Made by a program: the position numbers and the translations under genes. Shown here piece by piece: positions 1-64,000 of a DNA stretch of 64,000 nucleotides. The notes below the pieces were generated by a model. The model did no database searches, was not told the DNA's origin, and saw only the letters and a list, made by a program, of their open reading frames with translations. The first letter of the stretch is position 1, and each line of letters opens with the position of its first letter. The DNA lies in assembly GCA_963834265.1 (NCBI GenBank), contig CAWIAU010000001.1, positions 469,523-533,522 on the forward strand, in the 5' to 3' direction. Origin of the DNA: an uncultured bacterium (GTDB lineage: Bacteria; Patescibacteriota; Saccharimonadia; Saccharimonadales; 2-12-FULL-41-12).

Positions 1-35
1 ATCAGGAACTTTTCGGGCCTGAGACAATCCATGGA
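1..35 (-). repeat. Window-truncated copy of the modular intergenic repeat family: inverted start of module Z (atcaggaacttttcgggcctgag) followed by the ccatgg junction motif
   Basis: Exact reverse-complement match to ctcaggcccgaaaagttcctgat at 31526-31548 and a near match at 5215-5237; seen directly in the sequence. Confidence 0.6.
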
Positions 36-610
36 AAAATTACTAAAGATAATTTTGATTTATAAGAAGTTATTGAGAGTTTGGGGGTTGTTGTCCGGAA
101 AGTATTGCTAATGTGCCGGGGCTGACTCTGAGTGTTAGTGTTCTGTCAAAATGACGTCCTATGGCCGGATGTGTGCCCGGATCTCCTAATTCTCTTAACC
201 CAGCGGATATCTGTGCAATGTGTAAACCTGCCGTGGCGCCTTCTTCTCCCATTAAACTTGTAACCGGAGGTAATTCCGGCTCAAATTGTCTACCTTGCCC
301 CCCCTCGTAGTTGGCCTCTGGCATAAAGTTCTCTCCTATAATTTTCTCTTAACAATGAGATTATACCATAGGATTCTTATGCATCTTTTTTTGATCAATT
401 ATGTCGAAGTCCATGGATTTTACCAGCATTTGCCGGAACGGATTGATGCTCAATCAAATTGGCTTAAATCACTGATACGAAATCAGTTTTGCTTCTCATA
501 TAAATAATAAAGCGGGACCGACCAAAGGGAGTCTTTCGTATCAAAGGCTATTCTGGTATTGGGTGGCAGACATTTGATTGGCAACCGCCGCGGCTCTTTT
601 GAATACTTTT

Positions 611-670
611 CTAGCTGAAGAGAAAAGTAGGTCGAGCCGACCTTCAGGTCGGGCTGAAACTGATTTTTCT
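611..670 (-). repeat. Inverted degenerate copy of the module X start (aaatcag-ttcag-...cctgaaggtc...) of the intergenic repeat family. It also forms a GC hairpin plus T-run that could terminate topA on the minus strand
   Basis: The reverse complement aaaatcagtttcagcccgacctgaaggtcggctcgacctacttttct aligns with 56261-56310 (ttaaatcagcttcagaccggcctgaaggtcagcccgacttcctttttg). Confidence 0.5.
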
Positions 671-703
671 AATCACTAATCCCTAAAACCTAATCACTTA
701 CTC

Positions 704-2998
704 TCACTTCTTCGCAGTTTTGCGTTTGAAGGAGCGTTTTTTGCGGGCCGGGGCTTTGGCCAGCATTTCTTTGGCTGTGGCCTCGTCAATATCTTCAGCT
801 TTCATATCTTTGGGGATGCGGGCATTCTTTTTGCCGTCGGTAATGTATGCACCGTAGGGGCCATTGACAATTGATACGCCGTTTTTGAATTGCGCCACAT
901 ACTTATTTGCATCTTTTTCAAGTTTTTCTTTGTAGAGTTGAAGAGCTTCTTCTATTGTAATTTGCATAGGATCAAGGGGTTTAATCGACACAAATAACTT
1001 GTCTACCTGAATATAGGGACCAAAGCGGCCAATGTTAGCCTTAATTTCTTTGCCGTCCTCGGTCTTCCCTACTGTACGCGGCAATTTGAACATATCCAGC
1101 GCCTGCTCGAAAGTAACTGTCTTGAGGTTTGCACCATCAGGCAAAGGCGCAAAGACCGGCTTCTCATCATCTTCTGTCTCACCCATCTGCAACATCGGGC
1201 CGTAACGGCCGTAACGGGCAACAATTGGCTTGTTTGTCTTTGGATCAACACCCAGAGCTCTGGACTTGCTTGTTTCCTGCCGGTTAGCAGCATCAGATTT
1301 GGCAACAAGCGGATGAAAAGATTCATAAAATGTAGCAATAGTCTTATTCCAACTCTGTTTACCTTCGGCAATTTTGTCAAAATCAGCTTCGGCTTTGGCC
1401 GTAAAGTCGTAGTCCATAATCGGCGCGAAATACTGCAGCAAAAAATCTGTCGTCATATCGGCCAGATAGGTTGGTAATAACTTGCTCCGCTCTACGCCGG
1501 TTAACTCTGTAGTTGTTTCGCGGGTGACAATCTTGTCTTTCAGTGTCAGATTCCGGAGATCGCGACTACGTCCCTCTGAGTCAGCTTTCTCGACATAACC
1601 GCGACTTTGAATGGTAGAAATAGTCGGGGCGTAAGTGCTGGGTCGCCCGATACCGAGCTCTTCCAGCTTTTTCACCAGTGAGGCCTCTGAGTATCTTGCC
1701 GGTGGACGATCGAACGATTCTATCGCATGTATATAATTCAGTTTGAGGTCGCTTCCATCTGCTACCTGCGGCAATATGGTATCGTCTTTGCCACCACCAT
1801 AGACGCGAAGATAACCATCAAAAGTCAGAACTTCACCTTTAGCCAGTAATACTTCCGGCCGGCCGGAGATGCTTATAGTAAGCTCTGCCCTTTCCAGTTG
1901 CGCACCGGACATCTGACTGGCCAGAGCACGGCGCCAGACAAGCTGATATAAACGATTTTGCTGTTCATCTGCTCCGGCACTAAGAATATTGAAATCCGTA
2001 GGTCTGATAGCTTCGTGGGCTTCCTGTGCGCTTGCGTTCTTTGTCGTGTATTGGCGGGTAGTGTGATAATTACTACCGTAAGTCTTTTCAATATATTGAG
2101 CGGCTGCTGATAAAGCTGTATTCGAGAGGTTCGTACTGTCGGTACGCATATATGTGATATGGCCATTTTCGTATAATCTCTGCGCCAGAGTCATGGTCTG
2201 CCGAACGCTGAAGCCAAGTTTGGCCGAAGCTTCCTGTTGCAGACTACTTGTCGTAAAAGGGGCCGCGGGGTTGCGAACGCCGGCCTTTTTCTCAGATCCG
2301 GCAACAGTGAAGGTGCTGTCTGCTACGCCATTCAGAAAATCTTCGACAGTCTGTTCATCTGGTAATTGCTTTGGCAGTATGGCTTTGAGCTCATCACCTC
2401 CCGCATCGAAATAAGCGCTGACTTTAAACTGCGAGTTACTGGTGAACTTCTCAATCTCACGTTCGCGCTCGACAATTAGCCGTACTGCAACAGACTGTAC
2501 GCGGCCGGCACTGAGCCCGGTCTGGACCTTTTTCCACAGCACAGGAGACAGCTCATAGCCTACGAGACGGTCCAGCACGCGCCGTGCCTGCTGGGCGTCT
2601 ACCAGATTTATATCAACGGTACGGGGATTTTTGACAGCCGCGTCAATTGCAGGTTTAGTGATCTCATGGAATACAATCCGTTTAGTAGTCTCAGGTTTAA
2701 GTCCCAAAGCATGGCACAGATGCCAGGCAATTGCTTCTCCTTCCCGGTCTTCATCAGAGGCCAACCAGACTGTTTCAGAGCTTTTGGCCGCTTTTTTGAG
2801 GTCATTTACAACTTTTTTCTTGTCGTCTGCTATTTCGTAAGTTGGCTCGAAACCGTTTTCTTTGTCAATTGAGAGACCTTTTTTAGGTAAATCACGGATA
2901 TGGCCGAAACTGCTCATGACCGTGAAGTCACTACCGAGATATTTCTCTATGGTTTTGCCCTTGGCCGGGCTCTCAACAATTACCAGATTTTTACTCAT
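704..2998 (-). CDS. topA: DNA topoisomerase I (type IA) with a Toprim domain, core domains and a Lys-rich C-terminal tail
   Basis: 764 aa. N-terminus LVIVESPAKGKTIEKYLG...EGEAIAWH is the Toprim/TopA signature; overall length and motif order are typical of TopA. Confidence 0.93.
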   Translation of the reverse strand: MSKNLVIVESPAKGKTIEKYLGSDFTVMSSFGHIRDLPKKGLSIDKENGFEPTYEIADDKKKVVNDLKKAAKSSETVWLASDEDREGEAIAWHLCHALGLKPETTKRIVFHEITKPAIDAAVKNPRTVDINLVDAQQARRVLDRLVGYELSPVLWKKVQTGLSAGRVQSVAVRLIVEREREIEKFTSNSQFKVSAYFDAGGDELKAILPKQLPDEQTVEDFLNGVADSTFTVAGSEKKAGVRNPAAPFTTSSLQQEASAKLGFSVRQTMTLAQRLYENGHITYMRTDSTNLSNTALSAAAQYIEKTYGSNYHTTRQYTTKNASAQEAHEAIRPTDFNILSAGADEQQNRLYQLVWRRALASQMSGAQLERAELTISISGRPEVLLAKGEVLTFDGYLRVYGGGKDDTILPQVADGSDLKLNYIHAIESFDRPPARYSEASLVKKLEELGIGRPSTYAPTISTIQSRGYVEKADSEGRSRDLRNLTLKDKIVTRETTTELTGVERSKLLPTYLADMTTDFLLQYFAPIMDYDFTAKAEADFDKIAEGKQSWNKTIATFYESFHPLVAKSDAANRQETSKSRALGVDPKTNKPIVARYGRYGPMLQMGETEDDEKPVFAPLPDGANLKTVTFEQALDMFKLPRTVGKTEDGKEIKANIGRFGPYIQVDKLFVSIKPLDPMQITIEEALQLYKEKLEKDANKYVAQFKNGVSIVNGPYGAYITDGKKNARIPKDMKAEDIDEATAKEMLAKAPARKKRSFKRKTAKK

Positions 2999-3150
2999 GC
3001 ATCTCCGGATTATTCAAATAAAGTTGTAATGGTTAGTATACCCTACTCTTATAAAGGACAAGTTTCAAGCCTACGATGCTTGCTAAGCCTAGTCAAGAGG
3101 TTTGGAATAATCCTTATGGTATAATATTATCAATCTAAAGAGAGATCAAA

Positions 3151-4821
3151 ATGTATAAAAGCTTTATAAACGGGTTGATACTCGCAGTATTGCTGACAGC
3201 AACTTTGTTGCAGGCCGCTACTCCTGTCTTTGCAGCCACATCAATCAGACTGTACCTGAATCCCGGGTCAAGGACTGTTACGAACGGTACGGCTTTCGCT
3301 GTACAGATGCGTCTGAGCAAAAACGACAACACATTTGTCAAACACGTCCGGGCCAGCCTCAACTTTCCTGCAGATAAGCTGGCAGTGAGTTCGATCTCTT
3401 CTGCGGGCAGCTACTTTATTGTCCCGGAGGGCGTCGGGGCAACTTATAATAACAGCACCGGAACGGTTACATACGAAGGCGGTAATGATGATTCTGCAAA
3501 TGCAGGAGACTTTCTGGTCGCAACCATCAACTTCGTGACTAAGAGTCCGGGCACTGCGGGTGTGATATTTAATGGTCAGTCCAGGGCTACCTTTACGAGC
3601 AATGGCGAGAATCGTCTGACTGGTACAACAGGCGGTACATATACTATTAGTTCTCCACCCGCGCCCCCTCCACCGCCAGGCCCGTCACCACCCCCCCCGC
3701 CCGGTCCGTCTCCGTCACCACCCCCCGCCGGCAATCCGGTTATACCGCCAATCCTTTCTATACCTGCGCCAGCATCACCTCTGTCACCTGGTGGTATCAG
3801 GCCCGCACCAGGCGCCCCTACATCAACTCCTGCCAATCCACCACCAGGTACAGCTCCTGATACTGAAGATATCAACAATGAATATTCTCCTGAATCCGGT
3901 CCCGTATTTCAGGTAAGTAACATACAAGTGACTGAAGTTACCAGCAGTTCGGCTATTATCAGCTGGGAGACAGCTCAGGGGACTACCGGTACAGCAATAA
4001 GTTATGGAACTGATGCCAAAAACCTCAGGAATGTTCGTCAGGCAGGCGATCCACTGTCTGATGTGAGAATAAAAATTGATAAACTTCCCTCCGGTAAGAC
4101 AATATATTATGAGATAACTGCTGTAGATGGAAGTCAACAGGCAGTACATAAGGGCAGTTTCAAAACCGTTAACGGACCTTTCTGGGCTTCGAATCTTTTC
4201 CGGGGTTTCATGATTCTAACGGGGCTGATACTACTTTTAGGATTATTATTCTTTCTGTTCAGAAAAAATCATCATCGTCGTCATGCAAAATCCGGTCTTT
4301 CTCCGGCGCTTCAGAATACCAGAGCTCCATCACCGTCTGAAGCATCAGCAATTCTGAGCGCAGTAGCTACCTCTCACAAAAAGCAGACGGCAAAAATCAG
4401 TTCGCCTGCTCCATCACCGCCACCTCCGAAAATAATGCCCTTGCCGCCACCTCAGCTACCGCATATTGATCCGGCAATTAGCAAATTCGCGCCGATACCG
4501 GAATCCGTCACGAATATAGAGCCACAGCCACAATCTTCTGCGCATAAGCACGAAAAGTCTTCGGTGCCGGCTCCTCCTAATGTACCTGTACTTCCTCCCG
4601 CGACCACTCCTGAGCCTATCCCGTATACCGGCAAGGCTTCTACCTCTGCAAATCCCAGCACGCACTGGCCATGGACTGCCGAAGGCCAGACTACTCCGGC
4701 TGGTGCCGCTGCGACGAAATCAAAGCTACAGGAATATAAGGACGAACCCGACATGTTTGAGCTTGGTGAAGCCCGCCTGAAACAGGAAGAAGCGGAGCTG
4801 GCAAAGAAAAATCCAAAATAG
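3151..4821 (+). CDS. Secreted or membrane-anchored surface protein. It has a signal peptide, a cohesin-like Ig-fold domain, a polyproline linker (PPPPGPSP repeats), a fibronectin type III-like domain, a TM helix and a Pro-rich cytoplasmic tail
   Basis: N-terminal hydrophobic signal (LILAVLLTATLLQAATPVFA); the pattern GDFLVATINFVTKSPGTAGVIF resembles cohesin-like domains; VSNIQVTEVTSSSAIISWE is an FN3-like start; hydrophobic segment FMILTGLILLLGLLFFLF. Confidence 0.7.
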   Translation: MYKSFINGLILAVLLTATLLQAATPVFAATSIRLYLNPGSRTVTNGTAFAVQMRLSKNDNTFVKHVRASLNFPADKLAVSSISSAGSYFIVPEGVGATYNNSTGTVTYEGGNDDSANAGDFLVATINFVTKSPGTAGVIFNGQSRATFTSNGENRLTGTTGGTYTISSPPAPPPPPGPSPPPPPGPSPSPPPAGNPVIPPILSIPAPASPLSPGGIRPAPGAPTSTPANPPPGTAPDTEDINNEYSPESGPVFQVSNIQVTEVTSSSAIISWETAQGTTGTAISYGTDAKNLRNVRQAGDPLSDVRIKIDKLPSGKTIYYEITAVDGSQQAVHKGSFKTVNGPFWASNLFRGFMILTGLILLLGLLFFLFRKNHHRRHAKSGLSPALQNTRAPSPSEASAILSAVATSHKKQTAKISSPAPSPPPPKIMPLPPPQLPHIDPAISKFAPIPESVTNIEPQPQSSAHKHEKSSVPAPPNVPVLPPATTPEPIPYTGKASTSANPSTHWPWTAEGQTTPAGAAATKSKLQEYKDEPDMFELGEARLKQEEAELAKKNPK

Positions 4822-4852
4822 ATACATTTTTATAATTTAAATCCAGTTTTAT

Positions 4853-5430
4853 GACGACTTGAAAAGTCGCCCCGAGTCACTTTCTTGTGCCAACAAAAAC
4901 CATGTTCTTCCGACGAAGAACCAAGTCGATACTTTTACCAACAGCTGCAAAAGTATCCAAAAAGAGCCGCAGCGGTTGCCAAAACAAAGACTGTCACTCA
5001 AAACCAGGTTAACCTGTGACATGGAAAACTCCCTCTGGTCGGCCCTGTTCTATTTTATTAGCAGAACGAACAGGGCTGGTTCCATGCCAATGATTCAGAT
5101 CAACCTGAATGAGCGTCAATCCGTTTTGCCAAATGCTGGATGGAACCATGGACTAAAGTATTTTTATTTATAAATAATCCAAAATTATCTTTAGTAATTT
5201 TTCCTTGGATTTCTCTCAGGCCCGAAAAGTTCCTGAGGAGCGAGTGCCAAAAGCACAATTAGAGCCGAAGCAATGTTTGAGACATTTCCTCTTTGAGTAT
5301 AGTTAAGAAATGTTGAGTTTGCTGAGCATTGTGGTTTTGACAATGAGATCCTAAAGAATCTTTTCGTCGCCTGTTGTTTCTTTGCCTACTTTCTGGTCAA
5401 CACAAGAAAGTAGGTTGAGGTGACTCTAAA
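4853..5430 (+). repeat. Archetype full copy of the modular intergenic repeat family (X+Y+Z contiguous). Module X 4853-4990 has a tgccaac-loop hairpin, the gttcttccgacgaagaac hairpin and gttgccaaaa. The middle segment carries actccctctggtcgg plus a variable hairpin. Module Y 5110-5152 is gttttgccaaatgctgg...ccatgg. Module Z 5215-5430 is caggcccgaaaagttcctga...gtgccaaaag...hairpin cctactttctggtcaacacaagaaagtagg
   Basis: Module-by-module similarity to 28035-28290, 28975-29050, 30645-30895, 31515-31737, 56255-56520, 1-35 and 611-670; seen directly. Confidence 0.8.
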
Positions 5431-5467
5431 GAGTCAACTTGAAATGGGTTTTATAAAAATAATAACT

Positions 5468-6328
5468 TTATTTGAGTTTCCAGTGATTATTTCCCAGCGG
5501 GTGGAGGACGCCTTTGATTTCCAGCATAGTCAGATGTTGTTGGAATTGCTCTACGGGCAGATCGCTTTTGAGTAGCAGTTCATGGCCGTCCTGAGATCCG
5601 CCCCGAAGATGGACCAGTATAGCCTCTTCCTCTACATTTTCGGCGTAATACTTATGTTGTGTCTCTTGTGTTGTGATATTAATATTCATTGCCTCAAAGA
5701 TATCCCCGATACATGTCACGGGCGTAGCGCCTATTTTGATCAGGTTATTCGTACCGGCACTGGTCGGACTGGTAATGTTGCCGGGTACAACCAGTACCGT
5801 TTTGCCTTGCTCCATGGCAAAACGAGCAGTATGCAGACTACCACTTCTTTCAGCAGCTTCTGTTACCAGCAAAGCATCGGAAAAGCCGGCAATGATCCGG
5901 TTGCGCTCAATAAAGCTCCCCTGATGCGGACGCGCTGCATTTTCGTATTCGCTTACCAGCAAACCACCGGATTCTGTGATTTGTCGTGCCAGACTGTGGT
6001 GACTGGCAGGATAGATAGCTTTGACCCCGCCCGGGAGCACTGCAATAGTCGTGCCATGTGTATCAAGCGCTGCTTTATGAGCAATGCTGTCTACTCCCAA
6101 AGCGAGTCCGCTGACTATTACAATTCCCTGCCTTGACGCAGCAGATGTCAGATCGGTGGTAATTGTTCTGCCGTACGGAGTGATATTTCTTGATCCGACA
6201 ACACCAAGTACCGGATTCTGAAGTAATATTTCCAGGTCAGCCCCCATGCAGGTTAATTGCTTTGGTATCTGAGGCAACTGCTTTAGTCTTTCAGGGAGTT
6301 CGTTACAAGATAATATTGTCGGTTTCAT
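5468..6328 (-). CDS. dprA: DNA processing protein A (DprA/Smf), Rossmann-like DNA-binding domain
   Basis: 286 aa; VVGSRNITPYGRTIT...VIVSGLALGVDSIAHKAAL...LPGGV...ERNRIIAGFSDALLVTEAAERSGSLHTARFAMEQGKTVLVVPG are typical DprA motifs. Confidence 0.88.
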   Translation of the reverse strand: MKPTILSCNELPERLKQLPQIPKQLTCMGADLEILLQNPVLGVVGSRNITPYGRTITTDLTSAASRQGIVIVSGLALGVDSIAHKAALDTHGTTIAVLPGGVKAIYPASHHSLARQITESGGLLVSEYENAARPHQGSFIERNRIIAGFSDALLVTEAAERSGSLHTARFAMEQGKTVLVVPGNITSPTSAGTNNLIKIGATPVTCIGDIFEAMNINITTQETQHKYYAENVEEEAILVHLRGGSQDGHELLLKSDLPVEQFQQHLTMLEIKGVLHPLGNNHWKLK

Positions 6329-6370
6329 TTTTTCATCAAGTTGTTATTTATACAAAATAAGTTTAAGGTA

Positions 6371-6399
6371 TTGACATAAAGTAATATTTTTGCTATTAT
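6371..6399 (+). promoter_or_regulatory. Near-consensus sigma70-type promoter: TTGACA, 17-bp spacer, TATTAT
   Basis: TTGACA at 6371-6376, 17-nt spacer, TATTAT at 6394-6399; no ORF follows for more than 500 nt. Confidence 0.7.
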
Positions 6400-6405
6400 T
6401 GCAAC

Positions 6406-6757
6406 TTGTAAGTCCCGTTTAGCGGGATTTTCGTACCTTACACCCAATGTTTGTCCGACAGGCTTGCCTGGGAGACATTCGTTAGATTGTTTTAGAGTTT
6501 ATACTAAGTTGTACCCTCCGCTTAGTATATATTATCTTACGACTTGTCGTGAGAACTCTAAAACAAGCTAACCCCTTTAACTACAACCATTAAAGTGAGT
6601 CTGAATGATTCCGTCTTACGACGGAGACACAGGTCCGTATATACTACCTGGACATTGATGTTTCGCTGGGTGGGTTGAAGGGTGTTTTTTGAGCTTGACA
6701 GGTTCGAGCTCTGTAAGGAGCTTCCAGCGGTGCCCACCCCCTCTGGAAGCTCCTTTT
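6406..6757 (+). ncRNA. Candidate structured noncoding RNA (about 350 nt) of unknown class, transcribed from the 6371 promoter and ended by an intrinsic terminator. It contains multiple internal hairpins (for example tatactaag...cttagtata 9 bp, cttacgac-ttg-gtcgtgag, tccgtc-ttac-gacgga) and a long-range helix gttttagagtt/aactctaaaac
   Basis: The promoter-to-terminator unit contains no ORF of 60 aa or more on either strand, has dense secondary structure, and sits 185 nt upstream of the next gene, which has its own TATAAT box. Confidence 0.5.
6717..6757 (+). terminator. Intrinsic terminator: 11-bp perfect stem ggagcttccag/ctggaagctcc with a 15-nt loop, followed by TTTT
   Basis: Perfect inverted repeat at 6717-6727 and 6743-6753, then a T-run at 6754-6757. 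Confidence 0.7.
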
Positions 6758-6949
6758 AGTTATTATTGCCCACCCGGCCATAATTTTTTGCTAAAAATTT
6801 GCCTGGGTTTGCCTCATCGTCGACACATTTCCGGACTGACATAAGGCCACTGGCATTTTTCACCTTCGGAAGCTCATTGTACTTATAATTTAATTATATA
6901 TTTTGCGAAAAGTACATAACATACTATAATAAGTAACAGATGTAAGGAA

Positions 6950-7423
6950 ATGTTTATGAAACTATTATCCATTGAGATGCCGGAACGTACATTGCGAGCA
7001 AGAATCGTGGCTCAATTAGAACCAACTGAACAGATACGATTATATAACCTGGCTCAGGCTTCGGCAGTTACTGCGTTCTATGATTTGATCGGGTACCCTT
7101 TGAACAGGAATATTGCATTTAGTACAAGAAAGTATAATTTTGATTTTCCCGATGGGGTCGTTTTGACTAGCAGGTCAATTACGCCCCCGGGGCTAAACAC
7201 TATATTATTAGGGCTCTTAACCAGAGATAGCGGAGAGATCACTGATTTGGGCCATAAAATTGATCTGATAAATCCTGACGGGTCTGTGGGCGAGAGAGTA
7301 TTCAACGGGCTACTGACGCATTCCCCTGAAGGAATAGTGAGCCCCTCCGAAGTTGCTACGATGGAAGCCGCTGCGGATATACTGGCAGTAGCATGTGTAG
7401 AATCAGGAATTGGCTTACGTTAA
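6950..7423 (+). CDS. Hypothetical protein (157 aa)
   Basis: ORF with an AAGGAA RBS 8 nt upstream and TATAAT at 6925-6930; no recognisable motif. Confidence 0.5.
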   Translation: MFMKLLSIEMPERTLRARIVAQLEPTEQIRLYNLAQASAVTAFYDLIGYPLNRNIAFSTRKYNFDFPDGVVLTSRSITPPGLNTILLGLLTRDSGEITDLGHKIDLINPDGSVGERVFNGLLTHSPEGIVSPSEVATMEAAADILAVACVESGIGLR

Positions 7424-7437
7424 TATTTTTTTAGCTT

Positions 7438-8094
7438 TTAGATTATGAAGCTGCGGGTTTCGGCATTCAGCCGGGCGTTCCCGTAGATATATTCTGTCAG
7501 AATACTATTTGTTTCCCGTGTGAGAGAATCGAGATGCTTTGTTTCCTCTGTTGTGAACCTAGCGAGTACAAAATCTGTACTATCGATTTGCTCTGGTTTT
7601 TTGGGTCCGATTCCTATCCGCATACGTCCTGATTCTTCCCCGCCATGCTGAATGATCGATTTGATACCGTTGTGTCCGGCAGGACTGCCGCCAATTCGTG
7701 TGCGAATCTGGCCGAAATCTATATCCAGTTCATCGTAAACAATTAGTGTTTTGGAAACATCAATGCGGTAAAAATGCTGTACCGCCTGCATCGCTTCCCC
7801 GCTCAGGTTCATAAGGGTGACAGGCTTGATCAATACGACACGTACACTGCCCATAGTAAGGATAGAGATCATACACTTCAGATCTTTTTTGATAATCCAG
7901 TCCGGAAATTCCTGCTTATCAGCAAACTGATCTAACACCGCAAACCCGATATTATGCCGGGTGCCTTCATATTCTTTGCCAATATTTCCCAGTCCCACAA
8001 TCAATACATTGGTTTCGAGCCCAACAGAGTAGATAGGTATACTACTGCCAACATCGGGTTTTTTCTGAAATAATGCCATTAAAAAGCTCCCCAA
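7438..8094 (-). CDS. pth: Peptidyl-tRNA hydrolase. The true start is probably internal, near 8076
   Basis: LIVGLGNIGKEYEGTRHNIGF...MNLSGEAM...GHNGIKSI are Pth family motifs; the N-terminal 18-25 aa of the ORF are probably not translated. Confidence 0.85.
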   Translation of the reverse strand: MGSFLMALFQKKPDVGSSIPIYSVGLETNVLIVGLGNIGKEYEGTRHNIGFAVLDQFADKQEFPDWIIKKDLKCMISILTMGSVRVVLIKPVTLMNLSGEAMQAVQHFYRIDVSKTLIVYDELDIDFGQIRTRIGGSPAGHNGIKSIIQHGGEESGRMRIGIGPKKPEQIDSTDFVLARFTTEETKHLDSLTRETNSILTEYIYGNARLNAETRSFII

Positions 8095-8171
8095 GAGTTA
8101 ATTTGCCATTGAGGATTAACAATAAGCAATAAATCAGCGATGAACGATTGGCTATGAAAGTCTGTTCCCGA

Positions 8172-8226
8172 ATTGTAAATTGCTAACTGATAATTCATTG
8201 AACATTGTAAATTGCTAACTGATAAT
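8172..8226. repeat. Perfect 23-bp tandem direct repeat attgtaaattgctaactgataat (two copies, 32-bp period) in the der-pth intergenic region, upstream of pth
   Basis: Copies at 8172-8194 and 8204-8226; seen directly. Confidence 0.8.
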
Positions 8227-8239
8227 CTGAAAAATAAAT

Positions 8240-9616
8240 TCATGATTTATTTTCTTTGGTAGGGCTTTCGCCGTGTTTGTGGCGGCCGGCTTTTTCGATG
8301 AACCATAACTGGACAGATGTGCCCTCGTAGCCGAATTCACGGCGCATTTCTGTCTCCAGGTATCGTTTGTAGCTCCAGTGAAGAAATTTGGTATGCGCAC
8401 CGAATATTTTGAATGCAGGAATCGGATTATCATCTTCCTGAACGATATAGTTGAGCTTCGGTGCGCGGTTCCTGAGTCCGGCGGGCGGATGCTTCTCTGC
8501 CACACGGCGCAGCCAGCGGTTAAGTTCGGTGGTTTTGAGCCGTTTGGTACGTTGTTCCATAATATCCATGACAAGAGTATAGATCTGAGTTACATTCTGA
8601 CCCGTTATGCTGCTGGTAAATATTACGGGTGCCCATGGAATAAACTCATAATTACTCTTAATGCGGGGTGTTAATGTGTCCCTGGTATAAGCGTCTTTGT
8701 CTTCGACATCATCCCATTTGCTCACCACGAGAATGAGCCCTTTTCCTGCTTCTTTGATCATACCTGCGATTTTCTGGTCCAGCTGGACATTCAGTTCGCT
8801 GGCGTCCATGAGCAGTAAGCACACGTCTGCCTCTTCGATGGCCGACAATGCGCGGATTACACTGAACTTCTCTACTCCCCGCTCTATCTTACCACTGCGT
8901 CGTATGCCTGCCGTATCGAGTAATTCAATCTCACGCTGGTCGTATTTGATAACTGTACGGTTGATGTCGCGAGTGGTGCCCGCCTTGTCAGCTACAATTG
9001 CCTGTTGCTTCTTAGCTAAGGCATTGAACAGGCTGGACTTGCCGACATTCGGACGTCCCAGCAAAGCTACTCTGATCCGGTCATCCGCTTCGCGAATAGT
9101 GCTCTTAGGCAAAATACCGGACAGATAATCCAGCAAATCATCGAGCCCACGTGCTTGTGTGACAGAGGTAGCAAAAATTTTTTTAATACCCAGTTTTTGA
9201 AGATGATCCGGGCTTTGGCCACGGACTTTGTCAACCTTATTGCCGATCAGTATCACTGGTTTCTTGCTTTTGAGAGCCATTTTGGCAACACGCCGGTCCT
9301 CCTCAGTAATTTGCAGATGTGCTTCGACTATAACTATGATCACATCCGCGCTATCTGCTGCCTGTGCAATCTGTTCCTGTATGGTAAATTCAAAGTCGTC
9401 CTCCGGACTTTTCATACCAGCTGTATCTACCAGCCAGAAATTATGCAGGTCTTTCCCATGCCCTATGGTGGCTTTGGCAATGATACTGTCGCGTGTTGTA
9501 CCAGGTTCATCAGCCACAATGGCTTCGCGTCGACTCAGAACAGCATTAAAGAGACTGGATTTACCCACGTTTGCTCGTCCCACAATTGCCACAATAGGCA
9601 CTTTCTTACTACTCAT
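8240..9616 (-). CDS. der: Ribosome-associated GTPase Der/EngA (tandem GTPase domains plus a KH-like C-terminal domain)
   Basis: Two P-loops (GRANVGKSSLFN and GRPNVGKSSLFN), two DTAG motifs, 458 aa. Confidence 0.92.
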   Translation of the reverse strand: MSSKKVPIVAIVGRANVGKSSLFNAVLSRREAIVADEPGTTRDSIIAKATIGHGKDLHNFWLVDTAGMKSPEDDFEFTIQEQIAQAADSADVIIVIVEAHLQITEEDRRVAKMALKSKKPVILIGNKVDKVRGQSPDHLQKLGIKKIFATSVTQARGLDDLLDYLSGILPKSTIREADDRIRVALLGRPNVGKSSLFNALAKKQQAIVADKAGTTRDINRTVIKYDQREIELLDTAGIRRSGKIERGVEKFSVIRALSAIEEADVCLLLMDASELNVQLDQKIAGMIKEAGKGLILVVSKWDDVEDKDAYTRDTLTPRIKSNYEFIPWAPVIFTSSITGQNVTQIYTLVMDIMEQRTKRLKTTELNRWLRRVAEKHPPAGLRNRAPKLNYIVQEDDNPIPAFKIFGAHTKFLHWSYKRYLETEMRREFGYEGTSVQLWFIEKAGRHKHGESPTKENKS

Positions 9617-9645
9617 TATTTATAGTATACCTCTGTTAACCTTAG

Positions 9646-9675
9646 TTGACAAGGTGAAAGAAATAGTGATATAAA
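9646..9675 (+). promoter_or_regulatory. Sigma70-type promoter: TTGACA, 17/18-bp spacer, ATATAA/TATAAA
   Basis: TTGACA at 9646-9651 and tataaa at 9670-9675, about 20 nt upstream of the 9697 ORF. Confidence 0.55.
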
Positions 9676-9696
9676 TATTACTTCGAACCAAAGAGG

Positions 9697-10227
9697 ATGA
9701 TTCCTGCGAGAGGAGAAAGTTTTATGACAACAGATATGTTCGAGCGCATAGTTCCGGTAATGCAGTTAATCCCGCGCGATGCACATGCCGATCAGTCGCT
9801 GCGGGGCAAGCATGAACGCATACTGGACTCTTTACTGTGGAGAGTTGCCGAAAGCGGCCGAAGCCTTTTTTTTCATCGATGGTCTCTCAGTGACTACAAT
9901 CAGTATGTTGCCGATCTGCGGGTGTCCGATAACCTGAGGCCGGTTAGTGCGAGCCCGGAATTAACCGATGGCAGAGATGGGTGCCGGACTGAGGTAATTA
10001 CCGCCTCCAATATTACAGATGATGAGGCCCGTGAGCTGTGTTATGAAGTACGGGTTGGCTTTATTCAGGCAGTTAACTCAGAGTCAACCAGGGAAACCGG
10101 GTATGGATTTATAATAATGGATGCCTTAGCCACGGAGGCTCACTCTGATATTGAGCCGTCAGAAACTGATACTTCTCTATCCGGACCACAAAGTTTTAAT
10201 GTTCATATGGTTGTCGGCAAACGCTGA
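9697..10227 (+). CDS. Hypothetical protein (176 aa)
   Basis: ORF downstream of a good promoter; no recognisable motif. Confidence 0.5.
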   Translation: MIPARGESFMTTDMFERIVPVMQLIPRDAHADQSLRGKHERILDSLLWRVAESGRSLFFHRWSLSDYNQYVADLRVSDNLRPVSASPELTDGRDGCRTEVITASNITDDEARELCYEVRVGFIQAVNSESTRETGYGFIIMDALATEAHSDIEPSETDTSLSGPQSFNVHMVVGKR

Positions 10228-10260
10228 TTCCGGTTAAGAATTACTATTTGGTTACAACCA

Positions 10261-10965
10261 TTACTTCTTTGGCTTATATATGGGAAAGTTTAACTGTATA
10301 TAATTCCCTGGTTTCGGTTCGTCTGAAGCATTTTTTGAGTTTAGGGAATAATTGCCGAATACGGTTCGGTGAAGTCGGATAATTTTATAGCCCAAAGATT
10401 CAAAAGTGCGGCGTATTTGCCGGTTTCGTCCTTCGCGCATCGTTACATGCCAGCTACGTCGCGTATTATCAATAGCCCGGAGCATAAGGCGACTTGGTCC
10501 GTCATCGAGGTCTATGCCTTTATCGCTGATTATCTGTTGATGTAACGGAGCTAAGGGGCTATCGAGTTCTACTTCATACATTTTAACTTTTTGATATCGG
10601 GGATGGGTAAGCATATTGGCAAGGTCTCCGTCATTTGTCAGCAGCAATAGTCCGCTGGAGTTTTTGTCCAGCCGTCCGACAGGATTCAGATAATGCAATT
10701 CTTCCGGGAGCAAATCATACACTGTTTTGTTTCCCTGCCCGGCTCTGGAGCACACATATCCGACCGGTTTATTGAGCATAACGGTGATGGTATTGATAAG
10801 GGGTGTAATAACACGACCGTCAAGAGTCACCTGATCGGTGTCTGAAACAAATTGTCCCTGAGATGGCAGTTGCCCGTTGACTGTAACTCTTCCTTTCACA
10901 ATAGCGGTATCGGCTGCCCTCCGGCTAAGGCCGCTTGAGCGGGCTATATATTGGTTCAAACGCAT
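10261..10965 (-). CDS. rRNA pseudouridine synthase of the RsuA/RluB family (S4 domain plus catalytic domain)
   Basis: N-terminal S4-like LNQYIARSSGLSRRAADTAI; catalytic region NKPVGYVCS...GRLDKNSSGLLLLTNDG containing the catalytic Asp. Confidence 0.85.
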   Translation of the reverse strand: MRLNQYIARSSGLSRRAADTAIVKGRVTVNGQLPSQGQFVSDTDQVTLDGRVITPLINTITVMLNKPVGYVCSRAGQGNKTVYDLLPEELHYLNPVGRLDKNSSGLLLLTNDGDLANMLTHPRYQKVKMYEVELDSPLAPLHQQIISDKGIDLDDGPSRLMLRAIDNTRRSWHVTMREGRNRQIRRTFESLGYKIIRLHRTVFGNYSLNSKNASDEPKPGNYIQLNFPIYKPKK

Positions 10966-11031
10966 AACTATAGTATAAAGTCCGTGACCTGAACATCAAA
11001 TATCGTTTGATAAATTGTTGCAAACTTCGTA

Positions 11032-12384
11032 TTAGAGAGAAATTTCGTCGTGTTTATCGTTCGCCGGCGTGGATCCGGCCTGAGGTGCGGGAGTAATATT
11101 GCTGCCTGCCGATGGATTGATGACAGCGGCTTTTTTTTCTTCTGCTGCCAGTAGTGCGTCAAAGTCAGGTTTTTTTGCCGGATCGTTGATCGGTTGGATG
11201 ACTTTTTTGTTACGGTTTGTGTTTTCCTGTTCTGCAGTACTGGGCGTGACAACCTGATCGAGTAAGGCAGTGTCTGTTTCAGCCGCCGAAGCCGATACTT
11301 CAGTTTTGGGCTCTTTTTCGGTTGGTTCTTCAGATGACAATGCTGTTTCGGGACCGGAATTGTTATCTGCGTCTGCTGCTATCAGAGCCTGTTCCAGAGT
11401 CAGACCGGCAGATGGCCGTGGTTCTTCAGCTTTGACTGATGTCTGATCAGTAGCAATAGCAGCCGGCTCAGGTGTTTCTACTATTTCATCGGGTGGAGTT
11501 GGCAGTACAACCCCGGCGGGGGTAGCGGAATCCGAAGTAACTGTGGAGGCAGGTGGCACGGAACTCTCAGTAGTAGTCGGGGGTGTTCTAAGCAATGACT
11601 CTACCGCTGCCAGTTCCGGAGACTTTATCGGCGGCTCTGAAGTTTCCGGAGTTCCGGCAATTGTTGTGTCGGCTTGTTCGACTGGTGCAGCCGGAGCAGC
11701 CACTGTTGTGGTGTCTTCGGATGAAGCCGGAGGAGATGTAGAGGGATCTGTCACAGGAGGCGTCGCCTGAACCGGAGGAGGATCTGCAGCTGATACCGCC
11801 GGAGTATCGACAGGCATAGCAGCAGGAGCTGCAACTGCCGGATCAGTAGCAGAAGGGGGCGGAGCGGTGACCGCAGGAGCGACATCCGGTACCGGAGAAG
11901 TAACAACCGTGGGTGCGGGAGTGGCCGGAGTGACCACAGGGCCCACGGTTGCCGGAGTAGTAATAGCAGGCGGCGCCGGAACTTCTGCGACTTTTTTATT
12001 ACTTTCCTCCTGGCTGTGGCCGTCCAGCACGTCGCGTACTACTTTGGCAACGTCTTCCAGGGTTACCTGGGATTTTACGAGATAACGATCCGCGCCTAGC
12101 TTATCGGCCCTGGCTTTGTCTTCTGCCTGAGACAATGCAGTCATCATAATAACTTTGGTATCTTTAGTTTCGGGTGCGTTGCGAAGGATATCCAGCATGT
12201 CAAATCCGCTGATACGCGGCATCATTACATCTGAAATTATCAGATCGGGCTTTTCTTTAACTGCCAGCGCCAGAGCTTCCTCGCCGTCTTTGGCGGCTAC
12301 AATTTCATGACCCTCTGCCTGCAGTCGGGTTCCGTAAATCTCGCGGAGATTATTATCATCCTCAACCAGCATTATCTTCGACAT
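11032..12384 (-). CDS. Response regulator with a single receiver domain (about 120 aa) followed by a roughly 330-aa low-complexity Pro/Thr/Ala/Val-rich tail; no recognisable output domain
   Basis: IMLVEDDNNLREIY...DLIISDVMMPRISGFDMLDIL...KVIMMTAL is a CheY-like receiver; the rest is PATV-rich. Confidence 0.8.
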   Translation of the reverse strand: MSKIMLVEDDNNLREIYGTRLQAEGHEIVAAKDGEEALALAVKEKPDLIISDVMMPRISGFDMLDILRNAPETKDTKVIMMTALSQAEDKARADKLGADRYLVKSQVTLEDVAKVVRDVLDGHSQEESNKKVAEVPAPPAITTPATVGPVVTPATPAPTVVTSPVPDVAPAVTAPPPSATDPAVAAPAAMPVDTPAVSAADPPPVQATPPVTDPSTSPPASSEDTTTVAAPAAPVEQADTTIAGTPETSEPPIKSPELAAVESLLRTPPTTTESSVPPASTVTSDSATPAGVVLPTPPDEIVETPEPAAIATDQTSVKAEEPRPSAGLTLEQALIAADADNNSGPETALSSEEPTEKEPKTEVSASAAETDTALLDQVVTPSTAEQENTNRNKKVIQPINDPAKKPDFDALLAAEEKKAAVINPSAGSNITPAPQAGSTPANDKHDEISL

Positions 12385-12444
12385 TCTAGTACTTCCTCAC
12401 AAAGGTTTGTTGGTTATGGTTATACACCGAAAAGTATAGCATAT

Positions 12445-13773
12445 TCATACCGAAATAGTCGTTTTTTCACTTAGCTGCATTTGAGCAGCCCTGCCGGCAC
12501 TGAGTCGAGGCAGATTAATGTAGAATGTACTGCCTTTTCCCAGCGTACTTTCAGCCCATATAGTGCCTCCGTATAATTCAACGATTTTACGGCAGATAAA
12601 CAATCCCAGACCGGTTCCGCCAATTGAACGGGTAGCTGAGTTGTCGACCCGATAAAACTTCTGGAACAAATGCGGCAGATCTTCAGCAGGAATACCCGGT
12701 CCGGTATCAGCAAGACGGACCTGGACTACTTCCTGATTGCCGGTAATAGCGAGAGAAAGTTTACCCCTCTCGGTGTATTTAACTGCATTATCAGAAAGAT
12801 TCGTTATAACCTCCCGGAATCGATCGGGATCTATGTGGGCATAGTAAATTGGTGCTACAGCTTTCATGCTGCTTCCCCCGGTGTCACTGGCATCTATAAT
12901 ATTTCCGTCGCCACCTGCAGGATGGGAATTAATGATATATTCCATTTCCAGGCCCTTTTTCTGAGCGCTGAATCGCAGATCTTCAGCAAGTTGCTCAAGG
13001 AAAGCTCCCATATCTGTAACGACCGGATGACTGGTCAGCCGACCATCCTCTGCCTTGGCGCTGGTAAGCAGATCCTGGAATAGCTGGCCTAAGTGCTGGG
13101 TGCTTGTATGTGCCTTCTCCAGAAATTCGCGGCCTTTAGCGTCAACGCTACTAACTTTGTCATTAAGTGCGAGTGCCAGATAGCCTTCAATGGCTGCCAC
13201 CGGCGTACGCATCTCGTGGCTGGCAGTACTAATGAAGTCTGCCCGGCGCTTTTCTTCGTCTTTTTCGCGGCTGACGTCACGGAATACCGCGATAGCACCT
13301 ATAAGTTCATTATTTTTCGGAATGATAACGGGTGAGACTACTAAGGATATAAATACTGCCCTGCCTTTGCGTGTCATCAGCTGGGATGTCTGGCTTATGC
13401 GCTCCCGGGTGGCAAGGACTTTAGTAAACGGATGATCTTCGTCTGATATCGCCACCGGTGTCTGCTCGTCTGTATTCAGCCTCAATACTGCCCGGGCATC
13501 CAGATTCACCGCTTCATCAGCCAGCCATTCGGTCATGTTTGACGCGGCAGTATTGACAATATTGATAGCACAGCCGGTATCGACAGCTATAATCCCATCT
13601 GTAATCGATTGGATAAGTATCTCAGATTGAGCTTCTTTACTGCGCAATGCACCGGTCAGTTGGTTGACCTGCTGTTGTCCTCTGGGCCTGCGATGCTTAG
13701 CCCACCAGAACCAGATAAAACCTGACATCGCCAGAAGTACAACGCCCGCTACAATAAGAAGTGGGATTATCAC
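12445..13773 (-). CDS. Sensor histidine kinase (N-terminal TM helix, PAS-like domain, HisKA, HATPase_c); cognate of the adjacent response regulator
   Basis: H-box FISTASHEMRTPVAAIEGY; G-boxes DTGPGIP and GGTGLGLFICRKIV; N-terminal hydrophobic helix. Confidence 0.88.
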   Translation of the reverse strand: MIIPLLIVAGVVLLAMSGFIWFWWAKHRRPRGQQQVNQLTGALRSKEAQSEILIQSITDGIIAVDTGCAINIVNTAASNMTEWLADEAVNLDARAVLRLNTDEQTPVAISDEDHPFTKVLATRERISQTSQLMTRKGRAVFISLVVSPVIIPKNNELIGAIAVFRDVSREKDEEKRRADFISTASHEMRTPVAAIEGYLALALNDKVSSVDAKGREFLEKAHTSTQHLGQLFQDLLTSAKAEDGRLTSHPVVTDMGAFLEQLAEDLRFSAQKKGLEMEYIINSHPAGGDGNIIDASDTGGSSMKAVAPIYYAHIDPDRFREVITNLSDNAVKYTERGKLSLAITGNQEVVQVRLADTGPGIPAEDLPHLFQKFYRVDNSATRSIGGTGLGLFICRKIVELYGGTIWAESTLGKGSTFYINLPRLSAGRAAQMQLSEKTTISV

Positions 13774-13902
13774 AACCGCACGCAGTTATTTATTAGCATA
13801 ATTACTTTTAAGTATACAACAGATGCGGAACATTTACCGACAGACGAATTAACTGCGTGCTTTCTGATTCTTATCTGTTATGATATGATTTCGAGGCTTA
13901 AG

Positions 13903-13921
13903 TTGGTCCCGTCGTCTAACG
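13903..13921 (+). repeat. 19-nt exact duplicate of the 5' end region of tRNA-Glu (ttggtcccgtcgtctaacg), 160 bp upstream of the intact tRNA
   Basis: Identical to 14082-14100; seen directly. Confidence 0.8.
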
Positions 13922-14083
13922 TGAGAAATGCCTGTGGCACTTCCCAAGGAAAGCTTCCGATGGCAACTTGTTGGCAATAGTGAAGTTTCGGGCCCGCGGA
14001 ACGAGGGTAGGACATCTTAAGCGTTTGGTGATTTGGGTATCATAGATACGCTAAAACTTTAAAATTCACGAAAGTTTAATTTT

Positions 14084-14158
14084 GGTCCCGTCGTCTAACG
14101 GTCAGGACACCAGGTTCTCATCCTGGCAATAGGGGTTCGATTCCCCTCGGGATCACCA
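14084..14158 (+). tRNA. tRNA-Glu (anticodon CUC), 75 nt with encoded CCA
   Basis: Cloverleaf: acceptor GGTCCCG/CGGGATC, D-arm GTCT..GGAC, anticodon stem CCAGG/CCTGG with loop TTCTCAT, T-arm AGGGG-TTCGATT-CCCCT; close to the E. coli tRNA-Glu scaffold. Confidence 0.9.
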
Positions 14159-15779
14159 CAAGAGACTTTGCCTCGTGCAAGGTCTTTTTTGATGACGATA
14201 CTTCTTTGTCTAACAGATGTGCTTCACGAAAAACGTATCCAGTTTTTGTGGTTCCAAATTTCATGTCTGCAAATACGCTTACGCCATTAGGCAAAACCAT
14301 CTTTTGGAACCGTAATCTGTTGTCACCATCTGCAATGTTCCACATACGGGCAGCGTTGGCCATATAGTCGATAGCCATATCAATTACTTTGTTCACGTCT
14401 AGGAACTCCTGCTCAATCTCACTGAGTTCAATCTCCATACTGGTACGTTCTATGGCAATCTTGTCTTTTTGCTCCGCAAGTTCGATGTCGTTAATGGCAC
14501 CACGTCTACACATGTCTATATATTCAGACTTTTGTTTGTCGAGGTCTGTTATATTCTTCTGTGCCATCGTTCGTCTGGCAACAGTTTCTGCGTAGTCAGC
14601 ATTCCACTTGCGAAGGACTATCTCTCTAAAAAGAGAAAGAGAGGCTGGAGAGGGCTGTAAGCCCTCAATTAGCCTCTCGAATGCCTCGTGTAACTCCGTA
14701 CGAGCTAGCGTAAGGTGCTTGTACGTACCTTTCTGCTTTCCCGTACGTCGTACTACGCCTTTGCAGTGCGTACAGTGATAGTACTCGTAGGCACCACCTG
14801 AGCGTCCCTTAGAAAGGCTACCTGTAAGCGTATTACCGCAGTAGCCACATGTTAAAAACCGTCGTAATGTCCACCTGCTTCGATTTTCACCATACGTGTG
14901 TTTCGGTTGGTCGTTATCGCCACGTAGCCTTGATTGTATCTGCCAATACTCGTCGGCGGTGATGAGTGCATTGTGAAAATGTAATCCCACTTGCATGTCA
15001 TCAAGCCCTTTACCACTTACAAAACCCGCATATATGGGGTTTCTGAGCATTGAGTAGACTGTGCTTTGACCAACTGGCTTATCGTACATCTTGCTGTATT
15101 TGCGTTTGCCATTAACAAGGGTTAAGCCTTTTGCTTGTATCTTGTACTTGCTGGCTGCTAGCGTAGAGGCACTGTCATTCAATATCTTGCCTTTAGCGAA
15201 ATCCTTGAGAAAACGCTGGACGTGCTTTGCCATCTCATCAGGTTCAACCGTCGGACGCTTTAAGCTATCTTTGATGTTTCGGTACCCAATCGGTGCTTTA
15301 TGTACCCAGCCGCCTTCCTGTAGCCTTGCTTGCATCCCTTTCGATGAACGCTCAGAGCGAACAGCATTGTCAAACTCAGCAAACGAAGCCAAAATGTGCT
15401 CCATTAGCTTGCCAGACGGTGTGTCCTCGAGTAGCTCAGTAGCAGAGCACAGTCTTATGCCCAACTTCATGAATATATTTACCAGTGCTATGTGGTCCTC
15501 GGTTTTACGAGCGAGCCTATCCAGCTTCCACACAACGACGTACTTGATTTCACCCTTATGTTCCATGCAGTAGCTTATAAGCTCTTTGAGCTGAGTACGG
15601 TCGGCAGTTTTGGCACTTTCACCTTCTTCTATGAAAACCCTTTCAACTGTGGCGTTAAGGCTTTTGGCGACAAAGTCACGACAAGCCTTCTCTTGCATCT
15701 CAAGACTTTTGTTCATCTCGGCTTGCTCTACGGTTGATACTCGTGTGTAAATAACAGCTTTCATGCCTGTCTCCTCCAC
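14118..15779 (-). CDS. Large serine recombinase/integrase (resolvase catalytic domain, recombinase domain, zinc ribbon, coiled-coil). The likely start is at 15764 (MKAVIYTRVS). The 3' end overlaps tRNA-Glu by about 40 nt
   Basis: IYTRVSTVEQ (catalytic Ser region), ...VVVWKLDRLAR..., zinc-ribbon CGYCG...CTHC, 553 aa. Confidence 0.9.
   Translation of the reverse strand: MEETGMKAVIYTRVSTVEQAEMNKSLEMQEKACRDFVAKSLNATVERVFIEEGESAKTADRTQLKELISYCMEHKGEIKYVVVWKLDRLARKTEDHIALVNIFMKLGIRLCSATELLEDTPSGKLMEHILASFAEFDNAVRSERSSKGMQARLQEGGWVHKAPIGYRNIKDSLKRPTVEPDEMAKHVQRFLKDFAKGKILNDSASTLAASKYKIQAKGLTLVNGKRKYSKMYDKPVGQSTVYSMLRNPIYAGFVSGKGLDDMQVGLHFHNALITADEYWQIQSRLRGDNDQPKHTYGENRSRWTLRRFLTCGYCGNTLTGSLSKGRSGGAYEYYHCTHCKGVVRRTGKQKGTYKHLTLARTELHEAFERLIEGLQPSPASLSLFREIVLRKWNADYAETVARRTMAQKNITDLDKQKSEYIDMCRRGAINDIELAEQKDKIAIERTSMEIELSEIEQEFLDVNKVIDMAIDYMANAARMWNIADGDNRLRFQKMVLPNGVSVFADMKFGTTKTGYVFREAHLLDKEVSSSKKTLHEAKSLVVIPRGIEPLLPG
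14164..14190 (+). terminator. Intrinsic terminator after tRNA-Glu (stem gactttgc/gcaaggtc plus T6)
   Basis: Hairpin at 14164-14184 followed by tttttt at 14185-14190. Confidence 0.6.
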
Positions 15780-15806
15780 TTATTGTCGTTATTAAATTGT
15801 TAAAGT

Positions 15807-15992
15807 TCAACCAACCATCGTAGAGTTTGGAACCGATGGCTCCTTTTTGATGCTCTTGATGGTGATTTCCGCCATGAGTTCAAGCTCCAAGATTAGTGCC
15901 TCGACTTCGGCATCAGATAAGCTAGCATACTCTTTCCCAAGTAGTTTCCTAGCTTCCTTTGTTGATATTATTTGCTGTTGCTCGTCTAACAT
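15807..15992 (-). CDS. Small hypothetical protein (61 aa) immediately upstream of the serine recombinase; possible recombination directionality or regulatory factor (speculative)
   Basis: ORF only; position in a recombinase operon. Confidence 0.3.
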   Translation of the reverse strand: MLDEQQQIISTKEARKLLGKEYASLSDAEVEALILELELMAEITIKSIKKEPSVPNSTMVG

Positions 15993-16260
15993 GACAAGAC
16001 GATGATAGGCTCATACGGCATTCCGTTCAGGCAGTCACGAGAAAAAGTACGAGACGTATGCGACACGACCTCGCCTAGCAATAGTTCAAATACGGTTTGT
16101 TACGGTTTGTCTCGGTCAATACCTAAAAGAATGTCAGCCATTTCAGTACTAACTCGTATGGGATTTATTAACTCTACTTCGTCTTTGCCAATACGCTTAA
16201 AAAATATATCTTTGAGCAGTTTACTAAAACCACACTGTCTCAAAGTCTCTGATATGTCAT

Positions 16261-16693
16261 CTAGATCTTGCAAGCCGCGTCAACGTCTCTTTTGAGTTCC
16301 GCCAGCTTCACAAGAGAACCAGGACGATTGTTAATGATGTAGCTGGTCAGCAGGTCAGGTTGTAGCCCCGCTCTCAAACGTTTAATATGACGCTTTTTTT
16401 CACCAACTACCAACCATAAGTTAAGCCCATCTTTCATCAGGCGAACCTCAATATCCTTTTGATGACTGGCAGCAGCAGGTGTGGTACGGGGGCTTGAGCT
16501 TTCGTTCAAGTTCAGCGTAGATTACGTCAAACTTGTCTGAGAGCCTAAGCTCAACCGCATCTTCCATCATCGCATCATAATCAAAAATATCTGGGGCACG
16601 ACGTGGTATCGGGTCTACTTTAACAACGGTGAAGTCAAGGTCAAAATTAACAGGCACATTTGCTCTCACCGAATTGGCCATACGCCATATCAT
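16261..16693 (-). pseudogene. Disrupted gene of unknown function (two overlapping reading frames, 82 and 81 aa, with an open upstream extension)
   Basis: Two frames overlap at 16448-16509; the upstream frame continues without a start. Confidence 0.4.
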
Positions 16694-16833
16694 TTCGCGA
16701 GATATTGTTTGCGATACAGCACCAAGCGGTGTTTCACCATTATGCAGGATTAAACCGCTTAATTCTAATCGGTCCTTCTGGAGCTTCTACGTTTTCAATG
16801 ATGATTTTAGTGCGTGTTGCAGGGTTGATGTAG

Positions 16834-17052
16834 TTATACTGCCGATTTTTCGGCAACTGGGCTATCGCTGATACTAGGTCGGACGCTGTAATTTGCATAT
16901 TCGTTATTATTACTTTCTAAGAAGTATAATAGCGTATCTGCTATGCCTTTTGAAAGCACAAAGGGTACTCCGTTGCCAATCATTTTGAACTTTGCACTCA
17001 AGCTAACGGTTGGCGGCAGTTCAAACTCCTTTGGTAATGACTGGAGAGACAT
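16834..17052 (-). pseudogene. C-terminal fragment of a DNA (cytosine-5) methyltransferase (motifs IX-X only)
   Basis: LQSLPKEFELP...KMIGNGVPFVLSKGIADTLL matches the C5-MTase C-terminal motif (RLQGFPDDF...IGNAV); the N-terminal catalytic motifs are absent and the upstream space is occupied by the recombinase fragment. Confidence 0.65.
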
Positions 17053-17141
17053 CGCTTCGGCAACACTTATCCGTCTTGGAAGATAGGGGTGCAGATGAAC
17101 CTCATTATTGCCATATGCACAGGGTGGGCGAATATCTCCAT

Positions 17142-17940
17142 CTATGTAAACTTGGAGACACGCAATAGGTCGGACTTATATGATTTAACCAGTGTAGTTA
17201 CAAAAGTATGCCGAAAACCATGAATAGTCTTTTCAATCTCAAGCTCTGTCAACAATTCTTTTACGACATACCGCAGTCCTCGTGTTGTTAATCGACTGCC
17301 TTTTGTTTTGCCCCAAAGTGATGTGAATAGGGGTAATGCTTCGTCTCGCACCTGTGAGCTGCGTAGATACGCCCTGATGGCTTTGGTCGCCCTCGGGGTG
17401 GAGACAGATGTATTGTTTGCTGTCTCTGCCTTTTCCTAGCACTTGAACACGACCAGAAGCTAGGTCAACATCACCGATGTCCAACCGTACTATTTCTATT
17501 TGCCGAAGCCCTTGATACAGCAGCAATGCTACCACTGCCCGTAAGCGTAGTATCTTGAAACTGTCTGATTGCTCACGAAGGTGCTGACATACCATCTCCG
17601 CTTCCTGCTCCGTCAGACCCTCAACTTTGTGTTGAAGTGTTTGCTGGAACGACTTGACACCCAAGCTCAGGTCAATCGAGATTGCTCCACGCCTATACAG
17701 TTCCTTGAGTGCTATACGGGCAACTGCTAAGTATTTATTCTTGGCGGCAATACCGAAATCTGTTCGGCTACGCAGATATTTCTTATACTCCAGCAATGAA
17801 TTACGGTTGATGCCGTTACGGTGGAGAAAACCCGCAAATTGTGGCAGCCGTGCCAAGTAATCCTGCTTAGTGCTTTCGGCTATGTCCATATCATCAAACA
17901 GTGTCGGTGTGCCAATAACAGATAGAAAATTACTCATCAC
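17142..17940 (-). pseudogene. Tyrosine recombinase (XerC/D or phage-integrase family), frameshifted and C-terminally truncated
   Basis: N-terminal part 17239-17940 has the box I region LRLRAVVALLLYQGLRQIEIVRLDIGDVDL...VLGKGRDSK. The C-terminal HGFRHTFVT motif (HxxRH) is in another frame at 17142-17351. No catalytic Tyr segment was found. Confidence 0.7.
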
Positions 17941-18533
17941 TTGCTCCTTTCAACTGACGGAGCTTGGCAACATACCTATCATCGCCACTATCGGGTTCAA
18001 CCTTGCTGTATTCATCGAACCAGAGCTTATGGCGAAAGTCTATCTCGTCCTGTGTGCCATCTTGCCAGTTTCCAAGCATCTTACGACCTCGCTTTGTATG
18101 AAAATCTAAGCTGAACTCGGGGATTTGCAGCAACTTACCACCAGTGTGTTCGGTGCGTATCAGGTTTACTAAGCTATCGGCTTCACGGGTCTTAATCGCC
18201 CTGCACAGGTAAATGATTGCCTGAAACAGGAACACCAGAGCATCGTTTTTCTTTCGATTTATGCCTGTGATTGCAATCTGGTAGTTACTCAGTAGAGAGC
18301 TAACCAGTATTGCGGCATCTGGCGTTGCATTGCCTATGTCCTCACTTGCGATTATTAGCACCCGTTTCCATACGTATTTGTGATAGCCGCTTTCGTGAAT
18401 TATAAGATGCCCAGTAACAGGCTTCGTACTCTAGATTACGTCTGATACATTTCTGCAAGGCACTCGCTACTTCGTCGAACGTATAGTCGTTAATTAGTTT
18501 AATTTCATAGGGTTTTGATGATGCTGTTGCCAT
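17930..18533 (-). pseudogene. Fragment corresponding to the C-terminal (MgsA_C) domain of a RarA/MgsA recombination ATPase. It is split over two frames and lacks the AAA+ domain
   Basis: DEVASALQKCIRRNLEYEACYWA (compare SALHKSIRGSDPDAALYW) in 18342-18533, and LIIASEDIGNATPDAA...ALVFLFQAIIYLCRAIKT (compare RRLVIIASEDIGLADP...LAQAVIYLA.APKSN) in 17930-18361. Confidence 0.6.
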
Positions 18534-18794
18534 TTACTTGTCTCCTTTGGCTCAAGCTCATCTTCGCAGGTAAAAACAGGGGTGACAACCGCTATTTTTG
18601 TGAAGTTTTGTGAATATTAAGGTACTGGCTGTTCGGGAGCTTTTGATTGCTGACTTTGCTCTTGTTGCTTCTGACGTTCATAACGCATAATCGTCAGTTT
18701 CTCCATAGACTTGACAGCTTTATCCAGTTGCTCACGTTCTTCATCTGACAATGGCTTTGTCTCGTCTTCTATTACGTGAGTAAAAGCTTTCGGT

Positions 18795-19112
18795 TCAGCC
18801 CAGCCATATATAACTTGAAACAGTAGCTTCTGAGCGACCAAACGAGCCTTTAAGGGCAGAATTGACCACCGCCATTGTGATAACGTCAGTGTGAACTGCC
18901 AATCTGGCACGGTCTCGCTCAAACAGCTTTTCAAAGTCCATCTCTTGGAAATGTTTATTTACTGTCTCACGGCTAATACCAGTGAGCTTGGCAATCTCGT
19001 CTTGAGTTGGGGACTTTTGAGAAGTCTTATAGTGCGTCAGGATTGCGTTACTAATCCTGCGGTGGTTATCTTCCCAGTCGAGCCTTTTGTCTTTTGGAGA
19101 GTTTTGAGACAT
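18795..19112 (-). CDS. Helix-turn-helix DNA-binding regulator (about 106 aa from the internal Met at 19112). It is possibly fused by a frameshift to the overlapping downstream ORF 18617-18934. It is divergently transcribed from the cargo operon
   Basis: SPTQDEIAKLTGISRETVNKHFQEM is a typical HTH; AAAGGG RBS upstream of the 19112 start; a 140-nt two-frame overlap with 18617-18934 suggests a frameshift. Confidence 0.55.
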   Translation of the reverse strand: MSQNSPKDKRLDWEDNHRRISNAILTHYKTSQKSPTQDEIAKLTGISRETVNKHFQEMDFEKLFERDRARLAVHTDVITMAVVNSALKGSFGRSEATVSSYIWLG

Positions 19113-19229
19113 CAACAACCCTTTAGTTAATTGGTATTGTCTTGTCTCCGTTAGATATATTTTACCATAACCACATCTGTTAATATACCTATTTGTTATA
19201 GTTTCAGCACCAGTTAAGAGGAGTAGGAT

Positions 19230-19430
19230 ATGGACATAAAACCTGCTGATATTGCAGATATGCAAAAGCTATATAAAAAACACTTCGGCATTGAGTTAGA
19301 CTACGATACTGCCTACCGTAAACTAACGATGCTCGTGCGACAAATGGAGTTAGTCTATCAACCAATAACCAAAAAACAAGCTGATGCAATTCACGGTAGT
19401 GATGAGGAAGCAAAAAAGCATAAGGATTAA
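19230..19430 (+). CDS. Small hypothetical protein (66 aa), first gene of the cargo operon
   Basis: Strong RBS GAGGAGTAGGAT before the ATG; no recognisable motif. Confidence 0.5.
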   Translation: MDIKPADIADMQKLYKKHFGIELDYDTAYRKLTMLVRQMELVYQPITKKQADAIHGSDEEAKKHKD

Positions 19431-19458
19431 CAGGGGTAGAAATGATATAATAAGGAGT

Positions 19459-19924
19459 ATGAACTTTGAATTACTAGGCTGGTTGGTAGCGGCGGGAACA
19501 CTGGCTTTTACCGTTTATACCCATTTCGATAAGAAAAAGAGCCAAAAGGTTAAATTAAAAGTCACGTTTCAGAATGGAATGCTGACATTTCACGGTGGCG
19601 AGCTGAGCGAGGCGATGTTGTTTATCAAAAGCTGCGAACATTGGAAATAAAGCAGTTACTATCAATACACCCCATATAAATGTAAAACACAACGACGGCG
19701 GTTCACTATTTACCGAGTTCGGTTCGTACCAACGATTACCGTACGTACTCGAGCCAGGAGACAGTGTGGTTGCGTGGCACGAGATAAAGCCAATTGCCCA
19801 AGCTCTAAAAGGGCACGGGCTAACGGGCAAGATTAAATTAGAAGGCTATTTTACTAGCCAAGTCGGTGATGAGTATAAAGCTAAAGCCTACACCCTGGAC
19901 GTAGACGACTGGTCTAAGGATTAA
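19459..19924 (+). pseudogene. Frameshifted gene. The N-terminal part (19459-19650, 63 aa, one TM helix, AAGGAG RBS) continues in the +1 frame (about 19607-19924, no in-frame ATG) as a beta-rich domain. The shift is probably within the A4 homopolymer near 19627-19630 (assembly error, programmed +1 frameshift, or decay)
   Basis: The second frame is open from 19607 to a TAA at 19922-19924 and encodes about 105 aa (...GSLFTEFGSYQRLPYVLEPGDSVVAWHEIKPIAQALKGHGLTGKIKLEGYF...) with no ATG, GTG or TTG start before residue 50; it ends 4 nt before the next ATG. Confidence 0.5.
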
Positions 19925-19928
19925 CACT

Positions 19929-21176
19929 ATGCCGATTGTCGGTGGCCAAATGTATGCAGAAGCCAGAGAGCAATTACGCAACTTCAACGAGCTGAATGTA
20001 CTTATACTTGGTTCAAGCACGAGAGAGATTGTAGCATTTCTGGAACAACTCAGCACGATGCACGTATACATCAATCAAACTCTGGGAACTAATGTAGGCA
20101 TAAAAGTTCACTGCACTGGTGCTTTTGATAGCAGAATTGCCCAACACTTTGGCTTAACGGTCCGTTCGCTGTCCGATATAAACGAGACTTCAACAAAAGA
20201 GCTTGTTCAAGCTGCCGACATTGACGTTATCTTCGACCAAGACAATGTATTGAGCAAACGGTACGCCCAGGATAATTTCTATGCCTTTCAGACTGTGAAT
20301 AGACTGACCGAGCTAGTTGCTTCCTGTGAAGACTTCTTAGTAGGAAATGACATCGCTTGGCTCTTTTCAAACATTACGTGGAACTTGCCCCTATTTATGC
20401 GTTACTTTGACCGCCCTGGGTTGTGTAGGGACTATTTTATGTTTATGGGCGAATGTACGGGCACTCACGGTTATACTAGCGACCAACAAGATAAAGTCAG
20501 GTACATCGCTAACCGCCTCGGGCAAATCGAGTATTCAAAAGACATCATACAGTCCTATATCAAGCGTATGCGTAAGGCAAAGCGTAATGGTTACTCGGAG
20601 CAAGATTTTGGTCTAGAGCTGAACTATCATCTTGGAAACTACTACTTCCTGATTGCTGGAGTTCTGGATAGTATGGCAAGGCTGTTGAATAACGTCTTGA
20701 AACTAGAACTAAACCGTCACCAGCTAGCACTTGAAAAAGAGGATTTTATTAACGCCAACAGGCGTAAAAGAACTGGCCTCGTCCGCATACTCACCAAAAG
20801 AGAGTTCACAGATTGGCAAAGCTTTTTAAAAGAACGCCGACACTTTATAGCCCACGAAGGTGATATGAGACAAAGCCCCCTCGTCGAGCAAAACGATGTA
20901 CTGCTAACTAACGACGAGGTAGAGAGACTGGTTGATGCCCAGAGCGACTGGACATATATGGCAACATTCACCACACGAGAAGTTATCCAAGCATTACGAG
21001 CTCAATCGGCTCAGATGGTTCGTATACAGCACGATTACAAAACAGTTGCTGAGTACGCAATGATAGTACCGAACGCCAACGGTACTAAGATATTCCAGCC
21101 CTTGAGGAGTATTGAGTATGACTATGACCAACTTGCTGACGTAATGACTAAGTTCCTGGCTAGATTAAAGGGCTGA
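19929..21176 (+). CDS. Hypothetical 415-aa cargo protein with a Rossmann-like N-terminal domain and a C-terminal R-x4-H (HEPN-like) motif (KERRHFIAHEG); candidate RNase or abortive-infection effector (hypothesis)
   Basis: Alternating beta-alpha pattern NVLILGSST...MHVYINQ...GIKVHCTGAF...DIDVIFDQD in the first roughly 120 aa; RRHFIAH motif at about residue 305; located on the integrated element as the last gene of an operon. Confidence 0.55.
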   Translation: MPIVGGQMYAEAREQLRNFNELNVLILGSSTREIVAFLEQLSTMHVYINQTLGTNVGIKVHCTGAFDSRIAQHFGLTVRSLSDINETSTKELVQAADIDVIFDQDNVLSKRYAQDNFYAFQTVNRLTELVASCEDFLVGNDIAWLFSNITWNLPLFMRYFDRPGLCRDYFMFMGECTGTHGYTSDQQDKVRYIANRLGQIEYSKDIIQSYIKRMRKAKRNGYSEQDFGLELNYHLGNYYFLIAGVLDSMARLLNNVLKLELNRHQLALEKEDFINANRRKRTGLVRILTKREFTDWQSFLKERRHFIAHEGDMRQSPLVEQNDVLLTNDEVERLVDAQSDWTYMATFTTREVIQALRAQSAQMVRIQHDYKTVAEYAMIVPNANGTKIFQPLRSIEYDYDQLADVMTKFLARLKG

Positions 21177-21365
21177 TTGATAGGTTCCATTCTATACCTG
21201 CACTAATGCACGTACTTTCTTCACTGATGTCGTATCTAGCACGTCGTGCCAGGAGACTAGTTCCTTCTTGAGTAGGTTCCAATTCTTTATCTCGTAGTTC
21301 ACCAGGAAAATGGACCGCGTTTTTTGTGGTCTGTTTTCATGTTAATTGTTGATAGAGAATCGAAC

Positions 21366-21388
21366 GGGAATGTTCGGTGAACATTCCC
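21366..21388. repeat. Perfect 10-bp inverted repeat with a 3-nt spacer (gggaatgttc ggt gaacattccc), about 60 bp inside the attR-like end of the element
   Basis: Seen directly; nested with cgaac...gttcg. Confidence 0.7.
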
Positions 21389-21444
21389 CGCCCGCCGCTC
21401 CAAAGGAGTTGCCTTAGCAAAAGTAATTTTCTTTTGCGGCAAGG

Positions 21445-21464
21445 TCGATTCCCCCGGATCACCA
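21445..21464 (+). repeat. Imperfect direct repeat of the tRNA-Glu 3' end (attR-like remnant)
   Basis: tcgattcccccggatcacca versus tRNA 14138-14158 tcgattcccctcgggatcacca (20 of 22). Confidence 0.7.
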
Positions 21465-21465
21465 A

Positions 21466-22191
21466 TTATTTGCTTTGCAAAGTTTTGTTAAACCACTTTA
21501 GGATAGTATTTTGCAGGGTTTCTTTCCACCTGGGCTCAGTCAGGGTGTGCGGAGCCCCCTCGATCACATATAGCTGCTTCTTGTCCGCTTGCATGGCGGC
21601 GTTTATGTAGGCTTTGGGGATAGATAACGGAATGAGCGCGTCATTTTCTGAGGCCACCACTAGTAAGCTACCGTTGAAATTACGGATAGCATTGCCGGCA
21701 GGTGTAGCTTCTAAATCTCCTATCTGATGAAATTGTCTATTTTCATTAACCATCGTTTCTGCCATGCTAAGCCGCATCATTTCGGCAGTGTAAGCCGCAG
21801 GGGCACGAAACACAATGCTCCGTATAAGTCGTTTGTCAGATACCATAGCTGCGAGGATTGCTCCAACACTTGACCCGACAAGACCTATGCTGGTGGCATC
21901 TACTTCGGGTTGGCTGACTAGAAAATCGTATGCGGCTAAAGCATCGCTAATGGCTTCTGCAACCGTAGACCTTTCAAAGTCTCCTTCGCTTTCGCCATGG
22001 CCACGCATACTGATAGCAAGCCCTGCAATTCCCTGCTCTGCTAAACTTTGAGTTAGAGTTATATAGCTGTTCTCGGAACTCGTCATTCCATGAAAAATAA
22101 TTACACCCGGACAAGGTTTTTTGACCGCTGGCGGTATAGCAAGGGTGCCATGAATTGTCAGGCTATCACTCAAAAATGTTACTTCCTGCAT
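21466..22191 (-). CDS. Alpha/beta hydrolase (dienelactone hydrolase or S9-like serine hydrolase fold)
   Basis: Nucleophile elbow LVGSSVGA (GxSxG) and the motif GHGESEG; 241 aa. Confidence 0.75.
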   Translation of the reverse strand: MQEVTFLSDSLTIHGTLAIPPAVKKPCPGVIIFHGMTSSENSYITLTQSLAEQGIAGLAISMRGHGESEGDFERSTVAEAISDALAAYDFLVSQPEVDATSIGLVGSSVGAILAAMVSDKRLIRSIVFRAPAAYTAEMMRLSMAETMVNENRQFHQIGDLEATPAGNAIRNFNGSLLVVASENDALIPLSIPKAYINAAMQADKKQLYVIEGAPHTLTEPRWKETLQNTILKWFNKTLQSK

Positions 22192-22262
22192 TGTCCCAGT
22201 ATACTAAAGAAAGCTTCACTAGTGCTTGAGGAGTAATTAGCGAAGCTGCCTTCCTTTTAATT

Positions 22263-23552
22263 CTAGACACGGTTCAGAAGAAGTTCAAAATATTTGCTGC
22301 CACCGAAAGCGGGGATTTTCTGACGCACAATCCCCTTGCCTTCCAGTGAATTGAGCGAATGGACCATGAACAGATCGTAGCGTTCATTTATCTCATCAAC
22401 TGCTTCGGTCAGCCATTCCTGCTTGTTTTCTGTATCGAACAGGCTGGCCTGAGCCCTGCGCGTTGGCGTAATCTGATAGCAGGTCACTCCTATGGTAGTT
22501 ACTTTAGCTTTAGGACGCTGGTTGAATAGATACAGAGCTCTTTCATAAACTTCGCGGTCGGTATAAAAACTGGTTTTGTGCATTTTGCGAACCTGCCAGT
22601 ACTCATTGCCTTCCAGGACCAGCCAGACTAACATGCCGCGGGCATCCACACCTTGGTAGCGCAACTTCCGGCCAACAGTTTCACACAGGTATTGGAACCG
22701 GGGCAGGATTACCGAACTGTCATCGGTTCGCTGGTCCATTACGTATTGCCGGCCGACATGACCTAGTTTGGTTATATTATCGTCCGTTTCCCAGCCGCGC
22801 AGTCGCTGGTACCAGTCATCGCCGATCACGCTATGAAATACTTGCCGCCGTAGAGTATCCGAGCTAGCGCTAAGGAATTCCAGCGGGGTGAAGATACCGG
22901 CGGCGTTCAGCCGAGCTTCATAGTGTCGGGCGATACCGCTGATATCCGTAAGTTGCATTGAGGCATAAACATCATTCAGATTCTTATGATCTATAACGTC
23001 CAGGCCGTCCGGCTTATGCAGGCCGGCGGCGGTTTTGGCCAGGAATCTGTTGGGACCGATACCGATATTGACCCGCATCCACTTACCTATCTCACTTTTC
23101 AGACGCTGTTTGATCTCAATGCCGATATCCGGAAGAGGCCGCTTGTTGAGAGTGGAGCGGGTACTGTGAAAGTCGATTATGCCCTCGTCTATACTCTTCA
23201 TTTTGACATCCGGCGAATAGCTCTTCATGATCGCACACAATTTTTGATATACATGGTGGTACTTTGGCGGATCAGACTCCAGCATCATAAAATTCGGGAT
23301 AATCATGCGTGCCTCAATCAGTCCCATCCCCACTTTTATGCCCAGGGCCTTTGCTTCGTATGACGCGGCAATTACACAGCAGTTTCTGGACAGGCGGTTA
23401 GTCACGCCTATTGGCCGGCCACGAAGGCTCGTTCTGGCTTGTTGTTCAATGGTGGCAAAAGCAGAGTTCAGGTCAATATGCATGATAAGTGGCTCTTCCT
23501 GGTTGAATCCGAGTTCTCCCCACCTTGCCTGCGCGGCAATATAGCTTTTCAT
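22263..23552 (-). CDS. Y-family DNA polymerase (DinB/UmuC-like translesion polymerase)
   Basis: IMHIDLNSAFATIE (compare IIHVDMDCFFAAVE), ...SIDEGIIDF..., ...IGIGPNRFLAKTAAGLHKPDG (compare KFLAKIASDMNKPNG). Confidence 0.88.
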   Translation of the reverse strand: MKSYIAAQARWGELGFNQEEPLIMHIDLNSAFATIEQQARTSLRGRPIGVTNRLSRNCCVIAASYEAKALGIKVGMGLIEARMIIPNFMMLESDPPKYHHVYQKLCAIMKSYSPDVKMKSIDEGIIDFHSTRSTLNKRPLPDIGIEIKQRLKSEIGKWMRVNIGIGPNRFLAKTAAGLHKPDGLDVIDHKNLNDVYASMQLTDISGIARHYEARLNAAGIFTPLEFLSASSDTLRRQVFHSVIGDDWYQRLRGWETDDNITKLGHVGRQYVMDQRTDDSSVILPRFQYLCETVGRKLRYQGVDARGMLVWLVLEGNEYWQVRKMHKTSFYTDREVYERALYLFNQRPKAKVTTIGVTCYQITPTRRAQASLFDTENKQEWLTEAVDEINERYDLFMVHSLNSLEGKGIVRQKIPAFGGSKYFELLLNRV

Positions 23553-23815
23553 TTTGCTACTCCTTCCAGTATGGCTACCAGGGTCCAGGTAAGCATTTCG
23601 GCATCGAACTCCAGCCGGTAATCATTGGTTCCGTCGCTCATATCGAACACATGGATCATGCGTTGACCTTTTCTGGTGGGATGACGCAGTCCCAGCTCGC
23701 TGAAAGTTATTTCTTCGCCCCGATATTTCATCCTGGCGGGTACGACGAGATGCGTCGGATTACCCTGAGAATGGAAAACTGTAATTACTTCTACTCTTTG
23801 ATTAACTTCATACAT
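23549..23815 (-). CDS. Small hypothetical protein (88 aa) translationally coupled (ATGA overlap) upstream of the Y-family polymerase; possible polymerase accessory factor
   Basis: 4-nt overlap of stop and start; no S24 peptidase (UmuD) motifs. Confidence 0.45.
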   Translation of the reverse strand: MYEVNQRVEVITVFHSQGNPTHLVVPARMKYRGEEITFSELGLRHPTRKGQRMIHVFDMSDGTNDYRLEFDAEMLTWTLVAILEGVAK

Positions 23816-24037
23816 ATCTAAACAACCCCGGTTATACAGTAAATGGAACGGAATTTGGTTGTATGGTTGCCTGATAGGTCTTTGCGGCCGTCCAGCCCGC
23901 TAGTTGCCGTGACAGGAAACTAAGTGTTGTTCAGATAAGGATTCGCAGGGACGCTTTTAGCGTGAAGCTATAGTGTGTATGCTACCTGTTCTTATTATAA
24001 AGGATCGGTCAATAGGAGAATATGCCCGGCGGTTGAG

Positions 24038-25315
24038 TTAGGGGGTGAAGGCGATGCGGCCGGGGTCGGCTACTATGGAGAACCATGTTTGGCCGGGGTT
24101 AAGGGCCAGCTTTTGTCCGGCTTCATCTATGAATTCAAACTGGTCTTTGGGACCGGCTTTTTTCCATGTTCCCTTTTGCAACTGCCCGTCCTGAAAAACA
24201 TACATCATTCCGGCTCCGGTTGTCTGATATACCGAATATACACCGTTCTGCGAGAATCCCATGACAAGTGCTACGACAACCTTTGGTTCTATTATGGCAC
24301 CACTGTGCTGGTCTGTATGTGGCCTGCCACCTAAGCTTCGGTGATAGGAGTTTGTAGCCGGAATGTAATCGTAGTGCGGGTTATATAAAAAGCTTGAAAT
24401 ATTGAAATCAATACTTTTGGCTGTGACCGGCTGGCCCGGTTTCTCGGCTTTGCGCAGGTAGCTGGTGAATGTACTGGTCGTAAAACCGCGGGCCCGGGAG
24501 ACTTCATCCAGTGCAGCCATATTAGTATAGAGATTGTGGGGCGCATAGCGGTCGCTTGCCCGCCGGAACGCCTGAGCGTTGGCGCCATGGTCAATATCTT
24601 TAACTCCCAGACTTTTAATCTTTGCCAGCCCTTCGCCGCTGCCGCCGGCATGCACCACGGACGCATCAAATGGCAGGAAGAAGTCGATATAATACGGCCG
24701 TATTGAGCGGACCGGACCGATATTTCCCGGCTGGTTCTCCTGATACATAGCGTTGAAGCGGGTAATCCCTCCCTCGGCAATAGCTTCAAATACGACTCCT
24801 GCTTCGCGGAGACCTGCTTGCGGGCGGGCATCAGGGCTGTTTTCTATCTGAACTGATGTAACGGGTCGTGCATTAAGCTCTACAGGTACGACCGCCCCCG
24901 TCAAACGGGAGGGTTCAGTAGTAGGCTTGGGGGGCGGATCAGCTGTTTTGGGCTGTAAGGCGGGCGCATTTGTAACCTGCGACGGCTTCTTCTGCAATAG
25001 AGCATAAGTTATACCGCTTCCACCCAGAATTACTACGGCGACCAGCAGGCCGGCTATAATACGTCCTTTTTTACTCTCAGGCCATATTTTTTGCACAAAA
25101 CTTTTGTATCGTTGCCATAAAGATTGTTTGCTATTCGAATTATCAGGAAAAATATCACCGACGTTAATGCTACCCGAATCATTACTTACCACAGATTCTT
25201 CCTGCTCTGCTACAACATCGGGCGGTACAAACGGCGGTTCCTCAGAATCAGAATCCGTATTTTTGAACGAATTTTTGTTCCCGGGCCCATTCGCAGGGCG
25301 GATGTCATCAAGCAT
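24038..25315 (-). CDS. Membrane-anchored secreted protein, DUF3048-like (YerB family), with an N-terminal cytoplasmic segment and a TM helix
   Basis: TM IIAGLLVAVVILGGSGITYALL; C-terminal domain with ...REAGVVFEAIAEGGITRFNAMY..., resembling DUF3048 as far as memory allows. Confidence 0.5.
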   Translation of the reverse strand: MLDDIRPANGPGNKNSFKNTDSDSEEPPFVPPDVVAEQEESVVSNDSGSINVGDIFPDNSNSKQSLWQRYKSFVQKIWPESKKGRIIAGLLVAVVILGGSGITYALLQKKPSQVTNAPALQPKTADPPPKPTTEPSRLTGAVVPVELNARPVTSVQIENSPDARPQAGLREAGVVFEAIAEGGITRFNAMYQENQPGNIGPVRSIRPYYIDFFLPFDASVVHAGGSGEGLAKIKSLGVKDIDHGANAQAFRRASDRYAPHNLYTNMAALDEVSRARGFTTSTFTSYLRKAEKPGQPVTAKSIDFNISSFLYNPHYDYIPATNSYHRSLGGRPHTDQHSGAIIEPKVVVALVMGFSQNGVYSVYQTTGAGMMYVFQDGQLQKGTWKKAGPKDQFEFIDEAGQKLALNPGQTWFSIVADPGRIAFTP

Positions 25316-25355
25316 ATCGGTCTATTGTATCAAAGCTTACGTTTATGTGACAAAT

Positions 25356-26786
25356 TTACAAATGTTCAAGTTGTTCATTGATCCTTCGCATGACTGTTTC
25401 CTTGCGCAGCACAGCAAGGGTTTCAGCCAGACCGGGGCTCGCAGACGACTGAGTAGTCGCGATACGGATCAGGCTGAACAAGATACCTGGTTTTTGCCCG
25501 GTTTCGTCCAGAAGTTTATTCAGTGCTTCTTGCAGTGACTCAACATCAAAGGTGGTATCAATCAATTTTGCCCGGGCTGACATCAACAATTCTTTTTGCT
25601 CTTGCAGATCAAGCTTTTTGAGCTGTTTGTTGTTAGCTATCAGATCCGGATTGACCGGTAAATCTTCGAAGAAAAATTGTGTAAGTTCCGGCAGTTCGGC
25701 AAAGAACTTCAATCGTTCCTGTACCAGACTCAGAACCTGTTTTTTGTAGTCATCAGTATAGTTTTTTGCAGCTTGCGACCAGAATTTCTCCACTTTTATA
25801 TACAGGTCTTCAGAACTGAGGTTACGGATATGCGCACCGTTGAGCCATATAAGACGCTGCTCATCAAATTGTGCCCCGCCCTTGTGAACGCGGGCCGGAT
25901 CAAATTTTTTAATCAGCTCTTCTGTAGTGAATATTTCCTGCTCGGTGCCGTCATTCCAGCCGAGTGTGGCCAGAAAATTCACCATAGCCTCCGGTAGATA
26001 ACCCTCCTTTTGATAATCCAGTATATCCTTTGCGCCATCACGTTTGGAGAGCTTTTTGTTGCCGCCGGGATTCAGGACAAATGGCAGTGTTGCCATAATG
26101 GGAGGCGATATTTCCAGGGCTTCGTAAAGATTGAGATATTTGGGAATCGAAGCGATAAATTCCTGGCTGCGAATAACGTGGGTAATTTGCATTTCATGAT
26201 CATCTATAATATGAGCGAAGTTATACGTCGGGAAGCCATCAGATTTCATCAGAATAAAGTCGTCAATCACTTCCGGACCGGTTGCCAGGTCTCCCATTAC
26301 AGCGTCCTGCCACTGATATTCTTTGGGCTCGCTTCTCAGGCGCAGAGGCTGAGTCCCGTCCCAGACAGGGGGATTTCCCGGCCGGTAATCCCGGAACAGA
26401 AACGGGCGCTTTTCTGCCCTTGCCTGGTCACGAAAAGCCTGAAGCTCATTTTTGTCATATGGGTCAGGGTAGGCTTTATCTTGTTCTACCAGTTTCACTG
26501 CCCATTTTTTATAAATATCCAGTCGTTCACTCTGTTTGTAAGGGCCATATTGACCATCTCTATCCGGCCCTTCGTCCCAATCTATGCCCAGCCATCCCAG
26601 ACTTTTGATAATATGCTGAACTGAACCTGTTACTTCCCTGTCCTGATCAGTGTCTTCGATACGCAGGATAAACTTCCCTCCGCGCTTGCGGGCCAAAAGC
26701 CAGGCAAAAAGTGCCGTCCGTACGCCCCCCACATGCATAAAACCCGTAGGGCTGGGTGCAAACCGTGTTCTTACTGTAGTGCTCAT
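25356..26786 (-). CDS. gltX: Glutamyl-tRNA synthetase
   Basis: HIGH motif region RFAPSPTGFMHVGG; KMSKS-like KLSKRDG; 476 aa. Confidence 0.92.
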   Translation of the reverse strand: MSTTVRTRFAPSPTGFMHVGGVRTALFAWLLARKRGGKFILRIEDTDQDREVTGSVQHIIKSLGWLGIDWDEGPDRDGQYGPYKQSERLDIYKKWAVKLVEQDKAYPDPYDKNELQAFRDQARAEKRPFLFRDYRPGNPPVWDGTQPLRLRSEPKEYQWQDAVMGDLATGPEVIDDFILMKSDGFPTYNFAHIIDDHEMQITHVIRSQEFIASIPKYLNLYEALEISPPIMATLPFVLNPGGNKKLSKRDGAKDILDYQKEGYLPEAMVNFLATLGWNDGTEQEIFTTEELIKKFDPARVHKGGAQFDEQRLIWLNGAHIRNLSSEDLYIKVEKFWSQAAKNYTDDYKKQVLSLVQERLKFFAELPELTQFFFEDLPVNPDLIANNKQLKKLDLQEQKELLMSARAKLIDTTFDVESLQEALNKLLDETGQKPGILFSLIRIATTQSSASPGLAETLAVLRKETVMRRINEQLEHL

Positions 26787-26813
26787 TTACTTCAAGTCTA
26801 ACAGATACAGCAT

Positions 26814-27926
26814 TTACAGGCTATTGGCGATGCGAAGTAACTGGTCGTCGCTTAGACTGGCGTTGCCCGCAATGTCATACCAGACACCGGCGTCAACCCA
26901 TGTAACATTGGATCCACCATATATATACAGTGTTCTGCCCCGGTCATCCGGATAAGTACGAAGCTCGCTCTTGTCGCGTGCATAGTTAGACAGTAGTGTG
27001 GCCGGAGACCATTCGCTTACCTGCTGTTTAACCTGAAAAAATTTATTGTCGGTGCGGGATTTAAACGAAATCACAACTTTGCCCGGTTCGGCTTCGATCG
27101 GTCCTGCTATCCCGAAACCTGATGGGCTATAGCCCGGAAGGCCGGCCGAAAACCCCGCTCTGGAAGCCGCTACGCGCATCTGAACATCGGGAACATTCTG
27201 ATATGCAAAGAATCCGGTCAGTAGTACAACTGCCAGCGTTGACGAAACAATAGTCATGCGTTTCGGCTTCTTTGTCTTTATATGATGCGAATTCAAATGA
27301 GATGTCGCGCCCTCTATGGCATGCTCGAGGCTTTTACTGATATGACTGGCCGGATGAGCTGCAACCGAGGCTGCAGTTGTCTGTGTCGCGTGTGTATGTG
27401 ATTTCGGTGGAGCAGCAACAGGTATAGATTCGACGTGTTTGGTAAATGCAGATGAAACCGTACCTGTGTAAAAACGACTGATTATATTACTTTTTTTTAT
27501 TTTTTTGGCACGTTCCAATCTTGCTCTATGATCCAATGGCAGAAGAGCGGTTGGTTTGTAGTCCCTGATGTGTTCAGACTTTTTGGTTGCGTGCGGCTGC
27601 GTAAGCTGTGGTTTGGTCACACCTGGCCTCATAAGTGTCTTTGATTTCTGAGTCGATGAGTGTAAATGCTTTGAGGTATGAGCAGCCGGTTGTCGTTTAG
27701 CGGCATGACGGTTAGTTTTATGAGTGGTAGTATTTGCCGAAAAATTCTCTGTATGCTGCCGGACAAAGCCGTCTATAACGCCATGACCGGGCGGTGCAAC
27801 AGGCATGGATGATGTTTCCAAAATGTCTGCAGGACTCTTCTCCGGCTCGGAAGACCCGAGTATTTTGCCTGTATGGGCATCATAGCGAACGCCGTTTAGC
27901 TCTATATATGTTTTTTTGTTGCTCAC
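26814..27926 (-). CDS. Hypothetical single-pass membrane protein (370 aa) with a basic or His-rich cytoplasmic region and an extracytoplasmic C-terminal domain
   Basis: TM MTIVSSTLAVVLLTGFFAY; no recognised catalytic motif. Confidence 0.5.
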   Translation of the reverse strand: MSNKKTYIELNGVRYDAHTGKILGSSEPEKSPADILETSSMPVAPPGHGVIDGFVRQHTENFSANTTTHKTNRHAAKRQPAAHTSKHLHSSTQKSKTLMRPGVTKPQLTQPHATKKSEHIRDYKPTALLPLDHRARLERAKKIKKSNIISRFYTGTVSSAFTKHVESIPVAAPPKSHTHATQTTAASVAAHPASHISKSLEHAIEGATSHLNSHHIKTKKPKRMTIVSSTLAVVLLTGFFAYQNVPDVQMRVAASRAGFSAGLPGYSPSGFGIAGPIEAEPGKVVISFKSRTDNKFFQVKQQVSEWSPATLLSNYARDKSELRTYPDDRGRTLYIYGGSNVTWVDAGVWYDIAGNASLSDDQLLRIANSL

Positions 27927-28034
27927 GTTTTACTCTTGGTTGTTTCTGGCTGGTTATGTTTATCTTAGTGTAAACCTCTGGTTCAAAAAGGTAAAGCATA
28001 AAATACGCATTCTGAAAAGCAACTAAAAACAAAT

Positions 28035-28290
28035 CTTTTTTTAAATCAGTTTCAAATGCCCTGCTTCGCAGTCCACTTGAGCTACTTTCTTGTGCCAACA
28101 AGAAAGTAGCCAAAGAAATGGCAGCAGTTGCCAAAAGCCTACTGAGTCCAATACCAGACTGACTTGTGATGTCCAGGACTCCTTACGGTCGGTCATTTTT
28201 ATAATTTTATAAGAGAAAAATGACTGGCTGGACATCAATGATTCAAGTCACCCTGATTGGACTCAATCGGTTTTGCCAAATGCTGGTCAG
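28035..28290 (+). repeat. Copy of intergenic repeat modules X+Y (perfect 11-bp hairpin ctactttcttg-tgccaa-caagaaagtag; gttgccaaaag; actccttacggtcgg; ggttttgccaaatgctgg)
   Basis: Alignable with 4853-5152 and 30645-30895. Confidence 0.75.
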
Positions 28291-28303
28291 AATCAATAAT
28301 CAG

Positions 28304-28906
28304 CTAAAGAGCGATCATAGTGTTAAGGGCAGTATTTATTGCTGAAATTGCTTCCGTTTCTTTCGTTGCTTGTGGGTCTTGCTGTGAGCTTGTACAACTT
28401 CCCCCAGGAGGACCCGCCAAATAATAGTAATCGTTAAGTTGTTTTTTGAATCGTGGGCTGTTTTCAGACATCATTGCGTCGTAGGTTTCCTTGAAGCTTC
28501 CCGCTTCACCAATTTCACCTATATATTTATCCAGTGCTTTACCTCTCTCAATAATAACCGTGCTGGCTGTGCAGTCTTTTGTAATGTTGTCTAAAATTTT
28601 TGACCTAAAGGCAAAGACAATGTTGCCATTTTGTTTTGTGTAAGCAAGACCATCTACCTGATCATTCAGTGGTATTTTAATTCCCCACTCGCTAACCGTT
28701 AAGTATTTTTGACTTGCTACTACTTCGTTCGTTGTATCAGTTTCTGGCTTTGGGTCATTCTTCTGAGAAGAAACCGATGAAGAATCTTCATTTTTATCTT
28801 TACTGGCATTAATCACATAGAATCCTGTGCCGGCAATCATTGATAAGGCAACGATTATTAATATGCCCTCGATTACACCGAAACCTTTTTGAGTAAGCTT
28901 TTGCAT
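28304..28906 (-). CDS. Type IV pilin-like protein (class III signal peptide, prepilin cleavage motif KGF|GVIEG with Glu at +5)
   Basis: N-terminus MQKLTQKGFGVIEGILIIVALSMIAGTGFYV. Confidence 0.75.
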   Translation of the reverse strand: MQKLTQKGFGVIEGILIIVALSMIAGTGFYVINASKDKNEDSSSVSSQKNDPKPETDTTNEVVASQKYLTVSEWGIKIPLNDQVDGLAYTKQNGNIVFAFRSKILDNITKDCTASTVIIERGKALDKYIGEIGEAGSFKETYDAMMSENSPRFKKQLNDYYYLAGPPGGSCTSSQQDPQATKETEAISAINTALNTMIAL

Positions 28907-28974
28907 AATATACTCTGCATTTCGATTATGGTTGTTTTAAATTACTATACAGCTTTTGATCTTAAATAAATACT

Positions 28975-29050
28975 TTAGTCCATGGCTCCCAACCAGGCCT
29001 TACAGCTTCCTGATAAGCGAGTGTCAGAAGAACAGTTCTTTTCTTTGCTA
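28975..29050 (+). repeat. Degenerate copy of the module Z start (ccatgg...caggcc...cttcctgataagcgagtgtcagaag)
   Basis: Aligns with 31515-31560 and 5146-5250, with an internal deletion. Confidence 0.5.
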
Positions 29051-29120
29051 AAAGAATTTGTATTTAGGAAAATAAAATATTACTTCTGTTATATAATAGA
29101 ATCTACAGCCTCACAAAACT

Positions 29121-30611
29121 ATGGAATTTCTTGATCCGATAAAAAAACGTCAGCGCTCTATCCGTCTCAACATCGGTCACTTACTTATGGCGGCTTTGGT
29201 TGTTATCGGTACCTATGTTCTGGTTCTGAGGGCTCAGGGCTATGATATAGATCGCAAGAGTGGCGAAGTTATACAAAATGCACTGGTTTTTGTTGACAGT
29301 GCTCCTGATGCGGCCACGATTAAAATAAATAACGAGCAATATAAAGACCTGACAAATACACGAATGGCTCTGCCGGACGGTAGCTATAAGTTAGAGCTTA
29401 ATAAAGCGGGTTATCGTGGCTGGCAAAGAGAATTTTCGGTAATTGGCGGTAGCGTGGAGCGATTTACTTATCCCGTGTTATTTCCCGAAAAGCTGGCGTC
29501 TGCAGAAGTGCAGACTTTTGACGGCGTGCCGACGATTGCTACAGAAAGCCCTGATCGCAAGTGGGTTTTGCTCGGACAACCCGGAACTACGGATACTTTT
29601 ACTCAGTATAATCTCGGGGCACTTACGAACCGTAAGCCCGCTGCTACATCATTCAAATTGCCTGCAGGCGTATTAACGGAGGCTGAGGGGGCACAGAGCT
29701 GGCAATTTGTTGAATGGTCCAGCGATAACCGGCATGTATTGCTCAGGCATATTTTCACGGGCGGACAAGAGTTCATTCTTGTCGATCGTGATGATCCAAC
29801 CCAGACAGTTAATATTAATCGTCAGCTTGCTCAGAACCCTACTACCATTACTCTGCGGGATAAAAGGTTTGATCAGCTATACCTGCATAATCAGGCCGAC
29901 CTGACTCTTAAAACTGCTGATTTGAAAACCCGTGTAGTCACACCCCTGTTAAATGGTGTATTAAGTTACAAATCACACGGTGGAGACAGGCTACTATACT
30001 CAACCGTTAGTCCTGCAGAGCAGGCCAAAGCAAGAATCTTCCTGAAAACCGGCAATGATACGTACGTGCTGCGTGATATACCTGTGTCAGCCAGTATGCC
30101 TCTGGAAATAGCACAATTCAACAATCACTGGTACATAGTAATCGGTAGCGACGCCGAGCAAAAAGTATACATATATAAAGATCCGCAGAATATTCTGAAA
30201 CTGCGTAATGACCAGAAGCCTGCGATTACTGCCATTTTTCGCATGGGAGGTCCTTTGCAGTCCTTGTCATTCTCTAATAACACTCGCATGATCATGGCTA
30301 ATAGCGGTCAGCATTTTAATATTTATGACATTGAGACAAAGCGTAGCTACGGATACAATATTACGGATCCACTTGACATCGGAAGCATTCCTCTCTGGAT
30401 GGATGGTCACCGTTTACTGATCCGCAGCGCAGGTAATGTAATCGTATTTGATTACGACGGTATTAATAAGCAGATATTAGTTCCTTCTGACCCTGCTATT
30501 CCCGTATTTTTTGACCGTGATTATGAAGCACTTTACAGTCTTAGCCCTTCTCTGTCTGCATCCGGCAAGCAGGTCTTCGGTCGCACCGAACTCCGCGTAC
30601 TGCCCAAATAG
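29121..30611 (+). CDS. Membrane-anchored PEGA-domain protein followed by a beta-rich (propeller-like) extracytoplasmic domain
   Basis: TM LLMAALVVIGTYVLVL; PEGA-like ATIKINNEQYKDLTNTRMALPDGSYKLELNKAGY. Confidence 0.65.
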   Translation: MEFLDPIKKRQRSIRLNIGHLLMAALVVIGTYVLVLRAQGYDIDRKSGEVIQNALVFVDSAPDAATIKINNEQYKDLTNTRMALPDGSYKLELNKAGYRGWQREFSVIGGSVERFTYPVLFPEKLASAEVQTFDGVPTIATESPDRKWVLLGQPGTTDTFTQYNLGALTNRKPAATSFKLPAGVLTEAEGAQSWQFVEWSSDNRHVLLRHIFTGGQEFILVDRDDPTQTVNINRQLAQNPTTITLRDKRFDQLYLHNQADLTLKTADLKTRVVTPLLNGVLSYKSHGGDRLLYSTVSPAEQAKARIFLKTGNDTYVLRDIPVSASMPLEIAQFNNHWYIVIGSDAEQKVYIYKDPQNILKLRNDQKPAITAIFRMGGPLQSLSFSNNTRMIMANSGQHFNIYDIETKRSYGYNITDPLDIGSIPLWMDGHRLLIRSAGNVIVFDYDGINKQILVPSDPAIPVFFDRDYEALYSLSPSLSASGKQVFGRTELRVLPK

Positions 30612-30644
30612 CCAGGATTATATTTTCGATTAATTTTTTTGATA

Positions 30645-30895
30645 AAAAATAGTTCTTCCGACGAAGAACCAAGTCAATACTTTTGTCAGCAGCAACAAAA
30701 GTATCCAAAAACGCCGCAGACAGTTGCCAAAATCACGATAGAAAATCAGTCCAAATAGAGCGTGGCTCCGGAACTCCCTCCGGTCGACCCCACCTTATAT
30801 TTTTATAGAAAGGCGGGGCTAGTCCTCGCCAATGACTCGCTCTATTTGCCCGAATTTTCATCGGTTTTGCCAAATGCTGAAGTAATTCATGGATT
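30645..30895 (+). repeat. Copy of intergenic repeat modules X+Y (gttcttccgacgaagaac hairpin; gttgccaaaa; actccctccggtcga; ggttttgccaaatgctg; catgga)
   Basis: About 85% identical to 4904-4984 and alignable to 5123-5152. Confidence 0.75.
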
Positions 30896-30956
30896 TTTTT
30901 TATCAATTTAAAAACATATCATTGATAATTTTACCTTAATATGATAATGTGATGAA

Positions 30957-31502
30957 ATGGTAATTCCGCTCGAGGCTCAGACCTTTGAAACATATGAAGC
31001 AAATACGGCATCGCAAAGAACGGCTCTTGGACTTTCGAGAGATATAGCTAATTTGGCTATTGAGCAATTTGCGTGTAGTGAGCCGACAAAACCTGCTGCA
31101 TTTTATTTTTCGGGCCCTGCGGGCGTTGGAAAGACACATCTACTTCATTCAATTGCAGCAGTTCTTATTGAAAATGAAATCCCGCATGCTAGATGGCAGA
31201 AAGACCTAGGACCTTCAGTAGCTGAACAGATTAAACATGTACAATTAATTGATGATTTTGATCCTACCTTACTTTATATATTTAATCGGGCTGTTGTTGA
31301 CTGTTACTATCCGAGAGGTCAGTTATTAGTTATTAACTCTAATGAACCATTAAAAGTTGTCAAAAATGGACTTAAAAGTATCGATGAACACGGACGTGCG
31401 GCTTCTCGTTTGTCAGAAATGATTAAAAGAGGTCAGGAAATCAAAATGACGGGGCCTGATCATCGACAAACAGGTAATTTCCCCAAAGCTATTCCAAAAT
31501 AA
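30957..31502 (+). CDS. DnaA domain III / Hda-like AAA+ ATPase (181 aa; there is no DnaA N-terminal domain or domain IV)
   Basis: QTFETYEAN (compare DnaA YTFDNFV), Walker A FSGPAGVGKTHLLHSI, Walker B LIDDFD, sensor-1 LLVINSNEPL. Confidence 0.7.
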   Translation: MVIPLEAQTFETYEANTASQRTALGLSRDIANLAIEQFACSEPTKPAAFYFSGPAGVGKTHLLHSIAAVLIENEIPHARWQKDLGPSVAEQIKHVQLIDDFDPTLLYIFNRAVVDCYYPRGQLLVINSNEPLKVVKNGLKSIDEHGRAASRLSEMIKRGQEIKMTGPDHRQTGNFPKAIPK

Positions 31503-31514
31503 TAATGTGTTTGT

Positions 31515-31737
31515 CCATGGTTTGCCTCAGGCCCGAAAAGTTCCTGATTAGCGAGTGCCAAAAGTACAATTAGAGCGAAGCAGTGTCTAAGCCAATCTCT
31601 CATTGAAAGTAATTAAAAATTGGTGAGTTTGCTGAGCATTGTGCTTTTTGACAATAAGATCATAAAGAAGCTTTTCGAGCCTGTTGCTTCTTTGCCTACT
31701 TTCTGGTCAACACAAGAAAGTAGGTTGTGGTGACTTT
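31515..31737 (+). repeat. Copy of intergenic repeat module Z (ccatgg...ctcaggcccgaaaagttcctga...gtgccaaaag...hairpin cctactttctggtcaacacaagaaagtagg)
   Basis: About 85-90% identical to 5215-5430. Confidence 0.8.
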
Positions 31738-31784
31738 TAAGTCGTCATGAATATGGATTTTATTAAAAATAATTCTTTATGGGT

Positions 31785-32984
31785 TTAGAACCAGTTTTTT
31801 ATTTTTTGCCAGAGGCTGGGTGAATTACTGGGGAGAACCGTGGGCTGCTCGTTAGGATTAACGGTGCTTGCTGCATTTGCATTGGGGTCAGGAAATATCT
31901 GTTCTGCCTGGATGATCAGACGGTTGGTAGAAAGACCGGGAGGATCGCAGGTTATCAGTGTAACAATTGATGTCCGGTCTTTGGGAGGTCCCAGAACAGA
32001 TACATCGGAAGGATTGGTGACGTACTTATTGTAGATTTTGTATACGTACTGTTTGCTGTCTTTGTGAATTATAAATGTGTCACCGGTATCCAGACTTTTT
32101 AGCAGAAGAAAAGCAAATTTGTACTGTCCTTTATTAAGGATATTGCCGCTGGAGTGACCGAAGAGCACCGCATTTCCCTTTTCGCCGGGATTCGGTGTCG
32201 TGCCATAATGTACAACTCCCCTCTCCAGACCTTTTTGAACGGCTGATTCTTCGATAGACGGAACATCATAAACTACGGGCGCTTCGATATTGATTTTGGG
32301 AATAATAATTTTAGGCTCAGGACTAACAGGAGCGCTGTTGTTGGGATCAACAATTATCGGTGTAGCGCTGATTGCATGACCCGGACGTATGAATGGTGTT
32401 AGAAACCTTTCGTTGAAAAAGCTGAATAAAAGGATAAAAACAACCAGACTTCCCATGCTCAGTCCGAAAAACAATGCCCTGACATGATGATTTACCTTTC
32501 TTCTCTTACCCCGCTTTTGGACACGGGTCAAAAGTTCCTGCTTGATATCCGGTCTGCTGCGTCTCGATGCCCGGGCTCTGTGAGCAGGCGTTGTGGGTGC
32601 ATGGACTGGTTTGACATTTTGCTGGGGCGGAATGACTTTTGGTTCAGAAACTTTCTTCTCAGGCTGTTTGGTCCTTTGTTCGTGAGCAGTATAGAACTCC
32701 TGCCAGATCTCATGCTTCTCGTTATCCGGTAACTGCTGATAGTACTCGTGCCAGGCTATCTGTATTTCTGCCAGGCTACGTCCACTAAGGCTAAGATCCT
32801 GCATATATTTCTGATGTTTGGAAAGATGCAGGTTATCGCTATGGGGTAATTCAAGAATTTCTTCTTGTGCGTTAGGCTCGTCTTTATATAACGCGTCAAG
32901 TTTTCCGCGTATTAAATTAGCTGCCGATTCCTGTTGCAGCTTACTATCTACTGTAGGTGGTGTTGGATGAGCATGTGAGTCCAT
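31785..32984 (-). CDS. Sortase-family transpeptidase with an N-terminal cytoplasmic extension and a TM anchor
   Basis: TLITCDP (TLxTC active-site Cys motif), NAVLFGHSSG (His), TM ALFFGLSMGSLVVFILLFSFF. Confidence 0.8.
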   Translation of the reverse strand: MDSHAHPTPPTVDSKLQQESAANLIRGKLDALYKDEPNAQEEILELPHSDNLHLSKHQKYMQDLSLSGRSLAEIQIAWHEYYQQLPDNEKHEIWQEFYTAHEQRTKQPEKKVSEPKVIPPQQNVKPVHAPTTPAHRARASRRSRPDIKQELLTRVQKRGKRRKVNHHVRALFFGLSMGSLVVFILLFSFFNERFLTPFIRPGHAISATPIIVDPNNSAPVSPEPKIIIPKINIEAPVVYDVPSIEESAVQKGLERGVVHYGTTPNPGEKGNAVLFGHSSGNILNKGQYKFAFLLLKSLDTGDTFIIHKDSKQYVYKIYNKYVTNPSDVSVLGPPKDRTSIVTLITCDPPGLSTNRLIIQAEQIFPDPNANAASTVNPNEQPTVLPSNSPSLWQKIKNWF

Positions 32985-33068
32985 TGCAAATTACATCAAA
33001 GACGCGTTCTGGCGTCTAATAAGCAATTATAGTACAATTCAAAGCGTTATCATATCTGTTGAAGCATT

Positions 33069-33079
33069 TGCCGCGGTGG
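33069..33079 (+). repeat. 11-nt duplicate of the tRNA-Leu 5' end region (tgccgcggtgg), 50 bp upstream of the intact tRNA
   Basis: Identical to 33129-33139. Confidence 0.5.
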
Positions 33080-33129
33080 TAGAACCAAGTGCGGAGCACG
33101 TTAAATTATTGATGCATATTTCCCTTTGT

Positions 33130-33214
33130 GCCGCGGTGGCGGAATTGGTATACGCGCACGACTCAAAATCGTGTTCCTAACGGATTGAGAGTTCAAGTCT
33201 CTCCCGCGGCACCA
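33130..33214 (+). tRNA. tRNA-Leu (anticodon CAA), 85 nt with a long variable arm and encoded CCA
   Basis: Acceptor GCCGCGG/CCGCGGC; anticodon stem CACGA/TCGTG with loop CTCAAAA; variable arm; T-arm GAGAG-TTCAAGT-CTCTC. Confidence 0.88.
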
Positions 33215-33268
33215 AAGGCAAAGATGCGGCCGGACTTTAGAATCCTGTGAGAGCAATACCCGCGCCCG

Positions 33269-33292
33269 GTTCAGGTCTCTCCCGCGGCACCA
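33269..33292 (+). repeat. 23/24-nt direct repeat of the tRNA-Leu 3' end (gttcaggtctctcccgcggcacca), 54 bp downstream of the tRNA; att-site-like scar
   Basis: Compare 33191-33214 gttcaagtctctcccgcggcacca. The upstream context does not fold as a tRNA (the T-stem 5' strand is missing). Confidence 0.75.
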
Positions 33293-33308
33293 CAATATTT
33301 CAAATGGC

Positions 33309-34079
33309 TTATCTAACCAGGCTGGTGGTCAGGGCTTCGAATATTTTCCCGGGATTTTGCATGGTCCAGACAGCTGCTTTTACAGCCAGAATCGTTTGAT
33401 TGCTTTCATCAGGTGATGTACCTGATACCTGCCCGGCGGAGCTTACCCACGTAAAGCCCCCATGCTCAGTAACTAATGAACCTTTTTTACCGGATGTAAT
33501 TTTATGTAGTATTTCGCTTAGTCGGATCGCTCCTGTTTCAGAAGTTATAGCTGTTGTCAGTTCCAGTTCAGTGCCTAGTTTCTGCAACCTTTTTGCGCCA
33601 AGTATTATATTGACCGGTCTTTGAAGCAGTTGTTCAGCGGGGACATTTGTGCTGGCCAGAGCAGATTCAGCAATGGTCACGGGCGCCATACATCGCAGCA
33701 GATAACCGTCAATAACAGTAGTAGTCTCGCTGCTTCTGCCCAGATCTCCGGCCAAGAGTACATGATCTGCCCATTCACTGGCCTCAAAAAAGTTGCTGAG
33801 CGCAGTCTTAGCGAAGCTTCCGCTGCTATTGCCAGGAGCATACTCGATATTTGGTAACATCTTCGTTACCTTGCGCGTGCTCTCAGGCATAATGACCCGA
33901 ACCGTCCCTGCTCCGGCTTTTTCAGCTGCAGCATATGCAGCGGCAACATGCGAGAATTCCTGTGCCTGCCCGCCGATGATTAACAACTTTCCCGCCCCGT
34001 TCTTATTCTGTGGCCGGCTCCAGATCAAATCCGGAAACAAGGGTTTATCAGGATCCTGTCTCTGCCAATAATTACTCAT
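33309..34079 (-). CDS. nnrD: ADP-dependent NAD(P)H-hydrate dehydratase (YjeF C-terminal / carbohydrate kinase-like domain)
   Basis: GKLLIIGGQAQEFSHVAAAYAAAEKAGAGTVRV; 256 aa. Confidence 0.65.
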   Translation of the reverse strand: MSNYWQRQDPDKPLFPDLIWSRPQNKNGAGKLLIIGGQAQEFSHVAAAYAAAEKAGAGTVRVIMPESTRKVTKMLPNIEYAPGNSSGSFAKTALSNFFEASEWADHVLLAGDLGRSSETTTVIDGYLLRCMAPVTIAESALASTNVPAEQLLQRPVNIILGAKRLQKLGTELELTTAITSETGAIRLSEILHKITSGKKGSLVTEHGGFTWVSSAGQVSGTSPDESNQTILAVKAAVWTMQNPGKIFEALTTSLVR

Positions 34080-34708
34080 GATTTTTGAGTTGTAATTTTA
34101 TTATGGGAATTATCAATAACTAAAGACTGATTATCCTTAAGTTCTATGAGAGTCTGGTTGCTTTTGTGCAGATCGCGGGTTTTTTGGATAGCTTCCTGGA
34201 AGTTTTGATTGTCGGCGTGTGGGATGATGAAGTGCGGGGTCAGGTTGAGGGTTTCCCATACTATTTCTTCGGCAAATTCTGGCGGATCGGCGAATTCTAT
34301 ACCTTTTAAGCTATTGCCGGCCATTATCGCTCCGGCACTTTCGCCGCCGTAGACTACCCCACTCTCCAACACTTCTTTGATAATCTGACTAAATCCGCTG
34401 CGCTGCATCTCATAGCTCAGACAAAAGGTGTTGCCGCCCATTACCCAGATTAATTCATAACTCTGCAAAGTATTCTTCAGAGTGTTCATATCGTTATGGT
34501 TCCGTAAATCCACTGTCTCAATTTGATTAAATCTCAGACTTTTCAGATATAAACTAACGTCATTGATCTTTATGTTGCGTGCCCGCCCGACGTAGTAATC
34601 CTGAGCATTCGGAATTATTGCTACTTTCGTCTCATTTGGTATTTGACCAAGTAGCCTGATCAGATCATTCGGCGTTGGTATACGATAAGACGACAGGTAA
34701 AGTTTCAC
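34076..34708 (-). CDS. Peptidase S51 family (dipeptidase E / cyanophycinase-like)
   Basis: GGNTF and GESAG (GxSAG catalytic Ser) motifs; 210 aa. Confidence 0.75.
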   Translation of the reverse strand: MKLYLSSYRIPTPNDLIRLLGQIPNETKVAIIPNAQDYYVGRARNIKINDVSLYLKSLRFNQIETVDLRNHNDMNTLKNTLQSYELIWVMGGNTFCLSYEMQRSGFSQIIKEVLESGVVYGGESAGAIMAGNSLKGIEFADPPEFAEEIVWETLNLTPHFIIPHADNQNFQEAIQKTRDLHKSNQTLIELKDNQSLVIDNSHNKITTQKS

Positions 34709-35817
34709 AATCGTTCCAAAAATCTGCAGAGTACGCCGTAGTAAGTTTGCAGACCAGCCATTTCAACGCATTCATCGTCGCAATGAGGATTTTTGCACAG
34801 CGGGCCAAAGGTGATTCCATCTATACCCTTTTGAGTATAGAAGCGCACATCTGAAGCACCGTGCTTTTTTACGAAACGAGCTGGTTTTTTGGTTGTATCT
34901 GCGAGCACATCTGCCAGTAACTGAACATGATGATTATCCTCAGGAACCAGGTGTTCAGACTCCAGATGGATTACATTTACCTCCAAAGTTTCATCAGCGA
35001 TATCATTAAGAGACCCCAAAATTGTATCAGCATTTTGACTGAAAAAAGGATCGCCTGATACAAAACGAAAATCCACCTGGGCCGAAGCTTTATCAGCCAG
35101 AGCATTAATAGCAGTGTTAGGAGTACTGAGGACAGCAATGTTAAGCGTTGTTTCCCATGTTTCCTGATCGCGTATCGGGTAAGCCTTGCGCAAATTAGTC
35201 AGCGCGTGAAGCAACACATCAATAGCACTTGTTCCCTGCCACTGGTAGGCACCGTGAGCTGTTTTGCCATTAGTGGTCAACTCCAGCATGCAGACACCTT
35301 TGGATTCGGTATTGATCTCCATATCAGTGTGTTCGCCGATTATTACAAACTCAGCCTTTAATCCCTGTTGCATCTGATAGCCTGTCCCGTCATTTCCACC
35401 TAATTCCTCGTCAGTAACCAGCTGGAGGCCTACAGGAGAATTTATTTTTTCAGCCATATCGATAAGAGCGAGAGTCATAACCAGGGCGGCCGATTTCATG
35501 TCGCAGGCACCCCTGGCGTATAATTTGCCACCCTTTTTGTAAGGCTTGAACTGTTCAGGTTTAGCTGGTACTACGTCCAGATGCGCATTGAATAGCACTT
35601 CAAATTTGTCCGGTCGGTCAGGTCCAAAATAAATCAGAGCACTTGGTTTGCCGTTTGATTCGAACTTTTCGATAGTAAACTGTGGCGGTAAGAGTTTAAG
35701 GAGAAATTCCAGCGCCTCTACTAGCTTCTCCGGTTTATCAGCAACGGATTCAATAGTTAGCAGATCAATCAGGATCTCTTCATAATCGCTGCGCATTGTG
35801 TTTTGTGAGGATAGCAT
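34705..35817 (-). CDS. M20 family metallopeptidase or deacylase (ArgE/DapE/CPG2-like)
   Basis: HLDVVPA, GACDMKSA, TDEELGG and GEHTD are metal-binding and catalytic motifs of M20. Confidence 0.8.
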   Translation of the reverse strand: MLSSQNTMRSDYEEILIDLLTIESVADKPEKLVEALEFLLKLLPPQFTIEKFESNGKPSALIYFGPDRPDKFEVLFNAHLDVVPAKPEQFKPYKKGGKLYARGACDMKSAALVMTLALIDMAEKINSPVGLQLVTDEELGGNDGTGYQMQQGLKAEFVIIGEHTDMEINTESKGVCMLELTTNGKTAHGAYQWQGTSAIDVLLHALTNLRKAYPIRDQETWETTLNIAVLSTPNTAINALADKASAQVDFRFVSGDPFFSQNADTILGSLNDIADETLEVNVIHLESEHLVPEDNHHVQLLADVLADTTKKPARFVKKHGASDVRFYTQKGIDGITFGPLCKNPHCDDECVEMAGLQTYYGVLCRFLERL

Positions 35818-35879
35818 ATATCCTCCAGTGTACCGATTTTATGTCAAAAATAACAGTTGGTGGAAGTCTTCATTTCAAT

Positions 35880-37004
35880 TTAAAGTAGTTGTAATGTTCT
35901 TTTAATTACTGTACTAAGTTCTACCCGGCCTCTTTTATCAAGAATATAATTAGGATCGGTTCTTCCTTTAGTCGGACTTGCTTCCCCGAGTAAGCCTGCT
36001 AATTGCTCAGGATTTTTAATTTCACCGCTTTCGATTGCATCATGGAATAATCGTAGTACCTCGACAAGCCTATTTGAATCTTTAGGATCGATAGCAAGCA
36101 TTTTGGGCACGTCGTGCGATCCGTCTAAGAGTACTGCGCTGCCCATAGAGGCTCCTACGATACACATACTCGATAAATGATTGATTGATGCTACTCTGCG
36201 TTCTTCGGGCTCCATTTCTTCCGGAAGCGAATGTCCGCGGGCGATAATTGCTATTTGCTTGTTTCCTTCTCCTACCGGTAGCAAGCCTGTAGCTATACCA
36301 GGAAATGTACCCCGGCTGGCAACAGTGCCAATATTAACACCGGAATTTTCATTTTCTGCGCTGTTTGCCCGTATGGCAATAATTGCATTTTTTACGGTTT
36401 TTGGACTGCCATCACTACTATTCTTTACAGCCGAAGGCAAACCATTATAAGCGGCAAAAAGTCCCCTTATAGCTGTAGATTGCATATCTCTTGTTCCGGT
36501 CCATGGTCCGGTTAAATAAGGAGCGATCTCTCCCAGCTGTGTACATTGTGTGATTTCGCTAAGGATCGGTATTCCTCTGTTGAATGCCTCATGTAAAATT
36601 TCGCTTAGACGCTCCCTTTCTCCAGGATCCAGGCTATGTATCATACCTGTCCAACCTTTATTTGTCCGTGGTTTGCCGCCATTAATACGTGCAGCCATCA
36701 CATCATCAGGATGGGCTTCCTGTTCTTCTTCAATAAAATCAAACAGAGGACCATAGTCTGTTTTGGAGTCAGCCGAACATCCTCCGACTACTATTAATTT
36801 GCCTGGTGATTCGCGAGTATAAATTTTACCTACTCTTGAACGATTTTCATCCCGCATTCTGACCGCATCAGGATCAAGCCTTTCGACTATATCTCCAATG
36901 CGCTCCTCTCCCCCGTAAGCATCCATGACTCCGGCCAGATGCTGCGATGCCTGTTCATCGAGTCCCCAATGTTGTTGCAATGCTTCCTGAACCTCTGCTG
37001 ACAT
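35880..37004 (-). CDS. 3-deoxy-7-phosphoheptulonate (DAHP) synthase, class I (AroG/F/H-like)
   Basis: LIVVGGCSADS (compare LLVVIGPCSIHD), GGKPRTNKGWTG (compare EKPRTTVGWKG), LLDGSHD (compare IDFSH). Confidence 0.8.
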   Translation of the reverse strand: MSAEVQEALQQHWGLDEQASQHLAGVMDAYGGEERIGDIVERLDPDAVRMRDENRSRVGKIYTRESPGKLIVVGGCSADSKTDYGPLFDFIEEEQEAHPDDVMAARINGGKPRTNKGWTGMIHSLDPGERERLSEILHEAFNRGIPILSEITQCTQLGEIAPYLTGPWTGTRDMQSTAIRGLFAAYNGLPSAVKNSSDGSPKTVKNAIIAIRANSAENENSGVNIGTVASRGTFPGIATGLLPVGEGNKQIAIIARGHSLPEEMEPEERRVASINHLSSMCIVGASMGSAVLLDGSHDVPKMLAIDPKDSNRLVEVLRLFHDAIESGEIKNPEQLAGLLGEASPTKGRTDPNYILDKRGRVELSTVIKRTLQLL

Positions 37005-37028
37005 AATTTACTAACACTTCCTTTACAC

Positions 37029-37058
37029 ATAAAAAATCGCCTTCTTGCTAAAGGCGAT
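37029..37058 (-). terminator. Intrinsic terminator (minus strand) after the 37189 gene: stem atcgcctt/aaggcgat plus a U-run
   Basis: Hairpin at 37036-37058 with an A6 run at 37031-37036 on the plus strand. Confidence 0.6.
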
Positions 37059-37188
37059 CTGGTTTTGTTCTCTTAAATTTTAGTAAATAATAAACCAACC
37101 GCCTATTGGGCAAAAAACGGGTTGGTAAACCAATATCGGGTATTACTTACGATCACAATTACATATTCTAGCAGCAGGAGCAGATCTG

Positions 37189-37677
37189 TCAAATTTTTTC
37201 TGCTCCTCCGAGAGCAACTCCTCCTAATTTATCGGTTTGAGCGCTGTCGTTTCCATGCATTGATAATGTTGCTTCAAACCAGTCCAAAAAAAGTTTTGTA
37301 TTATTTTCATCTTCCAGAACTTGTTCTCCGCAGCTAATAAGTTCTGCTACTGCCTCTTCGGGATTAGCAGCGGATAAGCCGTATCCGGACTCTCCGTGAT
37401 GCGGATAGCGAACAAAAATATAACGTCCCTCCGGGGTTTGCCGTGACATAAGCCCTTTTCTCCATAGACCTGCAATTATCAAAGCCGGTTTTTGGGGATC
37501 ATCCCTGGCAGTTATTAAAGAAGCGTGCAGGGAATCACGGAACTCGTCTCGTTTCGCGGGGGGCTCATGTTGATAATACCGATGGGTTGCAGCTTGGATA
37601 ACTTCATCTGCCACACTTTCGGGCACCAGAACTGTCAGTTGCTCTGAAACCATTGCATGCTCCGGACTTGTGCTCAT
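37189..37677 (-). CDS. Hypothetical protein (162 aa)
   Basis: ORF in an operon; 4-nt overlap with upstream ridA. Confidence 0.5.
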   Translation of the reverse strand: MSTSPEHAMVSEQLTVLVPESVADEVIQAATHRYYQHEPPAKRDEFRDSLHASLITARDDPQKPALIIAGLWRKGLMSRQTPEGRYIFVRYPHHGESGYGLSAANPEEAVAELISCGEQVLEDENNTKLFLDWFEATLSMHGNDSAQTDKLGGVALGGAEKI

Positions 37678-38036
37678 ACGGCTTTGTAAGCTACAGCTTC
37701 TATTTCAATAAGTATTTTGTTGTCCCCAATCCGGGGGAAGCCGCTGACTTCTACGCAGGAGCGAGCTGGCGGTATACCGGTGAAATAATTCACGTAGATT
37801 TCATTCACTGCCGCATAATCGTCCATATTATTGAGGAAAACTGTTGTTTTGACTATATTACCAAGAGACAGATTCGCCGATTTCAGCACTGCTTCAAGAT
37901 TTTTCAGAGTCTGATGAGTCTGGTCATGGATGGAAATTTTTGCCTGCTTTGTCTCCGGATCAATACCAGTTTGTCCGGACATAAAATATAAATCTCCGGC
38001 TTGACGCACCGGTGTAAGTATGCCGAAAGGACTCAT
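37674..38036 (-). CDS. ridA: RidA/YjgF family reactive-intermediate deaminase
   Basis: GDLYFMSGQTGIDPETKQ...TVFLNNMDDYAAVNEIY...SCVEVSGFPRIGDNKILIEIEAVA. Confidence 0.85.
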   Translation of the reverse strand: MSPFGILTPVRQAGDLYFMSGQTGIDPETKQAKISIHDQTHQTLKNLEAVLKSANLSLGNIVKTTVFLNNMDDYAAVNEIYVNYFTGIPPARSCVEVSGFPRIGDNKILIEIEAVAYKAV

Positions 38037-38275
38037 GAGACCATCTCTGCTTCCGGTAATGCATCGTAAGCAGTTACGCTCTCAATTGCTATGCATCCTG
38101 CAACCTCGATGACAGGATTTCTGTGATCGACCTGACTTCGGGGGTCAAGTGATCCGTTTTCATACAGATACCTTTGTACCCCGCTTTGATCCTGAGTAGT
38201 GATGGCTTCGCCTTCCGGTCCCCGCGCCAGACGTCTAATCTCTGCGTAACCTGCTTGAATATTTGAATCTGACAT
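38033..38275 (-). CDS. Hypothetical small protein (80 aa)
   Basis: ORF only; coupled by a 4-nt overlap to ridA. Confidence 0.4.
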   Translation of the reverse strand: MSDSNIQAGYAEIRRLARGPEGEAITTQDQSGVQRYLYENGSLDPRSQVDHRNPVIEVAGCIAIESVTAYDALPEAEMVS

Positions 38276-38300
38276 ATAGTCCTTTCGTAAGCACTTATAG

Positions 38301-38498
38301 TTATTGTGCTTTTAGCTGTGGTAAGTTCGTTACTGCGCATATACCATCTACAGTTGTCGCAGCTACCGGACCGATTGCTAAGTCCGGTCCCGGTCCATCT
38401 GATCGCAATTCAGCTAAAAGATCATCCAAATCAGGACCGGTAACCCCGTAAAGCTCCTCAGGGCTTCTTCCGTCTCGTACGTATTCTCCGCCTATCAT
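38301..38498 (-). CDS. Hypothetical small protein (65 aa)
   Basis: ORF only. Confidence 0.35.
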   Translation of the reverse strand: MIGGEYVRDGRSPEELYGVTGPDLDDLLAELRSDGPGPDLAIGPVAATTVDGICAVTNLPQLKAQ

Positions 38499-38519
38499 TT
38501 TTTATCCTTTCTTTAAACA

Positions 38520-38550
38520 TTAAAAAACTCCCGCTTTTTGGAGCGGGAGC
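38520..38550 (-). terminator. Intrinsic terminator (minus strand) downstream of the leuA-family gene: stem gctcccgc/gcgggagc plus U6
   Basis: Hairpin at 38528-38549 with an A6 run at 38522-38527 on the plus strand. Confidence 0.65.
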
Positions 38551-38683
38551 TTATTTATGTTCGTTTGTTATTTTACGTATATAAAAAGCTACCCGCTGAT
38601 TGGGAGAATAATCACCGCCATCACGTGAGTTAGTTTTCTATACATGTTTTCCATCATCCTCTTTTTATATTCGCTTGTCAAGC

Positions 38684-40246
38684 TTACTCTTGCTGAGTTC
38701 TCTTACGTTCATCATTACGGCGGATCATATTAATCGCAGTCATGTAACCATTAATGCCAGTCGCATCGACACTGTGTGACTCTACATAGATGCTAAAGTT
38801 ATGTCCATTTTGTATTACTTTGACTTTTCCGCTAGCACTGCCATCACTGCCGGGTCTGATCGAGTCTGCATGGAAGTCGCCAATGTCCCCCTTGAATTCC
38901 ATGGCTAGATTCGTAGCTTTTATCAAAGCGTCAATACCACCGGTGCCATTGCTTTCGCCGAATTTTTCTACGTCTTTGTCGATAATCCGGACCCGGGCAG
39001 TTGTGCCTTTCGGGCCGCCGTTTATACTCCAATCCGCTAATTTAATTTCATCGACAATTTTTTCACCTAAGATCCCGGCTGCGATTACTTCTATTTCGTT
39101 ATCCATCAGATCCCGTCCGACTATTGCTGCACGTTGCTTGATAGCTACAGTCATAACTCTTAACTGATTTGTGTCTGCTTTTATGGACAAGGCTTCCAGA
39201 CGACTGCCTACACCGGCTTTTCCGGACTGATCACCAATACTTATCTCACCGGCAATCTGTCCGTAGTCCTCAGCCCTTAAGCATTCGTATGTATTGGGAT
39301 CGTCTATAACTCCGTCCTGATGAATTCCTGTTCCATGGGCAAATGAATATGGTCCGGTCAGTGGTTCATTCGGAGGTATTGCCCGGCCGCCTAACGCTGC
39401 TACTAACTGGCTCAAACGTGTTTGTTCCTTAGTGTCGACCCGGCTGTACACTTCCACGGGGATATAAGATACGCCTTCAAACAAACCGGATACAACTGTG
39501 GCCAGCCGGGCGTTACCTGGTCGTTCGCCTATTCCGTTTGCGGATACCTGTGCCTGTCGTGCGCCAGCGCCGATTGCTGCCAATGTATTAACGGTCGCGA
39601 AATCACGATCATTATGGCAATGAGCCGATATAACGACATCCGGATGGCTGGCATGAATACGTTTGCATACGTTAGCAATTAACTTAGCGTACTGAATGTG
39701 ATCCATGTAGCCGGTTGTATCCGGTATATTTATTGTGTTTGCTCCATTTTCAACTGCTACCTCGCAGACTCTCATCATAAAATCGAAATCTGATCTGGTA
39801 GCATCCATTGGCGAAAACTCCACATCCTCGGTAAATGTTTTGGCTCTCGTGACTGCATCCAAAGTTTTTGAAATAACAATATCAGGATTTGTTTTTTGTT
39901 GGTTCATATGGATTTCAGAAGTTGACATAAAAACATGTAATCTGGCCCCGCCTTTATCTTTGGCGGGTTCGATAGCTTCCCACCCCCTTTCAATATCATT
40001 TGGTACTGTACGGCATAGTGCTGCCACTACAGCGTTGCCTACTTCGCCGGCAACGGCATAAACTGCCTGAAATTCGCTTTCGTTCGCAATCGGGAAACCA
40101 GCCTCGATAACATCAACGCGCATCCGGTCCAACTCCTTCGCAACTTCGACCTTGCCATCATGGCCAAAATTGATCCCGATAGCCTGATTACCATCCCGAA
40201 GGGTTGTATCAAAAATTCTCACCTGATTTGAATCAATTTCTTTCAT
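38684..40246 (-). CDS. leuA: 2-isopropylmalate synthase / (R)-citramalate synthase family (LeuA/CimA), with a C-terminal regulatory domain
   Basis: RIFDTTLRDGNQA, ...DVIEAGFP..., ...NTINIPDTTGY..., ...SAHCHNDRDFATVNTLAAIGAGARQAQVSANGIGERPGN closely parallel E. coli LeuA; 520 aa. Confidence 0.82.
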   Translation of the reverse strand: MKEIDSNQVRIFDTTLRDGNQAIGINFGHDGKVEVAKELDRMRVDVIEAGFPIANESEFQAVYAVAGEVGNAVVAALCRTVPNDIERGWEAIEPAKDKGGARLHVFMSTSEIHMNQQKTNPDIVISKTLDAVTRAKTFTEDVEFSPMDATRSDFDFMMRVCEVAVENGANTINIPDTTGYMDHIQYAKLIANVCKRIHASHPDVVISAHCHNDRDFATVNTLAAIGAGARQAQVSANGIGERPGNARLATVVSGLFEGVSYIPVEVYSRVDTKEQTRLSQLVAALGGRAIPPNEPLTGPYSFAHGTGIHQDGVIDDPNTYECLRAEDYGQIAGEISIGDQSGKAGVGSRLEALSIKADTNQLRVMTVAIKQRAAIVGRDLMDNEIEVIAAGILGEKIVDEIKLADWSINGGPKGTTARVRIIDKDVEKFGESNGTGGIDALIKATNLAMEFKGDIGDFHADSIRPGSDGSASGKVKVIQNGHNFSIYVESHSVDATGINGYMTAINMIRRNDERKRTQQE

Positions 40247-40266
40247 CTACTGGCTCCTCTCAAATT

Positions 40267-40404
40267 AAAAAAACTTCCCGGGGATGAAGCTTACTTGGTT
40301 CAGACTGTACTTGAGCGCTATTTACGCGAAGCTTCAACCATGTTGAAGCACAGCCCTTTAAGGCTGAGGAGGAGTCCAAATTGCTTCGCAATGGTTATAA
40401 ACAT
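40267..40404 (-). promoter_or_regulatory. Attenuator-like leader. Hairpin gcttcaac-catg-gttgaagc (overlapping the 3' end of the peptide ORF), palindromic gaagcttc/aagcttc alternative pairing, and a terminal hairpin cttcatccccgggaag plus U7 (plus strand 40267-40289) immediately before the leuA RBS GAGGAG
   Basis: Structures read directly from the sequence. Confidence 0.45.
40318..40404 (-). CDS. Candidate leader peptide (28 aa, MFITIAKQFGLLLSLKGLCFNMVEASRK) with a run of Leu codons (CTC CTC CTC AGC CTT), upstream of the leuA-family gene
   Basis: Small ORF in the 178-nt leader; followed by alternative hairpins and a U7-tailed hairpin 20 nt before the leuA RBS; no obvious SD for the peptide itself. 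Confidence 0.45.
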   Translation of the reverse strand: MFITIAKQFGLLLSLKGLCFNMVEASRK

Positions 40405-40424
40405 ATTAATTCTAATATATCATC

Positions 40425-41144
40425 CTAGGTATTGCTGTCAATTTCTAAGGAGTATTGTCCGTTTCTTTCTAGGAATTTATACACCATATTTTTTCGCTCA
40501 ACTACTATTTCCCAGCCTTGTTTATGCGCGTGGTTGAACAATTTCCTAGCGGGATTGAAAGCAATGGGACGTTCCACCATTTCGAGCATCTGTATGTCGT
40601 TTTCAGTATCGCCAATCGCAATACTCCCCGATAAATCAAGGGAGTGCTTCCGGATAAGATCATTGAGAGTTTGCTTCTTATTAATCGCCGGCGTGGTGAT
40701 TTTGCCGGTGAATTTACCATTTGCCTGATGAAATATCGCCCCGATGCAATCATCAAAGCCGTAATGCTGTGATATGCGTTCCACCGCTTCCATCGGCGAA
40801 CCGGAAATTGCGAATAAAAGATAGTCCTGGTCTTTGAGAGACGCTACCAACTCTCTGGTGTAGATGTAGGATTGATCTTTGTGTTCCTCAAATGCTATAT
40901 CTATTGCATTTGTGAACTGTGTGACGGGGATACCTTGTAGTACTTGCTCAAAAACCTCAATCATCACCATTTGATAAGTGTCAAAATCAGATAATCGGCG
41001 CTTCCAGTCTGCTCGCGCAGAAGTTACGCGCTTGTATAACTCGGAATCGATATTGCCCGCCCGCGCCAAAGTATCGAATATTGCATGATACAGCTGCCAC
41101 CGGATTAAAGTCCCATCCAGATCAAACACCGCAAATTTATGCAT
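40425..41144 (-). CDS. HAD-superfamily hydrolase (subfamily IB-like phosphatase)
   Basis: N-terminal motif I FAVFDLDGTLI; 239 aa. Confidence 0.75.
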   Translation of the reverse strand: MHKFAVFDLDGTLIRWQLYHAIFDTLARAGNIDSELYKRVTSARADWKRRLSDFDTYQMVMIEVFEQVLQGIPVTQFTNAIDIAFEEHKDQSYIYTRELVASLKDQDYLLFAISGSPMEAVERISQHYGFDDCIGAIFHQANGKFTGKITTPAINKKQTLNDLIRKHSLDLSGSIAIGDTENDIQMLEMVERPIAFNPARKLFNHAHKQGWEIVVERKNMVYKFLERNGQYSLEIDSNT

Positions 41145-41164
41145 ACTATTATATTACACTCTTT

Positions 41165-42034
41165 TTATATCTGTTCGCTGTCTTCAGCTATATACGCCTC
41201 TAATTGTTCACCTTCAGCCCCAAATTCTTTATAAACCGCGTCCAATCTATCGGCTAAACCATACTCTTTTGCCATCCTGTTTATTCGACTGAATACGCCA
41301 AAATCGTATAAAGTTTGAGCGGATATTGCGTTCGAATAATCATAAAGCATACGTGGTTTAAAGCCCACTATTCGCTTCAAGGCGCCGGGGTCTCGTCCCG
41401 CGACTGCGTACTGATTAAGTCGTATATGACTGCCAGGCATAGCATCATCCCTGTTTATAGCGAATCTTTCTCCGTCTATCATCGTGCTAAGTTCAGCGTC
41501 TGATATGGGAACTAGCAATTTTCTTCGCTCTTCCTCCAGTGAATAGTAATTTGCTTCAGATATACGGATGCTCATTAATTTGTTTGCTGTATGTGCATGT
41601 TCCTCAGGGATAGGCTCCCCTAAGTGTGAAGTAGGATTGACTGCAGTATGAAGTAATAGGCTGTAAGCTCCGGGCTCCTTTATCTCTCCAACTATATAAA
41701 ATGGAGTGGACGGGTTGGTATAATCCGAAGATTGTGGACTCAGCCAGAGCAAATCACGCTGAACTTTTCTATATGTGGGAGCATTGGGGATAGCCGGAAA
41801 AGCGAACGGATTATAGGAATCTTTGGCTTTATCGTATACTGCTGGTGGAAAGATACCAACCATGTCTTGAAGCATTTTCCGCATTGCAACGTCAGGCAAT
41901 AATTCTGGAGCTCCGAGTATAGCTTGTTCGCCAATTTTACTACAAAGGTACCAATCAGCTTCTTGCTGAATTCTATCCATGTCAGCAAGTAATTCAAGAT
42001 GATCTCTGGCTGCCTCAACGAGTTCTTTGCTCAT
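41165..42034 (-). CDS. Hypothetical protein (289 aa)
   Basis: ORF only. Confidence 0.5.
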   Translation of the reverse strand: MSKELVEAARDHLELLADMDRIQQEADWYLCSKIGEQAILGAPELLPDVAMRKMLQDMVGIFPPAVYDKAKDSYNPFAFPAIPNAPTYRKVQRDLLWLSPQSSDYTNPSTPFYIVGEIKEPGAYSLLLHTAVNPTSHLGEPIPEEHAHTANKLMSIRISEANYYSLEEERRKLLVPISDAELSTMIDGERFAINRDDAMPGSHIRLNQYAVAGRDPGALKRIVGFKPRMLYDYSNAISAQTLYDFGVFSRINRMAKEYGLADRLDAVYKEFGAEGEQLEAYIAEDSEQI

Positions 42035-42089
42035 ACAGTAATTATACTTTATAATAGATAAAATACAAAGTATATTGTTTAAAGTTTAT

Positions 42090-42884
42090 TTAAACAAGAG
42101 ATATACTGACGGGGCAATGGTCGGAGCCCAGGACATCGGCGTGGATTTCGGCTTTTTTTACCTTATCTTTCAAAGCATTTGATACGAGAAAATAGTCGAT
42201 ACGCCAACCTACATTGCGGGCACGGGCATTGGCCCAATGGGTCCACCACGTGTAGTAGCCGTTTCCCTGTTTAAATATTCTGAATGTATCGGTGAAACCG
42301 GCCTTCAGCCAGTTATCAAAACCTGATCTTTCCTGGTCGCTAAAGCCTTTTTTGCCTATATTCGGCTTCGGATTGGCCAGATCGTCCTCTGTATGGGCGA
42401 CGTTCATGTCGCCGCAGTAGATTACTGGTTTTTTAGTTTGCAGATCAGTGCAGTAAGCAACCATGGCTTTATCCCATTCCTGCCTTAAATCTATTCTTAG
42501 TAATCCGTCTTTTGCATTGGGCGTATAGCAAGTCACAACATAATAAATATCAAATTCCAGCGTAATCACCCTACCCTCTTTATTGGCGTCGCCGTATCCG
42601 TCGGAGGCCAGACCGCTTGATTTTATAAATTTTTCAGGAATATCATTGATAATAGCGATCGGCTTAATTCTGGTGAATATAGCCGTGCCGGAATATCCTT
42701 TTTTGTCTGCAGAATTCCAGTATTCTTCGTAGCCGCTCAGATCAACAATAGCCTGCCCCTGCTCAGCTTTAGTCTCTTGTAAACAGAGAATGTCCGGCTG
42801 ATGCTTTGCTATAAATTCCTGAAAAGTTCCTTTTTTGACGATGGCTCGGATACCATTAACATTCCACGAGTAAATTTTTGTCAT
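42090..42884 (-). CDS. xth: Exodeoxyribonuclease III (AP endonuclease, EEP family)
   Basis: MTKIYSWNVNGIRA...DILCLQETK...C-terminal SDHCP. Confidence 0.9.
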   Translation of the reverse strand: MTKIYSWNVNGIRAIVKKGTFQEFIAKHQPDILCLQETKAEQGQAIVDLSGYEEYWNSADKKGYSGTAIFTRIKPIAIINDIPEKFIKSSGLASDGYGDANKEGRVITLEFDIYYVVTCYTPNAKDGLLRIDLRQEWDKAMVAYCTDLQTKKPVIYCGDMNVAHTEDDLANPKPNIGKKGFSDQERSGFDNWLKAGFTDTFRIFKQGNGYYTWWTHWANARARNVGWRIDYFLVSNALKDKVKKAEIHADVLGSDHCPVSISLV

Positions 42885-42932
42885 AATCTTTTTATTGTAG
42901 CACCGTCCCCTGGTCTGCTAAACTAAGAGCCA

Positions 42933-43640
42933 ATGCCTTATAAAAGAGTTTTACTGAAGTTTTCGGGTGAGCAATTAGCGGGTAAGACCGATGGCGGATT
43001 TGATGCTGAATTTGGCGGCTGGCTGGCCGAACAGATCAAAACAGTCACCGAATCCGGCTGTCAGGTGGTCATAATGGTAGGTGGCGGCAACTTTATCCGC
43101 GGTGCGCAGATTGCCGGCCACGGTATCCAGCGCGTGACAGCGGACCATATGGGTATGCTGGCAACTATGATCAATGCTCTTGCTCTGACGGATATTTTCG
43201 AACACAACGGTGTTCCCACCCGCTGCCTCAGTGTCATAAACGCTCAACAGGTAGCAGAACCATTTGTCCATCGGCTGGCCAACAAGCATTTGCAAAAAAG
43301 CCGCGTGGTCATAACCGCCGGCGGCCTGGGTCGTCCGTATGTTACGACCGACACAGGAGCCGTCGCACTGGCGCTGGAGCTGGACTGTGAAGTTGTACTC
43401 AAAGCTACCAAATTCGACGGAGTGTACGAGAAAGACCCTGCACAGTTTCCTGACGCCAAGCGCTATGATTCACTGACCTTCCAGGAAGCTGTCGAGAGTC
43501 CACATGTCAAAGTCATGGACAAAGCTGCTCTCGGTATGGCTATGGAACTCAATGTGCCTATTATTATCTTTGACGCCATGCAGGACGGCAATATCGCCCG
43601 TGTAGTTAGCGGCGAAAACGTCGGCACAAAAATCAGCTAG
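42933..43640 (+). CDS. pyrH: UMP kinase
   Basis: KRVLLKFSGEQLAG...VIMVGGGNFIRG... Confidence 0.92.
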   Translation: MPYKRVLLKFSGEQLAGKTDGGFDAEFGGWLAEQIKTVTESGCQVVIMVGGGNFIRGAQIAGHGIQRVTADHMGMLATMINALALTDIFEHNGVPTRCLSVINAQQVAEPFVHRLANKHLQKSRVVITAGGLGRPYVTTDTGAVALALELDCEVVLKATKFDGVYEKDPAQFPDAKRYDSLTFQEAVESPHVKVMDKAALGMAMELNVPIIIFDAMQDGNIARVVSGENVGTKIS

Positions 43641-43641
43641 A

Positions 43642-44208
43642 TTAAATGGCGGCGGCCGGTTGCGGTCCGGCAAACTGAGCTAATTCATCCGGCGTAGGTA
43701 GACGAAGCTGTAGCGTATGGAAATCAGCGGTATATTCAGTTTTTCGTTGGCCAGGCCATTTGCCAAGATCTGGAACGATCTCTTGTTCATTAGCATTCGC
43801 ATATACGCCATCAAGGGTAAAGTTTAGCTCGTGCCAATAATCTGCGTCGGGATCATTATCTGGCCTGTCTATGTCGAGTTCAGCATTTCTTGCGTAAGCG
43901 CCCATAATAGCAGCGGCATGGTCTTCGTCAATCGCAAGATCGACAGAATATGCTTCGAAACCACCTCCCAGTGCATACGATGTTCCGGCATCGTATCGAA
44001 TACGGCTTGGGTCTTTAATACCCACTATAATAAATCCATCAGCAATTACAGCTTGGCCAATACGCAGCGCGGATTCTCTATTTTGCGCCTCAAGCTCCTT
44101 TGCTGACTCAAATTTTCTCCTGGCATCCTGTTTTGCAGTATCTGATATATGATGTTCGACCAGTAAAGTTTCTAAAGTTTCCAGACTTCCGGGCATTGCT
44201 ATCTTCAA
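43642..44208 (-). CDS. Hypothetical protein (188 aa)
   Basis: ORF only. Confidence 0.45.
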   Translation of the reverse strand: MKIAMPGSLETLETLLVEHHISDTAKQDARRKFESAKELEAQNRESALRIGQAVIADGFIIVGIKDPSRIRYDAGTSYALGGGFEAYSVDLAIDEDHAAAIMGAYARNAELDIDRPDNDPDADYWHELNFTLDGVYANANEQEIVPDLGKWPGQRKTEYTADFHTLQLRLPTPDELAQFAGPQPAAAI

Positions 44209-44273
44209 TTTATTAAGCTCACATTAGCCCATGTATAATTTAAATGCAAGCACTAGCGGCTTAAATATATTCG

Positions 44274-44363
44274 TGGCGGAGGGAGAGGGATTCGAACCCT
44301 CGATGGGGTTGCCCCCAAACCGCCTTTCCAAGACGGCGCCATAGGCCACTAGGCGACCCCTCC
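44274..44363 (-). tRNA. tRNA-Ser (anticodon GGA), 90 nt with a long variable arm and encoded CCA
   Basis: The reverse complement gives GGAGGGG...anticodon stem CCGTC/GGCGG, loop TTGGAAA, variable arm TTTGGGGGCAACCCCATC, T-arm GAGGG-TTCGAAT-CCCTC, acceptor TCCCTCC-G-CCA. Confidence 0.85.
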
Positions 44364-44426
44364 GTAATACTTACACAATTTTACCACAAAAACACCTTGC
44401 GGGTCCTGCGTCAATCAGCGTAGACT

Positions 44427-45344
44427 ATGGTATACATGTCGATCATAGAACTAAAAGACCTCAGCAAACTCTACGGCTTCGGCGATGCAACGACCGTGGC
44501 GCTGGAAGATGTCAATTTACAGATTGAAAAAGGTGAATTTGTAGCAATTATGGGTCCCAGCGGTTCCGGCAAGTCATCACTAATGCATATTATCGGACTG
44601 TTGGACCATCCCACTCATGGAGTTTATCGTCTGGACGGACGTTCGGTCGAGAAGCTGACCCACAATACCCGGGCAAAAGCCCGTCGTAATAAGATTGGAT
44701 TCGTATTCCAGTCATTCAGTCTGCTTCCGCGCATGAATGTCATTGAAAATGTAGCACTGCCACTGGCATATAAAGGCAAAATGGTATCCAGGCGGCTCAA
44801 AATGGCGGATGCTATGTTGGAACGAGTCGGACTGGCGGACAGGGCTTATTATCTGCCCAGGCAGCTTAGCGGCGGCCAGATACAGCGGGCAGCTATCGCC
44901 AGAGCGCTGATCAATGATCCGACTATCATTATTGCCGACGAACCTACCGGCAATCTTGACAGTGCTTCCTCGCGTCTCGTAATGGAACTACTACGGGAGA
45001 TACACCGTATGGGCAATACAATTCTGATGGTTACTCATAATCCTGAACTCACCCGTTATGCCAGCCGGGTTCTCTATATGCGCGATGGTAATGTCGAACG
45101 TGACGAATCGAATATAATTGGCGAAATTGCCAAAAGAGCTCAGAAAGAAGCCGAATTCACGCCGGGAATAAGCGAAGAAGATGATCTGGCGGGCGTGTCG
45201 GCACTTATGAAAGAGGTGGCCAAAGAAGATGATCAGAACCCTCATGCCCGCAAAGCACCCAAAAAGGCCAGAGCTAAACGTCGCATAACTGCCAGGCCCA
45301 GCAAACAGCGTCGCAACAAATCAAAGAAAGCAGACGATAAGTAA
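44427..45344 (+). CDS. ABC transporter ATP-binding protein (MacB/LolD/FtsE-like) with a Lys/Arg-rich C-terminal tail
   Basis: Walker A GPSGSGKSS, signature LSGGQIQR, Walker B IIIADEPTGNLD. Confidence 0.88.
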   Translation: MVYMSIIELKDLSKLYGFGDATTVALEDVNLQIEKGEFVAIMGPSGSGKSSLMHIIGLLDHPTHGVYRLDGRSVEKLTHNTRAKARRNKIGFVFQSFSLLPRMNVIENVALPLAYKGKMVSRRLKMADAMLERVGLADRAYYLPRQLSGGQIQRAAIARALINDPTIIIADEPTGNLDSASSRLVMELLREIHRMGNTILMVTHNPELTRYASRVLYMRDGNVERDESNIIGEIAKRAQKEAEFTPGISEEDDLAGVSALMKEVAKEDDQNPHARKAPKKARAKRRITARPSKQRRNKSKKADDK

Positions 45345-45516
45345 TGACTTTTTACCTGCCTGGATTCAAAATGCTATTTCTCTCTGAGAAACGGAGCAAG
45401 ACGTACAACTGGTACGGTGATGGGAGTAACGCAGGAGAAAATAACATTTTGGACCAGGAACTTTTGCGGGCATACTGCTCTGCAGGCGGGCAGGCAAAAG
45501 AGGCAGGTAGAAAGAT

Positions 45517-46746
45517 ATGATGATCGCGGAGAATTTCCGAATGGCCCGCACTTCTCTGCGTTCTGCGCGTCTGCGGAGTTTTCTGACAATGCTCGGTATT
45601 ATCATCGGCGTTGTAAGTGTAGTTACAATAGTTTCCCTGGGCGAGGGGGTCAAACGACAGCTTTCGCGCGAAGTAAAGCATCTGGGTGACACATTAATCA
45701 CTGTCAGACCAGGCAAACTGGTCAACCGGGACAGTAATGGCAATATAACCAGCGTAAATTTACTCTCTGGTTTTTCAGTCAGTACTCTTACCGGAAAAGA
45801 TCTGGATGCTATATCGAAAACTCCGCACATCAGTTTGGCTGTCCCGCTCAGTCTCGTTATAGGTACACCTTCCAATAACGACAAAACCTTAGACAAAAGT
45901 TTTATTATAGCTACCTCGCCGGATATGCCGGAAATTCTGAATCAAAAAGTAGAGTTCGGAACCTTCTTCGGAGAAGAAGATCATAACAAACGGACAGTAG
46001 TTATCGGGCAGGTCATTGCTGAGCAGTTATACGGAGAGGCGGTTCCTATAGGTAAAAGTATGCAAATTCGCGGGCAGGAATTTATAATAAGGGGCATCTT
46101 CGAAAAATTTACGAGCAATGGCCTCAATCCGGCGATTGACTTCAACGCAGGAGTCTTTATACCATTCGATACGGGCAAAGTGATCAGCGGCGGTAACCAG
46201 CCGATTTATGAGATACTCGCCAAAGTTGACACCCCTGAGGCTGTAGATGATACGGCACGTGACGTAACAAATTCATTGAAAGCTGCTCATTCCGGACAGG
46301 AAGATTTTACCGTGCTCAAACATGACGAAACAATCTCTGTTTCCGCGTCAGCCATCAACCTGATAACACGGCTGATAGCAATGCTGGCTGCTATTTCACT
46401 TTTTGTAGGTGGTATCGGCATTATGAATGTCATGCTGGTGTCTGTATCCGAACGTACCCGTGAAATCGGCCTCCGCAAAGCGATCGGAGCTACGAACAGG
46501 CAGATCAGAGACCAGTTCATGACAGAAGCCATGCTGCTGAGCTTCTGGGGTTCTGCGATAGGTATATTACTCGCTTTAATCACTAATCTGATAATTCGGA
46601 TTACCACTGATTTTCAACCTATCATCACCTGGCCGGTTGTAGCGATTGCCATGGGTGTGTCTGTTCTGGTCGGACTGATCTTCGGTACAGCCCCTGCCAT
46701 TAAAGCTTCACGCAAAAATCCCATTGACGCCCTCCGCTCAATGTAG
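45517..46746 (+). CDS. ABC transporter permease, MacB/FtsX family (N-terminal TM, large periplasmic domain, C-terminal FtsX 3-TM bundle)
   Basis: Typical MacB_PCD plus FtsX layout; C-terminal ...GIMNVMLVSVSERTREIGLRKAIGA... Confidence 0.85.
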   Translation: MMIAENFRMARTSLRSARLRSFLTMLGIIIGVVSVVTIVSLGEGVKRQLSREVKHLGDTLITVRPGKLVNRDSNGNITSVNLLSGFSVSTLTGKDLDAISKTPHISLAVPLSLVIGTPSNNDKTLDKSFIIATSPDMPEILNQKVEFGTFFGEEDHNKRTVVIGQVIAEQLYGEAVPIGKSMQIRGQEFIIRGIFEKFTSNGLNPAIDFNAGVFIPFDTGKVISGGNQPIYEILAKVDTPEAVDDTARDVTNSLKAAHSGQEDFTVLKHDETISVSASAINLITRLIAMLAAISLFVGGIGIMNVMLVSVSERTREIGLRKAIGATNRQIRDQFMTEAMLLSFWGSAIGILLALITNLIIRITTDFQPIITWPVVAIAMGVSVLVGLIFGTAPAIKASRKNPIDALRSM

Positions 46747-46765
46747 ACGATTGGTCGTCAGTAGT

Positions 46766-49603
46766 CTAACGAATATTTTTCTTCGAAAACATCATGATTA
46801 ACAAAGCCGAAATAAGAGGTGCGAATAAAACGGGCGGAAGCTTCAGGATGGCTACGCCTAAAATAATCGTTAGTGCCACCCAAAGCAGGCCATTCTTTCT
46901 GGAAATACGCGAACGTAAGTACTCGGCACCCAGATAGTAATATGGAAAGACAGTAATGACCAGGAATGTGCTGGAAAGCAAGCCGCAGATCAGGACTACG
47001 GCCAGTCCCTCCCAGAATGGACTGGCGATAGCTAACGGTATGAGAGAGAAAACAGCAGTCAAACTGGTAGCAATCAGTGGGCGGAACCGTTCTGCCAAAG
47101 CTTCGTGTGCAGCATCCACAGCCCCCCTACCTGCTCGTCTGGCTTGATTGGCGTAATCGACCAGAAGTATCGTATTTTTAAGACTAAGTCCTATCAGGGC
47201 AAAGAAGCCTAATGCCGAAAAGAAACTGAAGGGATTATTGGATAGATACAATCCCAGTGCAATCCCGAAGAAGCTGAATGGCAATGCCATAAAGATCAGT
47301 AACGGCTGGAGCAGGCTGCGGAACTGTGTGGCGAGTAATAAGTACATAACCAACAGTAATAACGGAAATGCAATGGCGAGGGTTTTGAAGCTATCCTGGT
47401 TTTCCTGTTCCTGACCTAATTCGAATGTTAAAGCCCTTTTGTCTAAGCCATAGGCTGCAACCCGGCTTTCGGAAAATTCTTTTTCCAGCTTTCCCTTCAA
47501 TATTGTGAACAGTGCCGAGGTGTCTTTATCTGCGAATTTCACATTCACGCCGATATATTGCGTATTGTCATTTCTGGTAAAAATACTGGTATTATCTACG
47601 CTCACGTTCTCAATTCTGGCAATAGTACCATTCGGACGTTTTATCTCAGTTTTCTGTATGTAAGCTGCCAGGTCTTCGGCAAATTTTTGAGAGGCGCTAC
47701 GATCTTTGCCGGCATCCACGTGAGCGCTGAACTGTCCCTCGGGTCCTCCGGCTCCCAGCTGCCCGACTTTTACCTGTGCCTCATCAAAGTTATTGAACTT
47801 CTGCTGTAAATCAGCGGCTATTTGGGGTGATGCGATGTCCCTTTCTTTATAACTAAGCAGATTTATCGTGAGTGTAGCGCTGGATACGTTGGCTTGACCA
47901 TAATACGACGCACGGGCAAAATTATCCTTGAGGTCATCGCCGACTAAGCTGTTTGTCTTATCGGCAATATTCTCAGCCTTTTCAATATTGGTATCAGGAG
48001 AAAACGTCAATGTTACCTGAAGTTGATTGCTATCCTTTTCCGGCGGGAAGATATTAAATTTAACATTTTGTTTAAAAATAAATACTCCCGCGCCGATGAA
48101 TCCAAAGCCAACCACTACTGCAGTTATCACTACAGTTAACAATTTCTTGTGAGAGTTTCTGGCCCACAACATTGGCGCGGAAATGAATCGGGCAATGCGA
48201 GCCTCTATGCCTGCTGAAGTTTCATGAACATTTTTGGCCCCCATTTGTTTTTTGCCGAGCAGGAAGAAGCGGGAAAAGAGCGGGATAAAAACCAAAGCAA
48301 CCAGCAAACTTATGAGGAGTGCGGAAATGATTGTTATCGGTATAGCGCGGATAAAGCTGCCCAGGATCCCGCCAACAAATAGAAACGGCGCAAAACTAAG
48401 TGCTGCGGTCAGTGTGGCTGCGACCATAGCTTTGCCTATCTTGCGGGTAGCAACAGAAATTGCTTGTTTAGCATCTCTTTGCCGTCGGCGCTGCGAATCG
48501 ATCGCTTCGGACATGATAATTGTATCGTCAACAATCAGCGATAGTCCCAGAACCAGCGAGAACAGTGTAATAGTATTTAGCGTATAGCCTATGGCGTAAA
48601 GTAATGCATTGACCGCGGCTATGACCGTAACCATGGCAATAACCGTAATGACAGATGCCCTGATAGCAATCAGAATTGATCCGACCACCAGAATAACTGC
48701 CAAACCCTCTAACAGGGCTTTTTGCAGCTCACTGATTTGACTTTTGATATCCGGTGCATAACTAGCACTTATAACTGCTATATAATCCTTAAATTCCGGA
48801 TTGGCATTGAGTTTGCCTATCGCTTCCCTGACTTGTTTATCAAGTTCAATGTTATCAGTTTTGTCCGGAGCACTTATGCCGATCAAAGCCGCAGGATAAA
48901 AATTACTCTGGTTATTACTTCGTTCTCCATACCGATCAAAGCTCTTTTTAGTTAGCTGGGACTGTCCTGTTGCCGGATTGATAGCCGACTCATACTGCTC
49001 CAGAGCCGATACTCCATCTACAAGCGGGAGATTTTGTGATTTTATGAACCCGGAAGCTTTTTTAGCCTGTTCAACTAATTTCTCATTGGGGACAGCACTG
49101 TCTTTTGCATAAAAAGCTACAACCAGATCATCGCCACGTTCGGTAAAGCCGAATTTGTAGGCTTCCAGATTTATTGTTGCCTGTTGCGGCAGAATATGAC
49201 TGTCAGTAATCTCCCGCGCAAGTTCTGAGCTTCGTGATTCGGCATTTACGTTTTCGTTATAGATAACCTGTGCCGAATAATAATTATCGAAACTCTGGGT
49301 CTGTACTGTCTTGACTCCGTCTTTTTTGAGCAGGAATTCGCTTAGCGGTTTGCTGATATCCTGGTCGACTTTGGCAGGATCGTTCACCAGGTAGCTGCCT
49401 TTGGCCAGAGCCAGCGGGGTTTCGATGGATGGGAAGCCTTCACGCTTGAGCAGTGTGCTATAGCTCAATGCTCCGAAGATAACAATAAGAAGCCATAAAA
49501 ATGCAGTCCTGCGCGGCCTGTTAAAGAAAAACAGACTTAATTTCTGCAATCTATTCAGATCTGTTTTTTCGGTTGTTTTACGCCTCGTACGAAATACAGT
49601 CAT
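46766..49603 (-). CDS. RND-superfamily transporter permease (AcrB/MMPL-like, 12 TM, two large loops)
   Basis: N-terminus FFFNRPRRTAFLWLLIVIFGALSY...EGFPSIETP resembles the AcrB family start; 945 aa; hydrophobicity pattern. Confidence 0.75.
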   Translation of the reverse strand: MTVFRTRRKTTEKTDLNRLQKLSLFFFNRPRRTAFLWLLIVIFGALSYSTLLKREGFPSIETPLALAKGSYLVNDPAKVDQDISKPLSEFLLKKDGVKTVQTQSFDNYYSAQVIYNENVNAESRSSELAREITDSHILPQQATINLEAYKFGFTERGDDLVVAFYAKDSAVPNEKLVEQAKKASGFIKSQNLPLVDGVSALEQYESAINPATGQSQLTKKSFDRYGERSNNQSNFYPAALIGISAPDKTDNIELDKQVREAIGKLNANPEFKDYIAVISASYAPDIKSQISELQKALLEGLAVILVVGSILIAIRASVITVIAMVTVIAAVNALLYAIGYTLNTITLFSLVLGLSLIVDDTIIMSEAIDSQRRRQRDAKQAISVATRKIGKAMVAATLTAALSFAPFLFVGGILGSFIRAIPITIISALLISLLVALVFIPLFSRFFLLGKKQMGAKNVHETSAGIEARIARFISAPMLWARNSHKKLLTVVITAVVVGFGFIGAGVFIFKQNVKFNIFPPEKDSNQLQVTLTFSPDTNIEKAENIADKTNSLVGDDLKDNFARASYYGQANVSSATLTINLLSYKERDIASPQIAADLQQKFNNFDEAQVKVGQLGAGGPEGQFSAHVDAGKDRSASQKFAEDLAAYIQKTEIKRPNGTIARIENVSVDNTSIFTRNDNTQYIGVNVKFADKDTSALFTILKGKLEKEFSESRVAAYGLDKRALTFELGQEQENQDSFKTLAIAFPLLLLVMYLLLATQFRSLLQPLLIFMALPFSFFGIALGLYLSNNPFSFFSALGFFALIGLSLKNTILLVDYANQARRAGRGAVDAAHEALAERFRPLIATSLTAVFSLIPLAIASPFWEGLAVVLICGLLSSTFLVITVFPYYYLGAEYLRSRISRKNGLLWVALTIILGVAILKLPPVLFAPLISALLIMMFSKKNIR

Positions 49604-49649
49604 TGCTCCGTTACTTCCGGGAAAATTTACTATTCACTATACAGTAAAT

Positions 49650-50039
49650 TTACCGGAAGCAATAAAATGAGTAATAATCAGGGATCTGTTTAACAGCTAA
49701 CCGAGAAGCTCTCCATGGATGTTCAATAGGGCCGTCAGGTAATGGAGCAGACTCTATGTAGTTTCCACCATCGAGAACAGATCCGAGGGTAGGATGAGGA
49801 GCAACACCACCAGCTAACTGATCTCCCGTCATGACCTGTTGAGTGCCGTCAAGGCCGGGTTCGAATTCGCCGATCTCAGGCGCGGATTCTGTTCTTGCTC
49901 TTAGTTGTATGGACAAGCTGGCACCTACTGCCTCAAATGCAATTTGAGCAAGTTCCCCTATAGCCCCTAATTTGGGGGAGATTTTCAACTCAGCGCCATT
50001 CTCATGTTCCGGATCTGTCATATATAATAACAATAGCAC
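49650..50039 (-). CDS. Hypothetical protein (start uncertain)
   Basis: ORF only. Confidence 0.4.
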   Translation of the reverse strand: MLLLLYMTDPEHENGAELKISPKLGAIGELAQIAFEAVGASLSIQLRARTESAPEIGEFEPGLDGTQQVMTGDQLAGGVAPHPTLGSVLDGGNYIESAPLPDGPIEHPWRASRLAVKQIPDYYSFYCFR

Positions 50040-50073
50040 AAAATATTAACGAAGTCAATATGCGGGCTCTGAT

Positions 50074-50805
50074 CTATCGATATTCGGGATTTTCGAAATC
50101 GAAGCGGGCACCGGCATCCCACTGTGAGCGCTGATTACCGTAGGCCGGAATTCCTCCATTATTTTTCAACATTTGGGCTATATGCATCAGGTTCCATGTC
50201 ATAAATGTTGTGTTGCGGTTGGTGAAGTCATTATCAAGGCCGATAGGTGTGCCATCTTCCCTCATGTCACCATAGCTCGGTCCTGGTCCAGCCTCTCCGA
50301 TCCACCCGGCATCAGCTTGCGGCGGAATGGTATAGCCGATGTGCTGCAGGCTGTAGAGAATGTTCTGCGTACAATGCTTGATGCCATCTTCATTGCCGGT
50401 AATCAGCGCACCGCCCACTTTGCCGTAGTATGCATACTGGCCAGCCTCATTGAGCTCACTGGAGTTACCGTACAGCCGCTCGATCACCTGCTTCATTATC
50501 GAGCTATTGTCTCCCAGCCAGATCGGCCCTCCCAGCACTAATATGTCCGCTGCCTGAACCTTCTTATATATATCCGGCCATTCGTCAACCTTCCAGCCGT
50601 GTTCCCGCATATCAGGATAGATTCCGGTTGCGATCTGATGATCAATTGCACGAATAGTTTGTACTTCTACTCCGTTTTTTTGCATAATCTTACAGCTGAT
50701 TTCAATTAAAAGATCAGTATGACTCGGATTCGGGGACTTAGTAAGCGTACAGTTGAAATATAATGCTTTCAATCCGCTGAAATCATATTTTTTGGTCTTA
50801 TTCAT
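50074..50805 (-). CDS. Flavodoxin-like fold NAD(P)H-dependent oxidoreductase (FMN reductase / quinone reductase-like)
   Basis: LKALYFNCTLTKSPNPSHTD...ADILVLGGPIW pattern typical of the family. Confidence 0.6.
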   Translation of the reverse strand: MNKTKKYDFSGLKALYFNCTLTKSPNPSHTDLLIEISCKIMQKNGVEVQTIRAIDHQIATGIYPDMREHGWKVDEWPDIYKKVQAADILVLGGPIWLGDNSSIMKQVIERLYGNSSELNEAGQYAYYGKVGGALITGNEDGIKHCTQNILYSLQHIGYTIPPQADAGWIGEAGPGPSYGDMREDGTPIGLDNDFTNRNTTFMTWNLMHIAQMLKNNGGIPAYGNQRSQWDAGARFDFENPEYR

Positions 50806-50819
50806 GTCTATTCCTCAAA

Positions 50820-51575
50820 TTAGTTTGCCTTTATTAACTCCAACAATTCATTATGGACCCTGCCATTACTGATAAGGGCGCCGTTGATCGGCTGGTCATA
50901 CCTCTGCTCATTACCTTCCAGATCTGTAACTTTGCCGCCTGCTTCTTCGATAATTACTTTGGTAGCAGCAACATCGTGAGAGTGTTTACCGCTATGTATA
51001 TGAGCGGCAAACTGTCCCGCAGCTACCATCATCGAGCTATACACACAGGAGTACATTATAAAGATTCTTAGTTTGCGTTCCTTGATAGCATTATAGCAAC
51101 CAAGGCTGTTATGACTAGAGAACCCCAGAGGGGTAAGCGGGTCCAGTTTGTCGGAATTTACCTGTATTTTAGAGTTATTCATGAAGGCGCCTTTGCCCTT
51201 TTCCGCGCTGAACATCCGCCTGAGGTAGGGATCATAAACGACACCCGCGATTGGTACGCCGTCAATTGCCAGTGCCAGTGAGAATACATTAGTCGGTATA
51301 CCATACGCGTACGGAATAGTGCCGTCTATCGGGTCGCAAATCCAAACATATTTGTGGTGATCTTTCTGGCTGCTTTCTTCCTCGCCTCGCACGCCGTGAT
51401 CCGGATAATGCTTAGCGACTTCATCGATTACCATCCTGTTGACGGTTGTATCGGCAATCGTCAGGGGCGAATTGTCAGCTTTGTTTTCAGTCACCACGCC
51501 GATCTGAAAATGCTCCAGCATGATGTCGCCGGCTTTTAGGGCCAGTTCCTTCGCAAATGTCAGGTAATCACGCAT
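50820..51575 (-). CDS. Inositol monophosphatase family phosphatase (SuhB/CysQ-like)
   Basis: GEEES and WICDPIDGTIPY motifs. Confidence 0.85.
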   Translation of the reverse strand: MRDYLTFAKELALKAGDIMLEHFQIGVVTENKADNSPLTIADTTVNRMVIDEVAKHYPDHGVRGEEESSQKDHHKYVWICDPIDGTIPYAYGIPTNVFSLALAIDGVPIAGVVYDPYLRRMFSAEKGKGAFMNNSKIQVNSDKLDPLTPLGFSSHNSLGCYNAIKERKLRIFIMYSCVYSSMMVAAGQFAAHIHSGKHSHDVAATKVIIEEAGGKVTDLEGNEQRYDQPINGALISNGRVHNELLELIKAN

Positions 51576-51578
51576 CCC

Positions 51579-52130
51579 CTAAAGTATACTCTCTATAACA
51601 GGTAATATTTCCGGCAATTCCGTAAATCGCGGATCAGTATTGACGCTAAAGTGTTTCATGCCCGTCATTATCACTAACCTGGCGCTCAGTTGCGAGCTTA
51701 AATACTCTGCACCCACCATAGGGCAATGAGGATCATCATCGCTATGTATGAATACAATTTTTGAACATTTTGCCTGAATTTTCTCAAAACTGTATAGTTC
51801 ATGAAACAAATTTTTTAGCGCCGGCCATCCCAGGTCGTCCCTGAATGCGGCAACCAATATCATGCCGCCAACTGATTGATCTAAGGCTTCAATCAGATAT
51901 AAGGCTTCTACCGCTCCCGCAGAGTGGCCGATTATAATCAGGTCTTTGTCAAAGTCGAACGGACTGTTGTCCAGAATATACGGAGTCCATACTTTAGAAT
52001 CGGGTTCACCTGAATTAGGCAAATCAGGTCTCCAGACATGATGGCCCCGGCTTTTCAGCTGCTGATCAAGCCATGGAAACCAGTTTGTTCCTGAACTGCC
52101 GCCCGTTCCGTGCAAAATTATAAAATTCAC
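51579..52130 (-). CDS. Serine hydrolase of the RBBP9/YdeN family (alpha/beta fold)
   Basis: MNFIILHGTGGSSGTNWFPWL...IIGHSAGA. Confidence 0.75.
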   Translation of the reverse strand: MNFIILHGTGGSSGTNWFPWLDQQLKSRGHHVWRPDLPNSGEPDSKVWTPYILDNSPFDFDKDLIIIGHSAGAVEALYLIEALDQSVGGMILVAAFRDDLGWPALKNLFHELYSFEKIQAKCSKIVFIHSDDDPHCPMVGAEYLSSQLSARLVIMTGMKHFSVNTDPRFTELPEILPVIESIL

Positions 52131-52169
52131 AATATCGCCATAACTTTATTTTATCAAACATATAAAATA

Positions 52170-53426
<1,257 letters not shown>

Positions 53427-53483
53427 CTATGCTTGCATAGGAACAACTGTTTTAGTATTGTTCTTGGAAAAGGAGACATAATT

Positions 53484-54050
53484 ATGGGCAAATATGATAG
53501 TGAACTTGGACGCCATAGGCCCTATACAGCCGGAGAAAAAGTCAGAAGATTTATAGGAGGAAGTGTGGCGCTCGGCTTGGCATATGTTACTCCGTGGGGG
53601 CATGCTGATAAACCGCTAATACTTAAAGACGGCAAGCAGACAGCATTAGCAGAATATAGAGATCATTACAGAACGCAGAGTCCCGCTGGTAAATTTGCTT
53701 TACAATATCTAATGACAACCACAATAGTTGTGACGTCTGAAGGAGGATCTGGGATAAGGGATTTAATGTCTGCCGATAAGAAATTCGGATTCGATATTAA
53801 TAATGGCTGCTTGGAAGATAGCTCCTATGATATCGATGGTGGAATTGGATCGCCGTCTGCAGTAGCAACACCGCATGTTGATAGAAATCATCCCGATGTA
53901 CTGACCATTACAGCTGGTAAAGGCAACGAGGAGCCTTTGGTGTTTAGGGGTGTCATAGAGAGAGATAAGTTAATTCCCGTAGGTGGCTACACAGAAGATG
54001 CGCTTAGTAGTACTTTTGAATGCCAAACAGGTATAGTTAGCTCCTCTTAG
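53484..54050 (+). CDS. Hypothetical protein (188 aa) upstream of the purP pair
   Basis: AAGGAGA RBS before the ATG at 53484; the longer ORF from 53208 overlaps tgt and is unlikely. Confidence 0.5.
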   Translation: MGKYDSELGRHRPYTAGEKVRRFIGGSVALGLAYVTPWGHADKPLILKDGKQTALAEYRDHYRTQSPAGKFALQYLMTTTIVVTSEGGSGIRDLMSADKKFGFDINNGCLEDSSYDIDGGIGSPSAVATPHVDRNHPDVLTITAGKGNEEPLVFRGVIERDKLIPVGGYTEDALSSTFECQTGIVSSS

Positions 54051-54106
54051 TTAATCTAGGTATTGGGATTTTTGCACCAATAGAGCACATACAGTATACT
54101 TAATAG

Positions 54107-55120
54107 ATGAAAATGACGGACTTTCGGATTGGCACACTTGGTAGCCATTCGGCGCTTCAGATACTCAAAGGTGCGCACGACGAGGGTTTTGAGACTGTAG
54201 TCATTACTGAACATGGCAAATCCAGACCCTACAAGTCCTTTGGTGTAGCCGACACGATTATAGAAGTTGATTCGTTCAATAGCGTTGATAAACTAGAGCC
54301 TCGGCTGATTAAAGAAAAAGTAATACTAATCCCCCACGGTTCATTCTTTAGCGCCTACGGCCTGGAAGCACTGGGCAAAATGAAAGCTATGTACTTCGGC
54401 AACAAAGCGATTCTGCCGTGGGAAGAAGACCGTACGAAACAGCGCGAGTGGCTCAAGAAATCCGGCCTGACCCTGCCTAAAATTTATAAAACACCCGAAG
54501 ATATCGATGGTCCGGTTATCATCAAATTCTTTGGTGCCGGCGGAGGTAAAGGTTACTTCCTGGCGACCAGCACTGCTGAGTTCCATCAAAAGATCAAACC
54601 ATTCGAAGGACGAAAATATATTATCCAGCAGTATGTAGTCGGTGCGCCGATCTACGTGCACTATTTTTATTCTCCGCTTAATGACGAACTGGAAGTCATG
54701 GGCATGGATAAACGCTACGAAACAAACGTTGACTCTATCGGCCGGATAAGTGCCAAAGATCAGCTGGATCTGAATATTGAGAGTTCATACAACATCATGG
54801 GTAATATGCCTCTGGTGATTCGCGAATCGTTATTGCCGGAAATCTTCGAAATGGGCCAGCGCGTCGTAGACACTTCTAAAAAGCTGGAACCTCACGGGCT
54901 GTTCGGGCCGTTCTGTCTGGAAATGATTGTAACCCCGGAGCTGGAGTTTTATGTATTTGAGATATCGGCCCGTATCGTAGCCGGTACCAATCCATACATC
55001 AACGGTTCGCCCTACACTGATCTGCGGTACAGTGAGCCGATGAGTACCGGCCGGCGGATTGCCCGTGAAATCAAACATTCGATCGATCAGGACAAAATGG
55101 ATATGGTGATACAGCAATGA
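54107..55120 (+). CDS. purP: PurP-family ATP-grasp enzyme (archaeal-type FAICAR synthetase, 5-formaminoimidazole-4-carboxamide ribonucleotide synthetase), paralog 1
   Basis: IGTLGSHSALQILKGAHDEGFETV, ...HYFYSPLNDELEVMGMDKRYETNVD..., ...GPFCLE..., ...GRRIAREIK match conserved PurP blocks. Confidence 0.7.
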   Translation: MKMTDFRIGTLGSHSALQILKGAHDEGFETVVITEHGKSRPYKSFGVADTIIEVDSFNSVDKLEPRLIKEKVILIPHGSFFSAYGLEALGKMKAMYFGNKAILPWEEDRTKQREWLKKSGLTLPKIYKTPEDIDGPVIIKFFGAGGGKGYFLATSTAEFHQKIKPFEGRKYIIQQYVVGAPIYVHYFYSPLNDELEVMGMDKRYETNVDSIGRISAKDQLDLNIESSYNIMGNMPLVIRESLLPEIFEMGQRVVDTSKKLEPHGLFGPFCLEMIVTPELEFYVFEISARIVAGTNPYINGSPYTDLRYSEPMSTGRRIAREIKHSIDQDKMDMVIQQ

Positions 55121-56244
55121 TTACCTCTGACGATATAGGTAAAATTGCTGATGAATATGACAAGTCGAAGATTCGAATAGGAAGTCTGGGCGGACATAGC
55201 GCGCTTGATGTATGTCGTGGGGCCAAAGCCGAAGGATTCGAAACAGTTGTTGTAGCTCAGAAAGGCCGCGAAGAAGTATATAGCAGGCATTACAAAACCC
55301 GGGGCGATCGGGGTTGTGTTGATCATGTGATAGTCGTCGATAAGTTCGCAGATATCGTGAAACCGGAGATTCAGCAACGACTTCGTGATCTGAACGTCAT
55401 TTTCGTACACAGCCGTTATTTCTGGGTATATTGTGATTATAAACAAATCGAAAATGAATTCCTTGTCCCAATCCTGGGTAATCGGGTATTAGTGCGTAAG
55501 GAAGAGCGTGATGAGTCAAACAATCAGTATTTCCTGCTCAGAGAAGCCGGTATCAGACTCCCCCGCCAGTTTGATAAGCCGGAAGATATTGACCGATTGG
55601 TACTAGTAAAGGCAGCTGAGGCTGAACGCAGCTACGAGCGCGCCTTTTTCCTGGTCAATAACTACGCTGATTACAAAGCCAGTTCTGCAAAGATGATTGC
55701 GAGTGGCTACATAAGTGAAGAATCACTGGATGCAGCGGTTATTGAAGAATTTGTTGTCGGACCGCAGGTCAATCTGAACTACTTCTATTCTCCTCTGACA
55801 GATGAGGTTGAGCTGTGCGGTACAGATATTCGCAGGCAAACCAATATTGACGGATTGCTGCGTATGACCGCACCGGAACAGATCGAAGTACTCAAACATG
55901 TCCGGCCCAAATATATAGAGAATGGCCACCAGTCAGTGACTATCAAGGAATCATTACTTGGCAAAGCCTACGAGGCCGGTGAAGCCTTCGTAGCAGCCGT
56001 CAAAAAACACTATCCACCAGGCATGATAGGTCCATTCGCCCTGCAGGGTGCCATTACCGCCGGGCCGCCTACTGAGGAGTTATATGTGTTCGACGTCAGT
56101 ATGCGTATCCCGGGCAGTCCCGGAACGATGTTTACCCCTTATTCCGGGTACATGCACGGCGAAAATATGTCCGTCGGTCGTCGCGTCGCCCGCGAAATCA
56201 AGTGGGCTGTTGAGCAAGATAAGCTCGGATTATTAATTACATAA
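55117..56244 (+). CDS. PurP-family ATP-grasp enzyme, paralog 2 (translationally coupled to paralog 1 by an ATGA overlap)
   Basis: IGSLGGHSALDVCRGAKAEGFETV, ...NYFYSPLTDEVELCGTDIRRQTNIDG..., ...GPFALQ..., ...GRRVAREIK. Confidence 0.7.
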   Translation: MITSDDIGKIADEYDKSKIRIGSLGGHSALDVCRGAKAEGFETVVVAQKGREEVYSRHYKTRGDRGCVDHVIVVDKFADIVKPEIQQRLRDLNVIFVHSRYFWVYCDYKQIENEFLVPILGNRVLVRKEERDESNNQYFLLREAGIRLPRQFDKPEDIDRLVLVKAAEAERSYERAFFLVNNYADYKASSAKMIASGYISEESLDAAVIEEFVVGPQVNLNYFYSPLTDEVELCGTDIRRQTNIDGLLRMTAPEQIEVLKHVRPKYIENGHQSVTIKESLLGKAYEAGEAFVAAVKKHYPPGMIGPFALQGAITAGPPTEELYVFDVSMRIPGSPGTMFTPYSGYMHGENMSVGRRVAREIKWAVEQDKLGLLIT

Positions 56245-56254
56245 TTTTTTTTAA

Positions 56255-56520
56255 ATCAGCTTCAGACCGGCCTGAAGGTCAGCCCGACTTCCTTTTTGTG
56301 CCAACAAAAACGAAGCGAAAAAATGGCAGGACTCGAAAAGCTTTTTTATGATCTCATTGTCAAAAAGCACAATGCCCGGCAAACTTGATATTTCTTTTAT
56401 TAATTTTTACAGAATAAAATATCTTCAAACACTGCCTCGACTCTATTTGTGCTTTTGACACTCGCTCATCAGGAAGCTTTTCGGGCCTGGCAAAAACCAT
56501 GGACTGAAGTATTATTAAAC
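56255..56520. repeat. Mosaic copy of the intergenic repeat. It has the module X start with the hairpin cttcctttttg-tgccaa-caaaaacgaag, the inverted module Z middle and start (tctcattgtcaaaaagcacaatgc; ttgtgcttttgacactcgctcatcaggaagcttttcgggcctgg), and the Y-end motif aaccatggactgaagtatt
   Basis: Segment-wise matches to 28035-28140, 5215-5330 (reverse complement) and 5143-5165. Confidence 0.75.
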
Positions 56521-56553
56521 TGAATAATGAAGAAATAAATAAAAAAGGGGATA

Positions 56554-57744
56554 TTACCTGACTGCTACGTAAACGTCTGATGTTTCAACTTTGCGCATTA
56601 CTATTTGCAGCAACTGCATGCGCCGGGATCGAAATGCCCCGGCACAGGAAAGCAAGTAAAAATTCCACATGCGATAGAACCGTTCGTCGTACTTATCGCT
56701 AATTTCGTCGTAATGATCCACGAAGTTCGCATGCCAGGCCATGAGTGTTTTGTCGTAATATGGACCGAAGTTATGGATGTCTTCGATAATTAATTTTTTC
56801 TCTATTGCCTGGCTAATTTGAGTTAATGATGGTATTACGCCACCGGGAAAAATATATTTATCTATCCATGGGTCGACAAACTTTGTGGAGCGATTATTGC
56901 TAATCATGTGATGAAGCATTAGGCCTCCATCGTTTAACATGTCTTTGCACTGCTTAAAGAATGCGGCGTAATTTTTGGGTCCTACGTGTTCCATGATACC
57001 TATCGATACGATACGGTCGTAGAAGCCGCTTACGTCCCGGTAATCCTTTTCCTCAATAATTACGGGTAAACCCTTGCTGCGTTCCCTGGCCACTATAACC
57101 TGTTCGGCAGCCGGGGTGACGGCCGTAACCCTAACACCGTAATTGCGGGCCGCATATTCTGCGAATCCACCCCAACCGCAACCAAGGTCTAACAGGCTCA
57201 TTCCTTTTTTGAGATACAGTTTCCGGCATACTAAATCCATTTTTGCTTTCTGAGCTTCTTCTAAAGTATCAACGTCTTTCCAGTAAGCGCAAGTATACAT
57301 CATACTCTTGTCAAGCATGCGTTTGTACAGATCATTGCCAATTTCATAATGGTGAGAGGCATTTTGTGCGGATTTTCTGTAGGACTGTGGATTGGACAGC
57401 ATAGCACCAAGAAACGACTGGACCATCGCCGGGCTAATTTTTGCCTTTTCTCTGACATTTGCTTCCATAAGACGGGCTACGAATTCATCAAGACGCTCTA
57501 CGTCCCACCAGCCGTCCATATAAGATTCGCCGATACCAAGCTCACGCCTGGATAGAACACTTTTATAAAAGCGGTCATCGTGAACCTGAATGTCGAATGG
57601 TCTGCCGCCGTCGATTTTCACATCACCCAGAGATAGCAGATATTTTACAGTATTTTTTGCATCGGACATAAGGCGTAGTATATACGCCAGACCTATTGGC
57701 CCCCAAGATCTATCTTCCATGAAACGCTGATATTTAATATTCAA
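56554..57744 (-). CDS. cfa: Cyclopropane-fatty-acyl-phospholipid synthase family SAM-dependent methyltransferase
   Basis: SAM motif LLDLGCGWGGFAEYAA; CMAS-family length and N-terminal region. Confidence 0.8.
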   Translation of the reverse strand: MNIKYQRFMEDRSWGPIGLAYILRLMSDAKNTVKYLLSLGDVKIDGGRPFDIQVHDDRFYKSVLSRRELGIGESYMDGWWDVERLDEFVARLMEANVREKAKISPAMVQSFLGAMLSNPQSYRKSAQNASHHYEIGNDLYKRMLDKSMMYTCAYWKDVDTLEEAQKAKMDLVCRKLYLKKGMSLLDLGCGWGGFAEYAARNYGVRVTAVTPAAEQVIVARERSKGLPVIIEEKDYRDVSGFYDRIVSIGIMEHVGPKNYAAFFKQCKDMLNDGGLMLHHMISNNRSTKFVDPWIDKYIFPGGVIPSLTQISQAIEKKLIIEDIHNFGPYYDKTLMAWHANFVDHYDEISDKYDERFYRMWNFYLLSCAGAFRSRRMQLLQIVMRKVETSDVYVAVR

Positions 57745-57861
57745 TTTCTATATCTAAACAGCTTTTAGTTACTAACTTTGACTGTTTTCAAAGTATAAGT
57801 GGTTTACTCAGTTTTTGGACTGTGTTACGGTTGTAGTATCAGGAATGTGTGAGGAGGTGTT

Positions 57862-58605
57862 ATGAAAAAAGTTAAATTAATATTAATAGCGGGGCTTATG
57901 GTTACTGGCCTGGCTGCCCTTATTAAGACTGGTGATGCCGAAGCTTATACCTGTCTTACTCCTTCATCTGCTAATCCGTCTATCACTGTCAGTGGCACTA
58001 CGGCAACCGCAAATTTTACACTCCCAAAGGGCTGTAAGAATATTGATGTTTCACTAGTCTCATACAAAGCGCCGAACGGCACGGACGGCAAGCCTTTTGA
58101 CCAGCAGGTGCTATACAAGTCAGTTACACGGAATTATAACATTGAGGGCCGGCGTGAAATCAAGGTAGAAGTTCCAAACTGTTATTATCAGGTTGATCTG
58201 GTAATCGGGCAGCCGCTGCATAGCTTCGCAGGAGGTGTAACTTATCATGCTCAACACCGTTTCCTTCTGGCTAAACAAGGAGGAACGACCTCTTGTACGC
58301 CGGCTGTAACTCCAACTCCTCCACCGGCTACTCCCGCTACGAGTACACCATCTGCAGTGAGCATTACAAATACGAATACAAATACTAATACGGTAAGCCC
58401 TGCTGCGAAATCTCCTGTGCCTACGCCTGCTCCTGCCCCGACTCCGGAGCCAGTTCCAGATAAGGAACCGTCGGGCAAATTACCGGATACCGGTCCCGGT
58501 ACTATAGCTGCGTTCAGCTTCGGATCGACCTTTATGGGCTCTTTGCTAATGGCTTATCGAAATCGCTTTACCGGCCTTGTGGACCGGATAGCCACGCGTT
58601 TCTAG
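57862..58605 (+). CDS. Cell-wall-anchored surface protein (signal peptide, Thr/Pro-rich linker, LPDTG sortase sorting signal, hydrophobic segment and a basic tail)
   Basis: N-terminal signal MKKVKLILIAGLMVTGLAALI; C-terminal KLPDTGPGTIAAFSFGSTFMGSLLMAYRNRFTG. Confidence 0.8.
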   Translation: MKKVKLILIAGLMVTGLAALIKTGDAEAYTCLTPSSANPSITVSGTTATANFTLPKGCKNIDVSLVSYKAPNGTDGKPFDQQVLYKSVTRNYNIEGRREIKVEVPNCYYQVDLVIGQPLHSFAGGVTYHAQHRFLLAKQGGTTSCTPAVTPTPPPATPATSTPSAVSITNTNTNTNTVSPAAKSPVPTPAPAPTPEPVPDKEPSGKLPDTGPGTIAAFSFGSTFMGSLLMAYRNRFTGLVDRIATRF

Positions 58606-58618
58606 AAAAGTTACAGGT

Positions 58619-59176
58619 ATGCTGATTCATTTTGAAGACTGGTCACATCCACTTGTTACCGATTTGCTGCCACAAGACCTGCCCCATGAGAGCAGAGTTA
58701 TAAAAGCTTTTGCTACTGAGACAGATCCACGTATAGAATTAAATAAACGAGACCTCGTAGTTATTGAAGCAAGCGGAGATGTTTTCGACCGCGATGAAGT
58801 ATTTGAATATGACCAACGGGGAGCTTTTGCCAGCCTTGATCTGGAAGAAATGCTGGGAGAGTATGACTTGAGTGATCTTGGTAATCGTACGGTGAGAGCT
58901 TTGTTTCGTTTCTCAAATGAGTATGGTTTTTGTCAGGAAGCCATGTCAGCCAGGCGCAACGACGGCTGGCTGATTGCAGGGCCGTTGGATGAAATCGACG
59001 GATATAACAACGCCGGAGGGCCCGGGTACGAAAGTGCATTGCACCTGGATATATTTTTTCCAAAATCTCTGGGGATTTTGAAAGATACTGTCAATTATGA
59101 TAGTCCGGACGAAGTACTTACTGTACAAGAGGTAATGAGCCAAAGACGTAACTCACTAAAACGAAGACAGGCATAA
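58619..59176 (+). CDS. Hypothetical protein (185 aa)
   Basis: ORF only. Confidence 0.45.
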   Translation: MLIHFEDWSHPLVTDLLPQDLPHESRVIKAFATETDPRIELNKRDLVVIEASGDVFDRDEVFEYDQRGAFASLDLEEMLGEYDLSDLGNRTVRALFRFSNEYGFCQEAMSARRNDGWLIAGPLDEIDGYNNAGGPGYESALHLDIFFPKSLGILKDTVNYDSPDEVLTVQEVMSQRRNSLKRRQA

Positions 59177-60388
59177 TTACCTGACAATAACCTGGTCGCG
59201 GGCGGGGCCAACCCCGATCATCGTGATGGGTATGCCGGTTTGGTCTTCTATGAACTGTATGTATTTTTGTGCATTTGCCGGTAAGTCTTCGAATTTGCGA
59301 ATACCTTGTATATCTTCTTTCCAGTTCGGCAGATTACGATAAACAGGTTCGCATTGTTCAAGCTCGCCGGCAGAACCGGGAGCAATTTTTAATTCCTGAT
59401 TTTTATACTGGTAAGCTACGCATACAGGTATCTCTTTACCGTAGCGATTCAGACAGTCGACTTTCGTAAGTGCCAGTTCATCCGAGCCATTAACCATCTG
59501 GGCCCGCCGCAATCCCGGCAGATCAAAATGTCCCATACGACGCCAGCGGCCGGTGGTAGTTCCTTGTTCGGTATCCACTTTTCCCGCTTCACCCCGCAAT
59601 TTATGCAACAGTTCTTCATCCTTCACTTCAGTAACGAAAGGTCCTCCACCCACGTGGGACTGGGTAGCTTTGGCGACACCTATAATCCTGTCAATATACT
59701 TAGCGCTGATGCCCAGACCCGTCAGGACCCCTCCCGTAGTGGTAGACGATGAAGTGACAAACGGATACATACCATGATCAATATCGAGTAGAAATGCCTG
59801 CGCTCCCTCGGCCAGCACATTATGTTTATCTTTCAGAGCATTATTTACGAGTAGTACAGTATCGGTTATGTAGTCTTTCAGCTTATGGCAGGCGTTAGTC
59901 CATTCCCTGGGCTGATCAGTTAACTTTCCGGCCAGTATATCTTCGGCCCGCAGATTACTACGCTTATACTTAGCTGCCGCTACATATGCAATACCGGCTT
60001 TGGTTGTACCTTGACGATTTTGTCCGTCTTCCCTGTCGGAATCAAGTTTTATATGTTCGGGTGTGATCAGATGCGCCCCCAGACTGATCTTCAGATTATC
60101 GGGAGTTACATCGATGCCACGGGTTTTCAACCCGTCAATTTCTGTTCCCAGCTTGATCGGATCAAGAAATGTACCATTACCTATGACATTGACTACGTTC
60201 GGTTGAGCTGCTCCGGATGGCATCAGATGCAGCTCCAGTACTCCTCCATCCGGTAATACAACTGTATGGCCGGCATTCGGACCGCCGTTGAAGCGTGCTA
60301 CTATATCATGCTTGCTCGCAAGCATATCAACAAACCGCCCTTTACCCTCGTCTCCTCTTTGTTCTCCAACTACAATAGTTACCGGCAT
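59177..60388 (-). CDS. purA: Adenylosuccinate synthetase
   Basis: IVVGEQRGDEGKGRFVDMLA...NGGPNAGHTV. Confidence 0.92.
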   Translation of the reverse strand: MPVTIVVGEQRGDEGKGRFVDMLASKHDIVARFNGGPNAGHTVVLPDGGVLELHLMPSGAAQPNVVNVIGNGTFLDPIKLGTEIDGLKTRGIDVTPDNLKISLGAHLITPEHIKLDSDREDGQNRQGTTKAGIAYVAAAKYKRSNLRAEDILAGKLTDQPREWTNACHKLKDYITDTVLLVNNALKDKHNVLAEGAQAFLLDIDHGMYPFVTSSSTTTGGVLTGLGISAKYIDRIIGVAKATQSHVGGGPFVTEVKDEELLHKLRGEAGKVDTEQGTTTGRWRRMGHFDLPGLRRAQMVNGSDELALTKVDCLNRYGKEIPVCVAYQYKNQELKIAPGSAGELEQCEPVYRNLPNWKEDIQGIRKFEDLPANAQKYIQFIEDQTGIPITMIGVGPARDQVIVR

Positions 60389-60512
60389 GTTTACTAATAG
60401 TATATCAAATAGTATATCTAAAAACCGGGTCTTATTTTTTGTAACTGAAATTATATAAAACTAAGTTTCAATAGCCTTGTTTCACAAGTCCCTCGGGATA
60501 CTTCTGATTAGT

Positions 60513-60839
60513 TTAGTTGGGTTCAAAGAATTTTTTGGGGCGGTTGAATTGCCAGGGATCACGGACGCTGCATTTTTGGATCTCGATTGATTCCCATACT
60601 TTGCCGGTAACATATGGTTCAGAGTCCAGCCATTCCTGCAGCTCTTTTTCTGAGGGGAAGTCCATGAAAAGCATTGAGCCATTCATCCGGCCATCGTCAT
60701 CCAACAATGCGGCCCCATACCACATATTTCCCGATTGTCTCAGCTTCTCACCCAAATCAATATGATCCTGACGTACAGCCATCCGCCGATCCGGTGCTCT
60801 ATCGTCTGTTCCATCCCGCCCGATTACCAAATACTGCAT
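60513..60839 (-). CDS. YciI-like protein (dimeric alpha+beta barrel)
   Basis: MQYLVIGRDGTD...RQDHIDLGEKLRQSG...DPY pattern. Confidence 0.65.
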   Translation of the reverse strand: MQYLVIGRDGTDDRAPDRRMAVRQDHIDLGEKLRQSGNMWYGAALLDDDGRMNGSMLFMDFPSEKELQEWLDSEPYVTGKVWESIEIQKCSVRDPWQFNRPKKFFEPN

Positions 60840-60870
60840 GGCTACAGAATAGCATTTTTTAATTAAACTC

Positions 60871-61422
60871 TTACCTCGTATAGGTTGCTGTCAGTATAGC
60901 GATAAAGAAAAGTGTGAAATAAGTAATTTGAAGTAACATAAGATATTCATGCCTACCTTTGCCATGTACTAATACGGCAATCGTAGATAACATTATCAGG
61001 AGATTTATTACACAAATTATTTGCGTCGCAGAGCTTATCATCTCTGACAACAAGACCGTAATCAGCGCCGGAATGAGCAGTATAGCCGAAAAAGCCGCAA
61101 ATACCTGATGATACAGAGTTTTTCGGCCACCGGATTCCGGAATTAGCACTACAATAACCTGGGCGGCCGCACTGGTCGCGATAAATACGCTAAACCAAGA
61201 GGATAAATTAAATGCAGGCACAAACCATTTGTCAAAAAACAGTAATAACATCGGTAGAACAATAAAGAACAGGCCTATGTAGTAAAAATATGTATGTCTG
61301 TAAGCAGCCGCATGCTGGCTAAAGCTCATATGCTTGCCTTGTGGCCATCGCCACACCAAAAACCAAAGTCCACAAGACAGGATTAAAACTGATGTAATGA
61401 GTAATAATTTATAAGACTCCAC
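60871..61422 (-). CDS. Hypothetical polytopic membrane protein (183 aa)
   Basis: Five or six hydrophobic segments. Confidence 0.5.
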   Translation of the reverse strand: MESYKLLLITSVLILSCGLWFLVWRWPQGKHMSFSQHAAAYRHTYFYYIGLFFIVLPMLLLFFDKWFVPAFNLSSWFSVFIATSAAAQVIVVLIPESGGRKTLYHQVFAAFSAILLIPALITVLLSEMISSATQIICVINLLIMLSTIAVLVHGKGRHEYLMLLQITYFTLFFIAILTATYTR

Positions 61423-61429
61423 GAATTAT

Positions 61430-62971
61430 TTATTCCCATTCAATGGTGGCGGGGGGTTTGGTCGTAATTTCGTAAACTACACGGTTGATGCCTTTAACTT
61501 CGGAAACGATGCGGCTGGACATGCGTGCCAGCAGATCATAGGGTAATCGGGCCCAGTCGGCAGTCATAACATCCAGTGACTCAAAAGCTTTGATGCAGAT
61601 TACTTCTTCGTAGGTGCGGCCATCACCCATTACGCCTACAGATTTGATCGGCAGGAGCACTGCAAAATATTGGTACAGATCTTTTCGGATGTCCGGTAAT
61701 TTTTCGATTTCTTCCCGGACAATTGCATCCGCTTCCTGTAGCAGATATAAACGCTCGGGAGTAATGTCGCCTACTATCCGGACGGCTAGTCCGGGACCGG
61801 GAAATGCCTGTCGTTGTACAATTGCTTCAGGCAATCCCAGCTCGCTGCCAATACGGCGCACTTCATCCTTAAATACGGCCCGCAGAGGTTCAATCAACTT
61901 CAGATTCATCTTTTCCGGCAGTCCGCCTACGTTATGATGTGACTTTATAGTTACCGATGGTCCATTGACTGATACTGACTCAATAACATCCGGATAAAGC
62001 GTTCCCTGCACCAGAAATTCGACCCCATCAATTTGTTTGGCCTCTTCGTCGAAGATTTTGATAAACTCACCGCCGATAATCTTACGCTTCTGCTCCGGAT
62101 CAGTCACGCCGGCCAGTTTGCTCAAAAACTGGTCGGCGGCACGGATAGGCTTCACATTCAGCCCTGTCTGCTTGTAGACTTCCAGTACTTCTTCGTATTC
62201 GTTCTTGCGGAGCAAACCATTATCGACGAATATACATGTTTGCTGATCGCCGATTGCTCTGTCCACAAGAGTTGCGGCAATGGAGGAATCGACACCGCCG
62301 GATAGAGCGCAGACAACTTTTTTCTCTCCTACCAGCTCTTTGATCTTTTGGATCTCACTGCCGATGAAATGCTCCGGTGTCCAGTCCTGTTTAAAACCGC
62401 AAATGCCAACCATGAATTGCCTTAATATCTCTGTTCCATATTCAGTATGTGCTACTTCCGGATGGAACTGGAATCCATACATTTTTTTGTCGTGATTTTC
62501 GATAACGGCGATGGTGTTGGCTGATAGCGCTGTGACTACAAATCCCTTTGGCGGTGCACTGACATGAGTGCCATGGCTCATCCAGACTGTGCTGTTCTCA
62601 AAGGCCTGGTCAATAATGTCGCTGCGTTCTTTCAGGGCCAGTGTTGCTTTGCCATATTCGCGGGACGGCGAGTCTTCTACCTTGCCTCCGAAATGCTGAG
62701 AAATAAGCTGCATTCCATAGCACACACCCAGGATGGGGATGCTTTGTTCAAATAATTTGTCCGGCAGACCAGGGGCCCGGTCATCAAAAACTGAGTTAGG
62801 GCCTCCGGACAGTACAATGCCCTTAACATCATGTTTTTTTATCTCATCAACTCTCGTGTTGAATGGCAGGATAATACTAAAAACGCCGAGTTCGCGGGCT
62901 CGTCGCGCGATAAGCTGGGTAAATTGGGATCCATAATCCAAAATAACCAGAGTCTCGGGGCGTTTATCCAT
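61430..62971 (-). CDS. guaA: GMP synthase (glutamine-hydrolysing)
   Basis: N-terminal GATase ILDYGSQFTQLIARRARELGV...; ATP-PPase SGGVDSS; C-terminal dimerisation region; 513 aa. Confidence 0.93.
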   Translation of the reverse strand: MDKRPETLVILDYGSQFTQLIARRARELGVFSIILPFNTRVDEIKKHDVKGIVLSGGPNSVFDDRAPGLPDKLFEQSIPILGVCYGMQLISQHFGGKVEDSPSREYGKATLALKERSDIIDQAFENSTVWMSHGTHVSAPPKGFVVTALSANTIAVIENHDKKMYGFQFHPEVAHTEYGTEILRQFMVGICGFKQDWTPEHFIGSEIQKIKELVGEKKVVCALSGGVDSSIAATLVDRAIGDQQTCIFVDNGLLRKNEYEEVLEVYKQTGLNVKPIRAADQFLSKLAGVTDPEQKRKIIGGEFIKIFDEEAKQIDGVEFLVQGTLYPDVIESVSVNGPSVTIKSHHNVGGLPEKMNLKLIEPLRAVFKDEVRRIGSELGLPEAIVQRQAFPGPGLAVRIVGDITPERLYLLQEADAIVREEIEKLPDIRKDLYQYFAVLLPIKSVGVMGDGRTYEEVICIKAFESLDVMTADWARLPYDLLARMSSRIVSEVKGINRVVYEITTKPPATIEWE

Positions 62972-62987
62972 CTTATGCAGTAGTATA

Positions 62988-63596
62988 TCAGCTCAACGAC
63001 CGACGGGATATAAAGCCGGAGTTTTTGTCAAAGAAGCGCCAGGGTTGGTCTATAGCTTTTTTGATCCCTATTCTGGGACTTTCAGCTATATCCCGCCGCT
63101 GTTCCGCAGGCAATAACATAATTTGTCTGTCATTAAGATGACTGCCGTTAAATGAGGGGTCAATACCCAGGGCCTGAACGAGTTTAGCCGGCCCGTTGCA
63201 TAACTTATGGATATCCACTGTTTTTCGATTCTTCTGCATCAGATCGACGCCAATTACCGGCTCTAGTGCCCGAATCAAAACTGCCTCGCCACTATGGTCT
63301 CCTGCAACAATATTGAGGCAGTAATGCATGCCGTAGGTAAAATAAATATAAATTGTCCCCGGGGCCTGAAACATCGCAGCGTTACGCGGAGTCTGCCCTC
63401 TGTAAGTATGACTTGCGGGATCGAAACGGGTATAAGCTTCAGTTTCAACGATAATTCCACCGACAGCTCCGGCTTCGGTCTTATGTATCAGATGCCAGCC
63501 AATCAAAGCAGAAGCTGCCTCCGGCGCTGACCGGCTCAAAAACTCTGGAATACCCATACTTTCAGTATAATTGATCCTGAATATGACGAGACTCAC
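62988..63596 (-). CDS. mpg: DNA-3-methyladenine glycosylase (Mpg/AAG family)
   Basis: LIGWHLIH...GGIIVETEAYTRFDPASHTYRGQTPRNAAMFQAPGTIYIYFTYGMHYCLNIV. Confidence 0.85.
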   Translation of the reverse strand: MSLVIFRINYTESMGIPEFLSRSAPEAASALIGWHLIHKTEAGAVGGIIVETEAYTRFDPASHTYRGQTPRNAAMFQAPGTIYIYFTYGMHYCLNIVAGDHSGEAVLIRALEPVIGVDLMQKNRKTVDIHKLCNGPAKLVQALGIDPSFNGSHLNDRQIMLLPAEQRRDIAESPRIGIKKAIDQPWRFFDKNSGFISRRSLS

Positions 63597-64000
63597 AGAA
63601 TATCTGAATATCTTATGGCTGTGTGTGACTATTGTCGTTCTGATTGCGTTTCAGACAGAGCCGATTGGCTTTGTGATGCTCGGGACAGGTTTTCTGGGCC
63701 TCTGGTTATGCTCAGGAGATTTCCGACGGAATATAGCGTTGGTATATGGCTGCACTGCTTTGCTGGCTAATACTCCGATCAACACCGGAATTGATTTCAA
63801 ACATGGTCTGACAATGGGTATACCGCTTTTTCTGGTGGTTTTTATTCCTTATTACATCAGTAAGAATATTTACAAAAACAATCTGGTGAGATTCCCCTTC
63901 GGAAAAGGTCGGGAGTGGAAACAAAAAGAAGTATTCTATGTACTCTTTACTGCGGGAGTAGGTTTTTTAATATTACCGTTAATGTTGCGCAGCGGCAGCT
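63581..64000 (+). CDS. Polytopic membrane protein, 5' partial (runs off the window end)
   Basis: ATG at 63581, open frame to 64000 (MTRLTEYLNILWLCVTIVVLIAF...), several hydrophobic helices; not in the supplied ORF track because no stop lies inside the window. Confidence 0.45.

Follow-up and report, generated by a model that had tools for sequence, protein, structure and literature searches.

On balance, we lean towards reading the intergenic repeats described here as a lineage-specific family of non-autonomous mobile cassettes. They were found in a single 64-kb stretch of DNA (the window), part of a 720-kb contig, which contains four units made of two facing arms (XY and Z) and one solo Z arm. 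Each unit consists of an XY arm, a centre and a Z arm, with the outer ends facing outward as terminal inverted repeats of ~60–100 nt. The centre between the inner ends is empty in unit B, and holds one small gene in units A, C and D. This hairpin-armed cassette is previously undescribed, although elements of this kind are already known, and we found no published report of such repeats in Saccharibacteria or Patescibacteria.

Arms, units and their distribution in the window

We used BLAST to compare positions 4822–5467 with the 64-kb window and the window with itself. The self-comparison yielded one repeat family only, with E-values down to 7e-74, and all of its copies in the window lie between open reading frames, in both orientations (Table 1). 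Every segment listed in the original prediction of a modular mosaic intergenic family was recovered by self-BLAST, and the outer-end types recombine independently of the bodies. The count of eight or more loci did not hold, as the eight segments fall in five intergenic places. Covariance models of the bodies, which had been suggested as a check, were built for rod Y, the body of the XY arm (R1), and for rod Z (R2). These found four copies of rod Y in the window at 161–213 bits, with the next match at 17 bits, and three full copies of rod Z at 185–217 bits, with the rest at noise. In terms of arms, the window contains four XY, three full Z and two partial Z.

The proposed modules X, Y and Z do recur, but they resolve into two arms, XY and inverted Z, each of ~300 nt and composed of an outer end, a body (rod Y or rod Z) and an inner end. 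The XY arm runs from an outer end with two hairpins (hp1 and hp2) through rod Y to the inner end (CCATGGACTAAAG). The Z arm, read inverted, has outer (~100 nt) and inner ends as in XY around an unrelated rod. The outer end (~100 nt) comprises an A/T tract, AAATCAGTTTCA, hp1, hp2 and a linker (CCAAAGAAA..GCAGC). Here, hp1 is a variable GC-rich hairpin, and hp2 has the form TACTTT..AAAGTA, with six exact occurrences within the elements plus a single unrelated match, compared to 0.02 matches expected. The inner end common to both arms contains ..TACTTTAGTCCATGG.., and both rods are long imperfect hairpins, 164–171 nt for rod Y and 156–163 nt for rod Z. When XY arms were aligned with inverted Z arms, similarity was confined to the two ends, with a local alignment z of up to 19.6 for the outer one, and did not extend to the body; an alignment of all ends identified the end of Y and the start of Z as inverted repeats.

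This layout changes how two of the listed segments are read. The segment at 611–670 is an inverted X start, as had been proposed, but it is not isolated and belongs to a complete inverted XY arm (405–672). The segment at 56255–56520 had been described as an X start with Z pieces and a Y end, and is instead a whole Z arm in inverted orientation, including both an outer and an inner end; it was misread because the X start recurs, inverted, as the Z end. For every XY arm, a facing Z arm lies within 0–700 nt. The idea that a single arm is a MITE, bounded by its own inverted repeats, was considered and rejected, as the outer end compared with the inner end gave 12.75 with a null of 11.7 ± 2.5; the lone arm (unit E) has no inverted repeats of its own.

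The outer ends of units B and D are alike on both sides (81% identity between the XY arms and 87% between the Z arms), which fits the copying of an entire unit. The outer end of the Z arm in unit E is nearer to that of the XY arm in unit C (74%) than to those of the Z arms in units B or D (61–62%). As outer-end types therefore cross arm types, the family is truly mosaic. Divergence among copies is 16–36%, so there is no sign of recent movement.

Table 1. Positions of the repeat units, their parts and the genes beside or within them in the 64-kb window. "BLAST" gives the match to 4822–5467 and "extent" the wider repeat found by BLAST; R1 and R2 are the covariance models of rod Y and rod Z.
Feature	Positions	Strand	Details
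Unit A	1–672
Unit A, Z arm (inner end and start)	1–65	-	90% identical to 5168–5236; runs off window start; BLAST 2–65, inverted, 90% over 69 nt
Unit A, cargo orf84 (84 aa)	70–324	-	Sequence read
Unit A, XY arm	405–672	-	R1 194 bits; ~32 nt after topA stop; hp2 604–629, rod Y 423–591, inner end CCATGGAC; BLAST 408–629, inverted, E = 1e-27
Promoter and g556 (556 aa, N-terminal membrane segment)	3100–4821	+	Between dprA and topA
Unit B	4832–5462
Unit B, extra solo outer-end fragment	4832–4900	+	79% identical to 31711–31769, inverted; hp1-like GACGACTTGAAAAGTCG and degenerate hp2; type found on Z arms
Unit B, XY outer end	4904–4968	+	hp1 4904–4921, hp2 4930–4955, then linker
Unit B, rod Y	4969–5139	+	171-nt imperfect hairpin, five helices
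Unit B, facing inner ends CCATGGACTAAAGTA and TCTTTAGTAATTTTTCCTTGG	5140–5216	+	Around AT palindrome 5164–5177; position equivalent to cargo site in units A, C and D
Unit B, rod Z	5217–5373	+	157-nt hairpin, 216 bits
Unit B, Z outer end	5374–5462	+	hp2' 5387–5412, hp1' ~5416–5440; inverted repeat of XY outer ends; abuts dprA stop at 5468
Unit C	28036–29040
Unit C, XY arm	28036–28297	+	R1 199 bits; hp2 28083–28108, rod Y 28121–28286; BLAST 28103–28286, E = 7e-11; extent 28036–28297
Unit C, cargo g200 (200 aa)	28304–28906	-	Translation
Unit C, Z arm, truncated and degenerate	28963–29040	+	Inner end and ~45 nt of rod Z start; BLAST 28963–29037
Unit D	30640–31775
Unit D, XY arm	30640–30897	+	R1 161 bits; starts ~30 nt after PEGA stop; hp1 30650–30671, hp2 30678–30703, rod Y 30717–30880; BLAST 30652–30732, 88%, E = 3e-22; extent 30652–30937
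Unit D, cargo g181 (181 aa)	30957–31502	+	Minimal AAA+-like P-loop orphan
Unit D, Z arm	31500–31775	+	R2 217 bits; 84% identical to 5198–5463; abuts sortase stop; rod Z 31528–31683, hp2' 31697–31722, then hp1'; BLAST 31510–31773, 84% over 269 nt, E = 7e-74; extent 31500–31780
Unit E, solo complete Z arm	56246–56520	-	185 bits; rod Z 56327–56489; outer end 2 nt past purP stop, inner end ~35 nt from cfa stop; BLAST 56334–56503, inverted, 79%, E = 6e-31; extent 56246–56517

Covarying structure of the rods

On the strand opposite to the X-to-Y direction, 65 pairs make up the consensus fold of the XY arm, and 92.2% of cells are paired. Changes on both sides were observed for 27 of these pairs, compared to 12.5 ± 2.4 in shuffles (0/500 reach the observed value) and 3–9 in slid controls. 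The apical helix is 100% paired, with 7/9 pairs covarying, while the loop ACTCCYTNNGGTCG of rod Y is unpaired and conserved. In the helix that closes rod Y, GTTGCCAAAAC pairs with GTTTTGCCAAAT around a conserved C-C mismatch. For rod Z together with the outer hairpins, the fold comprises 78 pairs (91.8% of cells paired), with 11 double changes compared to 5.3 in shuffles; the pairings in rod Z include CAGGCCCGAAAAGTTC with GAAnCTTTTCG..CCTG and TGCCAAAAGCACAAT with ATTGTGnTTTTGACA. Folding is energetically far more favourable than for shuffled sequence (z down to -8.7). Across the four XY copies, 92% pairing is kept despite a sequence divergence of 26–36%, mostly via compensatory changes.

The kept pairing and the conserved loop would also be accommodated if the arms were primarily functional structured RNAs, running outward from the AT-rich centre, with the RNA selected at each locus and the spread secondary. 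Such RNAs could be sRNA genes, or 3'-UTR stabiliser, terminator or insulator modules. We regard this as unlikely. The strand opposite to X-to-Y does fold better (alifold -39 vs -23 kcal/mol, with an MFE z of -6 to -9 in 3/4 XY copies), but in arm-against-arm alignments neither strand shows a significant G.U excess (9 vs 15 for Y, p = 0.31; 5 vs 9 for Z, p = 0.42). In units B and D, a T run follows hp1 on the minus strand and gives it a terminator-like score, but such features occur in some copies only, and a universal terminator function for hp1 was rejected for this reason. All three cargo genes are directed outward and run into an arm, which fits an RNA role; against it, there is no conserved promoter ahead of the rods and no Rfam match, and the inverted-repeat ends and co-inserted genes would be left unexplained. 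No conserved outward promoter was found at the inner ends either.

A structured RNA was among the functions initially suggested for these repeats. The structure itself is borne out, as covariation exceeds both the shuffled and the slid controls, but the G.U counts, which show no significant excess, favour neither RNA nor DNA and neither strand. An assignment of strand or of RNA from wobble asymmetry was discarded, as it was not significant once prediction bias was removed. A small open reading frame in antisense Y after a GGGAG motif was likewise discarded, as it has a start codon only in unit B.

For the non-autonomous mobile cassettes that we favour, the rods and terminal hairpins would, after insertion, probably form transcript ends or insulate the cargo from its neighbouring genes, which mostly run towards the unit. 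Such a role would explain why pairing is kept by compensatory change.

Empty sites in relatives and the genes carried

The named DprA homologues are from Candidatus Saccharimonadales or Saccharibacteria and assign the host to Saccharibacteria (Saccharimonadales), and the closest relatives used have 74, 70 and 67% identity in DprA and 69 and 66% in the PEGA protein. At the three sites compared, the relatives' spacers are 20–90 nt. The gap between the PEGA gene and the convergent sortase gene is 25 nt in L110 and 20 nt in L111, compared to 1173 nt here, where it contains unit D. Similarly, the g370/PEGA gap is 90 nt in L111 and 1194 nt in the window (unit C). The ancestral g370/PEGA spacer aligns on either side of unit C, as the left flank matches the L111 empty site up to ~28030 and the ancestral PEGA promoter region resumes at ~29062. 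This site lacks g200 in L111, and in L110 it is occupied by an unrelated gene of 270 aa. For dprA/topA, the gap is 75–85 nt in L106–L109, compared to ~2.4 kb here (g556 and unit B), with the ancestral topA promoter stretch retained next to topA (~2999–3100). Since topA directly follows dprA in these relatives, g556 is read as having entered the spacer along with unit B. The hp1' of unit B resembles the ancestral dprA-topA spacer (TTGACTCTTTAG), although this match is too short to interpret.

No copy of the repeats was found by BLAST or by either covariance model in 25 kb of relative DNA that is largely syntenic with positions 13.8–42 kb of the window, and the same 25 kb has no repeat family of its own. 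Judged from the sequence, and inferring across a genus-level distance, this comparison shows that the units were inserted whole into short AT-rich spacers after the split from the nearest sampled relatives, and that they brought genes absent from those relatives' sites. The original prediction had included a non-autonomous mobile element among its possibilities, and this is the one that gains from the empty sites, together with the lack of a coding remnant or transposase inside the units. Target-site duplications, another suggested check, were not convincing at the junctions: no unambiguous direct repeat was seen relative to the L110 and L111 empty sites, and the junctions are A/T tracts (TTTTTT^AATAAAA in unit C). 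The AAAT beside the ends belongs to the inverted repeat itself.

The family had been proposed to be unrelated in sequence to BOX, Correia or RUP-type elements, and our searches gave nothing that ties it to a known IS, prophage, plasmid or Rfam family. Only three tRNAs reach the Rfam gathering score in the window, and 4800–5480 gave no family match even at E ≤ 10 (best 16–20 bits, E 0.9–9.5). In tests for a phage or plasmid origin, no blastn match was obtained in INPHARED or PLSDB, and pattern scans of IMG/VR gave nothing, or single 16-mer chance matches without extended similarity. When the GTDB species representatives were scanned for exact 18/19-mers, 27 single matches in unrelated phyla were returned, which is about the chance number, with no extended similarity at the loci read; scans of JGI metagenomes returned nothing. 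Unit B (4832–5462) has no conserved open reading frame. The chance reading frames in the modules have no Pfam family and no transposase remnant, and they are all broken because of single-base indels between copies. The only recombinases seen in the window, a serine recombinase (14118–15779) and a tyrosine recombinase fragment (17239–17940), are in a separate island, and no cognate transposase or autonomous IS with these ends was seen in the 64-kb window. As there is no recombinase inside the units, we infer an enzyme acting in trans, so that a transposase or recombinase encoded elsewhere would recognise the hairpin-bearing ends.

Three of the four XY-Z pairs have a gene between their inner ends, in either orientation. 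The original prediction had missed this bracketing of genes as well as the terminal inverted repeats. The first, orf84, is preceded by an extended -10 box (TGGTATAAT) and an AGGAGAG ribosome-binding site, and it matched no Pfam, NCBIfam or PADLOC family. No family match was found for g200, whose N-terminus (KGFGVIEGILIIVALSMIAG) appears type IV pilin-like when read by eye. Among 5.8 billion proteins, g181 has one near-identical match only, and its similarity to DnaC, IstB, ZapE and DnaA is confined to the Walker-A region and far below cut-offs. Sequencing run ERR12037361 encodes an identical DprA and a version of g181 with 99% identity. An IstB/TnsC-like link by fold was dropped, as the AlphaFold model (pLDDT 39.7) is unusable. 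Curated families, including those of transposases and recombinases, gave nothing above cut-off for orf84, g200 or g181, and a defence-system cargo was rejected considering that PADLOC gives nothing above noise. The GC3 values of g181 (0.25), g200 (0.35) and orf84 (0.38) compare with 0.42–0.50 for core genes, and from its sequence the cargo looks foreign or young. The best non-self homologue of g556 among 1.84 billion representatives is 36% identical; this was described as a fourth, fast-evolving gene, next to the structured arms. How different genes came between identical arms is unexplained by the mobile-cassette reading.

With little confidence, we also raise the idea that the two-hairpin ends and covarying rods are working parts of an undescribed gene-delivery system in bacteria of the candidate phyla radiation (CPR) and not relics of an ordinary IS. 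Self-insulating cassettes would then be recognised in a folded, single-stranded state, perhaps during natural transformation, and orphan genes would be inserted into short spacers between the core genes of a 0.7-Mb genome. The organism carries dprA and pilin-like genes, which were cited for the natural-transformation idea.

An integron system of the attC/CALIN type is improbable. Here, the rods would be folded single-strand sites, and a tyrosine or serine recombinase would swap genes between the inner ends. The likeness lies in structure-conserved palindromes accompanied by promoter-less or small accessory genes. The rods are indeed imperfect palindromes with structure conserved beyond sequence and conserved extrahelical or mismatched bases, but on either strand, by inspection, the ends of rod Y (GTTGCCAAAAC and GTTTTGCCAAAT) are unlike RYYYAAC / GTTRRRY and those of rod Z (CAGGCCCGAAAAG and CTTTTCG..CCTG) are unlike attC core sites, and at 157–171 nt the rods are longer than attC sites. 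Different promoter-bearing small genes occupy one position between inner ends, and L110 carries a different gene at the g370/PEGA site, which is in its favour; however, the arms are inverted around the gene and do not form a one-orientation array, the cargo points both ways, and there is no adjacent integrase.

It is highly improbable that the repeats never moved and are relics left when a single intergenic ancestor underwent segmental duplication, with gene conversion keeping the copies alike: their mosaic module similarity indicates recombination among copies and they are clustered at 0–5.5 kb and 28–32 kb, but their flanks are unrelated core genes, syntenic with relatives that have no elements, both orientations occur, and the insertions lie exactly within short ancestral spacers.

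Likeness to known elements and the TGCCAA motif

The best-supported comparison is that a cassette of this kind would work most like mobile insertion cassettes (MICs) and MITEs, with modularity in common with BOX elements. In MICs, inverted-repeat ends bracket a passenger gene without a transposase, and these elements, which include MIC231 of Bacillus cereus and the qnrS2 cassette of the Aeromonas plasmid pAC3, are presumed to be moved in trans and coexist with cargo-less MITE-like versions (PMC3129680, PMC5444012). The units described here are similar in that inverted-repeat ends flank orf84, g200 and g181 in units A, C and D with no transposase inside, and the whole unit is absent at the orthologous PEGA/sortase, g370/PEGA and dprA/topA sites. 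They differ from MICs in that the ends are ~100 nt with two hairpins, instead of short IS-type inverted repeats, and each arm adds a ~160-nt covarying rod. In addition, no parent IS is known, target duplication was not seen, and the host is a CPR bacterium. Unit B is MITE-like, as it is short, non-coding and transposase-less and has terminal inverted repeats.

Correia/NEMIS elements of Neisseria and RUP elements of Streptococcus pneumoniae are non-coding and intergenic, occur in either orientation with terminal inverted repeats, form hairpins when transcribed and are often located at gene 3' ends. Compared by description and not by sequence, unit B (640 nt) is several times longer, and the family here has two different arms, encloses genes in 3/4 units and has no TA or other duplication that we could find. 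BOX elements of Streptococcus pneumoniae (boxA-boxB-boxC) are modular, with variable module combinations, but their modules are 45–59 nt in a linear A-Bn-C arrangement without cargo, whereas those here are 100–170 nt in an inverted pair. The ERIC/IRU and REP/BIME elements of enterobacteria are imperfect palindromes in transcribed intergenic DNA, with hairpins that affect mRNA ends or stability; they are single palindromes of 20–127 nt, unlike the two-arm-plus-gene layout, and REPs, palindromes of 20–40 nt with a conserved tetranucleotide, depend on RAYT transposases. No Y1/HUH transposase was found among the window proteins scanned. The likeness to BOX, Correia or RUP elements that had originally been drawn is right about modularity and the larger modules, but inverted arms enclosing genes put the family closer to MICs. 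What sets the family apart from all of these is the size and hairpin content of the ends, the two unrelated covarying rods on one scaffold, and the host.

The genomes of Saccharibacteria and other CPR bacteria are tiny and densely packed with genes and, to our knowledge, mobile elements in these bacteria have barely been described. The cassettes would offer a concrete way for accessory and envelope genes to enter a reduced genome, and the rods add two new ~160-nt covarying nucleic-acid structures that can be searched for in other genomes. Conceivably, the hairpin ends define a new insertion mechanism in CPR bacteria.

Finally, TGCCAA had been counted four times per full element. There are five in 4822–5467 (4888, 4977, 5085, 5127 and 5245), all on one strand, and they are not kept at every position in all copies. 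We give almost no credence to TGCCAA(A) as a working part, either as an array of regulator-binding sites or as a signal for DNA uptake in a bacterium with natural competence: four or more copies of a 6-mer containing at least three G/C arise in 4.9% of randomisations, and GTTGCCAA occurs 9 times in the window compared to 2.4 expected, but TGCCAAA is at chance level outside the repeats (15 observed vs 13.5 expected in the whole window), so it is no genome-wide uptake sequence, several positions vary between copies, and its orientation is unmirrored between the two inverted arms. The suggested protein-binding array gains no specific support, given the same chance-level count and the pairing of the motif: the two TTGCCAAA copies face each other as the strands of the helix closing rod Y, and another copy pairs with TTTTTGACA in rod Z, where GTGCCAAAAG pairs with CTTTTTGACA. 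The TGCCAA motif is mostly helix sequence.

A conserved non-coding stretch upstream of dprA

Read on the minus strand, the non-coding stretch directly upstream of dprA (Table) is 70–77% identical to the dprA-upstream regions of relatives, whereas the DprA protein of the same relatives is only 67–74% identical. Its consensus fold comprises 101 pairs, with compensatory changes in 19 of them, and includes two long-range helices (CCCTTCAACCC/GGGGTGGAAGG and GTTTTAGAG/CTCTAAAAC). Rfam gave no match to this stretch, even at E ≤ 1. This stretch is likely a structured RNA of the host lineage that has not been described so far.

Table. Features of the dprA-upstream region and of the presumed island at tRNA-Glu
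Feature	Window position	Strand	Remark
Non-coding stretch (~420 nt)	6329–6750	minus (reading)	directly upstream of dprA
tRNA-Glu(CTC)	14084–14158		3' part overlapped by serine recombinase gene
Large serine recombinase gene	14118–15779	minus	
Tyrosine-recombinase fragment	17239–17940		within presumed island
HEPN_Cthe2314 protein	19929–21176		within presumed island

Presumed island and insertion sites

The region from 14084 to ~21400 looks like an integrated island, and in the relative L110 other genes directly follow the tRNA region. No copies of XY or Z, the two arm types of the transposase-less cassette family, were found in this island. At exactly the spacer between g370 and the PEGA gene, where the window carries cassette unit C, L110 (the closest relative) has an unrelated 270-aa gene (9044–9856). 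The spacer between these two genes may be a hot spot where insertions recur.

Leader similarity and short motifs

Two genes have ~35 nt in common in their promoter and leader regions, reading AAnAATCC(T)TATGGTATAA...AAGAGA: g556, the 556-aa gene between topA and dprA (shared stretch at 3105–3143), and orf84, the 84-aa cargo gene of unit A (shared stretch at 335–372, minus strand). Their local alignment scored 31, compared to 17.1 ± 2.9 for shuffles, and TGGTATAAT occurs only three times in the window. The two genes may have one promoter module in common, or the likeness may reflect nothing beyond the local promoter consensus.

A single hairpin, TACTTTATAATAGATAAAATACAAAGTA (42045–42072), shares its stem ends with hp2, the second hairpin (TACTTT..AAAGTA) of the cassette outer ends; beyond these, it is without similarity to the cassette family. 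The motif CTAATCACT, which is not enriched in the window, forms a doublet directly downstream of topA (669–698), and this doublet also occurs twice in an intergenic region of the relative L108 (6119–6153 and 6343–6367).

Follow-up and report, generated by a model that had tools for sequence, protein, structure and literature searches.

The window analyzed here, a 64,000-nucleotide stretch of DNA from an uncultured member of the Saccharimonadia, harbors at positions 6371 to 6757 of its plus strand what is most likely the stand-alone gene of a new family of structured noncoding RNAs; no expression data are available. The neighboring genes are dprA, topA, pth, and der, with dprA divergent and pth convergent relative to the RNA gene. 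The features of the gene and of its presumed transcript are collected in Table 1.

The gene begins with a near-consensus promoter, the −35 element (TTGACA) of which occupies positions 6371–6376 and the −10 element (TATTAT, with TG just before it) positions 6394–6399. With a score of 11 out of 12, it ranks at the top of the 14 promoter-like sites present between 5000 and 9000 (8.5 ± 2.5 expected), and TTGACA-N15-19-TAnnAT is found at the equivalent position in 85 homologous loci. Transcription would likely start near 6405–6407, as inferred from the promoter. At the opposite end, a 13-bp stem, formed by AAGGAGCUUCCAG (6715–6727) and CUGGAAGCUCCUU (6743–6755), closes a 15-nt loop, CGGUGCCCACCCCCU (6728–6742), with an invariant core, GGUGCCCACCCCC (6729–6741), and is followed by a UUUU run that ends at 6757. 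This terminator is not picked up by a simple terminator scan because the latter accepts only loops of up to 8 nt. The transcript ends are inferred solely from the promoter and the terminator.

No ORF of 60 or more amino acids overlaps 6400–6757 on either strand, the longest being 59 aa (minus) and 51 aa (plus). A protein-coding gene can be rejected, as the longest ORFs in 77 homologues range from 20 to 98 aa and are inconsistent in strand and frame. The predicted fold has a minimum free energy of −132.7 kcal/mol, versus −91.7 ± 5.4 kcal/mol for shuffled sequences (z = −7.6), and none of 100 shuffles folds as well; the z-score of the minus strand is −5.9. Downstream, a second promoter-like site, TTGCGA-16-TATAAT (6903–6930), lies 5′ of a 157-aa ORF.

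The original prediction, made from the sequence alone, had proposed an independent promoter-to-terminator unit for a structured RNA of about 350 nt without an ORF, and this proposal is supported. Its claims of a TTGACA-17-TATTAT promoter, of the absence of any ORF reaching 60 aa on either strand, and of a downstream gene with its own TATAAT box all held, as did that of a strong intrinsic terminator, although the stem measures 13 bp and not 11 bp. The claimed long-range helix gttttagagtt/aactctaaaac also held; it is longer than proposed (6481–6499 with 6554–6572) and covaries in relatives. The prediction would have been refuted by a lack of conservation or by assignment to a known Rfam family. 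Neither applies: the region is strongly conserved with covarying helices, and the Rfam search assigned no family. The size of the family and the presence of its invariant terminator loop in phages were beyond the reach of that prediction.

Table 1. Features of the putative RNA gene, in positions of the window
Feature	Position	Strand	Description
Near-consensus sigma-70-type promoter	6371..6399	+	TTGACA, 17-nt spacer, extended −10 (TGc TATTAT)
Hairpin H1	6410..6430	+	AAGUCCCG-UUUA-GCGGGAUUU
Segment S1, single-stranded, C-rich, conserved	6433..6445	+	GUACCUUACACCC; family consensus GCACCUUAUAUCCCCC
Variable hairpin, optional	6446..6480	+	In some family members, missing from many
Long helix P2, 5′ strand	6481..6499	+	GUUAGAUUGUUUUAGAGUU; partner 6554–6572
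Hairpin A	6501..6528	+	Loop displays UACCCUCC (6512–6519), in nearly all family members
Hairpin B, variable	6535..6554	+	Third arm at the P2 junction
Long helix P2, 3′ strand	6554..6572	+	AACUCUAAAACAAGCUAAC; partner 6481–6499
Helix Pm, 5′ strand	6573..6581	+	CCCUUUAAC, within the block CUAACCCCUUUAAC
Variable middle domain	6582..6668	+	Several hairpins, including GAGUCUGAAUGAUUC at 6597–6611
G-rich block	6669..6682	+	GGUGGGUUGAAGGG; includes GUUGAAGGG, 3′ strand of Pm
Variable hairpin V	6691..6711	+	Contains the T-arm-like sequence of the original prediction
Terminal hairpin (intrinsic terminator)	6715..6757	+	13-bp stem, 15-nt loop, UUUU

The family comprises at least 110 homologues, with 77 distinct full-length RNAs of 320–540 nt (about 350 nt in the window). 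Metagenome homologues were collected with an exact 20-mer that yielded at least 120 matches, about 110 of them true homologues; neither the true breadth of the family nor the variability of the block containing the 20-mer is captured in this manner. All dprA-anchored relatives whose upstream sequence extends far enough (DprA identity of 53–74%) carry the RNA gene between dprA and pth. Membership in the Saccharibacteria rests only on the names attached to the DprA homologues, and a DprA search of the GTDB representative genomes yielded only distant non-relatives (L001–L003). No description of the RNA was found in the full-text literature searched, and Weinberg et al. 2017 list a single motif from TM7, lysM-TM7, which is a small 5′-UTR element. 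In all likelihood, this is a previously undescribed gene for a folded noncoding RNA at a fixed genomic spot in Saccharibacteria. No gene for SmpB or another RNA partner was found among ten ORFs of 150–190 aa in the window.

The helices are maintained by compensatory change, and the plus strand is the RNA. All-against-all column covariation on a MAFFT alignment was too noisy, and anchored, ungapped helix counts were used instead. In the terminal hairpin, compensatory changes occur at all 13 of its 13 pairs across 85 distinct host hairpins, with 94.5% of cells canonical as opposed to 44–56% when the partner strand is slid, and with 35 G-U versus 3 A-C combinations. For P2, 91% of cells are canonical in 66 distinct sequences (33–51% with the partner slid), and the anchored counts identify compensatory changes at 7 of 20 pairs; RNAalifold predicts 18 pairs, 7 of them changed on both sides. 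The loop-proximal stem of hairpin A covaries at four of six pairs (AAGU/ACUU, UGGU/ACCA, ACGU/ACGU). G-U pairs occur far more often than A-C in the helices, which identifies the plus strand as the RNA. The criteria for an independent noncoding RNA gene that can be judged from sequence (a promoter, a terminator, no conserved ORF, and compensatory changes on one strand) are fulfilled. All 110 host loci share an identical loop in the terminal hairpin, variants differing by one or two substitutions are absent, and each host locus has exactly one such hairpin.

Within P2, a purine-purine mismatch, A6486/G6567, is conserved as A-A, A-G, or G-A in the 66 sequences. A CRISPR/tracrRNA-like or transposon guide RNA, an idea prompted by GUUUUAGAG, was rejected: there is no array and no cas, tnpB, or iscB gene alongside, the neighbors being those named above. 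GTTTTAGAGTT occurs only as the two P2 strands, and relatives have the covarying versions GUUUAAGAG, GUUCUCCGAG, and GUUUGCAACG in its place.

The remaining elements differ in their degree of conservation. H1 has GUAAG/CUUAC-like closing pairs and is variable in sequence, occurring at the same place in nearly all family members. The ACCCUCC of hairpin A is present in 117 family loci. The position of hairpin B is occupied by a hairpin in all members, unrelated in sequence and length and with inserts of 60–90 nt in some clades. The middle domain ranges from about 50 to more than 250 nt across the family, with recurring hairpin positions. Hairpin V has undergone compensatory changes in one relative (L007, GGCC.../...GGCC), is missing in L005, L013, L024, and others, and is unrelated in sequence in other clades. 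The near-invariant and mostly unpaired segments in the sample are UACCCUCC, CUAACCCCUUUAAC, GGUGGGUUGAAGGG, and the loop core GGUGCCCACCCCC. The block CUAACCCCUUUAAC lies inside the collecting 20-mer, so its constancy among the metagenome homologues is in part a matter of selection; it is also identical in six aligned dprA-anchored sequences. The G-rich block is constant in nearly all 77 full-length RNAs, with a few one-base variants in its G-runs.

Three further pairings may connect these invariant segments, yet all remain no more than possible, since the bases involved do not vary and covariation support is absent. In Pm, CCCUUUAAC is complementary over 9 bp to GUUGAAGGG (6674–6682); this helix is predicted by RNAalifold and by all single-sequence folds, and both of its strands are invariant and without covariation. 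The GCACC/GUACC of S1 is complementary to GGUGC in the terminator loop, a pairing that lies beyond covariation testing because the loop is invariant. Lastly, GGUGG(G) is a candidate partner, no more than tentatively, of CCCACC in the loop, and the predicted duplex between the G-rich block and the terminator loop reaches −20 kcal/mol. RNAfold gives an alternative in which GGGGU pairs locally within the middle domain. In one locus (L042), GGUCGAG replaces GGUGGG while the terminator loop is unchanged. A pairing of S1 (GCACCUU) with the AGGGUGU that ends the G-rich block also gives −20 kcal/mol by RNAduplex, yet it was rejected, as S1 shows no compensating changes for the natural variants at the AGGGUGU site (GGGAG, GGGAA, GGGUA, and GGGUC).

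The RNA is not a member of any Rfam 15 family. With gathering thresholds, a search of the window returns only three tRNAs, and at E ≤ 10, positions 6250–7000 (751 nt) and 20 homologous loci produce only chance matches of microRNA models to hairpins. The Rfam models for OLE, ROOL, GOLLD, raiA, HEARO, and riboswitches have no match here. The earlier claim that the RNA cannot be assigned to tmRNA, RNase P, 6S, or SRP RNA therefore held against both Rfam 15 and ARAGORN.

The most obvious alternative identity is a divergent tmRNA (ssrA) of this lineage, in which GCU AAC CCC UUU AAC...UAA would serve as the tag and ACAGG-UUCGAGC-UCUGU as the T-arm. The size and the stable-RNA-style promoter are consistent with this identity, and a frame encoding ANPFNYNH* is present at 6567–6593 (and not at 6575–6601, as originally given). 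Phages often copy or target tmRNA genes. However, ARAGORN is negative both in the window and in 132 related loci (757 kb), and no Rfam tmRNA model matches at E ≤ 10 in 21 family members. The letters of both the tag-like frame and the T-arm-like sequence are present, but neither is conserved. The frame (RCU AAC CCC UUU AAC) meets a stop after five codons (TNPFN*) in 29 of 77 sequences and extends for 6–82 codons in the remainder, five of which have no stop; there are no conserved C-terminal residues, and neither of the alternative frames brings an improvement. The T-arm-like bases are the flank of a variable hairpin that is missing in L005 and others. The 5′ and 3′ ends are unpaired, and the 3′ end is the covarying terminator hairpin. 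A tmRNA is thus all but ruled out. Of note, the tag-like frame falls within the variable middle domain.

A very divergent RNase P, SRP, or 6S RNA can be discounted with nearly the same assurance. These RNAs are often hard to detect in bacteria of the Candidate Phyla Radiation (CPR), and CPR RNase P RNAs have diverged and can miss the Rfam cut-offs (PMC8172020). Moreover, GGGUUGAAGGGUG resembles GGGUGAAAGGGUG of E. coli and AGCGGUGCCC resembles the SRP Alu loop of B. subtilis; both similarities are short. Nevertheless, no model for these RNAs matches at E ≤ 10 in the 751 nt or in the 20 homologous loci, whereas CPR RNase P RNAs are still detected by RF00010 with lowered cut-offs (PMC8172020). 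There is no P4-type pairing of a 5′ GGAAAGUCC-like with a 3′ ACAGAA..GGCUUA-like segment, as expected of RNase P, and no SRP helix-8 motif among the conserved elements. In contrast to 6S RNA, which is about 180 nt, the present RNA is multi-branched and 320–540 nt long, with unpaired ends and no rod with a central bubble.

The terminator loop could pair with the upstream G-rich segment, which gives the RNA the formal anatomy of an attenuator and would fit a cis-regulatory leader or riboswitch for the downstream gene. The gene that follows is not conserved, however, being the 157-aa ORF with its own promoter-like site in the window and other small ORFs or none elsewhere; most often, it is the convergent pth that comes next. 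In addition, the loop pairing would leave the terminator stem intact, and the hairpin also occurs as a free module in phages. A leader function is for these reasons virtually excluded.

The terminal hairpin is a separable module that combines an invariant 13-nt loop with a freely varying stem and that occurs alone in at least 43 phage hairpins. A 15-mer of the loop has 87 matches in IMG/VR, which fall into two clearly separated groups: 28 have 0–5 flanking pairs, and 43 distinct hairpins have at least 7. These 43 hairpins are built on 40 different stems, none of the viral stems is identical to any host stem, and 98.5% of their cells are canonical as opposed to 32–47% with the partner slid. G-U combinations outnumber A-C by 31 to 3, and therefore selection at the RNA level is favored. 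Control 15-mers from hairpin A and the G-rich block have 57 and 62 viral matches, respectively, none in a hairpin or family context, and no hairpins with this loop occur in 1.03 Mb of control viral DNA. A U-run lies 3′ of the hairpin in 74 of 104 host copies and in 12 of 46 phage copies. At E ≤ 10, Rfam returns nothing relevant for ten phage hairpin loci.

The contigs that bear these hairpins are real phages, with genes for endolysin, terminase, primase, a DnaD-like protein, and RecT. The hairpins are found in mini-sRNA units, between tRNA genes (two cases), and between structural genes. About eight terminate promoter-driven mini-units, in which a promoter and a short leader precede the hairpin and its U-run. 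In eight related phages, the hairpin follows an 80-aa ORF and precedes a gene with a strong Shine-Dalgarno sequence, with stems that covary among the eight. One contig, L207, contains the complete RNA gene along with another hairpin, inverted and located 5′ of a recT-like gene; phage genes adjoin the RNA gene at the edge of the viral contig. Evidence for the host of the phage contigs is limited to this physical link. A tblastn search revealed no close relatives of the phage-contig proteins among named phages, and the search with the endolysin of another contig (L218) returned homologues without an organism name, giving no indication of the host.

An invariant hairpin shared by host and phage could also be explained by integration, with the RNA gene as attB, in the way that tRNA and tmRNA genes are used, and the phage hairpins as attP. 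Phages tend to integrate at the 3′ end of a conserved RNA gene, with crossover in a loop between symmetric stems. Host and phage have the same loop without any difference, and in L207, phage genes lie directly beside the RNA gene at the viral contig edge. However, no integrase was found beside the hairpins examined (about ten neighboring proteins annotated), the neighbors being endolysin, terminase, primase, replication, and recT genes. The shared position and covarying stems in the eight related phages, the hairpins that terminate mini-units or lie between tRNA genes, and the lack of a second, directly repeated copy in any host locus also speak against an attachment site. The same applies to the absence of viral stems identical to host stems and to the G-U bias, which favors RNA-level selection. 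The attP idea is weakened without being excluded, and it is considered improbable.

Another possibility is a base-pairing regulatory sRNA in which the C-rich loops (CCUCC, CCCC, and CCCACCCCC) are seeds for G-rich ribosome-binding sites, in the manner of RsaE/RoxS or 6C RNA, and the rest is scaffold. Three near-invariant, apparently unpaired C-rich segments, one with the anti-Shine-Dalgarno core CCUCC, agree with this proposal, as does the enrichment of CCUCC in the 70 nt that precede phage hairpins (10 of 42 versus 1.6 ± 1.2). On the other hand, an RNA of 320–540 nt that forms about ten helices and contains invariant G-rich blocks goes far beyond a seed carrier, and the 13-nt invariant loop is longer than a typical seed. 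GGAGG precedes 2 of 54 ORFs in the window, in which many genes look leaderless. An sRNA of this type is hence considered unlikely. The related idea of a Shine-Dalgarno sponge is weakened by the rarity of strong Shine-Dalgarno sequences in the window. Some of the CCUCC occurrences near phage hairpins are tRNA ends or coding sequence.

The favored reading is that of a trans-acting structured RNA with a terminal hairpin that serves as a recognition module and has been copied by phages; this is likely, with the function itself being inferred. Folded on its own or as an RNP, the RNA would act in trans and not as the leader of a neighbor, although no function has been shown. The invariant loop would be the recognition handle, for which no binding factor has been identified. 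Its reader may be a conserved host factor or, alternatively, the invariant segments of the RNA itself in a pseudoknotted core, with S1 GCACC pairing with GGUGC and GGUGGG with CCCACC. By placing the hairpin on mini-sRNAs and within operons, phages would exploit this recognition, compete for it, or block it, and the C-rich loop UACCCUCC, with its anti-Shine-Dalgarno core CCUCC, may provide a further contact surface. The shared loop is taken, by inference, to indicate an RNA-level link of unknown nature between host and phage.

A bolder version, which is possible but no more than that, holds that the RNA is the receptor of its own terminal hairpin, the loop of which would dock on GCACC and GGUGGG to give a closed core. 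Free phage copies of the hairpin, on mini-sRNAs and within mRNAs, might then dock in trans on the host RNA or on its protein partner. If true, hosts and phages of the Candidate Phyla Radiation would meet at an RNA-level interface of a new kind, which could amount to the hijacking of an essential RNP or the evasion of an RNA-based sensor and which would center on a housekeeping RNA class without a counterpart in other bacteria.

Saccharibacteria and other CPR bacteria account for a large share of bacterial diversity, have tiny genomes, and possess almost no characterized RNA biology. A multi-helix RNA retained at one locus throughout the sampled relatives, with invariant blocks of 13–20 bases, likely plays a central role. 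The 13-base loop, which many phages copy unchanged, can serve as bait for a partner, as a marker that ties uncultured phages to their hosts, and as a model in which to study RNA mimicry between the two. Genetic tools exist for cultured Saccharibacteria (PMC10633639).

Among known systems, OLE, ROOL, GOLLD, and the raiA motif RNA resemble the present RNA in being stand-alone RNAs of several hundred nt, rich in covarying helices and with nucleotides that do not vary at junctions or in loops, in being restricted to one lineage, and in having a function that cannot be deduced from their neighbors. GOLLD and ROOL are, like the present RNA, linked to phages or prophages. However, there is no sequence or model similarity, and the lineage is a different one (Saccharibacteria/CPR for the present RNA). 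The present RNA is further distinguished by its fixed housekeeping synteny, dprA-pth, and by the presence in phages of only one hairpin module instead of the whole RNA. It shares with tmRNA its size, a strong promoter, a pseudoknot-prone architecture, and a piece carried or matched by phages, but lacks the tRNA-like domain, a conserved tag frame, and pairing of the 5′ and 3′ ends.

Phage RNA mimics are known as pseudo-ToxI, directed against ToxIN, and as RNA anti-CRISPRs that copy CRISPR repeats. Like the hairpins described here, they reproduce a structured element of a host RNA in short form, in some cases within small promoter-driven units; in contrast, the host RNA in the present case is syntenic, apparently housekeeping, and without adjacent toxin or cas genes. 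RsaE/RoxS and the actinobacterial 6C RNA also display conserved C-rich motifs in hairpin loops, including the terminator loop. These RNAs are 90–120 nt long with two or three hairpins, whereas the present RNA spans 320–540 nt, with long-range helices, invariant G-rich segments, and no Rfam similarity. The terminal hairpin itself resembles intrinsic (Rho-independent) terminators in its G+C-rich stem, upstream A-tract, and U-run, the last of which most phage copies lack. Ordinary terminators have short, unconserved loops, while that of the present hairpin measures 15 nt, with 13 invariant bases.

The interval between dprA and pth holds an independent, conserved, structured RNA gene; no expression data are available. 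Its promoter (TTGACA, a 17-nt spacer, and TATTAT, with a preceding TG) scores 11/12 and ranks best among the 14 promoter-like sites found in 5000–9000 (8.5 ± 2.5 expected). On either strand, ORFs overlapping the RNA stay below 60 aa, the longest being 59 aa (minus) and 51 aa (plus). The terminator stem is formed by AAGGAGCUUCCAG and CUGGAAGCUCCUU, which enclose a 15-nt loop and are followed by UUUU; the hairpin is missed by the terminator pattern scan because only loops of ≤8 nt are allowed. The plus strand folds at −132.7 kcal/mol compared with −91.7 ± 5.4 for shuffled sequences (z = −7.6), and the minus strand gives z = −5.9. The original prediction of a promoter-to-terminator unit at 6371–6757, with a TTGACA-17-TATTAT promoter and no ORF of ≥60 aa, is thus upheld; its terminator also stands, except that the stem is longer than the 11 bp proposed.

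The gene order in the window is topA, a 556-aa proline-rich ORF, dprA, the RNA, a 157-aa ORF, pth, and der. DprA homologues at 53–74% identity were traced to their own contigs. All traced loci with enough upstream DNA (L005, L007, L008, L010, L011/L012, L133, and L134) preserve the order der, pth, gap, dprA, topA, and in each the same RNA element fills the pth–dprA gap, divergent from dprA and convergent with pth. Most DprA homologues with a name come under Saccharibacteria or Saccharimonadales, and it is from these names that the RNA family takes its taxonomic label. As a separate observation, the N-terminus of the 556-aa ORF resembles a signal peptide, its proline-rich tracts are long, and a membrane segment lies at the C-terminal end; in most examined relatives topA and dprA are adjacent or have just one small ORF between them.

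The family was sampled by exact match of metagenome contigs to the conserved 20-mer AACAARCTAACCCCTTTAAC. At least 120 matches were obtained, of which about 110, itself a lower bound for the family, are true homologues. Five loci (L018, L069, L101, L115, and L130) were discarded, their matches being coincidental or coding and lying in AT-rich DNA that is unrelated; in the first four, the 20-mer falls where a small ORF (MEEENKLTPLTITFQ...) begins. Promoter, body, and terminator lie within reach in 85 loci, yielding 77 distinct RNAs of 320–540 nt (median 406) that share no conserved ORF.

Features of the RNA gene and its surroundings, with covariation counted over ungapped, anchored helices
Feature	Window position	Description	Covariation (distinct sequences; compensatory pairs; canonical vs slid partner; G-U/A-C)
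dprA	5468–6328 (−)	gene upstream of the RNA	
556-aa ORF	3151–4821 (+)	between topA and dprA	
5′ hairpin	6410–6430		
S1		conserved single-stranded segment; GCACCUUAUAUCCCCC in most members, GUACCUUACACCC in window	
Optional hairpin		between S1 and P2	
P2 long helix	6481–6499 with 6554–6572	closes three-way junction	66; 7/20; 91% vs 33–51%; 63/15
Hairpin A	loop motif 6512–6519	in P2 junction; loop shows UACCCUCC in nearly every member	61; 4/6; 84.7% vs 27–52%; 17/9 (stem)
Hairpin B		variable; third arm of P2 junction	
Block CUAACCCCUUUAAC		between hairpin B and middle domain	
Middle domain		variable, multi-hairpin	
Block GGUGGGUUGAAGGG	6669–6682		
Optional hairpin	6691–6711		
Terminator hairpin	6715–6727 with 6743–6755	3′ end of RNA	85; 13/13; 94.5% vs 44–56%; 35/3 (stem)
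tRNA Glu-CUC	14084–14158 (+)		
tRNA Leu-CAA	33130–33214 (+)		
tRNA Ser-GGA	44274–44363 (−)		

The RNA is conserved and its helices covary. The long-range helix GUUUUAGAG/CUCUAAAAC of the original prediction is confirmed as part of P2 and is replaced in relatives by GUUUAAGAG/CUCUUAAAC, GUUCUCCGAG/CUCGAGAAC, and GUUUGCAACG/CGUUGCAAAC. P2, which retains a purine-purine mismatch, is independently recovered by RNAalifold, with both sides changed in 7/18 pairs. The excess of G-U over A-C pairs identifies the plus strand as the RNA. CCCUUUAAC and GUUGAAGGG share a 9-bp complementarity that all folds predict to close the middle domain; this helix remains a model prediction, both strands being invariant and so without covariation support. 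Most family members (e.g., L014, L021, and L029) carry AUUCUAACA directly upstream of GUUAGAUUG, and this copy is missing from the clade of the window (6446–6480). GUUAG can pair with CUAAC on either side, the upstream copy or the one downstream that closes P2, so an alternative fold is possible. In one homologue, L074 (6040–6370), a middle-domain hairpin (CCCCUCCCAAUUUUGC...GCAAAAUUGGGAGGGG) encloses an insertion of ~300 nt bearing a degenerate GIY-YIG nuclease-like ORF, and the remainder of the RNA is intact.

The RNA is assigned to no known family. Within the 64-kb window, Rfam 15 at gathering thresholds reports three tRNAs and nothing else, ARAGORN likewise finds three tRNAs and no tmRNA, and genes for rRNA, tmRNA, RNase P, and SRP are lacking. 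Permissive Rfam scans (E ≤ 10) return only chance microRNA-model matches to hairpins in 6250–7000 and nothing for this RNA in 20 homologous loci. Two tmRNA-like elements had been pointed out and neither survives. In 29 of the 77 sequences, the tag-like frame starting at RCU AAC CCC UUU AAC meets a stop after five codons; in the others it runs for 6–82 codons, five sequences lack a stop, and no C-terminus is shared. The supposed T-arm is one flank of the optional hairpin at 6691–6711, which shows compensatory changes in L007, is absent from L005, L013, L024, and others, and has an unrelated sequence in other clades. The 5′ and 3′ ends of the RNA also do not pair. A tmRNA identity is rejected, and so are RNase P, SRP, and 6S, in line with the earlier failure to assign the RNA to any of the four. 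RNase P RNAs of the CPR are diverged yet detectable with RF00010 at lowered cut-offs (Lui et al., PMC8172020); nothing of such kind is seen for this RNA. The family is absent from Rfam and, as far as searched, from the literature.

Nearly all full-length RNAs share an unchanged GGUGGGUUGAAGGG, the exceptions being a few one-base variants of the G-run and L042, where GGUCGAG replaces GGUGGG. The two bases ahead of the block and those past GGG vary freely. The terminator loop core GGUGCCCACCCCC is identical in 110/110 host hairpins, without any variant within two substitutions in hairpin context. Each locus contains it a single time, as does the window, whose 64 kb hold no other match with fewer than three mismatches. 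Inside the RNA, the loop has two candidate partners: GGUGGG for its CCCACC and the GCACC of S1 for its GGUGC; S1 alternates solely between GCACC and GUACC, preserving a G-C or G-U pair. Both loop pairings are possible, being inferred from sequence alone. An alternative partner for S1, the end of the G-rich block, was also tested and ruled out, as natural variants show no compensation.

In hosts and phages alike, the terminal hairpin is a separable module under RNA-level selection. The sequence GGTGCCCACCCCCTC has 87 matches in 86 loci of the IMG/VR viral contigs, and these matches fall into two classes. Chance background accounts for 28 matches with 0–5 flanking base pairs, and in 43 distinct hairpins a run of ≥7 uninterrupted pairs encloses precisely the loop CGGUGCCCACCCCCU. 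In the first eight pairs of the latter, 98.5% of cells are canonical vs 32–47% with the partner slid, across 40 different stems (G-U 31, A-C 3). Control 15-mers from the hairpin A loop and the G-rich block give 57 and 62 viral matches, respectively, none in a hairpin or family context, and the loop hairpin does not occur in 1.03 Mb of control loci. No Rfam family matches at the 10 phage hairpin loci scanned (E ≤ 10).

Genes for endolysin, terminase, primase, a DnaD-like protein, and RecT mark these as genuine phage contigs. In eight related contigs, the hairpin directly follows a conserved ~80-aa ORF and precedes a strong-SD gene, with differing stems. It also terminates mini-units composed of a −10 box, short leader, hairpin, and U-run (L143, L164, L193, L196, L210, L211, L218, and L219), lies straight after a −10 box (L138 and L158), or occupies the spacer separating two tRNA genes (L167:9501–9531 and L168:7459–7495), from which tRNA processing may free it. 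The mini-units resemble mini-sRNA genes in about eight phage contigs (e.g., L143:1923–1959, L164:12427–12459, L196:7752–7780, and L218:133–167); their −10 box is TGATATACT or TATAAT, their 25–55-nt leader often contains a small hairpin, and those of L164 and L196 are clearly homologous.

The remainder of the RNA is found in one viral contig only, the 38-kb L207 (region 1–8444), which has a complete gene (7943–8365) with just 80 nt between it and the contig end. Upstream, two DNA methyltransferases, an FtsK-like/exonuclease fusion, and recT replace dprA, and a second, inverted hairpin copy (6856–6886) lies in the leader of the recT-like gene. After this copy comes GGAGGGU, a complement of the hairpin A loop.

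The RNA is inferred to act in trans. Its loop would serve as a recognition handle for a conserved reader, which could be a protein of the host or the invariant core of the RNA itself, and phages may copy the loop to use or disturb this recognition; the hosts of the phage contigs are not established. A rival explanation holds that the hairpin is a phage attachment site (attP/attB). No viral stem is identical to any host stem, and this explanation is weakened, though not excluded.

A second rival, that the RNA is an SD-binding sRNA, is weakened because SD sequences are scarce in the genome, GGAGG preceding only 2 of the 54 window ORFs. Many of these ORFs have a TATACT/TATAAT-like box 7–12 nt ahead of the start codon without a Shine–Dalgarno sequence (e.g., 9616, 10965, 41144, 54107, 60388, and 62971); together, these boxes and the scarcity of Shine–Dalgarno sequences suggest widespread leaderless mRNAs.

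Follow-up and report, generated by a model that had tools for sequence, protein, structure and literature searches.

The interval that follows the tRNA-Glu gene in the window (the whole 64,000-nucleotide stretch of Saccharibacteria DNA that was analysed) is interpreted here, with moderate confidence, as one degraded member of a small integrative "defence island" family that is mobilised by a large serine recombinase (LSR), targets tRNA 3′ ends and carries a split LSR gene. The island probably spans positions 14159–21304 (7146 bp). The crossover position, gene splitting as the mechanism and mobility are what we infer from the sequence. The interest lies in the behaviour of the LSR family, which is large, apparently undescribed and inserts at tRNA 3′ ends, and not in the window copy itself. 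If the proposal is true, insertion cuts off the last 36 amino acids of the enzyme and swaps its C-terminus.

A first-pass annotation had described a decayed mobile element integrated at tRNA-Glu, and this is borne out by the gene content and by the absence of the interval from relatives. In L001, the closest relative found, a histidine kinase gene, tRNA-Glu and the DinB gene are adjacent and there is no island. The expected empty site, with the tRNA followed by the hydrolase gene, was not found, the hydrolase being absent from L001 as well; nor was an excised circle, an attP junction or an exact empty site seen, the DinB identity of this nearest relative being only 76%. In related loci host genes start shortly past the tRNA: L086 has a pyruvate kinase gene 112 nt beyond it, and L084 has response regulator, histidine kinase and GluRS genes there.

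The large serine recombinase and its tRNA target

The tRNA-Glu(CTC) gene (positions 14084–14158, plus strand) is detected by ARAGORN and Rfam (61.9 bits) and represents the integration target (attB B arm), now within attL. The integrated form of the LSR gene (14118–15779, minus strand) encodes 553 aa from a GTG or 548 aa from the ATG at 15764. As first described, the open reading frame is intact: it is full length relative to 22 homologues, with the catalytic S15 and four Zn-ribbon Cys residues invariant, and its last 41 nt lie within the tRNA, so that the stop and the 13 codons before it are read from antisense tRNA. The TGA stop corresponds to anticodon-loop positions 35–37. All 22 aligned homologues (38–65% identity) end in ...S.LVVIPRGIEP.LPG, which is antisense tRNA, and an antisense T-loop motif is present in the tail of 97 of 117 full-length homologues. 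Among metagenomic loci, an antisense tRNA overlaps the LSR stop in 28 of 54, most often by 41 nt, which places the stop at tRNA positions 35–37; seven further contigs end within 33 nt of the LSR stop.

Directly downstream of the tRNA is an element-borne hairpin followed by T6 (14159–14191, plus strand, −15.4 kcal/mol, z = −3.95), which forms the tRNA terminator. Its antisense encodes LSR residues ...KKTLHEAKSLV, and the KKT..S.LV motif is kept across the homologue alignment. Directly upstream of the LSR gene there is a conserved 61-aa open reading frame (15807–15992, minus strand), homologues of which adjoin the LSR in L004, L054 and L084–L088. The protein is a candidate accessory or directionality factor.

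At 13903–13921 on the plus strand, TT and tRNA-Glu positions 1–17 recur without mismatch over 19 nt (0 of 1000 shuffles). This copy marks the left edge of a distinct 162-nt insertion that precedes the tRNA and does not belong to the island. The 162-nt spacer that separates this 5′ fragment from the tRNA (13922–14083, plus strand) shows conserved hairpins with compensatory changes and gave no match in an Rfam search. A homologous insertion is present in L004 (16722–16955) at a tRNA-Glu(CTC) gene without an adjoining LSR.

The tyrosine recombinase and the element backbone

The second recombinase is an Xer-like tyrosine recombinase pseudogene (17145–17937, minus strand) with a frameshift near 17392–17396. 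It was originally described as lying in two frames and lacking the catalytic-Tyr segment, and this holds: aa 1–182 are encoded at 17937–17392 and aa 181–262 at 17396–17145 in another frame, and aa 263–298, the C-terminal 36 aa with the catalytic Tyr region, are deleted.

It had been suggested that the tyrosine recombinase made the tRNA junction. However, the overlap between LSR and tRNA is family-wide and is also found without any tyrosine recombinase, e.g. in L013. The tyrosine recombinase of L090 is 76% identical to that of L091, which in turn shows 69–85% identity to the window remnant, yet L090 is situated at a tRNA-Lys and its LSR is only 27% identical to that of the window. Closely related tyrosine recombinases thus occur in elements at different tRNAs with unrelated LSRs; in these comparisons the tRNA target is seen to track the LSR and not the tyrosine recombinase. 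Given the antisense-tRNA ends of the homologues and a target that follows the LSR, this enzyme is, as judged by sequence, the tRNA integrase.

In intact relatives the backbone runs from the LSR through the 61-aa protein, a variable R-M slot, the Xer-like tyrosine recombinase and the MgsA_C protein to small proteins and cargo, and it is collinear and intact in at least six related elements (L084, L086, L089, L090, L091 and L092). This order speaks against the earlier proposal of successive integrations, in which a tyrosine-integrase element arrived first and made the tRNA repeat at 21445–21464, and an unrelated serine-recombinase element followed. The presence of two recombinase genes in one island would fit such a history, as would the fact that repeats from T-loop to 3′ end are typical of tyrosine integrases (PMC4383910), and the repeat could derive from an earlier, lost tyrosine-integrase element. 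But across the six intact relatives only the R-M slot varies, the MgsA_C/tyrosine recombinase pair keeping its place relative to the LSR; the enzyme is Xer-like and lies in mid-element, far from both ends; its close relatives occur at different tRNAs; and the same tRNA junction is found in LSR-only elements. A composite origin is already contradicted for the present element and is considered very unlikely.

The probable far boundary and the proposed split LSR tail

The far boundary of the element is probably the TCACCA at 21299–21304 (plus strand), the proposed attR crossover core; the proposed attL core is the TCACCA (TGGTGA on the LSR strand) at 14153–14158, plus strand. Similarity between the window and L086 is 76% over 125 nt and ends exactly at this point, at ...TTCACCA. 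Adjacent to it on the minus strand (21195–21304) lies what appears to be the displaced 3′ end of the LSR gene, consisting of a P half-site, TGGTGA-13 nt-GAATTGGAACC, and then 36 codons, VNYEIKNWNLLKKELVSWHDVLDTTSVKKVRALVQV*. The 36-codon tail is in LSR phase and matches the C-termini of unsplit homologues. When joined to attL at TGGTGA it yields a stop-free 572-aa open reading frame in the window, and the equivalent junctions give 554 aa in L004 and 567 aa in L086; all are in register with unsplit homologues and preserve the LV-6 aa-W spacing.

As a separate far-end module on the LSR strand, the tail peptide is confined to the five loci with LSRs closest to that of the window (the window itself, L004, L086, L091 and L092), and it is fused to the LSR in L020, L027, L037, P0034 and others (P0034 tail against the window, tblastn E = 1e-6). 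The tail motif has only 8 occurrences in 0.87 Mb, every one in this split/tail context. No tail module was seen in more distant LSR loci that are associated with tRNAs and have 10 kb of flank (L006, L012, L013, L016, L055 and L077).

Right after the pseudo-CCA end there is a strong hairpin with a T-rich tail (21305–21340, plus strand, −18.7 kcal/mol, z = −4.27), proposed as the terminator that tRNA-Glu had in the host before integration (B′ arm). Terminators directly past the pseudo-CCA end are also present in L004 (−26 kcal/mol) and L091 (−33 kcal/mol), and L086 shows no clear terminator there. A T-loop-like motif sits 4–5 bp further out in the P arm than in the B arm, which agrees with serine integrase geometry, where the attP half-site is longer than that of attB. 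From the phase of the tail, the stop-free join, the end of conservation and the terminator, attP appears to lie within the LSR gene, which integration would split. Unsplit LSRs are also found within chromosomal mobile regions, e.g. L027, and are therefore not simply "excised" forms; they may be a sister lineage with attP elsewhere.

The far-end tails could instead be what is left of the 3′ end of another LSR gene, of the unsplit type, that belonged to a former tandem element, as tandem accretion is common at tRNA sites, L013 carries arrays of att relics, and unsplit LSRs with such a tail exist in integrated regions. This is quite unlikely: in five independent elements the tail begins at one and the same motif, TGGTnnAC, lies on the LSR strand and stays open for 29–36 codons, and it is directly preceded by unrelated terminator-like DNA. 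Identical break points are not expected from random deletion, and phase and spacing match the break point of the resident LSR itself.

Under the split-gene proposal, the free form would carry an LSR gene of ~572 codons with attP internal, ~36 codons before the stop. The predicted attP contains ...CTCTTGTGGTGAACTACGAGATAAAGAATTGGAACC... and its partner would be the tRNA-Glu attB. The P half-site would mimic the tRNA T-arm and acceptor end in antisense, TGGTGA-9 nt-GAATCGAACC, and crossover would take place inside TGGTGA = TCACCA, the discriminator-CCA end of tRNA-Glu. The whole tRNA would remain host-encoded after integration, and the new terminator hairpin supplied by the element would double as LSR codons KKT..SLV. 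The integrated LSR body would read 13 codons into antisense tRNA and stop at the anticodon loop, the last 36 codons being displaced to the other element end (21304–21195), beside the original terminator of the tRNA.

The repeat of the tRNA 3′ end

The sequence at 21445–21464 (plus strand), TCGATTCCCC-C-GGATCACCA, is by alignment and shuffles a degenerate copy of tRNA positions 54–75 with two 1-nt deletions. The repeat noted in the first-pass annotation is thus real, but its tRNA counterpart starts at 14137, not 14138; 14137–14158 is matched at 20 of 22 bases with two single-base gaps. As a check on chance matches, a whole-window repeat test on both strands is weak (score 32, with 33 reached in 1 of 30 shuffles), whereas a directed test, in which the last 25 tRNA nucleotides were aligned to the same strand of the following 10 kb, gave at most 30 over 1000 dinucleotide shuffles, never the observed 32.

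The repeat had been taken as the element end. The island would then be 14159–21444, with a T-loop crossover by either the LSR or the tyrosine recombinase, the element re-supplying tRNA positions 54–75, and the tail open reading frame and terminator (21195–21340) internal. The significance of the repeat in the directed test favours this, and in L013 the tRNA 3′ end recurs in three exact copies of 20–21 nt that begin at position 55 or 56. Each of these has a terminator of its own, and they lie on the side of the tRNA that faces the LSR. Immediately left of the window repeat the sequence is also weakly tRNA-like, and a junction rebuilt at the repeat keeps the frame of the tail; this frame, however, has two stop codons, and the repeat has two deletions. 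Conservation between the window and L086 stops at 21304, 21305–21444 being unalignable to any related element, and the strong terminator right after the pseudo-CCA end is as expected of host DNA. The TGGTGA join, in contrast, is stop-free in three elements with spacing exactly as in natural unsplit LSRs, and serine integrases are not known to need or create long duplications. An element ending at the repeat is thus unlikely, though appreciably less so than the other alternatives, and the TCACCA at 21299–21304 is the better supported boundary. With the junction placed there, the repeat is probably a relic of an older event, 140 nt outside the present element. The T-loop start of the copies in L013 and the window is a better fit to a T-loop than to a CCA-end crossover and is unaccounted for by the split-gene model.

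Comparison with known systems

The window LSR shares resolvase catalytic, recombinase and zinc-ribbon domains with phiC31, Bxb1, A118, SPbeta SprA and SCCmec CcrAB, and scores far short of the threshold for all named NCBIfam equivalogs, XisF and CcrA/B/C among them. The island resembles known LSR elements in having the integrase gene at the element edge, a short crossover core without long duplication, and an attP half-site longer than the attB half-site; as with SCCmec at rlmH, insertion at the 3′ end leaves a conserved gene intact. It differs in that the target is a tRNA gene, that attP is apparently inside the integrase open reading frame with the C-terminus swapped by integration, and that the integrase coding sequence doubles as tRNA terminator. 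S-Ints have been described as "not known for targeting tRNA genes", a prediction to that effect for 14 of 297 being said to need proof (PMC7192596).

In the "suicidal" archaeal tyrosine integrases of SSV1, pTN3 and pT26-2, attP is inside the integrase gene and integration into a tRNA partitions the gene to both ends (PMC8371274), as proposed for the island. In contrast, the island enzyme is a bacterial serine recombinase whose loss is limited to a 36-aa tail, its conserved body of 540 aa remaining open; the window LSR is probably not "suicidal". Islander-type tyrosine-integrase islands likewise have a tRNA at one end with the integrase adjoining, defence and R-M cargo, nearby tRNA-fragment relics, and are absent from relatives. 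But here the recombinase beside the tRNA is of the serine type, no more than ~6 bp are duplicated at the proposed junction, and the tyrosine recombinase is internal and Xer-like.

Prochlorococcus tycheposons are also small cargo-carrying elements at tRNA genes, and 27 of 937 have a large serine recombinase in place of the tyrosine recombinase; the passages on serine recombinases in that paper report no overlap or splitting of the recombinase gene (10.1101/2020.12.28.424599). Unlike tycheposons, the island has no replication module (primase or helicase) and belongs to another host phylum. Serine recombinases of the phiRSM type integrate at a tRNA 3′ end. These enzymes are cited as a small serine recombinase clade of site-specific integrases of integrative elements (in PMC7192596), a role like that of the window LSR, but they are small and resolvase-like (S-Core), come from filamentous phages and are without recombinase and zinc-ribbon domains.

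Cargo and decay of the window copy

Two deletions have occurred inside the window copy. It also carries five or more frameshifts, one of which is absent from an independent assembly. The deletions took out the C-terminus of the tyrosine recombinase and the type II R-M system. What is left of the C5 cytosine methyltransferase, recognised as a fragment from the start, is aa 323–419 of 419 (16837–17127, minus strand; 96% aa identity, with 88% nt identity over 17149–16640), and the deletion junction between methyltransferase and tyrosine recombinase lies at ~17145–17150. The supposed RarA C-terminal-domain fragment is instead a standalone ~200-aa MgsA_C-domain backbone protein (17933–18533, minus strand; 90% aa identity to intact 199-aa proteins) with a single frameshift at 18403–18408.

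The HTH regulator and cargo that had been listed are present. The HTH protein (18795–19112, minus strand) has 105 aa from ATG and is possibly also frameshifted, continuing in an open reading frame at 18617–18934. A conserved 66-aa backbone protein (19230–19430, plus strand) has homologues in L084, L086, L089 and L090. The 415-aa cargo protein (19929–21176, plus strand) is HEPN_Cthe2314-like with 27.1 bits, exactly at the Pfam cut-off, and gave no match in PADLOC and PHROG searches.

Since kilobase-scale deletions in the R-M and tyrosine recombinase genes cannot be sequencing errors, the decay is largely real, as first claimed; the frameshift near 19640, however, is absent from an independent Logan assembly. 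That site lies at a short A-run, and in the Logan contig of ERR12037361 the 154-aa frame is intact, which would favour assembly errors in an intact element or core genome as the source of the frameshifts and other oddities. Such an explanation is extremely unlikely: deletions of ~1 kb took most of the methyltransferase, restriction enzyme and tyrosine recombinase C-terminus, four of five inspected frameshift sites are not at homopolymer runs, flanking genes are uninterrupted, and the interval is absent from relatives. The further claim that frameshifts are lacking elsewhere in the window agrees with a spot check, in which at least six long flanking genes were each uninterrupted relative to relatives. 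With two deletions and at least five frameshifts, the window copy is probably decaying in place, the LSR body and tail still being open.

Three decayed segments had been overlooked earlier. These are an NmeDI-like type II restriction endonuclease remnant (16640–16874, minus strand; aa 1–78 of 345 with one frameshift, 94–98% aa identity to L092), an N-terminally truncated, frameshifted remnant of a 229/244-aa backbone protein (16148–16452, minus strand), and the 154-aa cargo gene frameshifted near 19640 (19459–19924, plus strand).

Locus and genomic setting

In this Saccharibacteria (TM7) genome the element is found at tRNA-Glu(CTC), positions 14084–14158, and this tRNA is the sole match in an Rfam scan of 13500–22300. 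The anatomy described in the first-pass annotation (a tRNA-Glu island with a large serine recombinase, a broken tyrosine recombinase and other remnants) is correct, and the region represents a real but decaying integrative defence island. The nearest genomes with an orthologue of DinB, both of them Candidatus Saccharibacteria MAGs, are L001 (76% identity) and L002 (65%). Both show synteny with the window in the flanking genes, to the left of 13785 and to the right of 22266. In L001 a histidine kinase gene, tRNA-Glu(CTC) and DinB are directly adjacent. In L002 the tRNA and DinB are 5.2 kb apart, with unrelated genes in between. The island is missing at the equivalent site of both genomes, which are distant relatives (65–76% DinB identity). 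These gene orders show that the tRNA-to-DinB interval is a variable spot and that 13786–22262, minus the tRNA, is specific to the window lineage. An empty site with the tRNA followed directly by the hydrolase gene had been proposed as a check; L001 does lack the island at tRNA-Glu, but there the tRNA is followed by DinB and the hydrolase is absent as well. Neither a circular junction nor an exact empty site is seen in the related loci compared, and BLAST of segments 13774–13904, 13922–14083, 21305–21444 and 21465–21700 against all loci gives no match.

The window histidine kinase beside the tRNA (12445–13785) is approximately 145 N-terminal residues short relative to the L001 and L002 orthologues (582–583 aa), and the missing part is not found elsewhere within the window. 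A 23-nt stretch at 47603–47626 is similar to the anticodon arm and variable region of tRNA-Glu (local score 30) but may be a chance match.

The serine recombinase and its tRNA-encoded C-terminus

The large serine recombinase (LSR) open reading frame, 14118–15779 on the minus strand, encodes 553 aa and is full length relative to its homologues. It displays the resolvase catalytic domain PF00239 (residues 8–158, E = 1e-34), with Y11, R13 and S15 invariant in 23 aligned sequences, and the Recombinase domain PF07508 (25.5 bits, cut-off 21.1). The zinc ribbon PF13408 scores 22.7 bits, slightly under its cut-off of 25.3, with C311, C314, C336 and C339 conserved. The nucleophilic serine, Recombinase domain and zinc ribbon that define the large serine recombinase class are all present. 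A search of mobile-element databases, suggested earlier for this protein, returns an integrase, PHROG 95 (E = 6e-76). The window protein is a genuine large serine recombinase that falls outside every named equivalog. With respect to recombination between short attP and attB sites, a shared TCACCA core and half-site motifs are seen, and crossover would take place at a central dinucleotide, without duplication.

The 3′ end of the LSR gene lies antisense to the tRNA. It passes through a hairpin-T6 terminator at 14159–14191 (−15.4 kcal/mol, z −3.95), continues into 41 nt of the tRNA and stops at a TGA formed by anticodon-loop positions 35–37. C-termini of 22 out of 22 aligned homologues, down to 38% identity, read ...KKTQ..SES.VVIPRGIEP.LPG, which represents the T-run terminator in antisense followed by the tRNA acceptor and T-arm. 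The antisense T-loop motif is found in the tail of 97 of 117 full-length homologues, and several of the remaining 20 have other antisense-tRNA tails. At the nucleotide level, an antisense tRNA overlaps the LSR stop in 28 of 54 metagenomic loci, most commonly by 41 nt; another 7 contigs terminate ≤33 nt from the stop. The overlapping tRNAs in the 28 loci are mostly tRNA-Glu, but Val, Ala, Ile, Arg, Lys and Met tRNAs are also represented. A distant LSR (31% identity) on an IMG/VR provirus contig, L098, runs antisense across a whole tRNA-Arg(CCG) at 11469–11563.

Locus L013 is a 6-kb element that carries the LSR and AbiEi/AbiEii without a tyrosine recombinase. The tyrosine recombinases of L090 and L091 share 76% identity and that of L091 is 69–85% identical to the window remnant; L090 is situated at tRNA-Lys(CTT) and its LSR shares just 27% identity with the window LSR. 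These comparisons and the antisense-tRNA tails indicate that target choice follows the LSR and not the tyrosine recombinase.

Element ends and a proposed split of the LSR gene

Some homologues do not have the antisense-tRNA end (proteins P0034, P0118, P0032, P0029, P0073 and P0064, and loci L020, L027 and L037). Past the shared S.LV motif, these unsplit sequences continue with a peptide of ~30 aa, ..NW..IKKEL..W... A detached copy of this tail peptide is found at the far end, on the LSR strand, in five integrated elements: the window (21302–21195), L004 (3483–3563), L086 (165–272), L091 and L092. The P0034 tail matches the window copy with a tblastn E-value of 1e-6. All five elements have the LSR body at attL and a 36-codon tail at the far end, the arrangement expected of a putative self-splitting gene. 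That the far-end segment is non-coding or an independent small gene was considered and rejected; the 76% nt and ~69% aa identities are ambiguous in this respect, and homology to the unsplit LSR C-termini decided the question.

Each detached piece opens with TGGT(G/A)(A/C)AC, followed by 13 nt and then GAATTGGAAC, and the same form is present within the unsplit genes. At attL (proposed core TCACCA, 14153–14158) the LSR strand reads TGGTGA, 9 nt and GAATCGAACC, which is genuine tRNA. When attL and the far end are joined within TGGTGA, stop-free open reading frames of 572 aa (window), 554 aa (L004) and 567 aa (L086) result. The window junction reads ...KSLVV|NYEIKNWNLLKKELVSWHDVLDTTSVKKVRALVQV*. 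Aligned with natural unsplit proteins, the three reconstructed frames stay in register and show the same LV-6 aa-W spacing. In 0.87 Mb of retrieved sequence the tail-start motif is found only 8 times, each time in this context. A block shared by the window and L086 (125 nt, 76% identity) stops precisely at ...TTCACCA, position 21304, and directly past this pseudo-CCA end are terminators of −18.7 kcal/mol (z −4.3) in the window, −26 in L004 and −33 in L091. Such strong terminators match the expectation for a displaced host-tRNA terminator. The distance between the core and a T-loop-like motif is 4–5 bp greater in the P arm than in the B arm; the attP and attB half-sites of serine integrases are known to differ in spacing in a similar manner.

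The tail modules, stop-free joins, conservation boundary and terminators together place attL at 14153–14158 and attR at 21299–21304, and give an island of 7146 bp. It thus seems that attP is situated inside the LSR gene and that integration would split the gene. The predicted attP for such a split gene is AAGTCTCTTGTGGTGAACTACGAGATAAAGAATTGG and the predicted empty attB is CCCCTCGGGATCACCAGGAAAATGGACCGCGTTTTTT. Tail modules are detected solely in the LSR subclade closest to the window, and unsplit LSRs are also found inside chromosomal mobile regions (L027). Viral contigs, searched for a close relative in excised, unsplit form, yielded only LSRs of ≤31% identity. Past the L004 far end, Pfam shows no clear host genes.

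A classical reading would have crossover in the T-loop, with the element ending at 21445–21464, where the last 22 nt of the tRNA recur with two single-base gaps. Its predicted junctions are GCGGCAAGGTCGATTCCCCTCGGGATCACCACAAGAGAC for attP and GGGGTTCGATTCCCCCGGATCACCAATTATTTGC for attB. The first-pass annotation took this 20/22 repeat as non-random and as the island boundary. The first point holds in a directed test, the last 25 nt of the tRNA against the following 10 kb of the same strand, where 0 of 1000 dinucleotide shuffles reached the score of the repeat; over the whole window and both strands the result is marginal (score 32, with 1 of 30 shuffles reaching 33). The second point is probably wrong. 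As in islands recognized by Islander criteria, the integrase gene adjoins the tRNA, with its 41-nt overlap. The displaced tRNA fragment at 21445–21464 is probably 140 nt beyond the element end, and the proposed junction has only TCACCA in common. Given the tail module, the boundary of conservation and the terminator, we regard a T-loop crossover as unlikely. The tRNA 3′-end relics are the main weakness of a split gene with crossover at the CCA end.

Similar relics are found at another locus. In L013 (reverse complement, ~15840–16200) the last 20–21 nt of tRNA-Glu(TTC) are present in three exact tandem copies; a separate terminator hairpin follows each copy, and inverted T-arm fragments are interleaved. 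The array looks like att relics, and the tandem copies indicate that such relics accumulate at these tRNA sites. They may stem from earlier elements whose crossover was in the T-loop. The window has a perfect 10-bp inverted repeat, GGGAATGTTC-GGT-GAACATTCCC, at 21359–21381, after the proposed attR and before the tRNA 3′ relic; it adjoins an antisense T-loop-like motif, GAATCGAAC, and other att-like scraps are nearby. In L086, a tRNA-like fragment at 60–108, just outside the proposed attR, covers tRNA positions 10–59; its anticodon arm is of Ala type, and it lacks acceptor ends.

Relation to known systems

Serine integrases are valued as genome-engineering tools, and tRNA genes are not generally counted among their natural targets. 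At the family level, consistent computational evidence suggests a clade of tRNA-targeting serine integrases with a predicted attP embedded in the integrase gene. The fuller proposition is that a bacterial LSR clade integrates specifically at tRNA 3′ ends through an attP in its own open reading frame, and reversibly swaps its C-terminal 36 residues for a tRNA-encoded tail while supplying a new tRNA terminator; on the sequence comparisons we put its chances as even. The clade would then number in the hundreds, across Saccharibacteria/Patescibacteria and further metagenomic lineages.

A 2020 survey describes serine integrases as "not known for targeting tRNA genes", with 14 of 297 predicted, "requiring experimental proof" (PMC7192596). 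Self-splitting integrase genes, which contain their own attP and are partitioned by integration into a tRNA gene, are described only for archaeal tyrosine recombinases (PMC8371274). Among tycheposons, 27 of 937 tRNA-site elements have an LSR (10.1101/2020.12.28.424599). Unlike tycheposons, neither the window island nor the related elements L084–L092 show a primase, helicase or polymerase domain. The likeness to SSV-type "suicidal" integrases consists of an attP apparently in the integrase open reading frame, with the gene parts at opposite ends of the element; the difference is that a serine recombinase of Saccharibacteria is involved and not an archaeal Phage_integr_3 tyrosine recombinase. 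Full-text literature searches, with subscription journals outside their coverage, yielded no account of serine integrases that overlap a tRNA or split their own gene.

If true, the archaeal "suicidal" integrases would have their first counterpart among serine recombinases and their first in bacteria, and such an analogue would show convergent evolution. The tail swap might sense the integrated versus the excised state and bias directionality, and the system would be a tractable one for asking if a change of the integrase C-terminus upon integration controls directionality. The clade would also offer conserved, predictable attB sites in tRNAs and compact, readable attP sites.

A conserved backbone with variable cargo

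Intact relatives recovered by exact-sequence and homology look-ups are L084 and L085 (NCBI GCA_013694995 and GCA_020063845), L086–L088, L089, L090 (a 714-kb JGI contig), L091, and L092 and L093. Along the direction of LSR transcription these share the order variable cargo, MgsA_C protein (199–218 aa), Xer-like tyrosine recombinase (~298 aa), restriction-modification (R-M) slot, small proteins (one of 61–63 aa), LSR and antisense tRNA. The first-pass annotation proposed two successive elements, a history that is not supported because the same collinear backbone is present in the intact relatives.

The R-M slot is occupied by a type III Mod/Res pair in L084, L086, L089 and L090, an assignment that a further search confirmed. 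In L091 and L092 its occupants are of type II, a C5 methyltransferase and an endonuclease of the HNH or NmeDI-like kind. The MgsA_C and tyrosine recombinase genes (L084–L092; window 17145–18533) overlap and are situated immediately upstream of the R-M system whatever its type. Dimer resolution of a circular form and cassette exchange are guesses for the role of this pair. PADLOC and PHROGs gave no match for the 415-aa HEPN_Cthe2314 cargo protein or for the 154-aa, 66-aa and 61-aa proteins. Patescibacteria have tiny genomes, and we know of few mobile elements described in them. The LSR family looks like a main vehicle by which restriction-modification, Abi and HEPN defence genes are exchanged in this group.

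Decay of the window copy

The 415-aa HEPN_Cthe2314 protein and the HTH protein are present as previously listed, but much of the backbone is degraded. The MgsA_C pseudogene has one frameshift and 90% aa identity with intact copies. The tyrosine recombinase pseudogene also has one frameshift and has lost aa 263–298, which include the segment with the catalytic Tyr; at a deletion junction around 17145–17150, its codon 262 is fused to codon 323 of the methyltransferase. This recombinase is Xer-like by NCBIfam and ~3 kb from the nearer element end. Frameshifted, without its catalytic Tyr segment and distant from the att site, it does not form a functional tyrosine-integrase island. The C5 methyltransferase is reduced to aa 323–419 and the NmeDI-like endonuclease to a frameshifted aa 1–78 (94–98% identity; 88% nt identity to L092 over 17149–16640), so that both parts of the type II R-M system are partial. 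The 229/244-aa backbone protein is truncated and frameshifted.

Four of five inspected frameshift sites are off homopolymer runs, and the long genes flanking the island are uninterrupted. The 154-aa cargo gene (19459–19924) has a frameshift near a short A-run at ~19640 in the window. In the Logan assembly of ERR12037361 this gene is intact and the neighbouring proteins are identical to those of the window, so that one or more of the indels is either a polymorphism or an assembly error. Neither applies to the kilobase deletions. The earlier view that the decay is real is largely supported. The window copy is an ordinary decaying island, and the interest lies at the family level. In the HTH gene (18617–19112), a 105-aa open reading frame ending at 18795 overlaps a second, continuation-like open frame at 18617–18934, which may be a further frameshift.

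Duplications of tRNA 5′ ends

An exact 19-nt copy of TT plus tRNA positions 1–17 is found at 13903–13921 in the window, and a 162-nt spacer separates it from the tRNA downstream. A homologous 5′ fragment with a 216-nt spacer is present in L004 (16722–16985) at a tRNA-Glu(CTC) without an adjoining LSR. The two spacers both start with TGAGAAATGC and show common hairpins with compensatory base changes. No Rfam match is found for the spacer, and a spacer-motif scan of viral contigs gave 4 matches, all chance ones in coding DNA. An element that carries its own full tRNA, with the host tRNA split into the fragments at 13905 and 21445, was considered and rejected, because host core genes in L084 and L086 begin 110–150 nt upstream of the tRNA and because L004 has the 5′ fragment and spacer homologue at an LSR-free tRNA-Glu. 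The 5′ fragments seem to represent another class of insertion, which affects the 5′ halves of tRNAs and is unrelated to the island.

Similar 5′ duplications that end in the D-loop are found in L014, L090 and L011. In L014 (2473–2694, reverse complement) and L090 (18451–18638), an LSR-overlapped tRNA-Lys(CTT) has an exact 18-nt 5′ copy 93–127 nt upstream, which ends past the first G of the D-loop GG, as does the window copy. L011 (reverse complement, 585–966) has tRNA-Glu positions 1–22 duplicated 285 nt upstream of the tRNA. Its spacer contains two strong hairpins and an open reading frame of ~85 aa, GIY-YIG-like by eye, with its last codons within the second tRNA 5′ copy. The arrangement resembles a homing-endonuclease cassette by which the tRNA target is restored. 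A longer exact copy, tRNA-Glu positions 1–40, is found in L006 (20096–20135 and 11466–11540), 8.5 kb upstream of the LSR-associated tRNA. A strong hairpin is next to this copy, the intervening region has hypothetical genes, a NUMOD4 protein and a methyltransferase, and the LSR side carries a type I R-M system.
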